Source of the DNA: Macrostomum lignano
Lineage: Eukaryota
Reading direction: 5' to 3'
Assembly: GCA_002269645.1 (NCBI GenBank)
Contig: NIVC01000986.1
Location: 248,001 to 312,000, forward strand
Length of the DNA: 64,000 nucleotides
A program made the translations under genes and the position numbers. Positions 1 through 64,000 of the stretch are shown here, piece by piece. The notes below the pieces were generated by a model, which saw nothing but the letters and a program-made list of their open reading frames with translations, was not told the DNA's origin and did no database searches. The stretch's first letter is position 1, and each line of letters starts with the position of its first letter.

Positions 1-295
1 AAGATTGACTGAAAGTGACAAGATTGACTGAAAGTGACAAGATTGACTGAAAGTGACAAGATTGACTGAAAGTGACAAGATTGACTGAAAGCGACAATAT
101 TGACTGAAAGTGACAAGATTGACTGAAAGTGACAAGATTGACTGAAAGTGACAAGATTGACTGAAAGTGACAAGATTGACTGAAAGCGACAAGATTGACT
201 GAAAGCGACAAGATTGACTGAAAGCGACAAGAGCGATTGAAAGTGACGAGAGTGACTGAAAGTGACGAAAGTGATTAAAATAGTGACAAGAGTGA
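1..295. repeat. 19-bp tandem repeat (AAGATTGACTGAAAGTGAC), runs off the window start
   Basis: Unit repeats about 15 times and degenerates toward 295. Confidence 0.95.
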
Positions 296-377
296 CAAAA
301 AATCTGTTCCGAGAGCGATGGAAGCTGTACCAGTGTGACAGGCAGGTTCCGCATGGATTCCAGGACCCAGCGTATCC

Positions 378-3300
378 GTGGTGGACTCGCAGCAGCAGCA
401 GCAATCCGCAGAGCTCGCCAACTTGATCGAGACAAACTGCCCCCCGGTGATTCCGATGGACAGCGTGGTGCACATCTTCGACACAGCCACGGAGTCCAAG
501 CGCCGCCTGCCCGGATCTCGCTTGGTGGATGCCGAGTTCCGCATCATCGTGGAGCAGGTGCCATGCCAATTTTGCCTCTATTTCCATTTTTAGTCGGTCA
601 GCTTGCTGACAGGGGCTGTCAGTCGTAGGAATGTGCACTCCCTGACTCCTGAGCACCCTCCCATAGAGGTGGGCAGTGGACCCCAAACAAAGTTTCCTCC
701 TCATCGCCAGGAAGTGGACCTGCGCTGCTGCTTTTGGGGTTGGCCCTCAGCGAGATGTGAGTCGCACAATGCCCAGGCTACGATTGCTTCGTGAATTTCC
801 TCATAAAACAGGTGATGGCCAGGGGCACGGGCGGCGCCAACCGGGTCAAGCCGCTGATGCTGGAGTTCCGCATGAGCCTGGAGAAGCCGCGGCTGCCCTT
901 CTTTCCCAATGAGACCCTGCGGCAGGCCAGCGACTTCGTAGAGTGCATCCGCGGCCTGGCGCCCCGCCTGTCGCAGCGCCAGCTGGACCGTCACGCCAGT
1001 CTCTCCGGCTCCGCGCTGGAGCTCACGGCGCGGGCCGCCGGCAGCTCCTTTCTGAGCCTCCCCGGGCAGCAGCAGCACCTGCCGGCTGCGCAGTTGCAGG
1101 CCGACCACCGCCGGGTGCACAGCTCCGCCGGCATCAACGTGCCGCGGCCTCAGACGGCCGTCCTGCGCAGGCCGGACACCGACGAGTCGGAGGGCGAGGC
1201 GGCGGGTCCGGAGGCCGGTGAGTGGGATTTGGGAGATTTGGCTGAAAAGCTGATTGGGATAAATCTGAGGACGATGTGATGATTTGTACCGGAGCACCGG
1301 GACCTGAGCCTCCCTCCTGCCTGCCTTTCCAGACAGCCAGCAGCCGTCTTCCCCCTCGGCCGAGGCTGCCGCCCCGCTGTCGGCTGGCCTTGCCGGCGAG
1401 CTGCAGAGCCGGGTGGAGGCGGCCATCCGGGAGCAGCAGACTTTGTTGCCCGTGGCTCTCGGCATCAACTGGTGCGCCTCCCCGGATGCGCTGACGGTGA
1501 GCTGCTGGGGATCAGAGTGGGGTTCGGATTAGGGATCTGAGTGGGGAGCAGAGTGGGGATCAGAGTGGGGTTCGGATTAGAGATCTGAGTGGGGTTCGGA
1601 TTAGGGATCAGAGTGGGGTTCGGATTAGGGATCTGAGTGGGGATCAGAGTGGGGTCCAGAGTGAGGATCAGAGTGGGGAGCAGAGTGGGGATCAGAGTGG
1701 GGTTCGGATTAGGGATCTGAGTGGGGATCAGAGTGGGGTCCAGAGTGAGGATCGAAGTGGGGATCAGAGTGGGGATCAGAGTACGTGGGGATCAGAGTGG
1801 GGTCCAGAGTGAGGATCGAAGTGGGGATCAGAGTGGGGATCAGAGTACGTGGGGATCAGAGTGGGGTCCAGAGTGAGGATCGAAGTGGGGATCAGAGTGG
1901 GGATCAGAGTACGTGGGGATCAGAGTGGGGTCCAGAGTGAGGATCGAAGTGGGGATCAGAGTGGGGATCAGAGTACGTGGGGATCAGAGTGGGGATCAGA
2001 GTACGTGGGGATCAGAGTGGGGATCAGAGTGGGGATCAGAGTGGGGATCAGAGTGGGGATCAGAGTGAGAACCAGAGTGGGGATCAGAGTGGGGATCGGA
2101 GTCGGAGTGGGAATCAGAGAGCTGCTTCCGCATCCCTTCAGATGTCGCAGTCGCAGCAGAAGCCCAGCAGGCAAGAGAAGGTGCTCCTTGCGTGGCGGCT
2201 GATGGCCGAGGCGAGCTCTGCGCTGGTCGCCGTCTTCCCAGAGCTGAAGAACAGCGAGGAAAATTCAGCGGCGATCGACAGCTCACTGCAGCAGCTGTCT
2301 GCCCTGGCCCGGGCCACCGCCGTCTGCCTCGACCGGGTGAGCCATGGCCGGGTGGGAGACAGGGTGTTGGTAAGACAGGGTGTTGGTGAGACAGGGTTTT
2401 GGTGAAACAGGGTGGTGGTGAGACAGGGTGGTGGTGAGACAGGGTGGTGGTAGGACAGGGTGCTGGTGAGACAGGGTGGTGGTGAGACAAGGTGCTGGTG
2501 AGACAGGGTGTTGGTGAGACAGGGTGTTGGTGAGACGGTGGTGTTGAGACAGGGTGTTGGTGAAGACGGTGCTGGTGAGACGGTGGTGGTGAGACAGGTG
2601 CTGGTGAGACGGTGCTGGTGAGACAGGGTGTTGGTGAGACGGTGCTGGTGAGACAGGGTGCTGGTGAGACAGGGTGTTGTTGAGACAGGGTGCTGGTGAG
2701 ACAGGGTGGTGGTGAGACGGTGCTGGTGAGACAGGGTGGTGGTGAGACAGGGTGCTGGTGAGACAGGGTGGTGGTGAGACAGGGTGTTGGTGAGACGGTG
2801 CTGGTGAGATGGTGCTGGTGAGACAGGGTGGTGGTGAGACAGGGTGCTGGTGAGACGGTGCTGGTGAGACGGTGCTGGTGAGACAGGGTGGTGGTGAGAC
2901 AGGGTGCTGGTGAGACAGGGTGTTGGTGAGACGGTGCTGGTGAGATGGTGCTGGTGAGACAGGGTGTTGGTGAGACAAGGTGCTGGTGAGACAGGGTGTT
3001 GGTGAGACAAGGTGCTGGTGAGACAGGGTGGTGGAGAGACAGGGTGGTGGTTAGACAGGGTGGTGGTAAGACAGGATGTTGGTGAGACAGGGTGCTGGTG
3101 AGACGGTGTTAGTGAGACGGTGCTGGTGAGACAGGGTGTTGGTGAGACAGGGTGCTGGTGAGACGTGGTGGTGAGACAGGTGCTGGTGAGACGGTGGTGG
3201 TGAGACAGGTGCCTGTGAGTCAGGGTGTTGTTGAGACAGGGTGCTGGTGAGACGGTGGTGGTGAGACAGGGTGCTGGTGAGACAGGGTGTTGGTGAGACA

Positions 3301-5653
3301 GGGTGTTGGTGAGACAGAGTGCTGGTTAGACGGTGGTGGTGAGACAGGTGCTGGTGAGACAGGGTGTTGGTGAGACAGAGTGCTGGTTAGACGGTGGTGG
3401 TGAGACAGGTGCTGGTGAGACAGGGTGTTGGTGAGACAGAGTGCTGGTTAGACGGTGGTGGTGAGACAGGTGCTGGTGAGACGGTGCTGGTGAGACAGGG
3501 TGTTGGTGAGACAGGGTGGTGGTGAGACAGGGTGGTGGTGAGACAGGGTGGTGGTGAGACAGGATGTTGGTGAGACAGGGTGCTGGTGAGACAGGGTGGT
3601 GGTGAGACAGGGTGGTGGTGAGACAGGGTGGTGGTGAGACAGGATGTTGGTGAGACAGGGTGGTGGTGAGACAGGGTGCTGGTGAGACAGGGTGTTGGTG
3701 AGACAGGGTGGTGGTGAGACAGGGTGCTGGTGAGACAGGGTGTTGGTGAGACAGGGTGGTGGTGAGACAAGGTGCTGGTAAGACAGGGTGGTGGTGAGAC
3801 AGGGTGGTGGTGAGACAGGGTGGTGGTGAGACAGGGTGGTGGTGAGACAAGGTGCTGGTAAGACAGGGTGGTGGTGAGACAGGGTGGTGAGACAGGGTGG
3901 TTGTGAGACAGGATGTTGGTGAGACAGGGTGGTGGTGAGACAGGGTGGTGGTGAGACAGGATGTTGGTGAGACAGGGTGCTGGTGAGACAGGGTGCTGGT
4001 GAGACAGGGTGTTGGTGAGACAGAGTGCTGGTTAGACGGTGGTGGTGAGACAGGTGCTGGTGAGACGGTGCTGGTGAGACAGGGTGTTGGTGAGACAAGG
4101 TGCTGGTGAGACAGGGTGCTGGTGAGACAGGGTGGTGGTGAGACAGGGTGGTGGTGAGACAGGGTGGTGGTGAGACAGGATGTTGGTGAGACAGGGTGGT
4201 GGTGAGACAGGGTGCTGGAGAGACACTTGGTAAATGTGACGCAGTGGGTGAGTCAGTTCTCTGAGTGTAAAGTAGTCGCAGTCCACCTTTACCTGTGTTC
4301 TCAAATGGCGTGTCTCCAACGATTACCGATGTTATTTTTGTAGGAAACGCAGAAGCCTCAGGCGGTGGATATTCGCTCACCCACCAGCTCAGCCGGTGAG
4401 TCACATTAAAGTGGCCTTGTTTATTTTAATTTAGCATTTATTTTTTTGAATTTCAATTCTCACTCAATTCCCTGTTGCAGAAGCCGAGTCCAAGTTTCGT
4501 CTATCAAGTGAGCACTGCTTTACTCGGGCATAGAGTTTTAACCTGCCGCATTTCAGTTTGACAGAGCCAGTGGGCAGAATTTCTTCCTCCTATCCTCATG
4601 CTCAGATCTCCAATCTCATATCTCTAATCTCCAATCTCCAATCTCAGATCTCCAATCTCAGATCTCCAATCTCAGATCTCCAATCTCAGATCTCCAATCT
4701 CAGATCTCCAATCTCAGATCTCCAATCTCAGATCTCCTATCTCAGATCTCCAATCTCAGATCTCCAATCTCAGATCTCCAATCTCAGATCTCCTATCTCA
4801 GATCTCCAATCTCAGATCTCCAATCTCAGATCTCCAATCTTTGGTCCCTAATATCTGATTCCCATTCCCTCATCCAAATTTTCTGATCCCCATTCTGACT
4901 TTCAATTTTTGAACGAAAGTCACCCAGCCAAAACTCGCAGCTCGCAATCAAATGCTAGCCAATCAAATGCTAGCCAATCAAATGCTAGCCAATCAAATGC
5001 TAGCCAATCAAATGCTAGCCAATCAAATGCTAGCTAATAAAATGCTAGCCAATCAAATGCTAGCCAATCAAATGCTAGCCAATCAAATGCCAGCCAATCA
5101 AATGCCAGCCAATCAAATGCCAGCCAATCAAATGCCAGCCAATCAAATGCCAGCCAATCAAATGCCAGCAATCAAATGCCAGCCAATATTCCTTCACCTA
5201 TCAGGAGTGTCGGAGATTTCAGCGGACAGCCAGACGCAGCCGCCGCAGGAGCTCGTGCTGACTGAGCGGCGGTCGCAAATCTCTTCGGAATCTTCGTCGC
5301 CTCCAACGACGCCCAAGCCGCGAGCACAGTCGACACCGCCGCTGACGCCGCCGCAACAGGAGAAGCCACAGAAGCCGCCGAAGCCGCCGAAGCCGCCGAA
5401 GCCGCCAACGCCGGTGCCGCGGACTTCGGCGCAGCAGCCGCAGCTGGTGGCTGCCGTGCCCGTACCGGCGGTGTCAGCGGCGCCGCCAGCAGCACCGGCC
5501 GCAGCCCAAGCGGCGAACCCGGGAGATGACGGGTCCAGCAGCGAGTCAGAGTCGGAGACAGAATCCGGGGACAGCAGCAGCGAGTACACCAGCTCCGAAG
5601 CGGAGACAGAGTCCCGCGGCCAGACCGTCGGCTCCAGGGACTCGCAAGTGTGA
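378..5653 (+). CDS. Multi-exon host gene of unknown function (5' end not resolved)
   Basis: In-frame GT-AG exon chain read by hand: 812-1217, 1333-1496, 2142-2336, 4344-4395, 5205-5653 (TGA), with matching phases at each junction. Probable upstream exons lie near 378-557 and 711-756 (boundaries uncertain). Strong GC3 bias; no domain recognised. Confidence 0.7.
1500..2110. repeat. 12-bp-based minisatellite (GAGTGGGGATCA variants) filling an intron
   Basis: Visible tandem periodicity; the ORFs GIRVGIRV/SGDQSGDQ are its translations. Confidence 0.9.
2350..4225. repeat. 16-bp minisatellite (GAGACAGGGTG[C/G/T]TGGT, with 14-bp variants) filling an intron
   Basis: GAGAC recurs with period 16 (e.g. 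2420, 2436). Confidence 0.95.
4600..4840. repeat. 14-bp minisatellite (CTCAGATCTCCAAT)
   Basis: Direct tandem periodicity. Confidence 0.95.
4945..5190. repeat. 15-bp minisatellite (AATCAAATGC[T/C]AGCC), intronic
   Basis: Tandem unit gives the MLANQ/MPANQ pseudo-translation; a splice acceptor follows at 5203-5204. Confidence 0.9.
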
Positions 5654-6189
5654 AGAGGCTGGGATTGCCGAGTGCGCGGCAGACTTTGCCGACTGACCTT
5701 CAGTTGTGCCTAACTCTCTGCTATTTAGCAATACGAAAAGTGCACGCATCAATCCAGCCGCGACCTGGGATATTCAGTCTGGGGACCTGGGCGCGCGGGC
5801 CATGCTGCATCAATATGCTTTAATCAGCCACTGCCTTGCGAAGTGTGAGTGATACATGTAACTGCTTAGCGCAAGGCAACCCGCCACATCTCGCAGCCGC
5901 CTTCACTTCATTCCCATAAGCCGCCGAACCAAGCCGAGTTCAACCAAAAATATATATTCAACTTTTAATCGTCTTGCGATAATCTGATATGCACTACTCA
6001 AAGTAAATACGTGTTTTCCTTATTTCGTAAATTATGATAAGCCGGCAAGTGTTGATGAACTCTTTCCAGAGTTTTGGGGCGAAAAGGAAGAGAAATTGAT
6101 AAGAGAGAGCTTAGAATCGAATTACCGAATTTCAGAAAGGAAGGAGAGGGTGCAGGAGTGATTGAGAGGGTGCAGAAGTGATTGAGAGG

Positions 6190-7020
6190 GTGCAAAGCTG
6201 GGGGGAAGCCACGCAGTGGTGGGGGCTGGGGCAAAGAGGCAAGCCACGCAGGCTTGGGGTGGGCAAAGCCACGTGCACGCAGAGTTGGGGGTAGGGCAAG
6301 CCACGCAGGCTTGGGGTGGGCAAAGCCACGTGCACGCAGAGTTGGGGGTAGGGCAAGCCACGCAGGCTTGGGGGGGTGGGCAAGCCACGCAGGGGTGGGG
6401 TGGGGCAAAGCCACGCAGTGGTGAGGGGGTGGGGCAAAGAGGCAAGCCACGCAGGCCTGGGGGTGGGCAAAGCCACGTGCACGCAGAGTTGGGGGTAGGG
6501 CAAGCCACGCAGGCTTGGGGGTGGGCAAAGCCACGTGCACGCAGAGTTGGGGGTAGGGCAAGCCACGCAGGCTTGGGGGGGTGGGCAAGCCACGCAGGGG
6601 TGGGGTGGGGCAAAGCCACGCAGTGGTGAGGGGGTGGGGCAAAGAGGCAAGCCACGCAGGCCTGGGGGTGGGCAAAGCCACGTGCACGCAGAGTTGGGGG
6701 TAGGGCAATCCACGCAGGGGTGGGGTGGGGCAAAGCCACGCAGTGGTGGGGGGTGGGGCAAAGAGGCAAGCCACGCAGTGGTGGGGGGTGGGGCAAAGAG
6801 GCAAGCCACGCAGTGGTGGGGGGTGGGGCAAAGAGGCAAGCCACGCAGTGGTGGGGGGTGGGGCAAAGAGGCAAGCCACGCAGTGGTGGGGGTAGGGGCA
6901 AAGAGGCAAGCCACGCAGTGGTGGGGGTGGGGCAAAGAGGCAAGCCACGCAGGCCTGGGGGTGGGCAAAGCCACGTGCACGCAGGGTTGGGGTGGGGCAA
7001 GCCAAGCATGGGGTGGGGGC
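6190..7020. repeat. G-rich compound minisatellite built on GCAAGCCACGCAG / GGGGTGGGGCAAA modules
   Basis: Modules recur in variable order. Confidence 0.9.
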
Positions 7021-7442
7021 AAAATTCACAGAGTTAAAAGGCAAGAGAGATTGAAGGTAGAATCCGGAAGTCTAGCCAATCAGCGGTCTTCTTGTCTAGA
7101 GACATGAGCTGCCAAGCCCAAACGACGAGAGAAATCAAAAGCGGGCAGCCAATGAGAATACGAAAAAACTAAAACATTGGCGGGATAAGGCAGGGGACAA
7201 ACTAGAATGAACAAACGAAAGGAAAAGAAGAAGCTGGGGTTCTATTCTTTCCTCCATGGTTTTAGTTGTCTCTTGATGATCATCTATATTAATCCATACT
7301 AAGTTGGCAGAGTTATAAATAAAGTTCCTACAACAGCATTTCGGCCATAGACGGACGGATCAGACCTGCGCCCATATGCAGATAGAAGCCTAGCGGGACG
7401 GAAATCCGCCAAAACAGCTCAGATAACCAAGAGTAAACACAG

Positions 7443-8051
7443 ATGGGGCAGCAGGCTAAGAAGAAGCCGAGCCTCACCGCTGATGAAGTCGGGCAGCTGG
7501 ACAGCGACTACAAGGACGTCTTCATGCGGCGCCTGGCCACCGACATGCAGGCGGAAGGCGTGGCCCCCAACGACCTCAAGAAGCGCTTTGGCCTGGCCAA
7601 GGACAGCCTGGACCGTCTGCTGCCCGAGTACAAGCTGTTGCTGTCCCGCTTCGACCTCAGTTTGTACAGCTACTGCCAGGAGGCGCTGACGGCCCGCTAC
7701 CTGCACAGCAAGCAGATCGGCTCCGACCAGATCATCCAGACCTCCAGCTCCTCGCACAATATTATCGAGGTCGACGAGGCGGCCGTGGCGGCGGCGGCTG
7801 AGGCGCACCGCCGGCGCTGGAAGGAGATGCAGCGCCAGGAGCTGCACAAGGCCAGCCGGGAGAAGCTGGGCAACGTGATGGAGCTCATCCGGTCCGAGGA
7901 GCGGCCCGTGCAGGCCTTCCCCGAGGGGGGCACCAACAGTGAGAACGGCGCGGCCGACCTCGGCACCAGCGGCTCCGGCGGCGCTTCCGGCGTTGGCGCC
8001 AGCGCGGACGGCGGTGCCACAGTCACTGGCGACCGCGGCGCTGGCGCCTAA
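7443..8051 (+). CDS. Hypothetical protein (202 aa; may be a terminal exon)
   Basis: Non-repetitive ORF with very strong GC3 codon bias and AT-rich flanks. Confidence 0.65.
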   Translation: MGQQAKKKPSLTADEVGQLDSDYKDVFMRRLATDMQAEGVAPNDLKKRFGLAKDSLDRLLPEYKLLLSRFDLSLYSYCQEALTARYLHSKQIGSDQIIQTSSSSHNIIEVDEAAVAAAAEAHRRRWKEMQRQELHKASREKLGNVMELIRSEERPVQAFPEGGTNSENGAADLGTSGSGGASGVGASADGGATVTGDRGAGA

Positions 8052-8224
8052 AGAACCTCCGCTTCTTTGAATCGAACTGACTGATAGTGGTGGGACTGAG
8101 TGCTTCTGTTTCTGTGCGAATTCCATTCGGTTGCTGAAGTTCTGCTCAAATTCCCGTGAAGGCTTTGACAAAACTTTTCTGAATAAAGCATTTAAGTTTT
8201 AGTCCGTGACTTCTGACTCAGGGA

Positions 8225-9210
8225 AACGATTAGCGGTTTTTCTGGCAGCGGAGTCCTGAAGGACAGGGAGGGAGACAGCGGAGTTCTGAGATACAGGAAG
8301 GGAGACAGCGGAGTTTTGAAGGACACGGAGGGAGACAGCGGAGTTCTGAAGGACAGGAAGGGAGACAGCGGAGTCCTGAAGGACACGGAGGGAGACAGCT
8401 AGCGGAGTCTGAAGGACACGGAGGGAGACAGCTAGCGGAGTCCTGAAGGACACGGAGGGAGACAGCGCAGACCTGAAGGACAGGGAGGGAGACAGCGGAG
8501 TTCTGAAAGACAGGGAGGGAGACAGCGGAGTTCTGAAGGACAGGAAGGGAGACAGCGGAGTTCTGAAGGACAGGAAGGGAGACAGCGGAGTCCTGAAGGA
8601 CACGGAGGGAGACAGCTAGCGGAGTCCTGAAGGACACGGAGGGAGACAGCTAGCGGAGTCCTGAAGGACACGGAGGGAGACAGCGGAGTTCTGAAAGACA
8701 GGGAGGGAGACAGCGGAGTTCTGAAAGACAGGGAGGGAGACAGCGGAGTTCTGAAAGACAGGGAGGGAGACAGCGGAGTTCTGAAGGACAGGAAGGGAGA
8801 CAGCGGAGTCCTGAAGGACACGGAGGGAGACAGCGGAGTTCTGAAGGACAGGAAGGGAGACAGCGGAGTCCTGAAGGACACGGAGGGAGACAGCGGAGTT
8901 CTGAAGGACAGGAAGGGAGACAGCGGAGTCCTGAAGGACAGGGAGGGAGACAGCTAGCGGAGTCCTGAAGGACACGGAGGGAGACAGCGGAGTCCTGAAG
9001 GACACGGAGGGAGACAGCGGAGTCCTGAAGGACACGGAGGGAGACAGCGGAGTCCTGAAGGACACGGAGGGAGACAGCGGAGTCCTGAAGGACACGGAGG
9101 GAGACAGCGGAGTCCTGAAGGACACGGAGGGAGACAGCGGAGTCCTGAAGGACACGGAGGGAGACAGCGGAGTCCTGAAGGACACGGAGGGAGACAGCGT
9201 AGACCTGAAG
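8225..9210. repeat. 30-bp minisatellite (GGAGGGAGACAGCGGAGTCCTGAAGGACAC)
   Basis: Rows at 9001, 9061 and 9121 are identical, i.e. two units per 60 bp. Confidence 0.95.
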
Positions 9211-9699
9211 GACAGGTAGGAGATGAAATCTGGTGGTTGCCTGTGGCGGCATAGCGGCGGCACAACAGTGGCAGCTAGGTACTTTTCATTCCGGATACGG
9301 AACTCTGGGGCCCACTTAGCAGAGCGACCCCAGACGGGCTCCACACAATCTTCCAGTTCAGCATTGCGGCGCTCAGAATGCTGGCCTTTGTTGCAATAAA
9401 GTTTTTCTCAGTGAATTTAGAAAAGTAAAAAGCAGAAAATCACCCTGTGCGGGACGACTCCTGCGGAGCCTCCCGTGCTCAGCACCGGAAATGGAAAACT
9501 GGAAATGCGAAGAGTTCCGCTTTTTGCAGAGTTGGGCTGGGGATGGGCAGGCGCTGGCTGCTAGCCCTGCTGGCGCTGCGGGCTTGGGTCTGGAAAAATC
9601 CTGCCGGGCTTGAAAATGCCGACTGCGCCTGATAAAGTTGCTGGGGCTTTTAGTGGATTTATGAAATTTGCATGCAGAGTAGGGAAGGCGGAGAGCGGA

Positions 9700-10875
9700 G
9701 AAGGGTAGGGACAGAGTGGAGAAGGGTAGGGACAGGGTTGAGAAGGGTAGGGACAGGGTTGAGAAGGGTAGGGACAGGGTTGAGAAGGGTAGGGACAGGG
9801 TTGAGAAGGGTAGGGACAGGGTTGAGAAGGGTAGGGACAGGGCGGAGAAGGGTAGGGACAGGGTTGAGAAGGGTAGGGACAGGGTTGAGAAGGGTAGGGA
9901 CAGGGTTGAGAAGGGTAGGGACAGGGTTGAGAAGGGTAGGGACAGAGTGGAGAAGGGTAGGGACAGGGTTGAGAAGGGTAGGGACAGGGTTGAGAAGGGT
10001 AGGGACAGGGTTGAGAAGGGTAGGGACAGGGCGGAGAAGGGTAGGGACAGGGTTGAGAAGGGTAGGGACAGGGTTGAGAAGGGTAGGGACAGGGTTGAGA
10101 AGGGTAGGGACAGGGTTGAGAAGGGTAGGGACAGGGCGGAGAAGGGTAGGGACAGGGTTGAGAAGGGTAGGGACAGGGTTGAGAAGGGTAGGGACAGGGC
10201 GGAGAAGGGTAGGGACAGGGAGGAGAAGGGTAGGGGCAGGGAGGAGAAGGGTAGGGGCAGGGCGGAGAAGGGTAGGGGCAGGGAGGAGAAGGGTATGGAC
10301 AGGGAGGAGAAGGGTAGGGACAGGGAGGAGAAGGGTAGGGGCAGGGTTGAGAAGGGTAGGGGCAGGGAGGAGAAGGGTATGGACAGGGAGGAGAAGGGTA
10401 GGGACAGGGAGGAGAAGGGTAGGGACAGGGCGGAGAAGGGTAGGGACAGGGTTGAGAAGGGTAGGGGCAGGGAGGAGAAGGGTAGGGACAGGGAGGAGAA
10501 GGGTAGGGACAGGGTTGAGAAGGGTAGGGGCAGGGCGGAGAAGGGTAGGGACAGGGAGGAGAAGGGTAGGGACAGGGAGGAGAAGGGTAGGGACAGGGAG
10601 GAGAAGGGTAGGGACAGGGTTGAGAAGGGTAGGGGCAGGGTTGAGAAGGGTAGGGACAGGGCGGAGAAGGGTAGGGACAGGGAGGAGAAGGGTATGGACA
10701 GGGAGGAGAAGGGTAGGGACAGGGCGGAGAAGGGTATGGACAGGGAGGAGAAGGGTAGGGACAGGGAGGAGAAGGGTAGGGGCAGGGAGGAGAAGGGTAG
10801 GGACAGGGAGGAGAAGGGTAGGGACAGGGAGGAGAAGGGTAGGGACAGGGCGGAGAAGGGTATGGACAGGGCGGA
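9700..10875. repeat. 21-bp G-rich minisatellite (AGAAGGGTAGGGACAGGGTTG variants)
   Basis: About 55 units, with a gradient of variants from left to right. Confidence 0.95.
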
Positions 10876-11234
10876 TTAGGCAGGGCTATACCGTGCCAGT
10901 GGAGCATTGTGTAGGGCAGAAATCAGCGCAAGTCATGGAGTTTCTACAGTTGCCATAGCAGCGAATTGCACCTGCAATTTCCATGTAGTAAATTGAAGCA
11001 ATTATCTGATGAAGCGATTCAGGAGATCAGCCTCAGAGTTTTCTCCAGCAGGAAATTCGGCCTTTTCCCTGGTTTGCACTTGTCAGACCTCCAGCCATGA
11101 GTGGCCAAATCCAGCCACTTACCCGCTCCCATCTCCCCTCTCGCCAGCAGCTCCCAGTCAGGGAATGCTTGTCAAAGTCCAGGTGCTTCAGCGCTTCAGC
11201 ACTCAGTGGGTTTGAGGCACTTGTTCAGCAGGCA

Positions 11235-11500
11235 GGGGGTTGTAGCCCAGTGTTTAGAGCGTCGGACTCACGACCGAACGGTCAGGGGTTCGATTCTCAA
11301 CCTACTCGTAACAATTAGTGTCCTTGAGCAAGGCCACTTAACTCTACATTGATTCAGTTCACCCAGCTGTAAAATGGGTGCCAGCATTAGCTGGGGTAAT
11401 TGAGGGTGTGTGGCGACCCCCCTCCAGGCCTTGGACTGAACAGCCGTACGCAGCTTTCAGATGCGCGCTGCGCAATAGCTGCGGCTGAGCTGTCGGTTGT
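11235..11500 (+). mobile_element. tRNA-derived SINE with a CORE/MIR-like central domain
   Basis: A box (TAGCCCAGTGTTTAG) and B box (GGTTCGATTC), followed by GTGTCCTTGAGCAAGGCCACTTAACTC...CAGCTGTAAAATGGG, which resembles the CORE domain. 3' end approximate. Confidence 0.7.
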
Positions 11501-11778
11501 AATAAAAATGTATTTGTGTAATAAAAAACAGCAGGCACTTGAGCAGCACTGTACAGTGTAACAAGCACTTGTACACTGTCTGGCTTCGCTCTCGCATTTT
11601 CATCAATATTACTACTTCTGCATTCAAAAGCTTTCATAGGTTAATTTCCTGAGCTGCAGAAGGGCTCTTATTCCCAACCAGTTGGCACGGGATCGCTTCG
11701 CTCTCCCGACGGCTTGGCTGATTGGCTGGGGCCTCCCACAGTTAAAAAGCGGCTAAAAAGCGCGGAGAACGCAGGGCT

Positions 11779-12636
11779 GTGCGCCGCTGCCTGCTGAGCT
11801 CAAGCCTGCCTGCTCAAGTTGAGCTGCAGACTTCACTTCCCCAATCTCAGATCCCCAGTCTCTTGCCTGTTTCCAGCCCCCATGGTAGTGCCGGGCTAGC
11901 CGTGAGTTCGAATCCGTGCTCCATGTTCACCCGGCCCACCGCCGCCACGCCGGAGTCGCCGGTCGCGACTGTTGCCGACGAGGCTCCGGCGCCGCCGCCA
12001 GCGATGGCAGCCGCCGTTGCGGCCGCCGGTGCCGTCAGCTTCGAGGACGAGGAGCTCGACGACTTCGACGACTTCGCGGGCTACGGCGTCATCGCTGAGA
12101 GCTCCGCTGACCTGACCGGAGCCGGCGGATTCGCCGACCTCGCCACATCGTCAGGCATGAAGAGCCAGGCAACGCTGACGGACTGCAGCCACACCGCCCT
12201 GCCGGAGGTCGGCGAGCTGCTGCAGGACCGCGTCAAGCTGATGCTATGCGGCGGCCTCGTCCTGCTGCACAGCGTGGCGCTCATCGTGCTGGACGTGCTG
12301 ATGATGCGCCGCCGCTGCTCCCCCATGCTCGGCGGCTCCTTCGCCGTCTTCGCCGCCGCTTTAGCCGTTGCCATAGCAACCACCCTGCTCGTCTTCGTCC
12401 GAGTCTTTGGTCGGCGCGCCATCGTCATCGTCGCTTGCGTCTGGGCGGCCAGCCTGACGATGGACGCCTGCTGGGTCTGCCTGACCTTCCCGCGGCTGGA
12501 CATCAGCAGCTGCCTGGGCACCGCCATGATCGGCGTGACGGCCGTGGGGCTCGTGGCCTGCCCGGCCAGCCTGGTGGCCTTCGTCATCATGCACAGCTGG
12601 TACCGGGTGAAGCCCAGCGAGGGCCAGGGCCAGTGA
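11779..12636 (+). CDS. Hypothetical membrane protein (acidic N-terminal stretch, about 4 C-terminal hydrophobic segments); probable start near ATG 11922
   Basis: GC3-biased ORF with hydrophobic helices (LMLCGGLVLLHSVALIVL, FAVFAAALAVAIATTLLVFV, AIVIVACVWAASL, AMIGVTAVGLVACPASLVAFVIM). Confidence 0.65.
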   Translation: MRRCLLSSSLPAQVELQTSLPQSQIPSLLPVSSPHGSAGLAVSSNPCSMFTRPTAATPESPVATVADEAPAPPPAMAAAVAAAGAVSFEDEELDDFDDFAGYGVIAESSADLTGAGGFADLATSSGMKSQATLTDCSHTALPEVGELLQDRVKLMLCGGLVLLHSVALIVLDVLMMRRRCSPMLGGSFAVFAAALAVAIATTLLVFVRVFGRRAIVIVACVWAASLTMDACWVCLTFPRLDISSCLGTAMIGVTAVGLVACPASLVAFVIMHSWYRVKPSEGQGQ

Positions 12637-12674
12637 CCCTCTAGGCTCTACTGGGGAGATGAGATAGGTAGATA

Positions 12675-12895
<221 letters not shown>

Positions 12896-13799
12896 GTAGG
12901 AAGGCGCCTACACCATTACTGCACCTGTGCCCCAGCCTGTGAGACACGGTCTTCCCCCTGTTAAACACGGGTGCCAGAGCAGGACATGCGCCAGCCCTGG
13001 AAACCCGGAGATCCCGCTGCACAACGTCTCAGAATGCTGCTGCTATTGAGCTGAACATCGATGAGGCTGTGGCCGCCGCAGCTGTTTTTCGAGACCTGTA
13101 AAATATCATACAATATACAATGCAACTGAGTTGTTCTTCGCTTTTTGCTAAAATTTCCTGCGCACCGGCGGGTGCTCTGAGTCCGAGCCAGGCTTATTTT
13201 TTGCGATTCCCCGCCTCTCCGGGCAGTCCGAGTGGCCAAGGAGCTCAATGCGGAAAATTCCTCGGCAAGCCAGCCCGCTGCTGCCAGACACGCCTGAGTC
13301 TCCCTCAGTGCCGCTCGCCAAATTCCAGACTGCTCGCCCACCTGTCTCTCAGGCAAACAATGCTCCCCCCCTCCGCATTGTGTCCCCGGCTCTGCCACTC
13401 TGCCCTCTCCTCTGTCCCCGCCCCTCCTGTTGCCACGGTGATCAGCTCCTGGAAGACAGCAAGACGGCGCCCGCCCCCGCCCCGCTGCCTTGAGGCTCCG
13501 CAGCCGGCTGTACTCTGCATGGCCTTCCCGGCCGCCTTGAGGCTGCCGAGAGTTCAGAGCTGCAGCCCCACCCGCTCCCTGGTGATGAGGCGGGACGCGC
13601 CAGTCTGCCTGTGAGTAGCAACAGGCCGGCTGTGGCTGGTGCGTCTTCCTTGCCCCATTGTTCGACTAACTGCTTCAGAAGCTTTAATACTTTGCTGAGC
13701 CTCAGCGGGCGAGCTGGAAGCGACTCCTCTGAATAATGGCGCAGGAAATTTACGGAGGAAATGCAAGGAATGCGTAGAGAATGCGGAGAAGGAAATTCA

Positions 13800-14610
13800 G
13801 AGGGAGCAGACACAGGTAGACAGCAGACACAGGTAGACAGCAGACACAGGTAGAGAGCAGACACAGGTAGAGAGCTGACACACAGGTAGACAGCAGACAC
13901 AGGTAGAGAGCAGACACACAGGTAGACAGCAGACACAGGTAGAGAGCAGACACACAAGTAGAGAGCAGACACACAAGTAGAGAGCAGACACACAAGTAGA
14001 GAGCTGACACACAGGTAGAGAGCAGACACACAACTAGAGAGCAGACACACAAGTAGAGAGCAGACACACAAGTAGAGAGCTGACACACAGGTAGAGAGCA
14101 GACACACAAGTAGAGAGCAGACACACAGGTAGAGAGCAGACACACAGGTAGTGAGCAGACACACAAGTAGAGAGCAGACACACAGGTAGAGAGCAGACAC
14201 ACAAGTAGAGAGCAGACACACAAGTAGAGAGCAGACACGCAAGTAGAGAGCAAACACACAAGTAGAGAGCAGACACACAAGTAGAGAGCAGACACACAAG
14301 TAGAGAGCAGACACGCAAGTAGAGAGCAGACACAGCGTACAGAGAGCAGACACACAAGTAGAGAGCAGACACACAAGTAGAGAGCAGACACACAAGTAGA
14401 GAGCAGACACAGCGTACAGAGAGCAGACACACAAGTAGAGAGCAGACACAGCGTACAGAGAGCAGACACACAAGTAGAGAGCAGACACAGCGTACAGAGA
14501 GCAGACACACAAGTAGAGAGCAGACACAGCGTACAGAGAGCAGACACACAAGTAGAGAGCAGACACAGCGTACAGAGAGCAGACACAGCGTACAGAGAGC
14601 AGACACAGCG
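13800..14610. repeat. 19-bp minisatellite (GTAGAGAGCAGACACACAA variants)
   Basis: Tandem periodicity; the 19-aa pseudo-repeat in the ORF track equals 3 x 19 bp. Confidence 0.92.
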
Positions 14611-14939
14611 TACTGCATGGATAAGTTCTGTTCTGTTGATAAGCCGAAGCTTGCAAATTTGGGAGCAAGGTAGTAAAAAACATTTTGACAATTTTTACAC
14701 TTTCTACCTTTTTCTCCTACTTTAAGTAGGCAATTGCGGTTGTCATAGGCCTGGTAGTACATGCAAGTCACAATTTTGCGTCTGCAGGAATGACCTGCAA
14801 GAATGTCACACTTTTGCCTTGGCAGCTATGAGTCATGGTCCAGGGACAACTCAACACGGTGGACTTTAGTCATCCTTTAGGATCTTCTTTGGACTCGAAG
14901 AATTTATACCAAACTCGAAACAGTAGGGTATTCCATTGC

Positions 14940-17140
14940 CTTGAGCTGGATGTCCCTTCTGCCTTAATCTGGGTGTCCCTTCTGCCTTAGTCTGGGTGTC
15001 CCTTCTGCCTTAATCTGGGTGTCCCTACTGCCTTAATCTGGGTGTCCCTACTGCCTTAGTCTGGGTGTCCCTACTGCCTTAGTCTGGGTGTCCCTTCTGC
15101 CTTAGTCTGGGTGTCCCTACTGCCTTAATCTGGGTGTCCCTACTGCCTTAATCTGGGTCCCTACTGCCTTAGTCTGGGTGTCCCTTCTGCCTTAATCTGG
15201 GTGTCCCTTCTGCCTTAGTCTGGGTGTCTCTACTGCCTTAATCTGGGTGTCCCTTCTGCCTTAGTCTGGGTGTCTCTACTGCCTTAATCTGGGTGTCCCT
15301 ACTGCCTTAGTCTGGGTCCCTACTGCCTTAGTCTGGGTGTCCCTTCTGCCTTAGTCTGGGTGTCCCTACTGCCTTAGTCTGGGTGTCCCTACTGCCTTAG
15401 TCTGGGTGTCCCTACTGCCTTAGTCTGGGTGTCCCTACTGCCTTAGTCTGGGTGTCCCTACTGCCTTAGTCTGGGTGTCCCTACTGCCTTAGTCTGGGTG
15501 TCTCTACTGCCTTAGTCTGGGTGTCCCTACTGCCTTAGTCTGGGTTTCCCTACTGCCTTAATCTGGGTGTCTCTACTGCCTTAGTCTGGGTGTCCCTACT
15601 GCCTTAATCTGGGTGTCCCTACTGCCTTAGTCTGGGTGTCTCTACTGCCTTAATCTGGGTGTCCCTACTGCCTTAGTCTGGGTCCCTACTGCCTTAGTCT
15701 GGGTGTCCCTTCTGCCTTAGTCTGGGTGTCCCTACTGCCTTAGTCTGGGTGTCCCTACTGCCTTAATCTGGGTGTCTCTACTGCCTTAGTCTGGGTGTCC
15801 CTACTGCCTTAGTCTGGGTGTCCCTTCTGCCTTAGTCTGGGTGTCTCTACTGCCTTAGTCTGGGTTTCCCTACTGCCTTAATCTGGGTCCCTACTGCCTT
15901 AGTCTGGGTTTCCCTACTGCCTTAATCTGGGTGTCTCTACTGCCTTAGTCTGGGTGTCCCTACTGCCTTAATCTGGGTGTCCCTACTGCCTTAGTCTGGG
16001 TGTCTCTACTGCCTTAATCTGGGTGTCCCTACTGCCTTAATCTGGGTGTCCCTACTGCCTTAATCTGGGTGTCCCTTCTGCCTTAATCTGGGTGTCCCTA
16101 CTGCCTTAGTCTGGGTCCCTACTGCCTTAGTCTGGGTGTCCCTTCTGCCTTAGTCTGGGTGTCCCTACTGCCTTAGTCTGGGTGTCCCTACTGCCTTAAT
16201 CTGGGTGTCTCTACTGCCTTAGTCTGGGTGTCCCTACTGCCTTAGTCTGGGTGTCCCTACTGCCTTAGTCTGGTTGTCTCTACTGCCTTAGTCTGGGTTT
16301 CCCTACTGCCTTAATCTGGGTCCCTACTGCCTTAGTCTGGGTTTCCCTACTGCCTTAATCTGGGTGTCTCTACTGCCTTAGTCTGGGTGTCCCTACTGCC
16401 TTAATCTGGGTGTCCCTACTGCCTTAGTCTGGGTGTCTCTACTGCCTTAATCTGGGTGTCTCTACTGCCTTAGTCTGGGTGTCCCTACTGCCTTAATCTG
16501 GGTGTCCCTACTGCCTTAGTCTGGGTGTCTCTACTGCCTTAGTGTGGGTGTCCCTACTGCCTTAGTCTGGGTTTCCCTACTGCCTTAATCTGGGTCCCTA
16601 CTGCCTTAGTCTGGGTTTCCCTACTGCCTTAATCTGGGTGTCTCTACTGCCTTAGTCTGGGTGTCCCTACTGCCTTAATCTGGGTGTCCCTACTGCCTTA
16701 GTCTGGGTGTCTCTACTGCCTTAATCTGGGTGTCTCTACTGCCTTAGTCTGGGTGTCCCTACTGCCTTAATCTGGGTGTCCCTACTGCCTTAGTCTGGGT
16801 GTCTCTACTGCCTTAGTGTGGGTGTCCCTACTGCCTTAGTCTGGGTTTCCCTACTGCCTTAATCTGGGTGTCTCTACTGCCTTAGTCTGGGTGTCCCTAC
16901 TGCCTTAATCTGGGTGTCCCTACTGCCTTAGTCTGGGTGTCTCTACTGCCTTAATCTGGGTGTCTCTACTGCCTTAGTCTGGGTGTCCCTACTGCCTTAA
17001 TCTGGGTCCCTACTGCCTTAATCTGGGTTTCCCTACTGCCTTAATCTGGGTGTCTCTACTGCCTTAGTCTGGGTGTCCTTACTGCCTTAATCTGGGTGTC
17101 CCTACTGCCTTAGTCTGGGTGTCTCTACTGCCTTAATCAC
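14940..17140. repeat. 23-bp minisatellite (CTGCCTTAGTCTGGGTGTCCCTA, with 21-bp variants), about 95 units
   Basis: CTGCC recurs at 15369, 15392 and 15415. Confidence 0.97.
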
Positions 17141-17469
17141 TTACGTGAAAATCAAACGTGAAAAGGTGTAATAATTTCAATATTTGCCATAAATCCTAAT
17201 TTTACATGAATGTACTCTATTTTATTTTTAGCTCTATACTAAATTACTAACTATTAATAAGTTTTTGTTTAAGTATGACTTCCGATTGTAGAATACACGC
17301 AAAAATAGTTCCGGGGATTGGAGTTCCCCGGGTTCAAAATCCGCGGGTTTCAACAGCTTGTCTTATAGAAGCGAAGGTCTTTTTGTCATAGACAGTTGCA
17401 GCGGACGCGAAATGAAGTCAATCTTATAGAAGCGAAGGTCTTTTTGTGTTAATAGGTATTGTTGACTAC

Positions 17470-17790
17470 AAATCGGTGTACACACATATCGGGAGAGTGT
17501 ACACTCATATCGGGAGAGTGTACACTCATATTGGGAGAGTGTACACTTGTATTGGGAGAGTGTACACTCATATTGGAAGAGTGTACCTTCGGCTCGGGAG
17601 GGGGCGCCCGCGGCGTACATTTCGGGGGGCCCGGACGGCGCTTGGTACCTGTGGCTCGAGTGCCATATGGTAGGGTGTACATGTCGGTGGGGTCACCTGC
17701 GGCATACATGTCGGGAGGGTTGCCTGCGTCATACATATCGGGGCGCCTGGACGGGGCTCGAGTGGTGTACTCTTTGTGTGAATGTATTCT
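17470..17790. mobile_element. Diverged fragment related to the TIR of element A
   Basis: Shares CATATCGGGAGAGTGTACACTC arrays and CACCTGCGGCATACATGTCGG(G/T)AGGGT(T/C)GCCTGCG with 42680-42960. Confidence 0.7.
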
Positions 17791-19470
17791 TGGTGTGTAA
17801 CTCCTGACCATCCCTTCCCTCCGGGAGCACTGCAAGTAGACTAGTATGGCTTGGTATTAGGAGTTGGCGTGTGTACGTAATATACTCTTTGTAATATTTA
17901 CCGGACCTGGGTTGGTAAGGTCTAATAACATATAAATGACTACTGCTGACTAGTTGACGCATCTGGATGGTGTGATAAAAACTAGTAACGTACCGAGATT
18001 TCGAGAGAAATCCTAGCACAATACTGTTCTGTCTGGCATGTGGAAAAGTATTTGCCCCGCCTTCGCTTACTCATACTGCACACAGACAAAGCTTATCTCT
18101 ATTAGCAATCTGTTCGTGGTGGGTTAGAAGGATACTGTCTTCCTGTATATAGCTCTCTATCCCTTCATCACTCGTAATAACTTCATAAATGCTCGCTTGA
18201 CCAATGGCTGGTACTGAACTAATAATTCATACGATACATATTGGTTAATACTTTCTAACTCCGTACAGCTCACAAGTATCTACTCTCTACCTTATCAGTA
18301 ACATTAAAATAAAAAAGTTAAAATTTGCTGGTTTTGTGCCTTGTTTGCTTACTTTTCTATTAAAATACTTGCGGTTTATAATGGAAAATGTCTGCTTTTT
18401 ATTCAATTTTATGTGATTTGAACTTTGAAGGTTTATTTTTGCTAAAATGCCTGGTTTCTTATAAAAATTTCTACTCTCGACAATGATTGTGTCAGCTATT
18501 TCATTAAAATAACCTACTTTTTGAATAAAACGTTGTACTTAAGCCCCTAGTTTTTTTTTCAAAACATAATGGAAACCCTCTCAACGCCCTTGGAACCTCC
18601 TCAAGCAGCTTACATAGAGCATGCAGACCCCGAAACCCCCTCTAGTGTGCCCTGATTTCAGCGGTCTAACGGTTAACATCTGAATTTTACACTATATTTT
18701 CCTTCATACAGCAATACAGGAGGGTTTGGAAGAGTGAGTCTGGCGGGAGAGGGGGCTTGTGGGGTGATGAGGATGCGTACACACAGTTTAGCCTGTTTTA
18801 GCTTACCTTTTGGGCTAATATACTTACTATTATTACTACTATTATACCTACTATGTACATACTATTATACTACCCACTATTAAATATGTTGCACTAAAAC
18901 CAACTTTTGAAAATACATAGCGTGTTTTGGTCGATTCTCCCTCACGTCTCTGTCCCTACACATGTGCTCTGCTCGCTTTGTTCTCTGTTTGTGTACCTCT
19001 CTGTAACGTCTCTGTACGCTCAGACTGGTTTCTCCGTCCCCGCAAGCACCTGTACTAAAGTTTGCTGTTACCTACCCCTACACACTGCTCTCTGTCTCCC
19101 TCCGCGCACACCTCTCTGGCCTTGCATGCAACTTGCATGTCTACTCCCCTGTCCTGCCGTCGCGTGGGTCCCTGTCCAGGGAATTCTCCAGACCTGGAAG
19201 TGACACTGGCCAATGGGGGCGGGCCAAGTCAGGCCGACCTCTTCCGAACCTGAGCCCAGCCCAGTTCATGCATATCGATGTTGCAAGCAAATCAAAGACC
19301 CCTTAATTTGTTACTTACAAACATAAAAAATTAGAATTCGAGTTATCATTATACTCGTACTGCACACAATAGAAATAGCATCAGATAGTAGGCATTGCCA
19401 TTCAAACTTACCAAAAATTGTCAGAAGCCAGGATGTGAAGGGAAAAGCAACGGAAGGAAGTGGTCCGGAA

Positions 19471-21190
19471 CTAGGGGTTTAACTTGGCAATTTTTCGGCA
19501 GCTGTCGTTGCCCTTCAGGCCATCAGATCTTCGCTTGCCAACGAGGGAAGGACGATTGATCTCTGCAGTGAAGTTCTTAAGAAAGCAGTTGAGAAGGCGG
19601 AAGGAAAACTGCCGAATCACTTGCCTGGGAGAGTGTTTAGAGCAACGAAAGCGACGCGATGCGAATTCGCTGAATTCTGCATCTTGACAATGACCAGTGC
19701 AGCAAAGATCTGATGCGACTTGCCGCTGAGAAGCTTCTGAAGCAGATCGCTGCAGCCTCGAATGTTCTCAAAAGCGTTGAAGGCCGTCATGCACAAGATG
19801 AATGCTGAATCTGATGGGCAGCACAATCCTCCTCTGCTTAGCTGACGGACGAGGAACTGGTGCTTTGGAATGTCGCTCATGGAGGTCTCCAGAGTAGGAA
19901 GCTTCTCTTCACTGACAAGAAATTGCTGACAGTCCTTACAGCGCTTGCTGACAGACCTTGCCAAGTAGCCTGCGATATAAAACACCACATTCAGACAGCC
20001 CTGCTCGTTGCTACGCAAGACACTGCATGGTTCATCAGACACGTCTGCAAAAATTTCCGCCGCCATCACACTGGAATCGACATCTTCCTGCTCAACATCT
20101 CTCAAGAATGACTTTTTCAATCGTGTGAGGTCGAGCTTCGAGTGCTTTAACAATGAAGTCATTCTGATCTTGTTCTCCGACTGAATCACCTGCTTCGAGC
20201 TGATGAAGTACAACCCGCCGGACATCTGTCGGTACCTGCCAAACTGTCTCTCCAGTGGATCAGAGAGAAGCTTGCCGAGCAGAATGTATTGAAACTGGCC
20301 GGTTGAGAAAAGCCTCTCACACAACCTGGGAATCACAGAGCATGTCTGAATGAGGCTACCGAAGGTCTCATTTGTCAGACAATTTTTGCCCCCTGCTTCT
20401 GAACGCCACTCCTTCAGGAATGCCACGAAGTCGGAAAGATACTTGAGTTGCCAATCCTGAGCTCCCGTGATTGGTTCACTCTCGGGCTTCCTCAAGTGCT
20501 TGCCAGCAGATGGTGATCGAACGTTCAGGATGTCCCAAAGCTTCTTGATCTTGGAAAGAAACTTGGCCGTGCTGTTGAAGGTTGATGTGTCTACGTTCAC
20601 ACTCTGCATGGTTGAGTACAGCTGCAACGCAGAAACCGTTGTTTCATCAAACACAGCTGCGGCCAGAGACGCACTCGTTCTTTCAACATTCAGTGGGCGC
20701 AGAACCTTCTCTGTCAACCGGTAGGCGATCTTGGACGACTGGCCTCTCTCAATTTCAAACACGGCCTCGATGTCGCTAAACTTGGCGACGAAGCACTCCT
20801 GTCCATCCATGGTTGGGCAGTGAAACTCCCTCCGCCGTTGAAAATTATTATACACATTCTTGATGTTGTGGGTCGTATCCATCAGCAGGAAAATCTCCTT
20901 CTCTTTGTCACAGGGATGCTTCATAGTCAAACCGTCATCGTTAGCGGCAGACATCGAGTAAAATTTCCGATTGACGGCCGAATGGTCACAGGACAAAGCA
21001 ACGACTTCAAACCCGTTTTTCGCGACCGCCTCAATTACATCACCAGCAAGGCTACTCAGGTGGCTGGCTGTAAGACAGTTGACCGGAAAAAGACCAACGA
21101 CATCCTGGTAGGACCCACCGATTGACTTGACGAGAAACGCCAGAATAGAGGAAGCCACATTGCCATCGCTGCTGAGACCATATATGGAGT
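19471..21190 (-). mobile_element. P-element/THAP9-family transposase, 5'-truncated, with a frameshift near 19650
   Basis: Motifs VALSCDH, DTTHNIKN (DxxH), WDILNVRSP, SDPLERQFGRYRQMSGG, FYIAGYL and GGLCCPS. The C-terminus (CSKH...NCFLKNF...RKIAKL*) continues in another frame to TAG 19471-19473. The THAP domain and first catalytic Asp are not seen. Confidence 0.85.
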
Positions 21191-21660
21191 GGAGATTGTT
21201 GAGATAATAAATTATACAAATTAATGTAAATTATCAATATTGTTGATACTGATGTGTGTGAATGTCTCTTGTCCATCGTGCAGGTTCCGCTCCTACGGTT
21301 GATCAATGGGGACACCTTCAATGTCAACCAGAAGTATCAATCGATAGTGAGTCACCATTGGCGAGACAGACTACTCATCATGGCTGGTCACGACCCTGTG
21401 AATGCGTACGACCCCGATGTACGGAGACGTCTTCGGCATGGTCACACGTTGCAAGGTCGACTCGTCACGGTGCTGTGCGTTGGGCATCCGCTATACGGGA
21501 CGTACGAATGTGACGGGACGTGCGAGCCTGTACGAGATCAAGTAGGTGATCCCATACGCGATTGATTGCAATTGTTTGACTGCTTAATTCCTTTTCGCGG
21601 CATTATTATTAGCAGCAGAAGCAGCAGCATTTATAGCTCAGCATTTATAGCGTCATTTCT

Positions 21661-21690
<30 letters not shown>

Positions 21691-21691
<1 letters not shown>

Positions 21692-22170
21692 GGGTGGTGG
21701 GCGGAAGTCGTCAGAGGCCTTAAGCTTCGTCTCCTGCGGGAGAACGACAGCGGGGCGGTCGATGGTCAGCCGATGGGCCAGCTCCGTGTAGCGGCTACGA
21801 ATGCCATTGCAGTTTAACTGCAAGAACGGGAGCTCTGGGCTTGGCTGATCGTCGACGGTCGACTTGCGCTTCTTGCGTCGCGCTCTGGTCGACCTGCTGT
21901 CACTGCCGTAGGACACGGTGGAGGTTGTCCTGGGGTTGCTCGGTCGAAAAGGATGAGGATGATCTGCGAATGTGTGGACCATTAGTCATTTCCGAGCTTT
22001 CGCTCAGGTCCAGGGGCTCCCGGGGTCCTGGCCGATTGCTCATGTCGGCCGTTTCCCCTTCTCGGAGGATGTCCACAGGCCCCCAACGGCCGCCGACGGC
22101 CCCGACGGCCCCGCCGCCGACGCCGACGGCCGCAGTCCGCCGACGGCCCCTCGCCGCCCTGGTGACTCGT
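21691..22170 (-). mobile_element. Inverted 5' fragment of an APE-type non-LTR retrotransposon (start of the endonuclease)
   Basis: LQLNCNGIRSRYTELAHRL...QETKL, homologous to the start of 23690-24865; ends at the (CAG)10 tract 21661-21690. Confidence 0.8.
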
Positions 22171-22172
22171 AG

Positions 22173-23626
22173 CGGCGGCGCCTCCTTCCACGTCCTCCGC
22201 ACTGCCTACGTCGCCACCGTGCGTGCTATTGCCGACTACGCCTGCGGAATCTGGGGTGCCTTTGCGGCGCCGAGCAGCAGGCTTCTCATCGAACGGCAAC
22301 AGTTCTGCTGCGCCAGGATCATCTCGGGGTGCATTAAGCCCACGAACGTCAGGGCGCTCCTCGCGGCCGTAGACCTGCCGCCCATCGGACACCTGATCCT
22401 GGAGAGAGCGGCGACCTTGCGGGAACGGGCTCTGAGGCTGCCCGGGGGAGGTCTCGGTGCACCAGACTGCCGCTAGACCCTGCCCGCCCCGCCTGAAATC
22501 CCGTGCTCACGAGGCATGGCTACGGGAGCAACACCCGGTGGATGACCGGGTCCTGCTGGAGAGCGACTACCGCAGGCCTTTCCGTGGTTGCTGGAGGCGC
22601 GCCGCACTGGAGCTCGGCATCAACGCCCTCGAGCCAGCGGGGAAGCGCGCCCCCTTCCCGATGCCCGAGCCGCCATGGCAGTCACCCAGCGAAGTCAGCT
22701 TCGACACCAGCCTGCAGGTCACCTGCGGCCGCAAAGTGCCGGACAGCATCAGACGGGAGAGAGCCATCAACGCCCTGGAATCCAGACCTCAACACGATAT
22801 CGTCATCTGGACTGACGGCAGCGCCACGGACGGCTGCCGGGACGGCCGTGGCGCGGCCGTCCTGCACACCCTCCTGTGGGGCGAAGTACACTCGACAGCC
22901 GCTGGCTCCATCTGCAGCAGCACGACGGCGGAGCTAGCGGCTATAGCTCTAGGCATCCGCCGCTGCCTACAGCTCCAGCAACCACACGGGGGCAGCATCG
23001 ACATTCTCACGGACAGCATGGCGGGCATCCTCACCCTGCAGCGCGGGCCAGCTGACCAACGCGAGCCCATGGGACAGCTGGTGTGGAGCCTGCTCAGTCA
23101 AGAAGCTCGCCCGGTCCGCATTACCTGGGTGCCGGCCCACGTCGGCGTCGATGGCAACGAAAGAGCCGACAAGGCGGCGAACCGGGCTTCGGACCTGACG
23201 CAAGACCAGCCCATCGCCTTCGAAGCCGCCAGGGCTGCCATCAAACGAGCCAGGCGACACCTCGATCTCAAGCTCTTGAATCGTAGCTCGCCCTGGAAGC
23301 GCTACGGCGGCCTGACTCGTGGCGAGACGGTGGCGGTTTGCCAATTGAGGGCCGGCTGCAGCACAGCCTGCGCGGCCACCCGCTACCGTATCGGCCTTAC
23401 CGAGACTCCGCTCTGTCCGGACTGCGGAGACGAAGACACAGAAGAGCACCTCCTGCAGCAGTGTCCACGCGGAGACTCCGCCCGCCTTGCTCACCCTCTC
23501 GACCTCAACGACGCGGGCGGAATCTGCCGGTACCTGAGGATGATGGGGCGGCGTGCAGGTCGCCCTCCCCCCCAGCCGCCGGACAGCGGCGACGCGGGGG
23601 CTGCGTAGAAGAAGAAGAAGAAGAAG

Positions 23627-23629
<3 letters not shown>
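22173..23629 (+). mobile_element. 3' part of a non-LTR retrotransposon (RT thumb, RNase H, CCHC finger) with an (AAG)7 tail
   Basis: IVIWTDGSA, AELAAI, ILTDS, WVPAHVGVDGNERADKAA and CPDCGDEDTEEHLLQQC; frameshift near 22460; TAG 23606-23608 followed by (AAG)7. Confidence 0.9.
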
Positions 23630-23662
<33 letters not shown>

Positions 23663-23664
<2 letters not shown>

Positions 23665-26600
23665 GGGGCCTACGGCCGACCTTCAAGAGGTGCCCCTGTT
23701 CTTAACTAACGGACCGTACCACCACCGAGCCTGCGAAGAAGACCAAGAGAACGCGTCGAACTCCGAAAACCTTCTATCCGTCATGCGACTCCGCGGCGGC
23801 AACAGTGACATTTCAGTCCACCGCCGCCGGCCGCGTAGGAGACACAGGAGAGCAGCGTCGCGCAAAGCCGAGCCGGCCCAAGAGCTCCTCGTGCAGTTTA
23901 ACTGCAATGGCATCAAAAGCCGTAATACGGAGCTGGCCCACAGGCTGGCCTCCCTGCGCCCCGCCGCTATACTCCTTCAGGAAACCAAGCTTAAGAAAGA
24001 AGAAGATTATAACCCGCCGTGGGGATACGTGGTGGCCTCCAGGGAAGACGGAGTGCATAACGCCGGCCCCGATGACCGCGCTGTCGTGACACCTGCTCAG
24101 CCAAATCGGCCACCCGACACTAACGGTACAGGCGCCGCCGGGACACGACGCCGTACCAACCCGCGCTGCCGGCTGAGATTCCCAGAACTCCGCGAAAACT
24201 GGTGCGCCGGATGTCGCAGCGGCCGTACCGCCTGCAGCGTCCGTTTCACACCATGGCATGGCGCAGACAACCAATCTGTTCAAACCAGTGCATCCGGACG
24301 AGAAATCACCAGCACGCCACCGCCAGCCCAGTCCACTATCCCAAAAACCAACAAAAAAATTACAGGACGGGGAGGTACTATGGTGCTCGTCCGCGATTAC
24401 GTCCAGTACGACAGACTCAAAGTCGATAGAGAACACGACCTCCTGGACGTTGCCGCCTGCCGCATCCGCCTCAAAGGACAACAGCCGATCGTGATAGCAT
24501 CTATCTATGCACCACCCTCCAGCTGCCAACGCCCCGATAACACCTGGCAACCCAGCTTCACCAATCTCTCGACTACGGGTAGAGTCATCCTCGGAGGCGA
24601 CTACAACGCACACGGAAGCTGGGACCGCAACATTGATGAAGATCTCAGAGGCCAGACCGTCGACGAGTGGGTCGCCCGCAATGGGCTCGTCATCTGCAAT
24701 ACCACCTGCCACACACGCACCTGCCCCAGTACTGGCCGCCTCAGTAGCCCAGACGTGACCATCTGTAGTAGCACCATTGCCGGATCCATCACGGACTCCT
24801 GGAAGACGCTAACAGACTGGGGAAGCGATCACCTGCCGATCGTTTTTCGGCCTCCCAGCCTCTAACACCGGAAAGACCCGTCACTGCGGGCAAAAACGCT
24901 GGATCTATAAGAAGGCAGACTGGGGAGCCTTCAGGGAGTCGCTAAATACCTGGGCAGAATCCGAACGCAACGACACCACCTTAAACACAGAGGCCACACG
25001 CCTTGCCGAAGCCATCCTGAACGCAGCAAGACTTGCCATCCCGCGCAGCTCTGGGAAAGAGACGAGACGCCTGCCGTTCTGGAACGACGCCTGCGAGGAG
25101 GCCTCCAAAGCTACACGTGCCGCGAGACAATCCGCAGAAAAAGAACCGACACCATAAAATATTATTGCCGCAAACAGAGCCCGCCACAACGCCTCAGGCT
25201 GTCTCCGGAGGGAGAAAAAAGCCTTCCTGTTCGACAAAGCGGCAAATTTCAGCCAGGACTCGGACATTTTTGGCTAACTCCGCGCTATGAGAGGCGATGG
25301 TTTTAAAACTCCGGACCCGGCTGCCATCGTCAGGGCCGCCTCCCCAGACTCGCCGGAGCGCACCGCCCGCACTAACAAAGAGAAGGCCGAACTCTTTTGC
25401 CAACTCTACGCCGAAGTTAGCCGAGTCCCCAGACGGAAAAATGACTCGGCCATCAGATACGAAGCGAACGAGGCCACCACGCCTATGGGTGACCCCCAAA
25501 CAGACGGCCCGGACGCCCCTTTCGAGATCGACGAGCTCCGCGCCGCTATCCGATGTCTCAAATCAGGGAAGGCTGTGGGAACCGACGGTGTCTCCAACGA
25601 GATGCTTAAACGCCTCCCGCCGGCCGCTGACAAAGCCTTACTCAGCCTCATCAACCGCACCTGGCGGGAGGGCAAAACACCTACCAGCTGGCGAATTGGC
25701 ACCATTATACCGATCCAGAAAAAAGGGAAAGACGCCGCATCACCGGATAACTACCGCCCCGTCGCACTTACCAGCTGCATCGCCAAGTGCGCGGAGCGCA
25801 TGGTTCTGGCCCGTCTTAATTATGACCTGGAGAGCCGTGGCGGCCTCACGCCCACTCAAGCTGGTTTTCGTCGCGGTCGTAGCACCGAGGAACAGCTCGC
25901 GCGAGTCTGCCAAGCCATTTTTGACGGCCTCGAGAGTCTACCGGCGCTACGCAGCATCCTCTGCCTCCTCGACTTCTGCCGAGCGTATGACAGAGTATGG
26001 CGCCTGGCCCTGTATGCCAAAATGCACCGCATGGGCATCCCCAAGCGCATCATCCGCTGGATCCGCGGCTTCCTGTCGGACCGTCACAACGCAGTCCGCT
26101 GGGTTAACGCCACGAGCCGCAACAGAGTCTTCCGCGAAGGTCTGCCACAGGGCAGTGTGCTAGAGCCCACGCTGTGGAATATCTATGTCAACGATTTAGC
26201 CCAAGCAGTCGCCGAGGCGAACCCTTTGGTCAGCCTCAGTCTCTACGCCGATGACTCGGCCTTACTGGCGACCGCTCGCACACTCGACATCTGTGCCAGA
26301 GAACTCCAACCAGCCCTGGATGCAGTGGCCGACTGGTGCCGAGATTGGAAAGTCTCCATTAGCACTGGGAAATGCTGCTACTCCACCTTCACTCTAGCGG
26401 CAAATGAAAACAACGGCAAACGGAGAGTGAACCTCCAGATCAACGGCGACAAGCTTGCCTTCGATCCAACACCGACCTTCCTGGGACTCACTCTTGACGA
26501 CAGCCTAAGTTTCAGCCACCATGCATCAAAGATCCGTAAAAAGATGGCCGCCCGCAGAAGACCTCTCACTGCCCTCGCTACCAGATCGGCCGGTGCGGAC

Positions 26601-28010
26601 AGTCAGATCCTCCGCATGGCTTACATCGCCATCGTTCGCTCTGTTGCCGACTACGCGTGCGGGGTCTGGGGGTCCTTCACTGCAGCCAGCTCTAAGCTGC
26701 TGATCGACCGCCAACAGCACAGCTGTGCGCGGATCATCACTGGGTGCCTCCAACTTACTCACATCCGGGACCTGCTTGCGGTGGCGAACCTGTCGCCCTT
26801 CAGCCATCTGGTGCTACAACGTAGTGCGACGCTCAGAGAAAGAATCCTACGTCTCCCGCAGGACACTCCAGCACTTCAGGTCGCCAAAATGGACACCCGA
26901 CCACGACTGAAGAATCGAGCCTTTGAGAGCCACCAGAGAACACCGAGAGACCCAAAGGACATCGTCACCGTCCTCCACGACTACCAGCGAGAACACCGTG
27001 GTTGCTGGCGCCGCGTTAGCCAAGAGCTCGACAGACAGGGGTTGCTCAACGGCCCCACCAGGGAGCCCGCTCCGCAGCCCCAGCCGCCGTGGACGGCCCA
27101 CGAAGCGATCACCTTCGACCTCAGCTTGGCTACGCAGTGCAGCCGCAGCCAGCCCCAGAGCCTCCGCAGCGATACTGCACTGAGGTACCTCGAGGAGCGC
27201 GGCTCCCACCCGGTCAGCGTTTGGACTGACGGCTCGGCCGCCGGGGGCACATCGGACGGCACCAGCGCAGCGGTGATCATCACCCCATGCTGGGGTCGGG
27301 TCGTCACCAGCGCTGCAGGGAACATCTGCAGCAGCACCCAGGCGGAACTTCAAGCCATACTGCTTGCCATCCAGAATACCAGAGAGCATCAATGTATCGA
27401 CATCTTTACTGACTCCCAGGCGGCCATTTACAACATCATGGCGGGCCAGCGCAGCAACAGCAGAATTGTCTCCGAAATTTGGAACCAGAGTAGCGATCAC
27501 TCCATCCGCATCACCTGGATACCGGCTCACTGCGGCATCCCCATGAACGAACGCGCAGATAGGGCGGCTAGATTGGCGACCGCAGATCAGAGCGACCATG
27601 GTGCCCCCATCATGGCAGCCAGCGCTTACCTCTGCCGGAAAAGACGTGATCTAGACCTCGAGCTTTGGGGCCGTAAGGCGCCATGGCCAAGACTCCCAAC
27701 CTTGCCGAGGAAACTTGAGGTCCTGGTCAACCAGCTCCGCGCCGGCTGCAGCAACCTTGCCGCCGCCACTAGACTCCGACTCGGCCTGTCCGACTCCGAC
27801 GTGTGCCCGGACTGCGGAGCTCGCGACACCGAGCAGCACATTCTTTTCGACTGCCCACGAGGGTTCGCGGCCCGCCCCGGCGAACAAGACGCACTCCTGG
27901 TTGACGCGAGCCTCACCATCAACCTTCTTCGCAGGCTGGGGCGCATCTAGCGCCCCCGTCCCTTGCAGCCCAGCTGACATCGAGACGTGCGGTGCAGAGA
28001 GAGAGAGAGA
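23663..28010 (+). mobile_element. Near full-length single-ORF APE-RT-RNaseH-CCHC non-LTR retrotransposon (I/Ingi-like group), degenerate
   Basis: APE motifs (QFNCNG, LQETKL, GGDYNAH, PDVT, GSDHLPI), RT motifs (YRPVALTS, QAGFRRGRST, LDFCRAYD, GLPQGSVL, YADD), RNase H (WTDGS, QAELQAI, FTDS, WIPAHCG) and CPDCG..EQHILFDC. One frameshift at a T-run near 24845 and in-frame TAA stops near 25153 and 25275. Confidence 0.93.
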
Positions 28011-28487
28011 GCAGCAGCAGCAGCAACATATTAACAGATTATGTATTTTATAGATTAGATGTATATATTATTTTTACAATTAATTTAACTATCCCAATCA
28101 ATACAAGACTGACTATGAAATAGTGTAAAAATGGGCTAGAATATATTTTTATCTCAATCAGTTCCTCTTTTAATAGCCCCTTCCTTGTTGTATGTATGTC
28201 TTCTAATTGTTGACAGAAAGTATATTTTTGGGAGAGTTTGTGTAATAGGGTTTGACACATAGACTAAATTGTATGGGAATGAACTGTATGAAAATTGTAT
28301 GCTGTCTATAGTAATCAATAGTCAGTCTATTCATCTGAACATGGACTTCTATACTTAACATAGATAAGTATAGAAGTCCATGATCTGAATATCGACATCT
28401 CAATAGCTGAACATGGCTGTACGTTTGTAGTGGCGAGCATGGTCGGTGCACACGACTGGCTGTTAAAATTGGAAAATTGATTGAGAT

Positions 28488-29580
28488 AATAAATAGAAAG
28501 CTTAATATCAACATTTGAATGTGATTTCAATTTCTAACAACTTCAACGCGTTTCGCACGCCATGGTGCATCGTCAGGATTTTATTAGAACGATTTGAGAA
28601 ATTGCGATTGAAAGCGATTGATTAAATATTGGTTTTTGCAACGTACACAGGTAAGGAGGGTAAGAATGAAAACAATTGATTACAACTTGGCTTTAACAAC
28701 ATACATAGGTATAGTAGGTAGGAGAGAGAATTATAGATTGAGAATGAAAGTTAAACCAAATGTACACAATTCTTGTCCAGTGGTCAAAAGGCAGAATCAG
28801 GGGCGGTAGCTAGCTTAGGTAATTGAACGTCAAGCTAAGTGTACACAGCGTGCACGACTGTGTCACTCACTGTTCAGAAAACGCGGAGAACGTGACCTGC
28901 ACCACTATGTTGTAATTGGGTGTTGAGATTCGGGGTCTGAGCTTTTATGTGCAGGGCCTCGAGAATTCTAAGTTTGGCGTCAGTATGGCTTTGGTCAATG
29001 ATTTTAAAGTGTTCTTCTGGTTTGCAGTCATTGCAGTTAGTGCATTCAAGGAGGTGAGTTTGTATAGCGGATGGTTTGAGCCAGTGTTCCCTGATCCTCG
29101 TGTGTAGGTGTCTTTTGGTTTTCCCCACGTAGGAGACGCTCTGGTCCACAGAGCAGTTAAATTGGTAGACAACACCTGCACGCAGAGTACAAGGAACACG
29201 CGACTTTAATCTGCTAACAAAGTTCCCAATCTTGTTCGTGTGGAAGACGACCCGGATGTTACGATTGAAAGAGGCAAAGAATAACCTACGCATTCTGTTT
29301 TTAAAGGCTAGAGATGGAGGTCCGAGGAAGGGGAGACGCAGAATGGGTTCAAATTCTTCAGTGGTGACAGATTGCTCAGGTTTTTGTTTGGTGATTTTGT
29401 CCGAGATGAACTTGTTGACGATTTTTTGGACCAGACAAACGGGGTAGTCATTTTGCAATTTCGCAATTTCTCAAATCGTTCTAATAAAATCCTGACGATG
29501 CACCATGGCGTGCGAAACGCGTTGAAGTTGTTAGAAATTGAAATCACATTCAAATGTTGATATTAAGCTTTCTATTTATT
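28488..29580 (-). mobile_element. 5'-truncated Penelope-like element: GIY-YIG end of the ORF (28874-29458) with an inverted pseudo-LTR copy
   Basis: GVVYQFNC...YVGKTKRHLHTRIREH and LRILEALHIKAQTPNLN; a 120-bp inverted repeat 28488-28607 / 29461-29580 abuts the truncation point. Confidence 0.88.
28540..28581 (-). ncRNA. Minimal hammerhead ribozyme motif in the PLE pseudo-LTR (second copy on + at ~29486-29528)
   Basis: CTGACGA, stem II GCAC/GTGC, GAAA, palindromic ACGCGT, then GTT; stem I pairing is weak. Confidence 0.65.
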
Positions 29581-30139
29581 CTTCTCGCCAAGCGAGCGAC
29601 TCTACCAGCATTCTACTTTGATTGAGATAAACCAACTGACAGCTGTATATTAATTAGTAAGTCGAGAAAGATCACAATTTTTTTTATGTTGCTTCTGCCA
29701 TTTTTAAATCGTTTGTACATATATATTATTTATTTATGCGATTATATTTTTGCTCATGGTTTGTACATACTATTGGATCCATAGTTGATTGGCTGACTTT
29801 GTTTCAAAGCGGTCAATTCATTGGGTTGTTAAATAATCGTAAGTGTAAAGTGCATGCCGTTACCGTTATGCATACGTTATAAAATTTGTTTGTATAAATA
29901 TTTAAGTGGTTTATTGACCAATATTCCGTGGCTGGTTGTTGACGCCAAAACTGTGTCCAAACCATGTACATACAATTTCAGATGGGTCAAGGTTTTAGTC
30001 ATGGCCAGTTGCTGTCAAACTTGTCCTCATAGATGTCAAAGGTGTGTGATTATAATTGTCAATGTTGCTTTGCTAGTGACTGTAATCAAAGCTGCTAACC
30101 AGTCACTGTGGTCACATCACCCATCAATCGGGGTCACAT

Positions 30140-30950
30140 CACTAGTCAACATGGTCACATCACCAGTCAATGTGGTCACATCGCCAGTCCCCGCGGTCAC
30201 ATCACAAGTCAATCGGGTCATATCACCGGTCAATGTGGTCAGATCTCAAGTCAATCGGGTCATATCACCGGTCAATGTGGTCACATCACTAGTCAATAAT
30301 GTCACATCACCAATTAACACGGTCACATCACCAGTCACCACGGTCACATCACCAGTCACCGTGGTCACATCACCAGTCAACATGACCACATCACCAGACA
30401 ACATGGTCACATCACCAGACAACGCGGTCACATCACCAGTCATCGCGGTCACATCACCAGTCACCGCGGTCACATCACCAGTCACCGCGATCACATCACC
30501 AGTCAATATGGTCACACCACCAGTCATCGCGGTCGCATCATCAGTCAACGCGGTCACATCACTAGTCAATAATGTCACATCACCAATTAACACGGTCACA
30601 TCACCAGTCACCACGGTCACATCACCAGTCACCGTGGTCACATCACCAGTCAACATGACCACATCACCAGACAACATGGTCACATCACCAGACAACGCGG
30701 TCACATCACCAGTCATCGCGGTCACATCACCAGTCACCGCGGTCACATCACCAGTCACCGCGATCACATCACCAGTCAATATGGTCACACCACCAGTCAT
30801 CGCGGTCGCATCATCAGTCAACGCGGTCACATCACCAGTCATCGCGGTCACATCACCAGTCAACGCGGTCACATCACCAGATAACAATGTCACATCACTA
30901 GTCAACGCGGTCACATAACCAGTCAACACGGTCATATCACCAGTCACTCT
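30140..30950. repeat. 21-bp minisatellite (GGTCACATCACCAGTCANCGC) with a ~270-bp higher-order duplication, flanked by 88-bp direct repeats at 30012-30099 and 31009-31096
   Basis: Direct inspection; the flanking repeats differ at only a few positions. Confidence 0.9.
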
Positions 30951-33370
30951 CACTCTTACTCAAATACAATAATCGGGCTGTAATAGATCAACCAATTAAT
31001 AGTTTTAACTGTCAAACTTGTCCTCATAGATGCCAAAGGTGTGTGATTATAATTGTCAATGCTGCTTTGCTAGTGACTGTAATCAAAACTGCTAACATTG
31101 TGTATGTATATATGTATGTATGTATGTATGTATGTGTGTGTGTGTGCGTGTGTGTGTTTGCGCACGGGGCATTTGTTGGGCCATCCGCGTACAACGGGAC
31201 CCGCACTGTTGGGCCAAAAAATGTTGGGACTGTCCCATCAAGTCCGTCCAACACTTCCAAAAAACTTACAATAGCAGCTCAAAAAAATACTCTTTGGATT
31301 CAGCTCGACAGCCTCTTTTTGATGGTGCAACTCATTTTTAATAGTTTTACTTTCTGAGTCCATAATTAAGCAAAAACTGGCGTCCCAATAATGAAAAATG
31401 ATACAAAATTCGACCAAATCACTATTGGGACACTGAAATGGCTAATCTGCTCCCGCATATTTTTATTGGTTTTTTCTCATATTTTTACTAATAGTAGATT
31501 TCAAGCGCATTCATTTGCTGCAGTCTTTGTTTCAAGACTTATATACATAGCATACATTAAATACATACATAGCAAAACATAGCAAAATACTTTTAAGGGT
31601 ATTTTATTGTCAAAGGATGGTTCTGGATGGAGATAAACCTAAAGAAATGACAAGGGCTTACATGTACTTTTGACTGTGATGGGCATCAGTACTCTACACG
31701 AACTAAATTGTTAGGACAGTGTTGCAGTGTTGAATACAACAGCCCACTCTTGTTAGGACTCATGCTATTGACTGCTGCGCGCATTCGATATTCTATAAAT
31801 TGTTGGGACTGTGTGCTAGAGTGTCGTTTACAAAAGCCCACTCATATTAGGACTTACCCCGTACATGTTAGGACTAAGCCCTACCCCCCTGTGTACATGG
31901 CTCCAATTTACCAGAGTCCCCTTGCTAGTTAAGTGTACATTTATTTTTTGGTCTATTATTGACGCCACCCCGCAAACGTACGGTAAACAAAATTGGCATG
32001 TACTCGCTATGCTGAAATCAATGGTCAACTCTGCCTCTGCCATGGCACCCGAGTCACCATGGTATGGAAAGGAACAGCATGGAATGGCACAGCGAGAAAC
32101 ATGTAAGTGGTATTAAAAAACTTTGTCGGAAACAAGAAGCATTTATAATTTAAATGCTATAAAAAATACTGCTCCTGCTAAGCAGTACCTACCTTTACTT
32201 CAGGTATATCACCTTTGATCAACTGCCATGTGGCGCAATTGCCAAAGGATCCGTCGACTTTAACCGGTAAGCTGTAAAAGCTTTGAGTAAAACTTGACAT
32301 TTCGTCTGAATCCATTGACATTCAATAGCCTACGTGTCCAACCACAAATATTATAAGTTTTGTACTTTTAACTCTCAGATTGGGTCTTAGCAGATTCTAT
32401 AGCTATGCATGCAAGGGCCCCTCAGAGGAGATGCTTAAACACTGCAGTGCATTTTTCCTAGCAATTATTGGGACACGAAGTGTTGGGCCACTGTGTGTGT
32501 GTCTAGTTTTTTCCGCATTTGTTAAGTCACCTAAAGAACTCAATTAATAAAGGGCTCCAGAACAAATTGATGGGCAAACGGATGACACACTGCACAGAGA
32601 CTTGTTGGGACATATTAAAAACAGCTTATTTTAGAATGGGTACACTTTACTAAAGTAGAATGCTCCTACAGAAAGCTGCAAGCAAACTAGCATCTTCTGG
32701 AGCTGACATGCAGAGAAGAATGATTTTGTCGTCCTTGAAATCACTAAATAGATATGCGAAATCGATCTTTTGCTAATCCCACCACAGGTTCCAGTGAAAA
32801 GAAGAAACGAAACCCATTGACTAAATTGGCAGTCGACTCAATCGATGCCGACTGCAACGGACCTGTCAGCTTCGAACTCAGGAGAGCAGCTAATAGTCTA
32901 CGAGCGTAATGCTGGATGCCAGAGTTCTCTAAATAACGAGACTCCTGTTTTCTCACTCGACCGGAATTTGTTGTTTAATCTGCTTAACTAATCTCTGCGT
33001 TTTAGTTTTTCAGTTTCACTGTCAATTTTAGGTTTTTTCCTAAGCGCAAGTGTAATTGAATTTTTTATTCATATTAGTCAGGCATATTGCGTACAGCATT
33101 ATAGCGTATTAGTAAAGGTAAAGGTAAATAGACTGCTTGTAACTAGTTTTTCCTTCATGTGGATTGGCTTTAACGAAGCCTTTTGTATTTCAAGTAATGC
33201 TGAATTCGCTGGACTGAGGACAATATAGTTACACGATGTTACGCTATTACTTCACTTTCAATAGATCATACTATTAGTATAGGACGTGCTTTTTTATTTG
33301 AATGTATGCTTTTTTTCATCATTTAAATGCTAAAAATACTTAATAGGTCATTGCACTGTGTGTATGTGTG

Positions 33371-34530
33371 ACTACTAAGGGCCGGCAGATCCGTTGATTT
33401 TGGGAGGGGGGTGGGTGTCAACCCTCCTCGCCTCTCATTGGCGCGCGCGCCGCAGGCGCGTGGCGCCAAGCGCCATCCAGGCGCGCCAATCAGGCGCCCA
33501 TGCCGCAGGCGGCCCTACCGACATGTACACCCTCCCCAGCCGCAGGCAACCCTACCGACATGTATGCCGCAGGCGCACCCTCCCGATATGTACCCCGATA
33601 TGCCCACCCTCCCGATATGTACCCCGATATGTTTGCCCTCCCTCCAGAGCAGCAGGCGCCCATGCCGCAGGCGCCCCACTCTCCCAAGCCGCAGGCATCC
33701 CGAGTGTACACTCTCCCGAGCCGCAGGCACCCGAGTGTACACTCTCCCATACCGCAGGCACCCCGAGTGTACACTCTCCTCAGTACACTCTCCCGATATG
33801 TCGTCAATGATATTAGGCTAGTGAAAACTACTTATAGTAGGTGAAATTGAGTATATTTACATAAAAAGTATAAAAAACATATTGGTAGGTGCGAATAATG
33901 ATGCATAATGCATCATATTAAAATGTACATATTGGAGCAAAATAGGAATATGAGCAGCAAAAAAAACACAACGTAGACGCATATTATATTGACAGAAAAG
34001 CGGGTGAAATAGACAAAATAATACAAAGCGGGTACTGTAAGCGCTAATAAAACATAGGTGGAAATACACACAAGTATAATAATACAGGAAAATTACATAG
34101 CATATAATGTAGGCAGATTTTAAACATTACATTTTGCATATTAACCCGCAGGCACAAATTTCAATGCATAGGATAAAATACACACACTGGAAGTTAAGTA
34201 TAATACAACATATGTATGCAAAATTAAGCATATAATGTAGGTGCAAAGTAAAATATCCAGCCCAGGATATTCGAGACACGCCCCCAGAGCCAGGGCCGGG
34301 GGATCCCAATGTACAGTGCGGGCAGAGTAACATAGAGAAATTCAATTCCTCCCCAGGGCCGGGGGATCCCAATGTACAGTGCGGGCAGAGAGGAGTAACA
34401 GAGACCGCCCCAATGCACAGTGGAGGTAGCAGACCGCATACAAAGAGAATTCTCTCCAGGGGAGCTTCCAAATAGGTTTTATTATCTCAAGTGCCGCGCA
34501 GACAGGGGAATCTCAGTCAAGGGAGGCGTA
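33371..34530 (+). repeat. Left terminal inverted repeat of element A (~1.16 kb)
   Basis: Near-identical reverse complement of 41945-43128; the ORF track shows mirrored identical translations. Confidence 0.95.
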
Positions 34531-34538
34531 AGGCCTTA

Positions 34539-37500
34539 TCACTCCCGAAAGCCATACGGGCGGCTGCCAGACCCATACACTCGCTTAGTCATGACGCGCT
34601 GGAATGTCTTATCCATCTCCAGGGTCCGAATTGTACAGCTGGCCTTGTCGCGCCTGAACTGTGCCTGGGGCAGCCGTACAGTCCCCCCGTGGCGCAGAAT
34701 CTCCTGCAGCTCCGCCTCCCGCTCGGCAATCTCGGGCGTGACTCGGATGCCCTTGCACTTGAGCACCGAGTACAGCGACCTGTCGGGCTTCTCCACCACA
34801 TAGCGATAGAGCTTGGGGCCTCCCGTGGTGAACTGTACCATGCGGCAGCCGGCAGGTACCTCGTCAGTCCACTGCCCCAAACTCGATCCGCCTGGAGGCT
34901 CGTACTCGCCCGGAGAGCACCGATACACAACCCTGGGGAGGAGGAGAATAAAGTGTTTAGGGGAGCGAAGCAGACAGACAGACAGTGTGAAAAACTTACG
35001 AATCAGTATCGGCGTAAATGACGCGGGTTCCTAGACCCTCAAGAGCCTCGTAGAGTCGCAGCCGGGCGTGGGAGGTGGTGAAAACTCCAATAGGTACATT
35101 GGCGTACTTGAATGCCCGCTCGCCAGCAACACCAATTCGGGGCTTGTACTCGAGCATCATAAAGCTCTCCCCAACAGGCTCGCACGACTTGACCTTGATC
35201 GAGGGGTCTGTCAGGCGCTGCAGCCACGCCTCGTAGCTGTCCACAATCTCTGTGGAGGTCAAGTCATCCCGCTGGCAGAATTTGCCCCAGAGCCTGCAGG
35301 GAAAAATAAATTTTTGTATATCTGGCTACTGTAAGTAGAAAAACACGGGTCCCCACTGTACAAACCCCAACTTACGAGTTTAGAAAAATCTTGGCCACAA
35401 AGCGCAGGCCGGGATTTTCTTCCACCTTTTCCAGCCGGACGCCTTCGCGCTCGAAAAAGCTGGCCATGTAGGCAGCCTTGGCGTCCTCAGTCATTCCCGG
35501 CGAACCGCTAGACTCGGCTTTGAGCTTTAAAAAGGTGTTTACATAATCTGCAAACAGCCCGCTCCGAGTCTCGGTCCAATAGGCCAGGGCATGAACTGAC
35601 TGCAGCTTGTAACCCAACTGCAGGGCCTTGTGGAGCTCTGGGGTCGACCACGTGCCGCGGAGCATTCTCTCAGCGTCAGTGTGTGTACACTCGCTGCTGC
35701 ACTGTCTCCATGCAGACGCGGCAGAGGCCGAAAACCAGCTTCTTGCTAATCTTGGCGGGCAGTAGCGGGATGTGGAGATTGGTTGGCGGCAGAATCGACA
35801 CCTCGGCGATACCAAAATACCGGGCCAGCTGCTGCTCATCCAGTAGATGAGGCTCGGGGTGGTGAACCGGGTGCCCGACAGGGTACTTGTCAAACTTGTT
35901 GACAGTCGGGTAGAGCGACACCTAGAGAAAAGTAGTAGGCTAAACTCAAACGCATGTCAACTGTGTGTGTGTGTGTGTGTAAGAGAAATTTTTTAAAAAC
36001 TTACCACATCCCGATAGCGCAGCTCTACAGTCTCGGTGGCCTCGGCGTGCGGGACAAAAGCCTCGGTGCGACCGCCAAACAGGGCTTCCTCCAGGCGAAT
36101 AGGCTGCTGGACTGGCGCTCCCTCGCCCTGATAGTCGTGCTCCCACAGAACACGTACATTGTAGGCAGTGGAGTGCAGCCGGGTGAAGCGCTCAGTCTCC
36201 TCATAAATCGCCCGCATTGGCTGGTTCTTGAGCGGGTGCAGCACGTCGCCGTTGGGGAAGCACTTGGGACAGCCATGGAAGAAGCAGCCATGAAACTGCA
36301 GCACTGTCCTGGTCTCCGGGTCAAAGCCATCCACCTTACGGCCCATGGCGAAAGCCTCGCCGCCAGAATCGGCTGTCCGCAACCGGCCGCCAAACTCGGT
36401 TGCATTCAAATGTGCCAGCCAGCACCGCGCCTTGTGCGACTGTACATCGGACCGGCGGGAAATCACCCCAAGAGTGTTGGGCTCCATAAACTTGGTGGTG
36501 AAAACAGCCATAGCCAAGCCCGCAATGGTGTTGGATTGGACAAATGCGTCCAGTCCGCAAATGTCCTTAATCAGGCGGGTATACTTCAGACAGCCTTCCC
36601 GCAAAATTAACGTGTCCTGCAGGCAATAGTCCAGGTACTCCTTATTGAAATTAAACACCTGTCCCTCCTGCTTGGCCAGCCAGTCAGCGATGGAGTCGTG
36701 CTGCTTATTCTTCTTCCCGCCGTACATATCAATTGAGCAGTAGGGACCTACGTACCCCCAGTTTTGTGGCTGATTGAACACGTGCGGGAAATCTCTATTG
36801 GTCAGTTGGGTGCCCAAACCAAGCGCCTTTGGGAATTGCGCCAGACCAATAGGGATAAAGTTGAGGCTGTCCTTGAACGTGATCTTGTCGCACTTCATGT
36901 ACATTAGGCGGCTGTTCTGGAAGATCACCTGCGGCTTCTTCTTGGCCAGTCCGTTGAGTAGGGCGCCGAGCAGGAGGAATGCGTCATACGCAGAGCCATT
37001 GTGCGCAATTGCAATTGCCCCCTGCTTGAACACGCTAGTCAGCCAGCAGTAAAAGGCATCGATAGAGTGCAGTCCAACGGATACAAACTCTCGCATCCCA
37101 CAGGCACAGTCATTGTGGGAGACACAGCTCGTAAAATCCAGCGCCAGATTGCGTCCCGCAATGCAATTGGCTGAGCTGTGCAACCCCCCGCACACGCTGC
37201 AGCGGGGCCTGGGGAAGAGTTTGGGACACGCCTCGCAGGAGGTGGCAGCCGTAACCAAGTGTACCCGGTGCTGCTTGGTCCACGTACGTCTCGAAATCAT
37301 AGTAAACGTACGGGGCGCTAGACTCTTTGGCTTTGGGCGGGGTGACAAAGCACTCGTGGGTGGCAGTTTCGTCGTACTGCTTGCAGACTGGACACTTGGC
37401 GTAACCACACTGATGCTCGGGGGGCTGGCCTACTTTCAGTTCTTCTAGATAGCCACACGTGCCGCAAACGTGGACCGAATCACAGCGCGATCTGCCCGCC

Positions 37501-39875
37501 TTATTCTTGCGCTTGTGATTTTCTAGGCACTGAGCATTATAGCAATTTAGCCCGCAATCATGGCATCTTACATATGCGCGGTTTGCTTTGCAGTTGGAGC
37601 CCGGAGTCTTGCATGTACTGCAGGCATCAGCGCACTTGTGCTTCTCATAATTGCAATCGAAGGCCATCTCGCACTTGGCGCAGTAGTGATCGGAGCCGAA
37701 AAACGCAGGCAGCTTGGTGACCACATTAAAGTGCTGCTCGACCAGGTGCAGGTGCAGAATCTCGGTGCCAGGCAGGTTGAATATGCCCGTGTTGGCCTCC
37801 TCTGCCCTGTACACTCGTACACCAAAATCGTGGCCTGGATGCAGACGGTTCAGGGCCCGTATCGCCTCGGGCAGAACATCCACCCCAAAAGGACCGGCCT
37901 GCGAGACGATTTGATGAGTCTGTGTGGAGGCAAAATATTTCTTTTAGTAATCCTTATCGTAAAATTTCTTATCAGAAGATATATCTTTTAGTATTCCATG
38001 ATACTGGGTAAAAATTATATCTTTTAGTAATCCATGATAGTGAAATTCTTATCAGGAAAATCAGTGCACAACTCACGGTGTAGAGTCCAGCCTCAATTTG
38101 CAGCTCAGTTGCCAGCTTAGTCTGCTTGGGCGAATTGGCTCTGATTGTACGCCACACCTGCTCGGTGATGCGCTTGGCCACAAATTGCAGGTAGGCGCAG
38201 GCCACGACCAGAGCTCGCAGCAGGCATCTCTTGTCCGTGTTGGTGATGCGGACATAGTGCTTGGAGAAGGCATGCCGCTCCTCTAGATGTTTGTTCTCGA
38301 GAGCACATCCACCTCGAGGCACCCAGGCCTTTAGCAACCGGATAGAAAAGTTGCTCGACAGTACGCTTGCGTCTGACTGCACAATCTTGTCAATGTGCTT
38401 AAACAACAACTCTGCTGTCATGCGGGCTGCACGCACCGGGGGAGTGTGGGCTGCTTTGAGCATATTATCACTCTCGAATTTAGCCGCCATAAAGTCATCA
38501 CCAGCCAAATCCTGCTTGAAAACTTCGAGCATGCTGGCAAATTTCTCGCGTAAATCTTCGGTGTCATCTAGCTTTACAACATATTCAACGCCCTTTGCCC
38601 TAAACTTGGGGAGGTCGCGCTGATTATCCAGCCGGGCCGTAAAACCTGTAGGGGGAATGAAGGGGGAGTGTGAGTCAGCCCGTGGGTCTGTCTGAGGAAT
38701 GGGGGCTAGATAACTCACCCGGTCCGGTAACAGATTCAGGTTGAGCAGGCGGAACAAACGCGTCTGAAAAAACAAGGAGATAAAAAACCAGAAGAATCTG
38801 TCAATTCGTGGCACCCCAGGATCAAACTCCAACCGACTCATTGTTCACGCTCCCCCCCTTGCGCTCAGGCCCTCCCGCCGACACGCTCTGCAATTTTTTT
38901 AACCCCAGCCGCATCCCGCCTGGCTCTTTGTTAGCGCTCCCCCATAACCCCTCGCACGCATGCCCCCTGCCGAGACGTGTCTGCAATTTTTTTAACCCCA
39001 GCCCGCAGCTGTTATCCGGCCCGGCTCATTGTTAGCGCTACCCCGCCCGCACAAGCCCTGCTGCTGAAACGCTCTGCAATTTTTTTAACCCCAGCCGCAT
39101 CCCGCCTGGCTCTTTGTTTGCGCTACCCCTCGCACGCAAGCCCTGCTGCTGAAACGCTCTGCGACAGGGCTCTGCAACGCCCTGTCGCAGCACTCTGAAT
39201 TCCCGCATGCTCCTGCAGCTGTCAGAGCGCCCACCACTTTTTATCTGGCCTGGCTCTTTGTTTGCGCTCACGCATAACCCCTCGCATGCAAGCCCTCCTG
39301 TTGAAATGCTCTGCAATTTTTTAACCCTAGCCGCATCCGGCCTGTTCTTTGTTTGCGCCCCCTCTCTACTCAAACTCGCATGCCCTGTCGCAGCACTCTG
39401 AATTCCCGCATGCTCCTGCAGCTGTCAGAGCGCCCACCACTTTTTATCTGGCCTGGCTCTTTGTTTGCGCTCACGCATAACCCCTCGCACGCAAGCCCTC
39501 CTGTTGAAATGCTCTGCAATTTTTTTATCCCTAGCCGCATCCGGCCTGCTCTTTGTTTGCGCCCCCTCCCTACTCAAACTCGTAAGCTCCCTGTCGCAGC
39601 ACTCTGAATTCTATAGCCCGCATGCGCCTGAAGCTGTCACAGCGGCAAACCCCTCAACTCTTTGTTAGCCCCCGCCTGTCTAGTCTGCTCTTATCAACTC
39701 TCTATCGCGCCCCTCTTGCTCCTGCCCCTGCCAATTCATAGAAGCTCCCTGCTGCAGCAACTCAAACCCCGTCTAGACTGATATACAACCGGATAGAAAT
39801 TAATTAAAGCTTACCATAAAGACGTTGCCTCTTGTCAGCCAGGAAAGTGGTCGATGCTGCGCTGCGTTTAGCCAT
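34539..39875 (-). CDS. polB: Protein-primed DNA polymerase B (vOTU-like N-terminal region, exonuclease, VSR-like insertion), 7 exons, 2 frameshifts
   Basis: Exons 39875-39815, 38763-38719, 38645-38077, 37919-36005, 35921-35376, 35293-35000 and 34932-34539, all GT-AG and phase-compatible. Splicing rebuilds RDV/VSLYP, FLNS/LWGKF and YADTDS/VVY. Other motifs: YDFET, HNGSAYD, FKDSLNF, YCLQD, VDG...FHGCFFHGCPKC, FGGRTE, LGQWTDE, GPKLY. Frameshifts near 37280 and 35690. Confidence 0.9.
38850..39700. repeat. Imperfect ~60/190-bp repeats inside intron 1 of element A polB
   Basis: CTCTGCAATTTTTTTAACCC..AGCCGCATCC recurs about 5 times; ~39170-39375 is duplicated at ~39375-39610. Confidence 0.75.
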
Positions 39876-39919
39876 TTTGCATACAGAGAGAAGGATTATC
39901 TCTCTACCCCTGTTCTAGG

Positions 39920-40050
39920 GGTCCGAATATATACTAAAAACCTGCTTAGCTCGTCTATTATTGGCCAAATCACCAAAAAACCAACCAGAATCACTCAAAA
40001 TCACCCCAAAATCACACCCTCCCACCCTCCATCTGGGGGTATATAAAGCG
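39920..40050. promoter_or_regulatory. Putative divergent promoter region: TATA-like boxes for polB (minus, ~39925-39932) and for the PC4-like ORF (TATATAAA ~40039-40046); another TATA-like box at ~40676
   Basis: TATA-like motifs lie about 50-75 bp upstream of each ATG; inferred from position only. Confidence 0.5.
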
Positions 40051-40091
40051 CTGCGCGGCTGTCGGAGAGCTCTCTGCTGCTGCTGCTAATC

Positions 40092-40640
40092 ATGTCTTCT
40101 TCTATCGCTCTATACGAAAACTTTGTGGCGCGGAAGCCCACATTTGAAACGGAGCATGACTTAATTGAAATCCGTCGGCTCTACACCGACGAAGCTGGAG
40201 TGTGGAAGGACGGCTTCCCAGCAATCTATTTAAGCGAGGTCGAGTGGAAGAAGCTCGAAGCTGCACGCCCTGACCTGGAGGCTGCGGCACGTCTTCACGT
40301 GGACAAGAGAGTCGTGTTGGGCAGCTTCAAGGCGGCAGAAGCTTCACAGGGGAGGATTCGTTTGCGGCGCAATTGGCTTAATCGGGATCCAAAGTTCAAT
40401 TGGCGCTACACAATTGAATTCACGCCGGAACTGTGGCGCCGGATGTTTGCCGCCCGTTTGGGCAAGCTCTTCAAACCCAAGGCCCCGCCGCCAGCCAAAC
40501 GAGCCAGGACCGAGACCTCTCCGGTAGCCAGGACTGAGGAGGAGGAAGAAAATCTCCAGGATGTTCTCCAGGTTGCGGGTCTCAAACCCTACCAATCCCC
40601 GCCCTGGGAAAATCTGTTTAACGAGAGTCAGCGCTGGTAG
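40092..40640 (+). CDS. Protein with two tandem PC4-like (ssDNA-binding) repeats
   Basis: IEIRRLYTDEAGVWKDGFPAIYLSEVEWKKL matches the PC4 signature (IDIRxxY..G..KPG.KGISL...QW..L); a second copy is RIRLRRNW...TIEFTPELWRRM. Confidence 0.65.
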   Translation: MSSSIALYENFVARKPTFETEHDLIEIRRLYTDEAGVWKDGFPAIYLSEVEWKKLEAARPDLEAAARLHVDKRVVLGSFKAAEASQGRIRLRRNWLNRDPKFNWRYTIEFTPELWRRMFAARLGKLFKPKAPPPAKRARTETSPVARTEEEEENLQDVLQVAGLKPYQSPPWENLFNESQRW

Positions 40641-40752
40641 TTCCCTATTGGCTCGCGCCACCCCGCGAGGCTCCCTATATAACTAATCTATCCAGCCTCT
40701 AGAGAGCCAAACCCTAATCCTAGCCCTGATACTATAGTCTGCTGATTCCAAC

Positions 40753-41751
40753 ATGTCCCGCCGCCGAGCTCTATCCACCCTCTGGGATAAAAACCGCCCA
40801 TCTGAAGAATTAGCCTCCCTCGACGGTGAAATACCCGAACATATAATCCCCATAGGCATAGAAAACGGCGGACTTGACTATCCTGAAAATTGGGGTGCTG
40901 ATATAGCCTTATCTTGGGCTTTGTGGGCTATTACCTACGATAGCGACCCGGGATCTGAGATTTTCGACATCCCGTGGGGTAATAGCTACGATAGCGACAC
41001 CGGGTCTGAGATTTTCGACCTCCCACCGCTGACTATCGGAGGGGGTGTGAACGCCGCCGCTGCCGACTCTGGTGCCTCTGCCGCTGCCGCCCCTGCCACC
41101 TCTGCCGCCGATGTCGACTCTGCCGCTGCCGACTCTGGTGTCTCTGCCTCTGCCGCCCCTGCCACCTCTGCCGCCGATGCCGACTCTGCCGCTGCCGACT
41201 CTGGTGTCTCTGCCTCTGCCGCCCCTGCTGCCGCTGCCGACTCTGGTGCTGCCTCCCCCGGTGTCTCTGCCTCTGCCGCCTCCAGCCAAGCCTCGATATC
41301 ATCAGCCACCACGATACTTCTCTTTGGTGATGAGGAAATGAATATGGCCGAGGAGATCGCCATGGTCCGCGATCGCTTTCCGCGTATTGTGGCCTCCTTT
41401 TTTCACCGCGATATCGAGTGGTTGAGGTCTCGCCACCCCGACGGCCTGCCTCCCCAAGACACCTTTGTCGAGGCCTTTAATCGGGTTCTCGATACTTTGG
41501 TGTCGAGGGGGGCTGACCTACGGGAGGTGTTGGAGGCAGAGACACTACATCAAGATTGGTTGATGGGGCGCAATTCGCATGCCTCCGACACTGAGGCATA
41601 TCTGGCCGGTCCGGGAGCGCGCCCTACTGAGTGGGATGCACCTATGGTAAGATATTACACTGTATACACAATTCGTCTTATCATATACAAAGCATATATT
41701 CTTTCTACATTAATTGTTTTAATTTCCCCATTGCAGTCGGCCGACTACTGA
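40753..41751 (+). CDS. Orphan protein of element A (acidic N-terminus, Ala/Ser/Asp repeats, helical C-terminus); possible terminal intron ~41647-41735
   Basis: Long ORF after a TATA-like box; GTAAGA donor and TTGCAG acceptor near the end. Confidence 0.6.
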   Translation: MSRRRALSTLWDKNRPSEELASLDGEIPEHIIPIGIENGGLDYPENWGADIALSWALWAITYDSDPGSEIFDIPWGNSYDSDTGSEIFDLPPLTIGGGVNAAAADSGASAAAAPATSAADVDSAAADSGVSASAAPATSAADADSAAADSGVSASAAPAAAADSGAASPGVSASAASSQASISSATTILLFGDEEMNMAEEIAMVRDRFPRIVASFFHRDIEWLRSRHPDGLPPQDTFVEAFNRVLDTLVSRGADLREVLEAETLHQDWLMGRNSHASDTEAYLAGPGARPTEWDAPMVRYYTVYTIRLIIYKAYILSTLIVLISPLQSADY

Positions 41752-41944
41752 TTCGAGACCCTTGAGGAGGAGGCGGCATGAAACAACACTGAGGAGCGGC
41801 TAGAGGTTGACTGGGGTTTGCGGTTTTTTCTCCCTGTACGTGGTTTAGGGAAACCCCACAGTATACACTGAGTAGATTGGAATGGGTTGAGTGGGGTTAA
41901 AAGACTAATTCAGATGACTCGCCTCTAGGGAGAAAATTGTCACC

Positions 41945-43128
41945 CCTTACAGTCTCCCCTGACCGAGATTCCCCTGTCTGCGCGGCACTTGGGATAATAA
42001 AACCTATTTGGAAGCTCCCCTGGAGAGAATTCTCTTTGTATGCGGTCTGCTACCTCCACTGTGCATTGGGGCGGTCTCTGTTACTCCTCTCTGCCCGCAC
42101 TGTACATTGGGATCCCCCGGCCCTGGGGAGGAATTGAATTTCTCTATGTTACTCTGCCCGCACTGTACATTGGGATCCCCCGGCCCTGGCTCTGGGGGCG
42201 TGTCTCGAATATCCTGGGCTGGATATTTTACTTTGCACCTACATTATATGCTTAATTTTGCATACATATGTTGTATTATACTTAACTTCCAGTGTGTGTA
42301 TTTTATCCTATGCATTGAAATTTGTGCCTGCGGGTTAATATGCAAAATGTAATGTTTAAAATCTGCCTACATTATATGCTATGTAATTTTCCTGTATTAT
42401 TATACTTGTGTGTATTTCCACCTATGTTTTATTAGCGCTTACAGTACCCGCTTTGTATTATTTTGTCTATTTCACCCGCTTTTCTGTCAATATAATATGC
42501 GTCTACGTTGTGTTTTTTTTGCTGCTCATATTCCTATTTTGCTCCAATATGTACATTTTAATATGATGCATTATGCATCATTATTCGCACCTACCAATAT
42601 GTTTTTTATACTTTTTATGTAAATATACTCAATTTCACCTACTATAAGTAGTTTTCACTAGCCTAATATCATTGACGACATATCGGGAGAGTGTACTGAG
42701 GAGAGTGTACACTCGGGGTGCCTGCGGTATGGGAGAGTGTACACTCGGGTGCCTGCGGCTCGGGAGAGTGTACACTCGGGGTGCCTGCGGCTTGGGAGAG
42801 TGGGGCGCCTGCGGCATGGGCGCCTGCTGCTCTGGAGGGAGGGCAAACATATCGGGGTACATATCGGGAGGGTGGGCATATCGGGGTACATATCGGGAGG
42901 GTGCACCTGCGGCATACATGTCGGTAGGGTCGCCTGCGGCTGGGGAGGGTTGCCTGCGGCTGGGGAGGGTGTACATGTCGGTAGGGCCGCCTGCGGCATG
43001 GGCGCCTGATTGGCGCGCCTGGATGGCGCTTGGCGCCACGCGCCTGCGGCGCGCGCGCCAATGAGAGGCGAGGAGGGTTGACACCCACCCCCCTCCCAAA
43101 ATCAACGGATCTGCCGGCCCTTAGTAGT
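41945..43128 (-). repeat. Right terminal inverted repeat of element A (~1.18 kb)
   Basis: Reverse complement of 33371-34530, with a short extra duplication near 42945-42970. Confidence 0.95.
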
Positions 43129-43209
43129 TGTGTGTGTTTTCGTGTGTCAAAAAAAATTGCAAAATAAGTGCCCACCATTGTATACCGTACCAACAAGTTC
43201 CCGGTGCGT

Positions 43210-43243
<34 letters not shown>

Positions 43244-43911
43244 CTGTTTGTCAAAGCTTTGCTCAATCGAGTCAAATCTGAGTACATGATTTATATTCGA
43301 TATAACAGAAAAAAGTAAAAATTCAAACCAGCATGCGAATAACGGATAATAGCTGTCAATAAGCTGATTAAATTTTTCGTTGAAAATATAATATAATTTC
43401 AAAAAAATATAGTTACAAATGTGAGCAATTCCCTTTTTTGTTTTAATTTTTTCCGTACTGTCAGATGTTGTCTAGTTCGCTTCATTATAAAGTCGGTCAA
43501 ATAGTCTGAGAAGGCACCGCGTCTGGACGAGGCAGCGTCTGAGTAACTGGGTGACCGATTGCTGGTCGTAGTGTCCCGCCGCTCGAATACAAGCAGTTTT
43601 TCAGAACAAAGATGATTGACGGTCGGCGACCACGCACACGCCTGGCAGTCAGTGATTGGGTAGCAGTATGCTGTTGTAAGACATTCATTTAGAATGGATT
43701 GCTAACCTAACATACACAATTGCACATAGTGATACATAAAAGAGAGAGAGAGAGAGAGAGAGTGAGTGAGAGAGAGAGAGATGCATACATACTATTATAC
43801 AGATGCAGACAGGTGACAAGAGAATGGGTGAATTTTGAGTGACAATCAAACAAGCGGGTAGATTGGGAGACGTGATGGGTGAAGTGCATGTGGGTAGAAA
43901 GATATAGAGAC

Positions 43912-43986
<75 letters not shown>

Positions 43987-44053
43987 GGCGCCTCCAATCT
44001 CAGGCACGGACGCGGTACATGTAAAAAGGACAAACAAGTCAAGTTGATTTAAG

Positions 44054-44094
44054 TTGCCGATATTTCGAATTAGGTAAATTCTTCGTCAGGGCAA
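44054..44094 (-). ncRNA. Minimal type I hammerhead ribozyme
   Basis: Minus strand TTGCC-CTGACGA-A-GAATT/AATTC-GAAA-TATC-GGCAA: stems I and II pair and there is a palindromic ATAT for stem III. Confidence 0.8.
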
Positions 44095-44684
44095 GTGAAA
44101 AGTAGCGACAAGTGGTGTTGTAAAAGTTATTAAATAGGCGGGTTAGAGGGGAGAGAGAGTAGACAGGTAGATTGAGAGATACGGTATGTACACTTGATGT
44201 GAGTCGATAAAACACTATTAGAGTTGAAAATTCAAAATAAAAAACAGTGCACAAATAAAGTGAACCGCACGTGGGCTGCAGCGATCCTACACACGAAATA
44301 ATGGAGTGGTGCAACTGCACCGGTGTCTAAAAAAGGGAAAGAGTGACTCTAAGCACTTTACAAAATGGACCTCAATAAATTAAAAAGGTGAAAAGGCCCT
44401 CAAAAACTAAAAAGAGCAATTGTACGATAAGCAAAAGAGTAAAAGTAAAAAGAGTAATAAAAAATTACAGGGTGTCAAGAAACAATAGAAATGTTGATGC
44501 AGAATAAATGCTGAGAATATACAAAAGCTGTGCTTGGGCTAGCGATGAGAATAAAAAATACATACTATTATACAGATGCAGACAGGTGACAAGAGAATGG
44601 GTGAATTTTGAGTGACAATCAAACAAGCGGGAAGATAGGGAGACGTGATGGGTGAAGTGCATGCGGGTAGAAAGATATACAGAC

Positions 44685-44771
<87 letters not shown>

Positions 44772-44846
44772 GAGGGCGCCTCCAATCTCGGGCACTGACA
44801 CGGTAGAAAGTCAGAAAGGACTGAAAAAAGTCAATTTAAATTGAGT

Positions 44847-44883
44847 AGCCGATATTTCGAAATCAAATTTCTTCGTCAGGGCT
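44847..44883 (-). ncRNA. Minimal type I hammerhead ribozyme (second copy)
   Basis: Minus strand AGCC-CTGACGA-A-GAAAT/ATTTC-GAAA-TATC-GGCT, with compensatory changes relative to the first copy. Confidence 0.8.
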
Positions 44884-47130
44884 GCAAGCGAGTGAAGTTT
44901 ATTTGGCGCGAATTGCCGTCAATATATAAAGGCGATATCGCCAGGGAGAGACGATCGATAAATTGATGTGCTCAAGCACTTAAAACAGTACGCATGGTCA
45001 GTACATTAAAACGAGTCCGAGACTATGAGAAAAGCGGGGGGTGGCTAAAACTGTACAATTGGGCCTAGACGACCTTTAAGTGTAGAATAAAAATTGCAAA
45101 AATAAATGGCGAAATAAATAGGTAAGGTAAATAAAAATAATTATTAAATGCTCAGAGCAAAAAATGCAGGTGCACCGTACACAGTGTCAGAAAAATGAAT
45201 AAAAAGCAGAAAATAAATAATCTGAATAAATCGAAATAAAGTCAATGAAAAATCACAGAGGGGAAAATAGCAGTAAAGGAGCCTTTGTACAGCTGATCTC
45301 AATTGGCAGAAGCTGGTTCGAGCTGGCTGTGGCAGAGTAGATCCCGAAGGCTCCTCCCTTTAGTGAAGGCCGGCAGTACAGGGGCATCGCAGTGCTGTGC
45401 CACGCCGTCCCTCACCTTGGCAACCAGGGTGTCTGACCCAGCGCAGTGCGGCACAATCAGTGGGATCGCCGGATTGTGCAGCACCCCGGCCAGCTCGTTG
45501 GCGCCATGTGGGACCAGAGTTTTCAGGACCGCGATGAGTTTGGCCTCCTGGCGTTGACGTCGTTCATTGGCCTTGGGTCCAGAGCCGTCCCGCGTCCACA
45601 CTCCGGTGAAGGCAAAGTCCTCGAGACTATGGCCATCGTTGCTGAAGTGGCGGGCCACCGGAGTGTCGCGTGCGTGCCTGATGTCGCCGACGTGCGCTAG
45701 CATGCGGGCCCGGATGCTGTTGACCGTCTCGCCGACGTAGACCGTGCAGCTGCAGCGGCGGCAGAACACGGTGTAGACAGCGTTGACCGAGTTGCAGTCG
45801 ATCCTCTGGCTGATGGTGATCTTGACGGTCGTGGACGCGGATCCCGGGCAGACGGAGGTGAATCTGGCGTGCGCCTGGCAGCACTTGCACAGCCGGGCCG
45901 GGTTGCACGGCAGGAAGCCGAACTCCCACCGCCTTGTCGGGTAGAAACCCAGCTCCGCCAGCACCTCGTATTTGATATTGCGTAGAAAACGCCTGTTGTA
46001 GCCCTGGTGCTGCACCAGATTCGACAGCAGCTCGGTGCAGGCCGCGTCGAAGTCGACCATCCGGGAGCACCTGCGGGCGTATCTGATGAGCTGGGACTTG
46101 ACCACACCCTTGAACGTCCGCCTCGGGTGGAATGAGTCGCGGTGGATAAGAGCTCGGCTGTCCGTGGGCTTGAAGAAGACTCTAGTCGCCAGACGCTTGG
46201 AGTCCCCCTCGCGGTCCCAGAAGACGGTGGTGTCCAGGAAGTTGACCTCGGTGCTGCTGTAGCTCAGCTGCAACCTGATGTTCGGGTCGAGGCCATCCAG
46301 GAGCTCGTGGAAGCGGACCAGCTCGTCTCTCGTTCCGTGCCAGACGCCGAAGATGTCGTCAATGTAGCGCAGCCACAGGGCGGGCTTCTGCGGGCTGAGC
46401 TCCAGGCCCCGCTGCTCCCAGTAGCCCATGTAGATGTTGCTGTAGCTGGGTGCAAACGACTTCCCCATGGCCGTGCCTTTCACTTGCAGGAAAAATTTGC
46501 CGTCGAATTCGAAGTCGTTGCGCTCCAGGTTAAGCTTGAGCAGACTGAGGAGACTCGCGTCTGGGCGCCTGGCATCCGGGTGCTCCCTGAAGGCCCTCTG
46601 TACGCACTCGAGTCCGGCCGCGGTCGGGATGTTGGTGTAAAGGCTGGCGACGTCCATGGTGAACAGGAAGGACTCCTCGGACGCCGCACAGGCGATCCCG
46701 CGGATGGCGGCTTGGAAGTGGTCAGTGTCCCTGATGAAGCTGGGCAGCTGGATGACGATCGGCTGCAGGAAGCTGTCGATGAAGCGGCCGCTGGCGTAAG
46801 ACTCGCTGTCCACGTCAGACACGATGGGCCGGCCCGGAGGAATGTCGCCGAGCGGCCACGACTCGACGGGCTTGTGGATCTTCGGCAGGATGTAGAAGCA
46901 CCGCGTGCGGAACTCCTCCTTCGGGCAGAAGGCGTTGAACTGGCGCCGATCGATGATCCTTCGGTCCAGCAGCGATCTGAAGACGCCGCGGATCATCTGG
47001 GCTGTGAAGCGGCTGATCGGTGCGCTCAGAGGTCGGTAAAACAGCGGGTCTTCCAGCTGACGCAGGCATTCACGGACGTGATGGGGAGACGTGATGGGTG
47101 AAGTGCATGCGGGTAGAAAGATATACAGAC

Positions 47131-47347
<217 letters not shown>

Positions 47348-47541
47348 CACAGACAACTTTATCTAGAACAGAACAACATTTACCACAGACAACTGTTATA
47401 GAGAACAGGTTACGCTTAAACAAGGCAATGTTTTATAATGCGACGAGTCTGACTCAGTTAAAATAATCACAGCATACCAGCTTTGTTAAAATCAACTGTT
47501 ATATAGTTAATATATTATTATAATCAATCAATCAGTCAATC

Positions 47542-47573
47542 ATGTCCGGTGACAACGGAAAAGTACAACAACA

Positions 47574-47616
<43 letters not shown>

Positions 47617-48457
47617 CAACAACATCTACAAGAGTCGCATCGTTGTCAGCTGAACACTGCCAATGATCATCTCGCCTGGGCAGACGACGTCTCAGACGCG
47701 GAGTTGGTTGCTGTGTGTGTATCGGTCGAACAACAACACACAACGCAGCAACCATCGATGAAGGCGTCTGCATCGTATGCAGAGACCAGGCGCGCAGTGT
47801 CAGCGCTACATTCGGCAGGTGTCGATTGGGCTGACCAGCTCGACGAAGCGATGCGCTGGTTAGACGGCGAGATTTGTATGCAGCGAACGCGATTGTGACC
47901 GCCGTTGCTGCGACATCGATGCCGTCTAACTCGCGTAAGCGGCGTCATTCGTGCATCGGCCAAGAACACCACCGGTGTGATATGGACGTCGATTCTGATG
48001 CCGATGTCGACACCCTGTTCGACTCAGAGACGCTGGCAGAATGCGACGCACTAGAAACAGCTTATTATGCTTCGATGTGCAGCAACGACGATGCCGCCAA
48101 TGACAACGTCGAACAGCCGCCGTCTGATGCGACTCCAGACCACGCAAATGCGGCCGCCGCTGATGATATGTACATATCAGATGCGGAGCTTGTTGCCGTA
48201 TGCGAAGAGGTCGAGGCGACATTCCATCTGAGCGCCATCATCAATGTGCACCACCGGACGAAGCGTTGGCTAGTCCAATTAGTCAAGTCGACCCGTCCGT
48301 GTCGCTGTACGACTCCGGTGGAAATCTGCTAGTGGAGTCCAGCTTTGCCGTAGATCGGCGGTCAGTCGCCTGCCAGGTGGACATGTGTCGACCTAGTCGC
48401 AATCGCACCTGGACTCGACTGTACCGTATATGGCGTTCTCGTCGATGCATCGACTAG
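47542..48457 (+). CDS. Orphan ORF (poly-Q, repeated SDAELVAVC acidic motif), probably frameshifted twice
   Basis: Overlapping ORFs 47542-47898, 47874-48332 and 48200-48457; the motif SDAELVAVC occurs in two different frames. Confidence 0.4.
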
Positions 48458-48999
48458 ATAGATGGATTGTGGTCACTCTAGTCAGTACAGTCGCGCGCGC
48501 GCGTGTTGTAGTCTGCTGCCGGTCCTGACCAGGCCGTGAATCTGGTTGATTGATTGATTGATTGATTGTTTGACTGACTAATTAACTAGTTAGAAAATAA
48601 TGTAAGTAGAATGCATGAGGGGGCTTCTGGGACAAAATTTTTCACGTCCTCCATAATCCCATTAAATCCATCTATATTATCCCTGACAGAATCAGAAAAA
48701 AGGGGTCGCACTCGCTCACAAAACGTCCTCCATAATCCCATTAAATCCATCCATATTATCCCTGACAGAATCAGAGCATAACAGGTGTCCTACTGTTATG
48801 CTCTGAGGGTTTATGCTCTGAGCATAACAGCTCCAAATCCACCCATAGCATCTTCGAAACAATCAGAAAAAAATCTGCATTCTTCTCCCCACATTCAATT
48901 CGCAACGCGAAGCGTTGAAACCAGATCCCTAAAACTTTAAATTACCAGTATCAGCGCAGGGTCCTTAACCTTTGAAAAAAAAATAAATTCTGAATAAAA

Positions 49000-49239
49000 A
49001 TGTTTCCAGTTGTCTCTCCAGGTTCTTATTATACTCAGCCTCATCCATTGTACAAATCGAAGTACCAATGCAAACTTGAATGCAGCGAGTACATGGGAAA
49101 ATATTGGCCCGGCGTTGATATCAATGTCCCTAATATTAATCTAGCTCTCCAAAGACACTGGCTTCATAAGTATGGAGTAACCTATGTAAAAGATTACGAC
49201 AGCTACTATAACTTTGCAGAAATCATTAGGCAATTGTAA
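49000..49239 (+). CDS. Small hypothetical protein (79 aa) of element B
   Basis: ATG-initiated ORF convergent with the minor capsid gene; the stop codons abut. Confidence 0.5.
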   Translation: MFPVVSPGSYYTQPHPLYKSKYQCKLECSEYMGKYWPGVDINVPNINLALQRHWLHKYGVTYVKDYDSYYNFAEIIRQL

Positions 49240-49246
49240 TTTTTTC

Positions 49247-50110
49247 TCAAATTCTCTCAATGATCAACGTCAATACAAACTCTTCACCGTTGAAATCAAA
49301 ACCCACCCCATCTTCAGTCTCAAACTGTAGCACAATCTCGTGAATCTCCTTATTACTCAATACAACTCTTTTCACTGGATTTGGTTTCTCTACCACCATC
49401 TGTCCTCCAGCTACAGAGTTGGAGATGTTGTACAAAATATTAGTTCGCTTTCCCTTAAATACCCAATCAAGACTGAGATTAGTTCTGATTAGAATATTCA
49501 AACCCTTTACAATGTCTGCAATATTGGGTGCTAAGAACAAACCGCTTACATTTTCCCGGGCCATGCTAACGGCCCCCGACGCTTGAGTGGCGGTCCGCGC
49601 CGCGGATTCTGCCTTATAAACTTTCTTCTCGAATCCTAATTCCCTATACCAAGTGTCATCTTTAAACTCAACCTCCACATCTTTGTGAACTTGCATGACC
49701 ACTCTCATTACAGTGAGATCATAGGCTAGTTTGACAGGGAACAGTTTTTTATCGGGCTTACTCGCATTAGGTGTCTCAAAATGGCCTCTTTTAGTTAAGA
49801 CGTTTTCTAGAAAGTAATTGTAGGTATCCACACTTTGCGTGCTCACAGGGAATACCACAGGTTCTGCTGCTGCACCTTTTCATTTGTAATAAAACTTATT
49901 ATTTGCTGCCGTCACATTGGGAACGTTTGACCAACCAGTGAAGTCGTTAAGATAGACATGGTAATTAGCACCTGGATCCAGGCGAATCGCCTGCTCTAAT
50001 TTTTGAACAAATATCCCGTTTGAGTCATTAATTCGCCCGGTTATTGTAATAGGAATGCTCTCCTTGGAGTGTGAAACAATGTTGTTTAGTCTTTCGGCTA
50101 TAGCTTCCAT
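49247..50110 (-). pseudogene. Minor capsid protein (penton, single jelly-roll) with an in-frame TGA at 49880-49882
   Basis: The two ORFs are in one frame. C-terminal IVLQFETEDGVGFDFNGEEFVLTLII is typical of Polinton minor capsids; the gene lies next to the major capsid. Confidence 0.8.
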
Positions 50111-50130
50111 TTTTTGTCCTAAAAAAATAT

Positions 50131-51417
50131 TTAAACTTTACTGGATGAATTGTTGATCATGTTAAGCTTCACCTTCCTCTCAAATGCATAGACAATGTAC
50201 AGGTCCACGGGTGTTGCGACAGTCCTCTCAATGTTAGTCACGATTTTCACAGGGCTGTTATCAGTAGGCATTTGTCTGGCAGACACATCAGCGCCAAACA
50301 TCGGATATAGAGTTCCATATTGAAGAGCAGTGATAGCAATTCCATTGTTCTCTTTCACAGCCAAGTCGACCAACTCGCTGTAAAATTTGCTAATCTTGTT
50401 CTGACTGAAATCTCCATTTTGTGGCAGTGCAGGGTAAAGATTATCACTGATTTCATGCTGAATGGACCGCACGTCTCCATGCATGTAGCGTATAATGCTA
50501 TTTGGGTTTCTCATGTTAATAATGATATACCTTGGATTGCTGCATGATCCCTCTTTAATGCAGATGTTTGTTCTAGTTTCGTTTCGCTCATCTCGACACA
50601 TGTAGGCTGTGTATGCAACATCAATGTCCTTCTCTATTGCCTTGAGATAATCCGCTTTTAGTGCAGTCTTTGGCTCAATGACTTCCAAATACAGCTCGAT
50701 TCCGGTTAGCTTCACCTCCATCCTTGTGTGGTCCGCCCCAGTCCACAACACTCTACTGCGATCATCTCTAGTCATCTTAAAGGTGTAGCTAAAGTTACTA
50801 GTCAATCGATTAAATGTATTACAGAATCCACTCATGAATCTCAGTGGTACAAATACATCAACAGACCGATACTGCGGGTTCTTAGCAACATCATCAGCAC
50901 CTTGCAATGCATAGTTGTATCTCTTCTTCCTATTTTTATAGCCACTGTCATTGGTGTCTCCTTCTTTTTCATCTGCAATAAAACCCGCACCACTTCCCAA
51001 CCGAATAAAATCAGGATTCTCGATCAAACAATGAGCGTCATAGACAATTCCAAAGTTGGCGATTCGCTCCAACTCAGTGCTCCCATTCGATACACTAAAC
51101 TCCTTGAACATGTACGCCCAAAAGTTACTGATCAGAGCCACATCCGCATCATGCTTGTCAACGTTAGCACGAGCCGCATCCGCACCACCCTTTGTCTTGA
51201 ATTGAAATGTCATATGGAAGCCGCTCTTAAGACTGTGCACACTAACCAAAGACGAGCATCCATTGTATGTGAATGTCAGTGTTTGACCAGGACCAAGATT
51301 AGTTTCATTCTGATTTTCCTGACTGGGAACTCTTACCTGAGTCGCTTTGATTGTGCTATCATCACTCAAAATAGGCTTGTTAATTTTGTAGAAAACTGGT
51401 GTCAGTGGGTCGTTCAT
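50131..51417 (-). CDS. Major capsid protein (double jelly-roll), 428 aa, intact
   Basis: Size, position and motifs (VPLRFMSGFC, PRYIII, YGTLYPMFGADVS, terminal LYIVYAFERKVKL). Confidence 0.8.
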   Translation of the reverse strand: MNDPLTPVFYKINKPILSDDSTIKATQVRVPSQENQNETNLGPGQTLTFTYNGCSSLVSVHSLKSGFHMTFQFKTKGGADAARANVDKHDADVALISNFWAYMFKEFSVSNGSTELERIANFGIVYDAHCLIENPDFIRLGSGAGFIADEKEGDTNDSGYKNRKKRYNYALQGADDVAKNPQYRSVDVFVPLRFMSGFCNTFNRLTSNFSYTFKMTRDDRSRVLWTGADHTRMEVKLTGIELYLEVIEPKTALKADYLKAIEKDIDVAYTAYMCRDERNETRTNICIKEGSCSNPRYIIINMRNPNSIIRYMHGDVRSIQHEISDNLYPALPQNGDFSQNKISKFYSELVDLAVKENNGIAITALQYGTLYPMFGADVSARQMPTDNSPVKIVTNIERTVATPVDLYIVYAFERKVKLNMINNSSSKV

Positions 51418-51514
51418 TTTTTAACTAAAAATAAAATAAAATAAGAAATGAAGCGAAAAAGTACACAGCAGATATCTGAATTGGAATTGGAATTAAAATA
51501 TTTACAATGAAGCA

Positions 51515-52315
51515 GTGGAATATTATATCGACATAAATAAGAAACATATTTCTGTTGTCAAAGGCTCGGAAATTAAGAGCATTCCTTTCACAGAAACCTT
51601 ACTGAATTCTATGACCAAGAACCAAGAGAGAATCTCGGACAAGCAGCTAAAGAACTACAAAGATCTAGTGACTTTTTCTCTTGCTAGAGATATAGAAATA
51701 CTAAAGGTCCCAGAAGTTCTGAAACACATGTACGATAGCGGTGTCAACCTGACTAAATTCAAAAAGTACAAGCACTTTAAACAATGGTTCGGTTTGCCAG
51801 ATCCGGGGGAAGTCATGAAATATCTAGAACAACAACCACAACCACAACAACAACAACAGCAGCAACATTTCACAGAAGAACAAGTACTCAGGCAACTGGA
51901 AAATGCAGATCCGACTCAAGTAGCTAAATATAAAAATGATTACCCAGATGTCTGGCAACACTTAGAACAACACTCTCCAGATCGAATGAACAGAATCAAG
52001 CAAAGAGTTTTCACACCTCAACAAAGACAGGCGCCACATGACAGTTTCATCTCTGAAAGTGAGCAGTCTTTTGCATCACCTCCCCAGCAGCCACAAGCCC
52101 AACCAACTCCACAACCTCAAGACCAACCGCCTTTTACTGGAAAAGGAATTTCTGAAATCTACAAGCGAGTAGCGGTTCTTCTAGGAGCGGCAAAGACCGG
52201 AATGAAAGATGAAAATAGAAAAGAATTTGTCAACATCCTGGACAAAATGATGGAAAAGAAGTATATTGACAAACGGGCGAGAGAGCTTCTGCTTTCGCGG
52301 TTCAACAAAAAATAA
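51515..52315 (+). CDS. Polinton-type hypothetical protein (266 aa)
   Basis: C-terminal KRVAVLLGAAKTG...EFVNILDKM resembles a motif I associate with conserved Polinton ORFs; not verified. Confidence 0.55.
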   Translation: MEYYIDINKKHISVVKGSEIKSIPFTETLLNSMTKNQERISDKQLKNYKDLVTFSLARDIEILKVPEVLKHMYDSGVNLTKFKKYKHFKQWFGLPDPGEVMKYLEQQPQPQQQQQQQHFTEEQVLRQLENADPTQVAKYKNDYPDVWQHLEQHSPDRMNRIKQRVFTPQQRQAPHDSFISESEQSFASPPQQPQAQPTPQPQDQPPFTGKGISEIYKRVAVLLGAAKTGMKDENRKEFVNILDKMMEKKYIDKRARELLLSRFNKK

Positions 52316-52331
52316 TGTATTTCAAGTAAAA

Positions 52332-52709
52332 ATGCCGATTATTTTTGAGAAAGACATTGACAAATACTATGACAAAAAGGAACTTAATCTTATTAAACGG
52401 GGATCTGGACTTTTCCCTGCAGGCCACTATCCAAGAAAAGGACGCTCTGGGAATGGCCTTGCCGATTTGATCGCTCAGGAGGCCAAGATTTTTAAGGTCA
52501 TTGGAGAGAACAAAGAGAACATCAAGAAAGTTGCCGAAGCGGCTGGCAGTGTAGCCACAGCAGCCAAAAAGATAAAGGATACTGTAACACCTAAACAAGA
52601 GATTCAGCCGCTGGCTCCGCTGGCCCCAAATCCAGACAGTGTGGACCCTGCAGTCTATGACAAGATGAGAGCTAGCATTAAAAAAGGAAGTGGTTTCAAA
52701 TTTGACTAA
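52332..52709 (+). CDS. Small Gly/Lys-rich protein, possible virion core or membrane-lytic protein
   Basis: KRGSGLF, GNGLADLIA, an amphipathic segment and KKGSGF; function is inference. Confidence 0.5.
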   Translation: MPIIFEKDIDKYYDKKELNLIKRGSGLFPAGHYPRKGRSGNGLADLIAQEAKIFKVIGENKENIKKVAEAAGSVATAAKKIKDTVTPKQEIQPLAPLAPNPDSVDPAVYDKMRASIKKGSGFKFD

Positions 52710-52837
52710 AGGGTACTTTCCGAAGGTACAAAACAAGTCCCGAAATGACACATCTAAGTCCCGAAATGACACATCTAAGTCCCAAAATGACACATCTTCT
52801 AAATGATTTATTATTTAATTTTTTAATCATAGAAAAA

Positions 52838-53638
52838 ATGGACTTTTCGAGCGACTTCAATCCTCACTGGACGCGTAATCAGATTAAGTTTTCTCATCAT
52901 GAGTCAATCCCGAGTCACTTCAGATGCATTGTTGTTGGTTCATCAGGTTCAGGTAAAACATTCAGAGTCTTTAACATGCTTCTTAGACCTGGCTTTATCG
53001 ACTATGACACTCTGCACATCTACTCTCCCACAATGTATCAAGATGAGTATAAAATGCTGATTTCTGGATTGCAAAACAAACTGAACAAAGAGGACATTAT
53101 TCAATGTTTTAATAACCAAATGAGCCTTCCCAGTAACCCAGAAATTGTAGCTGCTGAATATGCAAAGCACCTCAAAGACAATGAAAAATGGCAGAACATT
53201 AAAGTGTTCACCTATGGAGATCTGCAGGTTGATCCAAAGACCAAACTTCTACCCCATCCAGATGAGCTAGAAAAGGGGAGAAAGCATTTGATCGTCTTTG
53301 ATGATTGTATGACAGGCCCACAGAAGCAGATAGAAAACTATTTTACAAGAGGACGACATAACAATTGTAATGTAATTTACATTGCACAGAATTAGTTCGA
53401 GCTCCCGAACAAAACAATTCGTGGGAACTGCAATCTGATTCTCCTGTTTCCAACCATTCCACAGGACAGGCTAAAAAGATTTTACAATGAGGTAATTGCG
53501 CCTGCCTATTTCATAAATCCAACAAAAAACTCAAGCAGAAAGATTTCACAAGAGGAATTCGTTAACCTCTGCTACGAAAAGTGGAACCAGCCTTACCAGT
53601 TTGTGATTATCAGCAAAGAAAAAAGAACTGTAATTTAA
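52838..53638 (+). pseudogene. A32/FtsK-like genome packaging ATPase with an in-frame TAG at 53393-53395
   Basis: Walker A VVGSSGSGKT, Walker B LIVFDD, YFTRGRHNN..IYIAQN*F; the frame continues (TIRGNCNLILLF...WNQPYQF) to TAA 53636-53638. Confidence 0.9.
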
Positions 53639-53654
53639 AATTTGCTATTAAAAG

Positions 53655-54498
53655 ATGTCTATTAATTTTGCAGTCGAATCCATTTCTGGCAACAGCGCTC
53701 TTACATCAGCTCAAATATCCATCCTTGACAGGCGATATATCAACAGCGACGAAGAGATCCCAGAGATCAAACTGAATAAAAACAGACTGAAACAATTAGA
53801 GCGCTCCATGCACCAGCTACAAATAAACATCGAAGATCTCAGGCTTAAAGTAGCTAGGCAGAAGTTTGAAAATGATAAGCTTTATGTACAGGTTGTACAG
53901 GCAGCTAATGAACTTAGGTCAGAAATAACTTCGGCAGTCTCGCAAATCAACGGTTTAAGAACAAATTTAGCATCGACAATTAATCTTCTGAGAAACTCCA
54001 TTGATAGGCGGATGCACATTCTAGAAGAAGGAGTTTTCAGGAATTTTGAGGAATTTAGAAGAGTTCATGAACCAGTCAACAGCATTGCATGATAGAATTA
54101 AAGAAAACGTCGCAACCAACACAGGTAAAGTGAGGAATTTAGAAGAGTTCATGACTCAGTCAACAGCGTTGCATGATCAAATCAAAGTAAGAATTACTGC
54201 AAATAAAGTCTTTGTAGATTTAGTTTTTACCGAATGGCAGAAATCGGTGAGAAGAATCGGTCGTCTTGAATGCTTGCATAATCTCAAAAACATTGACGCT
54301 GAAGAGGCACCACAGACCACAAGGGAAATAAGTGATCCAATTGACTTGTTTGAGATCAGGCGTAGAATGGAGCTCACAGATAATGAAGAGACCCGTTGCC
54401 GTCCCAGATCCCAAATCCCCGATCCCCGATCCCCGATCCCCGATGCAATCAAACGTAAAACAAATCTAACCAACACCAACAAGTTGTCAAATTTTTAA
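53655..54498 (+). CDS. Coiled-coil protein(s), two overlapping ORFs with an internal ~50-bp duplication
   Basis: Heptad-rich sequence; duplicated AGGAATTTAGAAGAGTTCATGA..CAGTCAACAGC.TTGCATGAT. Confidence 0.5.
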
Positions 54499-54512
54499 AA
54501 ATTCCCTAAAAA

Positions 54513-54669
54513 ATGGATGCTCAAAATTCTCTTTATGATCCGAACGCTCCCACAACACCTAGTGCACCCCAATATGAGCAGCAAAAACTCTACCCCGTCA
54601 TTACTTGTAACTCTCAGCAGTTTCGACTAGTGGAGATTAAAAAAATGCGCGATGATCTTGAAAAAAAAA
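54513..54669 (+). pseudogene. Polinton-type ORF truncated by an insertion
   Basis: LYP...QQFRLVEIKKMRDDLE; coding character stops at the A9 run 54661-54669. Confidence 0.55.
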
Positions 54670-56910
54670 TTTTCCACATTAGTGAAGGGGAGGCAAAGAC
54701 AAAGACAAAGACAAACCGAGTGTGGCGATGGCGAGGCAGCGAAAAGCCAGAGGATGCAACCCCAAGGCCAAACAAACAAATGAATGAACGAAGGAGAGAA
54801 TTTACGAAACGGCGGAAATAAGGCTGGGGATAAGAACGGAAATAAAACTTTGAACACAAGCAAAAGTTATTCAAAGGCAGCTCTCGCTAAAAGCACCAGC
54901 AAAACGCGAACCAGCCCGCACAGAATCAGCAGATGGAAGGTAGGCAGTAACAGCATCACTTCGCCAGTCACCGATGCACTTCACCTCTTGAACAGATAGT
55001 CCTAGACGGTAGGCCCAGGTGGCACCACCTCTGCGCAGGCTGTGCGCTGAGAAAGAACGAGCGTCCTGCTCAGCAGTTGCTAGGCAGCGCTTGAGGAACT
55101 TGTCGAATCTTGAGGCAGACAGGACAACAGAGGATCCGCTCGCCAACTGGTAGGAGAACACAGGCTGCCTGCAGCCAAGCTTGCTGACACGGAGGTGACC
55201 CTCTAGCGCAGCCACTGGGCAAAGCGGATGTCCATCTTTTAGCCTTGGAAGCAACACCCGGTGCAGCTTCGCGCCGAACTGATTCGTCTTGAGTAGTATG
55301 AGTTTATGCAACTCTGCCGCACTTGCACTGCGGAGATAGGCGGTAATGTAAAAGGATAGGAGGGCGTAAAAGAGCCAGCTGAGATAGCCAATGGAAATAA
55401 GGGGCGTGGGGTGGGTGTGATTGGCTGGGTGGTGAAACGCTTATGCAACTCTGCCGCACTGGGAGGGGCAGGTAGCAAAGCAAAGCAAAGAATTGGAAGG
55501 TTTTTGGAATAGCAGAGTAAACAAATTAAAGCAAGGTAGGCGTGGCGTGGAAACTTTCACCTCAATTTTGTGCCTGGTCTACGCAACTCCTCGGCGTCCC
55601 CCACTGTGCTTATCCTATAGCATGCCTATGCAACTCTGCCGCACTATTTGTCAGTGCGGAGTGAAATAGATAAGAGAGAGGCTCTGGTCTTCTTGAATGT
55701 CTGCCTCTAGCAATTTTAATAAATGGGCAATAAACTTTGTAACGGGTGCGGGGGCTTGAGTGGAAAGGGTGGGGTTTGAAGTGGAGGTGAGGTTGGTGAG
55801 CTCTAAAACAGTTGTTCAACTCTGCCGCACTTTCACTGTGCAGGGACAGAGAGGTGGGCTCTAAAACAGTTGTTCAACTCTGCCGCACTTTCACTGTGCA
55901 GGGACAGAGAGGTGGGCTCTAAAACAGTTGTTCAACTCTGCCGCACTTTCACTGTGCAGGGACAGAGAGGTGGGCTCTAAAACAGTTGTTCAACTCTGCC
56001 GCACTTTCACTGTGCAGGGACAGAGAGGTGGGCTCTAAAACAGTTGTTCAACTCTGCCGCACTTTCACTGTGCAGGGACAGAGAGGTGGGCTCTAAAACA
56101 GTTGTTCAACTCTGCCGCACTTTCACTGTGCAGGGACAGAGAGGTGGGCTCTAAAACAGTTGTTCAACTCTGCCGCACTTTCACTGTGCAGGGACAGAGA
56201 GGTGGGCTCTAAAACAGTTGTTCAACTCTGCCGCACTTTCACTGTGCAGGGACAGAGAGGTGGGCTCTAAAACAGTTGTTCAACTCTGCCGCACTTTCAC
56301 TGTGCAGGGACAGAGAGGTGGGCTCTAAAACAGTTGTTCAACTCTGCCGCACTTTCACTGTGCAGGGACAGAGAGGTGGGCTCTAAAACAGTTGTTCAAC
56401 TCTGCCGCACTTTCACTGTGCAGGGACAGAGAGGTGGGCTCTAAAACAGTTGTTCAACTCTGCCGCACTTTCACTGTGCAGGGACAGAGAGGTGAGCTCT
56501 AAAAAACAGTTGTTCAACTCTGCCACACTTTCACTGTGCAGGGACAGAGAGGTGAGCTCTAAAACAGTTGCTCAACTCTGCCGCACTTTAATGTGCAGGG
56601 ACAGAGAGGTGAGCTCTAAAACAGTTGCTCAACTCTGCCGCACTTTAATGTGCAGGGACAGAGAGGTGGGCTCTAAAACAGTTGCTCAACTCTGCCGCAC
56701 TCTCACTGTGCAGGGCGGAGGGCTAGGGTTTGAATGAGCAATAAACTTTGTAACGGGTTGTGTTGTGGGGTGGGCTTCTTGCTGCTCTGGTATGATTGGA
56801 GGGAGTAGTGAATGTAATAGTACGAGCGTACTTGTAATATAGCATATAATAATACATAAATAAAAAATACGAGAAAAGAAATAAACAAGATAAGGACCCA
56901 TAGCGGTTCA
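54670..56910 (-). mobile_element. Remnant of a DIRS/Ngaro-like tyrosine-recombinase retroelement (C-terminal YR at 54871-55305 plus terminal repeats); right boundary approximate
   Basis: LKTNQFG, LCPVAAL, FSAHSLRRGGAT, IGDWRSDAVTAYL; no RT and no YR N-terminus; the segment GCAATAAACTTTGTAACGGG is repeated at ~55727 and ~56737. Confidence 0.75.
55801..56710. repeat. 58-bp tandem array (~15.5 units) containing CAACTCTGCCGCACT
   Basis: CAAC recurs at 55817 and 55875; units are identical until ~56490 and then degenerate. Confidence 0.97.
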
Positions 56911-57002
56911 TATTTATATATATATACGAGTATACAGTAATTAATCCGAGACCTGGACTGACTTGGACTGCTCTACTTTCACAAGCAATCACACTAATAG
57001 CA

Positions 57003-58103
57003 TTGAAAATGAAAACAAAAAGCAAGACTGAGGCAACCCTCTCAACTTTTGAAGTTTGTCTAAGCTGCGAAAAAAGTGTTCTTGGAGCACTTAAGGCAGG
57101 TCGCCATCTAAACTGTAAGCGCTGTACATGGTCTGTCTGCTGGCAGTGTGGCTTTATAAAGCCTGGGAAAAATATCTCGGCCTCTCGCCATCGAGGACAC
57201 CAGCTGCTGCCCTCTGGTGATGAAGGGATCCGCGATTTGCGACGTAATGTTCTCCAAAAAGCGCAGGAGCAAGAAAAGGAGCAGGCTGCGAGAAAGCAAG
57301 TTCTTAACGAGGTCATCAACGTTGTAGTCGCAGAAGCCAATAGCGATGATGATTTTGTCGGCCGTGGAACTGCACATCATTCCGTTGAACCGCTTGTTCG
57401 TCAGCCGCCACATATTCGGGGTAAACAGCTCAGGATGAGCAGCCCCGATATGAACTTGAACGAGGAGCCCAGTGAGTATGTAGATGATAATGAACAGGCA
57501 TTCGACATCAACGAGCAGCCGCTGAATGGTGGCAACGAGCAGCCGCTGAATGGTGTTAACGAGCAGCCGCTGAATGGTGGCAACGAGCAGCCGCTGAATA
57601 GTGTCAACGAGCAGCCGCTGAATGGTGTTAACGAGCAGCCGCTGAATGGTGTCACCGAGCAGCCGCTGAATGGTGTCAACGAGCAGCCGCTGAATGGTGT
57701 CAACGAGCAGCCGCTGAATGGTGTCACCGAGCAGCCGCTGATTGGTGGCAACGAGCACCCGCTGAATGGTGTCAACGAGCACCCGCTGAATGGTGTCAAC
57801 GAGCACCCGCTGAATGGTGTCACCGAGCAGCCGCTGAATGGTGTCAACGAGCAGCCGCTGGCTGGTGTCAACGTCGAGCAGCTTTCAAGCATCAACAACA
57901 TTGGTGAACAGATGGCCCAGCCAAACATTATTGAAGAACCGGCTGGATTGGATTCCCTGATGGAGGTATTGGGAGACGGTGCATTGGAAGCTGCTAACAA
58001 TGTCGTAACTCGATACCAGCTGCAACTCGTGCTGCCACCAGTAATTGGAGCCGGATATATTGTAAAAGTTGAAAATGACAGCATTATTTTTGTGTCTCGT
58101 TGA
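57003..58103 (+). CDS. Hypothetical protein: Cys-rich (CxxC) N-terminus plus 8-aa repeats (NEQPLNGV)
   Basis: CLSC...CKRC...CWQC, then about 14 24-bp repeats in frame. Confidence 0.6.
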   Translation: MKMKTKSKTEATLSTFEVCLSCEKSVLGALKAGRHLNCKRCTWSVCWQCGFIKPGKNISASRHRGHQLLPSGDEGIRDLRRNVLQKAQEQEKEQAARKQVLNEVINVVVAEANSDDDFVGRGTAHHSVEPLVRQPPHIRGKQLRMSSPDMNLNEEPSEYVDDNEQAFDINEQPLNGGNEQPLNGVNEQPLNGGNEQPLNSVNEQPLNGVNEQPLNGVTEQPLNGVNEQPLNGVNEQPLNGVTEQPLIGGNEHPLNGVNEHPLNGVNEHPLNGVTEQPLNGVNEQPLAGVNVEQLSSINNIGEQMAQPNIIEEPAGLDSLMEVLGDGALEAANNVVTRYQLQLVLPPVIGAGYIVKVENDSIIFVSR

Positions 58104-58697
58104 GTAAGCGAATTCTTGGTCACGCTTTAAATGTGAGAACGTAGTGTAGTGTATTTTAAAATTCAGTTTAACCTTAATTTCTTACTTTAATACGAGCTAT
58201 TTACTTTAGCTTACGAGCTATATTTGATTCACAATAAGCCGACAAATTTTTTTTTTAAATTAATAGCGATTAGTAAAGCTAGATAGAATATTTCGAGCAA
58301 CATAGCTTTTAGTACGAGCGTAGTATCAACTACAATTAAATAAGCCAATCAATGTAGTTGTCGACTCAAACATGAATACAAGTTTTTACGGTGTTTAAAA
58401 CTTACCTGCTGTCCTGTGGCCGAACACCTTGGAAGTTTGACAAATATAAGTTGAAAGTTTTACAGTCTGATATGATTCAGTAGTTTATTTTGGATGAACA
58501 TGTTCGATCTTGTGTTTTTTTATTTCATATTACATATGTACATTAATTTCATGTAGTATAGTCAGCATACTGTAAGGAAAAGCAAATAGTTAAAGTATTA
58601 AATTTTGAATAATGAATCTAAATTTATCGCACTTGGACGTTACATCTTACAGCTGAATAACGGTCGTTAATAGTAACTGAATGACAGGACCGGTGAT

Positions 58698-60600
58698 ATG
58701 GACTGGGTCAATCTGACAGATTCTTCCGAAGATGCATCGGAGTCGGCTCAGAATTTTTCGGAGCTTGAATCTCAGGAAGATTTGTCGGATTCAGCTGAAA
58801 ATTTGTCAGAATCTGCTGCCGGTTTGTCAGAATCTGTTGGCGATTTGTCAGAATCTGTTGGCGATTTGTCAGAATCTGCTGCCGATTTGTCAGATTCTGC
58901 TGACGATTTGTCAGAATCTGCTGACGATTTGTCAGATTCTAGTTCCGCCGAAGATTCAGGCGACACCGGCGGCAGCAGTGCAGGAAGCGACACCGGCGGC
59001 AGCAGTGCAGGAAGCGACACCGGCGGCGGCAGTGCAGGAAGCGACACCGGCGGCAGCAGTGCAGGAAGCGACACCGGCGGCGGCAGTGCAGGAAGCGACA
59101 CCGGCGGCAGCAGTGCAGGAAGCGACACCGGCGGCGGCAGTGCAGGAAGCGACACCGGCGGCAGCAGTGCAGGAAGTGACACCGGCGGCAGCAGTGCAGG
59201 AAGTGAACTCAGCTTGATCGAAAACAACGGTGCCAGCAATATTCATCCTTATCGTGAGTCAACAACATTTTTAATTTCAGCCTTAAAGTTATTTAATTCC
59301 TGGGTGCATTCGAAAGTTTTGTATTTAAAAATCGAGAAATTCGATTTAAGTGTGCTTATTGAGTCTAAATTTCATTATCATGGAATACCATCCTTTGAGT
59401 AACAGAAAATAAGCAAAGCTGTTAATTTTTTTATTTTAGACATTCAGCAAGTAGCAAGTGTGCACAACGAAACCCTGGTGGTGTATCGAATTTCCGTGCC
59501 AAGCGATGCACCATGTGACCCATTTGAACTCGCCCGACGGAGCAGGGAAGCAGTACAGCGAATTGTATTCGAGAAGATGGCGAATCCAAATCTTTTAGTC
59601 AGAGCGCAGCTAAAAATGAGCATCCGAATGAACAGAATCCAAGCTGGTGAAGTGGTGAACCAGGAAGAAAGATGGGTAAGCACTCGTTTGCAACCTGTCA
59701 ATGACGCCGCTTGCTTTGATGATTGGTGGAAGCAGCAGATTGATGGTTGCGAAGGCATCATTGAGAAGATGAACACAAATGGCAGTGGTTGGGTGATTGT
59801 GCGCGTCAACTGCATCGACTTGAACATTGCGGTTGGTCAAAGACTGCGCTTCTACTCTGGTCACGCAAGCAATTTTGAATTACCTCCTCTGCTGAAGGCA
59901 AAAAAAGCCGTCATCAATCCTCCTAGTACTGGATCTGATTGTTTTTTGTATGCCTGCCTTGCAGTGCTGCATCACGGTGATGAGAATTTGAGGAAAAACC
60001 CTCAAAGGCTTGCTACTTACAAGGACTGGTTGAACGATATCAATCTTTCAGGAATTTCCTTACCCGTTGGACTCAACCAGCTAAATCGAATCGAATTACT
60101 GAACCCAAGGTTATGTTTTGTAGTTTTTTCTTGGTCAAGCAGTAACGGTGTCAGTGTGCTGAGGCAGCCACGAGTTGAAGTCGCATGCAATCGCAAAGTA
60201 GTTCTTCTCCTACTATTGAACAAATCAGCTAACAAGGATGAAGAGGATAAACACTGGTGCGGAATTGTGAGCCTTGATAGGCTACTAAACAGTAAAAGCG
60301 GTCTTTACCACAGAAAATGGTGTGAACGCTGCTTGAGCTCTTTCGTAACTGATCAGAAGCTAAGTGAGCACAGAGAGCAGTGCTATCGCTCTAATGAGTT
60401 TGCTGTCAAGGAACGAGTTCCTACTGAGAAGCGCAGCGTGCTGTCTTTTCAAAACTACTTCAAAACTATTGAAGCACCGTTCGCTATCTATGCTGATATT
60501 GAAGCATTTAATTCTCCGCTAGGCCCCCACACTCGAGAGGTCATGCATCAGAAGGTTGAGGAAATGGAGGTCAGCGACAATGAGCAAGTCTGCAGCACAC

Positions 60601-60632
<32 letters not shown>

Positions 60633-63285
60633 CATGTACAAGCAAGACCAGATGAGGGCATGATAACTGGCAAAACCGTCTTTATTACCGAGCATCTGCC
60701 TGCAGCGGGTGGATTTCTACTCGTTGCTCGTGAAGGCATGAAGGGACCACCACTCAAGGATCAAGGTCAGGTGAAGTTGGTCTCCAGTTCGAATCCATTG
60801 GAGTGTATGGAAACGTTTCTTCATGAGCTGGAACGCGTAGCTCGAGAAGTCTATGAATGGAACAGAAAGCACAGCTACCAAACGGCTGAAGCAGACACTA
60901 TTGCTAGTCAAATCTTCAGTGAATCCTCCAACTGTCATTACTGTGATCGACAGTTTACTGACACTAATGACAAGCACTATGACCATGATCATCTGACTGG
61001 AAAATTTAAAGGCGCCGCATGTTCACGGTGTAACAAATTAGCGCAACTTCGCCGAAGATTTCTGCCGATTTTTTTTCCATAATCTCCGAAATTATGACAT
61101 GCACCTCCTGTTTTCAACAGCGTTAGGAAATATGAAAAACTGGAAGCTGAGTGTCATTCCTCAGACTTCTGAACGCTATATGTCTCTTCGAGTAGATTTC
61201 CCAATCGCCGAAATCACTCTACCGAAAGGCAAAAAGAAAACAATTTTCTTCACTCTGCAGTTCCTCGATTCATTCCAGTTTTTAAACGCGGGTCTAGACA
61301 AACTGATTCGCAACTTACCTCTCCAGGACAGAAATTTCCCCTCAGCAAATGAAAAGCTGCTTTCCAAAGTTAACTAATGAAACTTTGTCTATCAAGGGAG
61401 TCTTTCCCTATGATTTCGTCAAATCCCCCGCGAGTTTGGCAGTGACCGAACTTCCGAGCAGAGAAGAGTTTTTCAACTCTCTGACAAAGACAGCTTGCAG
61501 TGAGGAGAGCTATGCTCATGCGCGCAAAGCCTGGAAGCAGATCGAAGCAAAAAATTTGCACGACTACATGCTTGCCTACCTGCAGCTTGACATCCGTCAA
61601 CTTGCCGATGTTTTTCAGAACTTTCGCCGTTTGAGTCTCCATGATGACGGTCTTGACCCGGCCCACTACTTTACTACACCAGGTCTATCATTTGATTCCG
61701 CACTGAAATCCGCGCCAACACCGCTCCAGTTGCTCGACGATGCTGAGAAGTACAGACTCTTTGAGCTTGGCATTCGTGGAGGAATGACCTTCACGAACGT
61801 TCATCATGTTACTGCCGGACCAGTCACCAGTCACCAGTCGTCAGATGGTGCAGATTCATCAAGCGCAGCTTCTAATGCCGAGACAAATTCTTTGCTCCCC
61901 GTAGACATGAATAATCTCTACGGGCAAGCGCTGTCCGAAAAACTACCCGTCAGTGACTTTGAGTGGCTTAGTGAAGAAGAACTGTGTGAATGGACAGAAG
62001 AGAAGCTACTTAAATTGGATGATGATGGTCCAGTTGGCTACCTATTTGAGGTTGATTTGGAATATCCAGATGTAATCCACACGCAGACACAAGATTTGCC
62101 ATTTGCCCCCGAGAAGGCCGCGCCTAAGCTCGAAGAGTTTCCGCCATTCATGAAACGTCTTTGGGGCGAATTGAACACTCGCAACGAGCCGTACAAAGGC
62201 TGTGTGAAACTTTTACTCACATGTCATGATAAGGAATCCTACGTCGTACATTTCCGAATTTTGAAGTTCTACTTGCGTCACGGTATGCGACTAAAAAAGG
62301 TCCGAAGAGCTATTCGATTTTGTCAAGCTGCAATTTTCCAAGCCTACATTGACAGAAACAGCAAAAAGCGCTCAGTGGCTACAACGGAATTCGAAAAAGA
62401 CTATTACAAACTGAAGAATAACTCCCTGTTCGGCAAAACGATGGAAAACGTACGGAAGAGGCTCAGTGTTCGAATTTCTAACAACGAGGAGCAGTCCGAA
62501 ATCTATTCATCGCGTCCGAATCTTAAGGACTTTACGATTGTGACTCAAGACTTAGTAGTTTTTCAATTTTTCAAGACATCAGTCACTCTTGACCGCCCAA
62601 TCTACGTTGGTCAATGTGTTTTAGATGACTCTAAGCTGGCGATGTACCGATTGTACTATGGAAAGCTAAAGCCAACATTTGAGAATCCTGCTCTCCAACA
62701 AGGAGTTTCCCTATGCGGTGGGGACACCGATTCCTTCTTTCTGTGCTTTAAAAACATCGATGTTCAGAGTGCTGTTCTACCAGAACTCATTCGCCAGCGA
62801 TTGCTAGATACCTCAAACTTCCCGGCCGACCATCAATTCCGATCCGATGATCTAAAAGCCAAGTTAGGCTGCATAAAGGACGAATCTGCAGGCAACCCCA
62901 TCGTGAATGGATCCTTTTGAGACCAAAACTATACTCGATGAAGGCCGAGTCTGGAGGGAAGAAGGCAGCCAAAGGTGTTCAGAAGAGTGTGCTGCGGGCA
63001 GAAATCACACACGATGACTACATGCAGGCGTTTGCCAGTTTGAAGGAGCTTCGCGTCTTGACACGCAGAATCGCTAGCCGACGACACAGAGTAGTCACTT
63101 TAGAGCAACAGAAGCGTGCCCTGACTGTATGGGAGGACAAGCGTGCGTGGACTTCCCCAAACCAAAGTCTTCCGTATGGGCACTTTGCTCTAAGAGACCC
63201 CTGCCGCCACAGCTGCCGCCGTTACAATCGAGAAGCACCTCAACTAGCTGCTGATCAGGCTCCCAAGCAAATGAGGATGCAATAA
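58698..63285 (+). CDS. polB: Protein-primed DNA polymerase B of element B (EndoVII/HNH-containing type), with an acidic repeat first exon and 3 frameshifts
   Basis: Exon 58698-59253 joins 59440 in frame through a GTGAGT...TTTTAG intron. Motifs CFLYAC / KHWC (vOTU-like), YADIE, CHYC..DHDHLTGKFKGAAC..CN, HNLRNYD, FLDSFQF, KGVFPYD, YLQLD, IRGG, DMNNLYG, KLKNNSLFGK, DTDS, RPKLYS. Frameshifts near 61078, 61345 and 62905. Confidence 0.92.
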
Positions 63286-63629
63286 CATACATTTGACTAG
63301 TGCGTACTTTTGAATTGAGCATTTGCTCAGCTTTGCATTTTGGTTTTTGGAACGCAATGTACATGTTGTCCGCATAAATGCTATAGTACTTTTCTTTAAT
63401 GTGCAACTGCTTTTTCAAAACTTGCTTAACTTTTATGAGTGTTAGTATTTTCATTTTCTTTCTTTTCCTATGTTATTTTAATATTAGTATCAATTTTCGC
63501 TGTGTTGCAGTTTGCTGACAATTTTTTAGCATATTTTCTAACCAAAAAATAAAACTAGTAAACAAGGCATATTAACGTTTTTTTCTGCTAGTTCTTGTCG
63601 GAAGATTGAAGACGGATAATTATTGTGCT

Positions 63630-64000
63630 TTATTTTAGTTGCATAAGTGTGTTAACAGAGCGAAACAGGGAAGAACTGTCGGATTTTAGCATACGCAGAG
63701 ATTTCGCCCCACTTAGAATATAAGAAGCATTATGAAAAAGCAAGCATTTACAATACTTAAGTTGACAAACTAAAGCTGAAAATGTTTCTGGTTCATACTG
63801 GGCTTTGGGCAAAACTTTAACAAGTTCAGTAAGCGGTAGCGCATTTTGGAGCTTAAAACGTCCATGAGCAGTAATAGTTTTAATTCGAACACAAATTGTT
63901 TGATGAGGCAGCAGTTGATCCGGCACTCTCCGATGCAGCATAGCCACGAAGCGACGGGCAGCCCTTTTGGCGTCTGCGTGGGTCTTGGCGCCACAGATGC
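63630..64000 (-). CDS. Divergent TATA-box-binding-protein (TBP)-like protein, 5' part beyond the window
   Basis: The frame is open to the window edge: ICGAKTHADAKRAARRFVAMLHR...YEPETFSALVCQLKYCKCLLFHNASYILSGAKS. This parallels TBP [23 protein letters not shown]...YEPELFPGLIYRM...LLIFVSGKVVLTGAK. Confidence 0.8.
   Translation of the reverse strand, partial: ICGAKTHADAKRAARRFVAMLHRRVPDQLLPHQTICVRIKTITAHGRFKLQNALPLTELVKVLPKAQYEPETFSALVCQLKYCKCLLFHNASYILSGAKSLRMLKSDSSSLFRSVNTLMQLK

What the first reader, a model, noticed from the sequence alone, without database searches (positions are those of the whole stretch)
34539..39875. Virus-type DNA polymerase gene with six spliceosomal introns, three splitting catalytic motifs
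Seen: six GT(A/G)AG...YAG introns (1051, 73, 157, 83, 82 and 67 nt). Removing them restores DVVSLYP, NSLWGKF and DTDSVVY, and adds a basic NLS-like start (MAKRSA...KRQRLY). Polinton pPolB genes are generally annotated as single ORFs, so this density is unusual to my knowledge. It implies long nuclear, spliceosome-dependent residence (inference), and ORF-based screens would miss it.
Basis: partly seen in the sequence, partly recalled or inferred. Interest (0 to 1): 0.75.

Follow-up and report, generated by a model that had tools for sequence, protein, structure and literature searches.

The report
Intron-split polymerase in capsid-less Polinton
A small, multi-copy virus-derived jumping element in a flatworm genome carries a DNA polymerase gene cut by six host-type introns and has no capsid or integrase gene of its own, although the core genes of such elements are usually described as intron-free; this particular copy is broken.

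Summary
The six GT..AG introns are at the stated places and lengths. Five are skipped in contigs from probable RNA runs; intron 1 is supported only by comparison. Sister copies (89-95% identical) keep them with variable lengths while exons are under purifying selection (dN/dS 0.05-0.11), and a subfamily at 55-75% protein identity has all six sites. First, this copy does not read through: exons 4 and 5 each have a frame break. Second, the gene sits in a 9,758-bp element with 1.15-kb terminal inverted repeats, 5'-ACTACT ends and a 6-bp target duplication. It also carries a PC4-like gene and an unknown ORF, but no integrase, capsid, ATPase or protease. Dozens of such elements occur in this genome (Macrostomum lignano by UniRef labels), beside non-coding palindromic derivatives and unrelated intronless capsid Mavericks with AGTAG ends. 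Best reading: a reduced Polinton that copies itself with its spliced polymerase and borrows a DDE integrase; the donor is unidentified. Intron-split pPolB is rare but not unique (2 of 86 relatives, at other sites). New variant of a known kind.

The parts
33365..33370 (+). left target-site duplication (TGTGTG)
   Evidence: same 6 bp after the right end; lies in TG-rich flanks, but 15 of 15 other elements with both ends found also have 6-bp TSDs
33371..34525 (+). left terminal inverted repeat, begins 5'-ACTACT
   Evidence: 1150 of 1155 aligned positions identical to the right TIR, plus one 20-nt gap
34539..34932 (-). pPolB exon 7 (end of Pol C, KxY motif, stop)
34933..34999 (-). intron 6, 67 nt, phase 2, in Pol C motif
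   Evidence: joint in 3 of 4 runs plus a matching loose end in the fourth; 65-74 nt in 19 of 19 sisters
35000..35293 (-). pPolB exon 6
   Evidence: PF03175 positions 382-462, below cut-off
35294..35375 (-). intron 5, 82 nt, phase 2, in Pol B motif
   Evidence: joint in 4 of 4 runs; 70-89 nt in 19 of 19 sisters
35376..35921 (-). pPolB exon 5, with a frame break near 35704 seen only in this copy
   Evidence: 0 of 37 stored stretches covering the site share this copy's frame
35922..36004 (-). intron 4, 83 nt, phase 0, in Pol A motif
   Evidence: bridged by one 1,208-nt contig of run X7 that also skips intron 5; 53-128 nt in 19 of 19 sisters
36005..37919 (-). pPolB exon 4 (Cys-rich region, Exo I-III, VSR-like insert), with a frame break near 37277
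   Evidence: PF03175 E=3.9e-13; break shared by 3 stretches with identical flanks (one other insertion site) and not by 37 other stretches
37920..38076 (-). intron 3, 157 nt, phase 0
   Evidence: 157-nt skip in 3 of 4 runs at low depth with ends shifted by 1-2 nt, plus exon-4 loose ends in X2 and X7; 138-271 nt in 13 of 15 sisters mapped
38077..38645 (-). pPolB exon 3 (N-terminal region; OTU-like Cys motif by recall, not tested)
38646..38718 (-). intron 2, 73 nt, phase 1
   Evidence: joint in 4 of 4 runs; 68-73 nt in 15 of 15 sisters mapped
38719..38763 (-). pPolB exon 2 (45 nt)
   Evidence: homologue in subfamily B
38764..39814 (-). intron 1, 1,051 nt, phase 1, contains repeats; splicing not seen in RNA contigs
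   Evidence: 488-1,188 nt with conserved donor and acceptor in 15 of 15 sisters mapped; no joint listed, and contigs run into both of its ends
39815..39875 (-). pPolB exon 1, basic (NLS-like; function inferred)
   Evidence: 61 nt in 15 of 15 sisters mapped; homologous phase-1 exon in one clear subfamily B copy of 6 stretches tested
39876..40091 (.). divergent promoter region (inferred) with TATA-like boxes
   Evidence: sequence
40092..40640 (+). PC4-like ssDNA-binding protein gene (182 aa)
   Evidence: no Pfam hit itself; Atlas nearest clusters PC4, 0.86, a lead only; subfamily B orthologue and a resident Maverick homologue pass the PC4 cut-off; BLASTP to the latter E=9e-10
40753..41751 (+). 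ORF3, 332 aa, Ala/Ser/Asp repeats, unknown; not matched in several sister elements; possible in-frame intron 41647-41736
41954..43128 (-). right terminal inverted repeat, ends AGTAGT-3'
43129..43134 (+). right target-site duplication (TGTGTG)

Best explanation
[quoted passage not shown] Shown: the gene family is transcribed and spliced at introns 2-6; its exons are under purifying selection; the elements insert with 6-bp duplications; they encode no detectable integrase, capsid, ATPase or protease. Inferred from Polinton and adenovirus biology: the spliced protein (about 1,275 codons, basic N-terminus) enters the nucleus and copies an extrachromosomal linear form from its terminal repeats by protein priming, using the (ACT)2 end for jumping-back. 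The PC4-like protein handles displaced single strands. A retroviral-type DDE integrase supplied in trans, most simply from the many capsid Mavericks in the same genome, inserts the copy. Because it no longer needs to work outside the host nucleus, the lineage could gain and keep spliceosomal introns; all six predate the split of subfamilies A and B. The window's copy is polymerase-dead, and gene-less palindromic derivatives with the same ends exploit the system one level further down.
For: Introns; dN/dS 0.05-0.11 for 19 of 19 sisters and 0.13-0.14 for 3 subfamily B copies; shared sites in subfamily B. Mobility: 40 of 96 candidates scored, all matching at 89-94% apart from the window itself; 15 of 15 elements with both ends found have distinct 6-bp TSDs (18 tested), plus 2 of 2 subfamily B; window TIRs 99.6% identical. 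Reduced content: 32 of 36 paired end motifs, taken from the 100 listed of 214 matches, span 7.5-10.5 kb; the 21-kb one holds a nested Maverick; ten resident Maverick proteins used as tblastn baits hit nothing in 15 complete elements (13 polymerase-bearing, 2 non-coding), while control loci were hit. Trans action: the first frame break occurs at two different insertion sites; 9 of 10 further central pieces are non-coding palindromes. Helpers exist: 117 matches to one Maverick integrase, 73 capsid matches.
Against: The capsid Mavericks examined end in 5'-AGTAG, not ACTAC, and their pPolBs are unrelated (BLASTP E>=1.6e-4, separate in the tree), so no matching helper is identified. Only a minority of the end-motif places were read, and the genome search can miss genes: the Pox_A32 search found none although an ATPase over that cut-off is present. 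The runs are only guessed to be RNA, are contigs, and no DNA run was laid. Intron 1 is not seen spliced. Sharing of the frame break could be gene conversion rather than trans-replication. No polymerase activity or extrachromosomal form was shown.
Confidence: 0.7

Rival explanations
1. Split (two-part) element: a partner with the same ACTAC ends carries an integrase and perhaps virion genes, themselves intron-split, so the polymerase element is one segment of a multipartite Polinton.
For: The ends differ from every capsid Maverick examined; most of the 214 end-motif matches were not read; intron-split genes are found only exon by exon, and the search has a shown false negative.
Against: About 30 ACTAC-ended stretches read whole or in part held the polymerase cassette, non-coding palindromes, unrelated flank or nested known elements. 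The single integrase bait hit (E=0.003) is a dispersed Gypsy-type piece with 41 matches.
Confidence: 0.17
2. Integrase comes from a non-Maverick DDE element (LTR retrotransposon or Ginger-type), or the host, rather than from the capsid Mavericks.
For: End mismatch with resident Mavericks; many LTR integrases are present.
Against: A strict 6-bp TSD is the Maverick hallmark (PMC8097293); an AC-type end is already known in one fish Maverick group; the PC4-like gene is homologous to a resident Maverick gene.
Confidence: 0.08
3. Domesticated host gene or decayed Maverick remnants; the introns are annotation artefacts or insertions gained after the copies settled.
For: This copy is broken; pPolB-plus-TIR remnants without integrase are reported in C. 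elegans (10.1101/2024.01.15.575659).
Against: Dispersed copies with their own TSDs and near-identical TIRs; the same six sites in two diverged subfamilies; splicing joints; purifying selection.
Confidence: 0.05

Closest known systems
Polintons/Mavericks of animals (Barreat and Katzourakis 2021, PMC8097293; passages read)
   Same: pPolB, long TIRs, 6-bp TSD, trinucleotide-repeat ends; PC4-like gene shared with resident Mavericks
   Different: 9.8 kb rather than 12.7-24.6 kb; no integrase, major or minor capsid, ATPase or protease; six introns where intact vertebrate elements have intronless ORFs; 5'-(ACT)2 ends instead of (AGT)2, (AG)3 or (AC)3A
pPolB2 Polintons with a VSR endonuclease insert, molluscs and a marine nematode (Jeong et al., 10.1101/2023.08.22.554363; passages read)
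   Same: VSR-like motif between exonuclease and polymerase domains (sequence; same motif in relatives, one labelled very-short-patch-repair endonuclease)
   Different: That survey required a linked integrase, so this family would be filtered out; placement against their reference set not tested; best outside relatives only 35-40% identical
Nematode Mavericks with intron-bearing cargo (Widen et al., 10.1101/2022.07.12.499685; passages read)
   Same: spliceosomal introns inside a Maverick-type element
   Different: there the introns are in captured host genes and the core genes are called intronless; here the core polymerase is split
Introner-invaded eupolintoviruses of dinoflagellates (PMC12166617; passages read)
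   Same: spliceosomal introns inside polinton-like elements
   Different: introners are young repeated transposons mostly gained after integration; these six are old, shared between subfamilies and unlike one another
Capsid-less pPolB linear plasmids and transpoviron-like elements (recalled, not tested)
   Same: TIR-bounded pPolB replicon without virion genes
   Different: this family is integrated in many copies with 6-bp TSDs and depends on the nuclear spliceosome

Membership tests
Polinton/Maverick | protein-primed family B polymerase | tested here: met
   PF03175 in four exon pieces, one over the cut-off; 255 homologues
Polinton/Maverick | long terminal inverted repeats | tested here: met
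   1,155/1,175 nt
Polinton/Maverick | 6-bp target-site duplication | tested here: met
   window, plus 15 of 15 elements with both ends found and 2 of 2 subfamily B
Polinton/Maverick | retroviral-like integrase gene | tested here: not met
   three integrase baits, no hit in 15 complete elements, controls hit; ORF lists
Polinton/Maverick (polintovirus) | major/minor capsid, packaging ATPase, cysteine protease | tested here: not met
   seven baits, no hit; the protease bait had no control hit, so that part is weaker; little unassigned space in the element
Polinton/Maverick | 5'-AG-type end motif | tested here: not met
   5'-ACTACT (A) and 5'-ACTACG (B); an AC-type end is known from one fish
Polinton/Maverick | intronless core ORFs | tested here: not met
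   literature
pPolB2/VSR group (Jeong et al.) | VSR insert and placement in the pPolB2 clade | tested here: inconclusive
   motif present; no Pfam Vsr hit for P0001/P0016 and only E=0.24 for relative P0123; their reference sequences were not in the tree
Major (U2) spliceosomal introns | GT..AG ends, pyrimidine tract, precise removal from RNA | tested here: met
   introns 2-6; runs are guessed RNA
Major (U2) spliceosomal introns | removal of intron 1 from RNA | tested here: inconclusive
   no joint listed; short, divergent exons 1-2 could hide it; comparative support strong
Introners | introns resemble one another as a young repeat family | tested here: not met
   10 pairs among introns 2-6; best pair reached by 7 of 200 shuffles, the rest by 19 or more
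Group I/II self-splicing introns | Rfam match | tested here: not met
   0 matches at gathering score over 33300-43200

The most novel reading that the evidence does not exclude
A three-tier system in a model flatworm: capsid Mavericks supply integrase (perhaps capsids), a polymerase-only satellite replicates itself, and palindromic parasites ride on both. The satellite's activity is set by host splicing. Most transcripts keep intron 1, which separates the basic N-terminal exon from the polymerase, so nuclear polymerase is made only in cells that remove it, like the P-element germline intron (recalled). Introns also land repeatedly and independently in the Pol A motif of unrelated pPolBs, which would mark a hotspot of intron gain.
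Probability: 0.25. Interest if true: 0.85.

Novelty: new variant of a known kind. Interest (0 to 1): 0.65.

Why it matters
It is a checked exception to the working rule that Maverick core genes are intronless, and it shows the virus-to-transposon step in a living family: virion and integrase genes gone, polymerase kept under selection, introns gained. Surveys that demand one ORF, or pPolB linked to an integrase, would skip it. The host is a laboratory animal with RNAi and tissue RNA data (own knowledge), and the family is expressed. That makes open questions testable: whether Polintons replicate as linear protein-primed molecules, whether their integrase works in trans, and whether host splicing gates a self-synthesizing transposon.

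Tried and rejected
No listed run is on record as RNA; the four laid runs are guesses, so no level or tissue of expression is claimed. Pox_A32 genome search: 0 matches, shown later to be a miss. TIR-like repeats at window 17.4-19.2 kb as a second coding segment: rejected, 91% identical over 1.8 kb to a non-coding palindromic derivative. 21-kb ACTAC-ended element as an autonomous form: rejected, nested AGTAG-ended Maverick with its own TSD. Integrase hit in L130 as the element's own: probably a nested Gypsy; its flanks were not read, so this is not closed. The 40-kb end pair on C271 was not read through. Frame breaks as further micro-introns or programmed frameshifts: rejected, absent from nearly all sisters and from the dominant RNA contigs. 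Break 1 as an assembly error: unlikely, shared with another insertion site; break 2 could be either. PDB sequence search: 0 hits. ORF3: no usable Pfam or Atlas hit. No structure model of the PC4-like protein was obtained. A maximum-likelihood tree did not finish; only FastTree, with long-branch warnings. One tblastn step printed nothing and was redone. Paper searches that found no description of this family or of spliceosomal introns in animal Polinton pPolB. The 2024 MMBR review is not held; Kapitonov and Jurka 2006, Repbase and all supplements were not seen and may list these elements or other intron-bearing Polintons.
Full report
1. The observation. All six introns are present on the minus strand at the reported lengths, with GT(A/G)AG donors, YAG acceptors and pyrimidine-rich 3' ends. 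Intron 4 falls in Pol A (phase 0), intron 5 in Pol B and intron 6 in Pol C (both phase 2). Four exon pieces match PF03175 in order, one over the cut-off. The exons total 3,824 nt and stops begin in exon 4, because this copy has a frame break just after Exo I (near 37277) and another in exon 5 (near 35704). Among stored stretches covering the sites, 37 differ from this copy at the first break and 3 share it; 37 differ at the second and none shares it. The 37 include repeats and are about 27-28 distinct places by my count. The three that share the first break have identical flanks, different from the window's, so that break is real and has been carried to a second insertion site.

2. The introns are real. 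A 1.2-kb query over introns 4-6 gave 96 candidates; the 40 scored all matched, at 89-94% apart from the window itself. In 19 of 19 sisters fetched the three introns sit at the same places with GT..AG ends and lengths of 53-128, 70-89 and 65-74 nt, with 6-14 indels in about 230 intron bases. Of 17 stretches tested upstream, 15 mapped. All 15 have a 61-nt exon 1 with a GTAAGT donor, intron 1 of 488-1,188 nt and intron 2 of 68-73 nt; intron 3 mapped in 13 at 138-271 nt. Exons are constrained: dN/dS is 0.05-0.11 against 19 sisters and 0.13-0.14 against three copies of a second subfamily, B. Subfamily B (55-75% identity per exon) has introns with unrelated sequences at sites 4, 5 and 6 in 5 of 5 stretches, at site 2 in 4 of 5 and at site 3 in 3 of 5, the latter within a few codons. 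It has an acceptor within two codons of site 1 and, in one clear copy of six stretches, a homologous basic first exon with a phase-1 donor. Four public runs from four studies, guessed to be RNA and held as contigs, skip intron 2 (4 of 4), intron 5 (4 of 4), intron 6 (3 of 4, plus a matching loose end) and intron 3 (3 of 4, low depth, ends shifted 1-2 nt). One contig bridges introns 4 and 5. The dominant contigs carry sister alleles and lack this copy's breaks. No DNA run was laid, but no intron-free copy is among the 40 genomic matches scored. Intron 1 may often be retained, or transcripts may start inside it, or the short divergent exons hide the joint. Automated UniProt models of sisters already join several junctions.

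3. The carrier. The gene lies inside 1.15-kb inverted repeats (33371-34525, 41954-43128; 1,150 of 1,155 aligned positions identical), making a 9,758-bp element with 5'-ACTACT ends and a 6-bp duplication. Of 18 related elements tested, both ends were found in 15 and all 15 have their own 6-bp duplication; so do 2 of 2 subfamily B elements, which end in ACTACG. An end motif has 214 matches in the genome; among the 100 listed, 36 pairs were measured and 32 span 7.5-10.5 kb. The only other genes are a divergent PC4-like ORF (Atlas lead; orthologue over the Pfam cut-off and homologue in a resident Maverick) and ORF3, which is unknown and not matched in several sisters. Ten integrase, capsid, ATPase and protease baits from resident Mavericks hit nothing inside 15 complete elements; controls were hit except by the protease bait. 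Many elements with these ends are gene-less palindromes (9 of 10 further central pieces). UniRef labels of the near-identical proteins give Macrostomum lignano; the best proteins from elsewhere are 35-40% identical. The genome also holds ordinary Mavericks with capsid, ATPase, integrase and single-ORF pPolB. Those whose ends I read begin AGTAG, and their polymerases are unrelated: A and B form one long branch among outside homologues, by FastTree only and with long-branch warnings.

4. Mechanism. Shown: transcription and splicing of the family, selection on the polymerase, insertion with 6-bp duplications, absence of detectable integrase and virion genes, and spread of polymerase-dead and gene-less copies. 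Inferred: protein-primed copying from the terminal repeats with jumping-back on the (ACT)2 end (the role given to Maverick end motifs in PMC8097293), a PC4-like single-strand binder, and a DDE integrase borrowed in trans. The end mismatch leaves the donor open, so an unseen ACTAC-ended partner stays a live rival; the genome search has a shown false negative. I put the main reading at 0.7 and the reality of introns 2-6 at about 0.95.

5. Intron placement. Sites 4-6 lie at the 96th-98th percentile of local conservation and sites 1-3 at the 4th-16th; three or more of six that high has P of about 0.001, but the test is after the fact and the reference model lacks some stretches. The introns do not resemble one another and match no Rfam family. 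Among 86 related contigs (80 metagenomic, the first 6 of 57 viral), Pol A is unbroken in 69, Pol C in 65 and Pol B in 66; the search patterns favour an unbroken Pol B, and many contigs are partial. A crude gap test flagged 28. I looked closely at two of these and at eight other contigs with a missing motif: those two have apparent GT..AG introns in Pol A, 5 and 7 nt downstream of this gene's site, one beside integrase, capsid and protease genes; the other 26 flagged gaps were, with two exceptions, not inspected. So such introns are uncommon, not unique, and gained independently. Earlier unchecked scan notes report intron-split pPolBs in at least six other genomes; these are leads only, but they lowered my estimate of uniqueness.

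6. Known systems. PMC8097293 (passages) reports intact vertebrate Mavericks of 12.7-24.6 kb with intronless ORFs and no introns observed. The Widen preprint (passages) calls the core genes intronless and finds introns in cargo genes. The Jeong preprint (passages) describes a VSR-bearing pPolB2 group and counted only integrase-linked polymerases. PMC12166617 (passages) finds introners in dinoflagellate polinton-like elements, and PMC12220804 (passages) group I introns in algal ones. PMC8502044, PMC6431247 and two further preprints were read as passages. Eight searches found no description of this family, but subscription papers, Repbase and supplements were not seen. The element works like a Polinton in replication and insertion, yet fails the integrase, virion-gene, end-motif and intronless tests, so I file it as Polinton-derived rather than as a member.

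7. Verdict. Observation partly confirmed, interpretation partly supported. New variant of a known kind; interest 0.65. The boldest reading not excluded is a splicing-gated polymerase satellite in a three-tier parasite system (probability 0.25, interest 0.85).

Noticed in passing
window 17442-19176: Fragment of a non-coding palindromic derivative of the same family, 91% identical over 1.8 kb to L049.
   Followed up: yes
L041/L042 (G000:C1090:36570-47863): 11.3-kb element made of two mirror copies of the right part of this element, turning inside the polymerase gene, with a clean 6-bp TSD; looks like a template-switch product (inference). A subfamily B copy also shows a mirror repeat (L103).
   Followed up: partly
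L181 and L195 (metagenome contigs): Distant pPolBs with apparent GT..AG introns in the Pol A motif, 5 and 7 nt downstream of this gene's site; L195 has at least three introns and lies beside integrase, capsid and protease genes.
   Followed up: partly
G000, e.g. L075-L076, L087, L089, L092, L094, L114-L115: At least four families of ordinary capsid Mavericks with single-ORF pPolB (1,125-1,478 aa); those whose ends were read begin AGTAG.
   Followed up: partly
L118-L120 (G000:C106:353964-375023): A capsid-type Maverick nested inside a non-coding ACTAC-ended derivative, each with its own 6-bp TSD.
   Followed up: yes
window 41647-41736: Possible in-frame 90-nt intron near the end of ORF3; donor kept in 5 of 5 sisters, acceptor and frame less clear.
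   Followed up: partly
window 19617-21230; 21700-27950; 28874-29470: P-element/THAP9-like transposase domains; a LINE with RT and RNase H plus a partial second copy; a GIY-YIG-like ORF by eye.
   Followed up: no
3' end of intron 1 in sister copies: An ATG in frame with exon 2 lies 15 codons upstream in 9 of 15 sisters, overlapping the branch-point region; it could start a form without the basic exon 1.
   Followed up: partly
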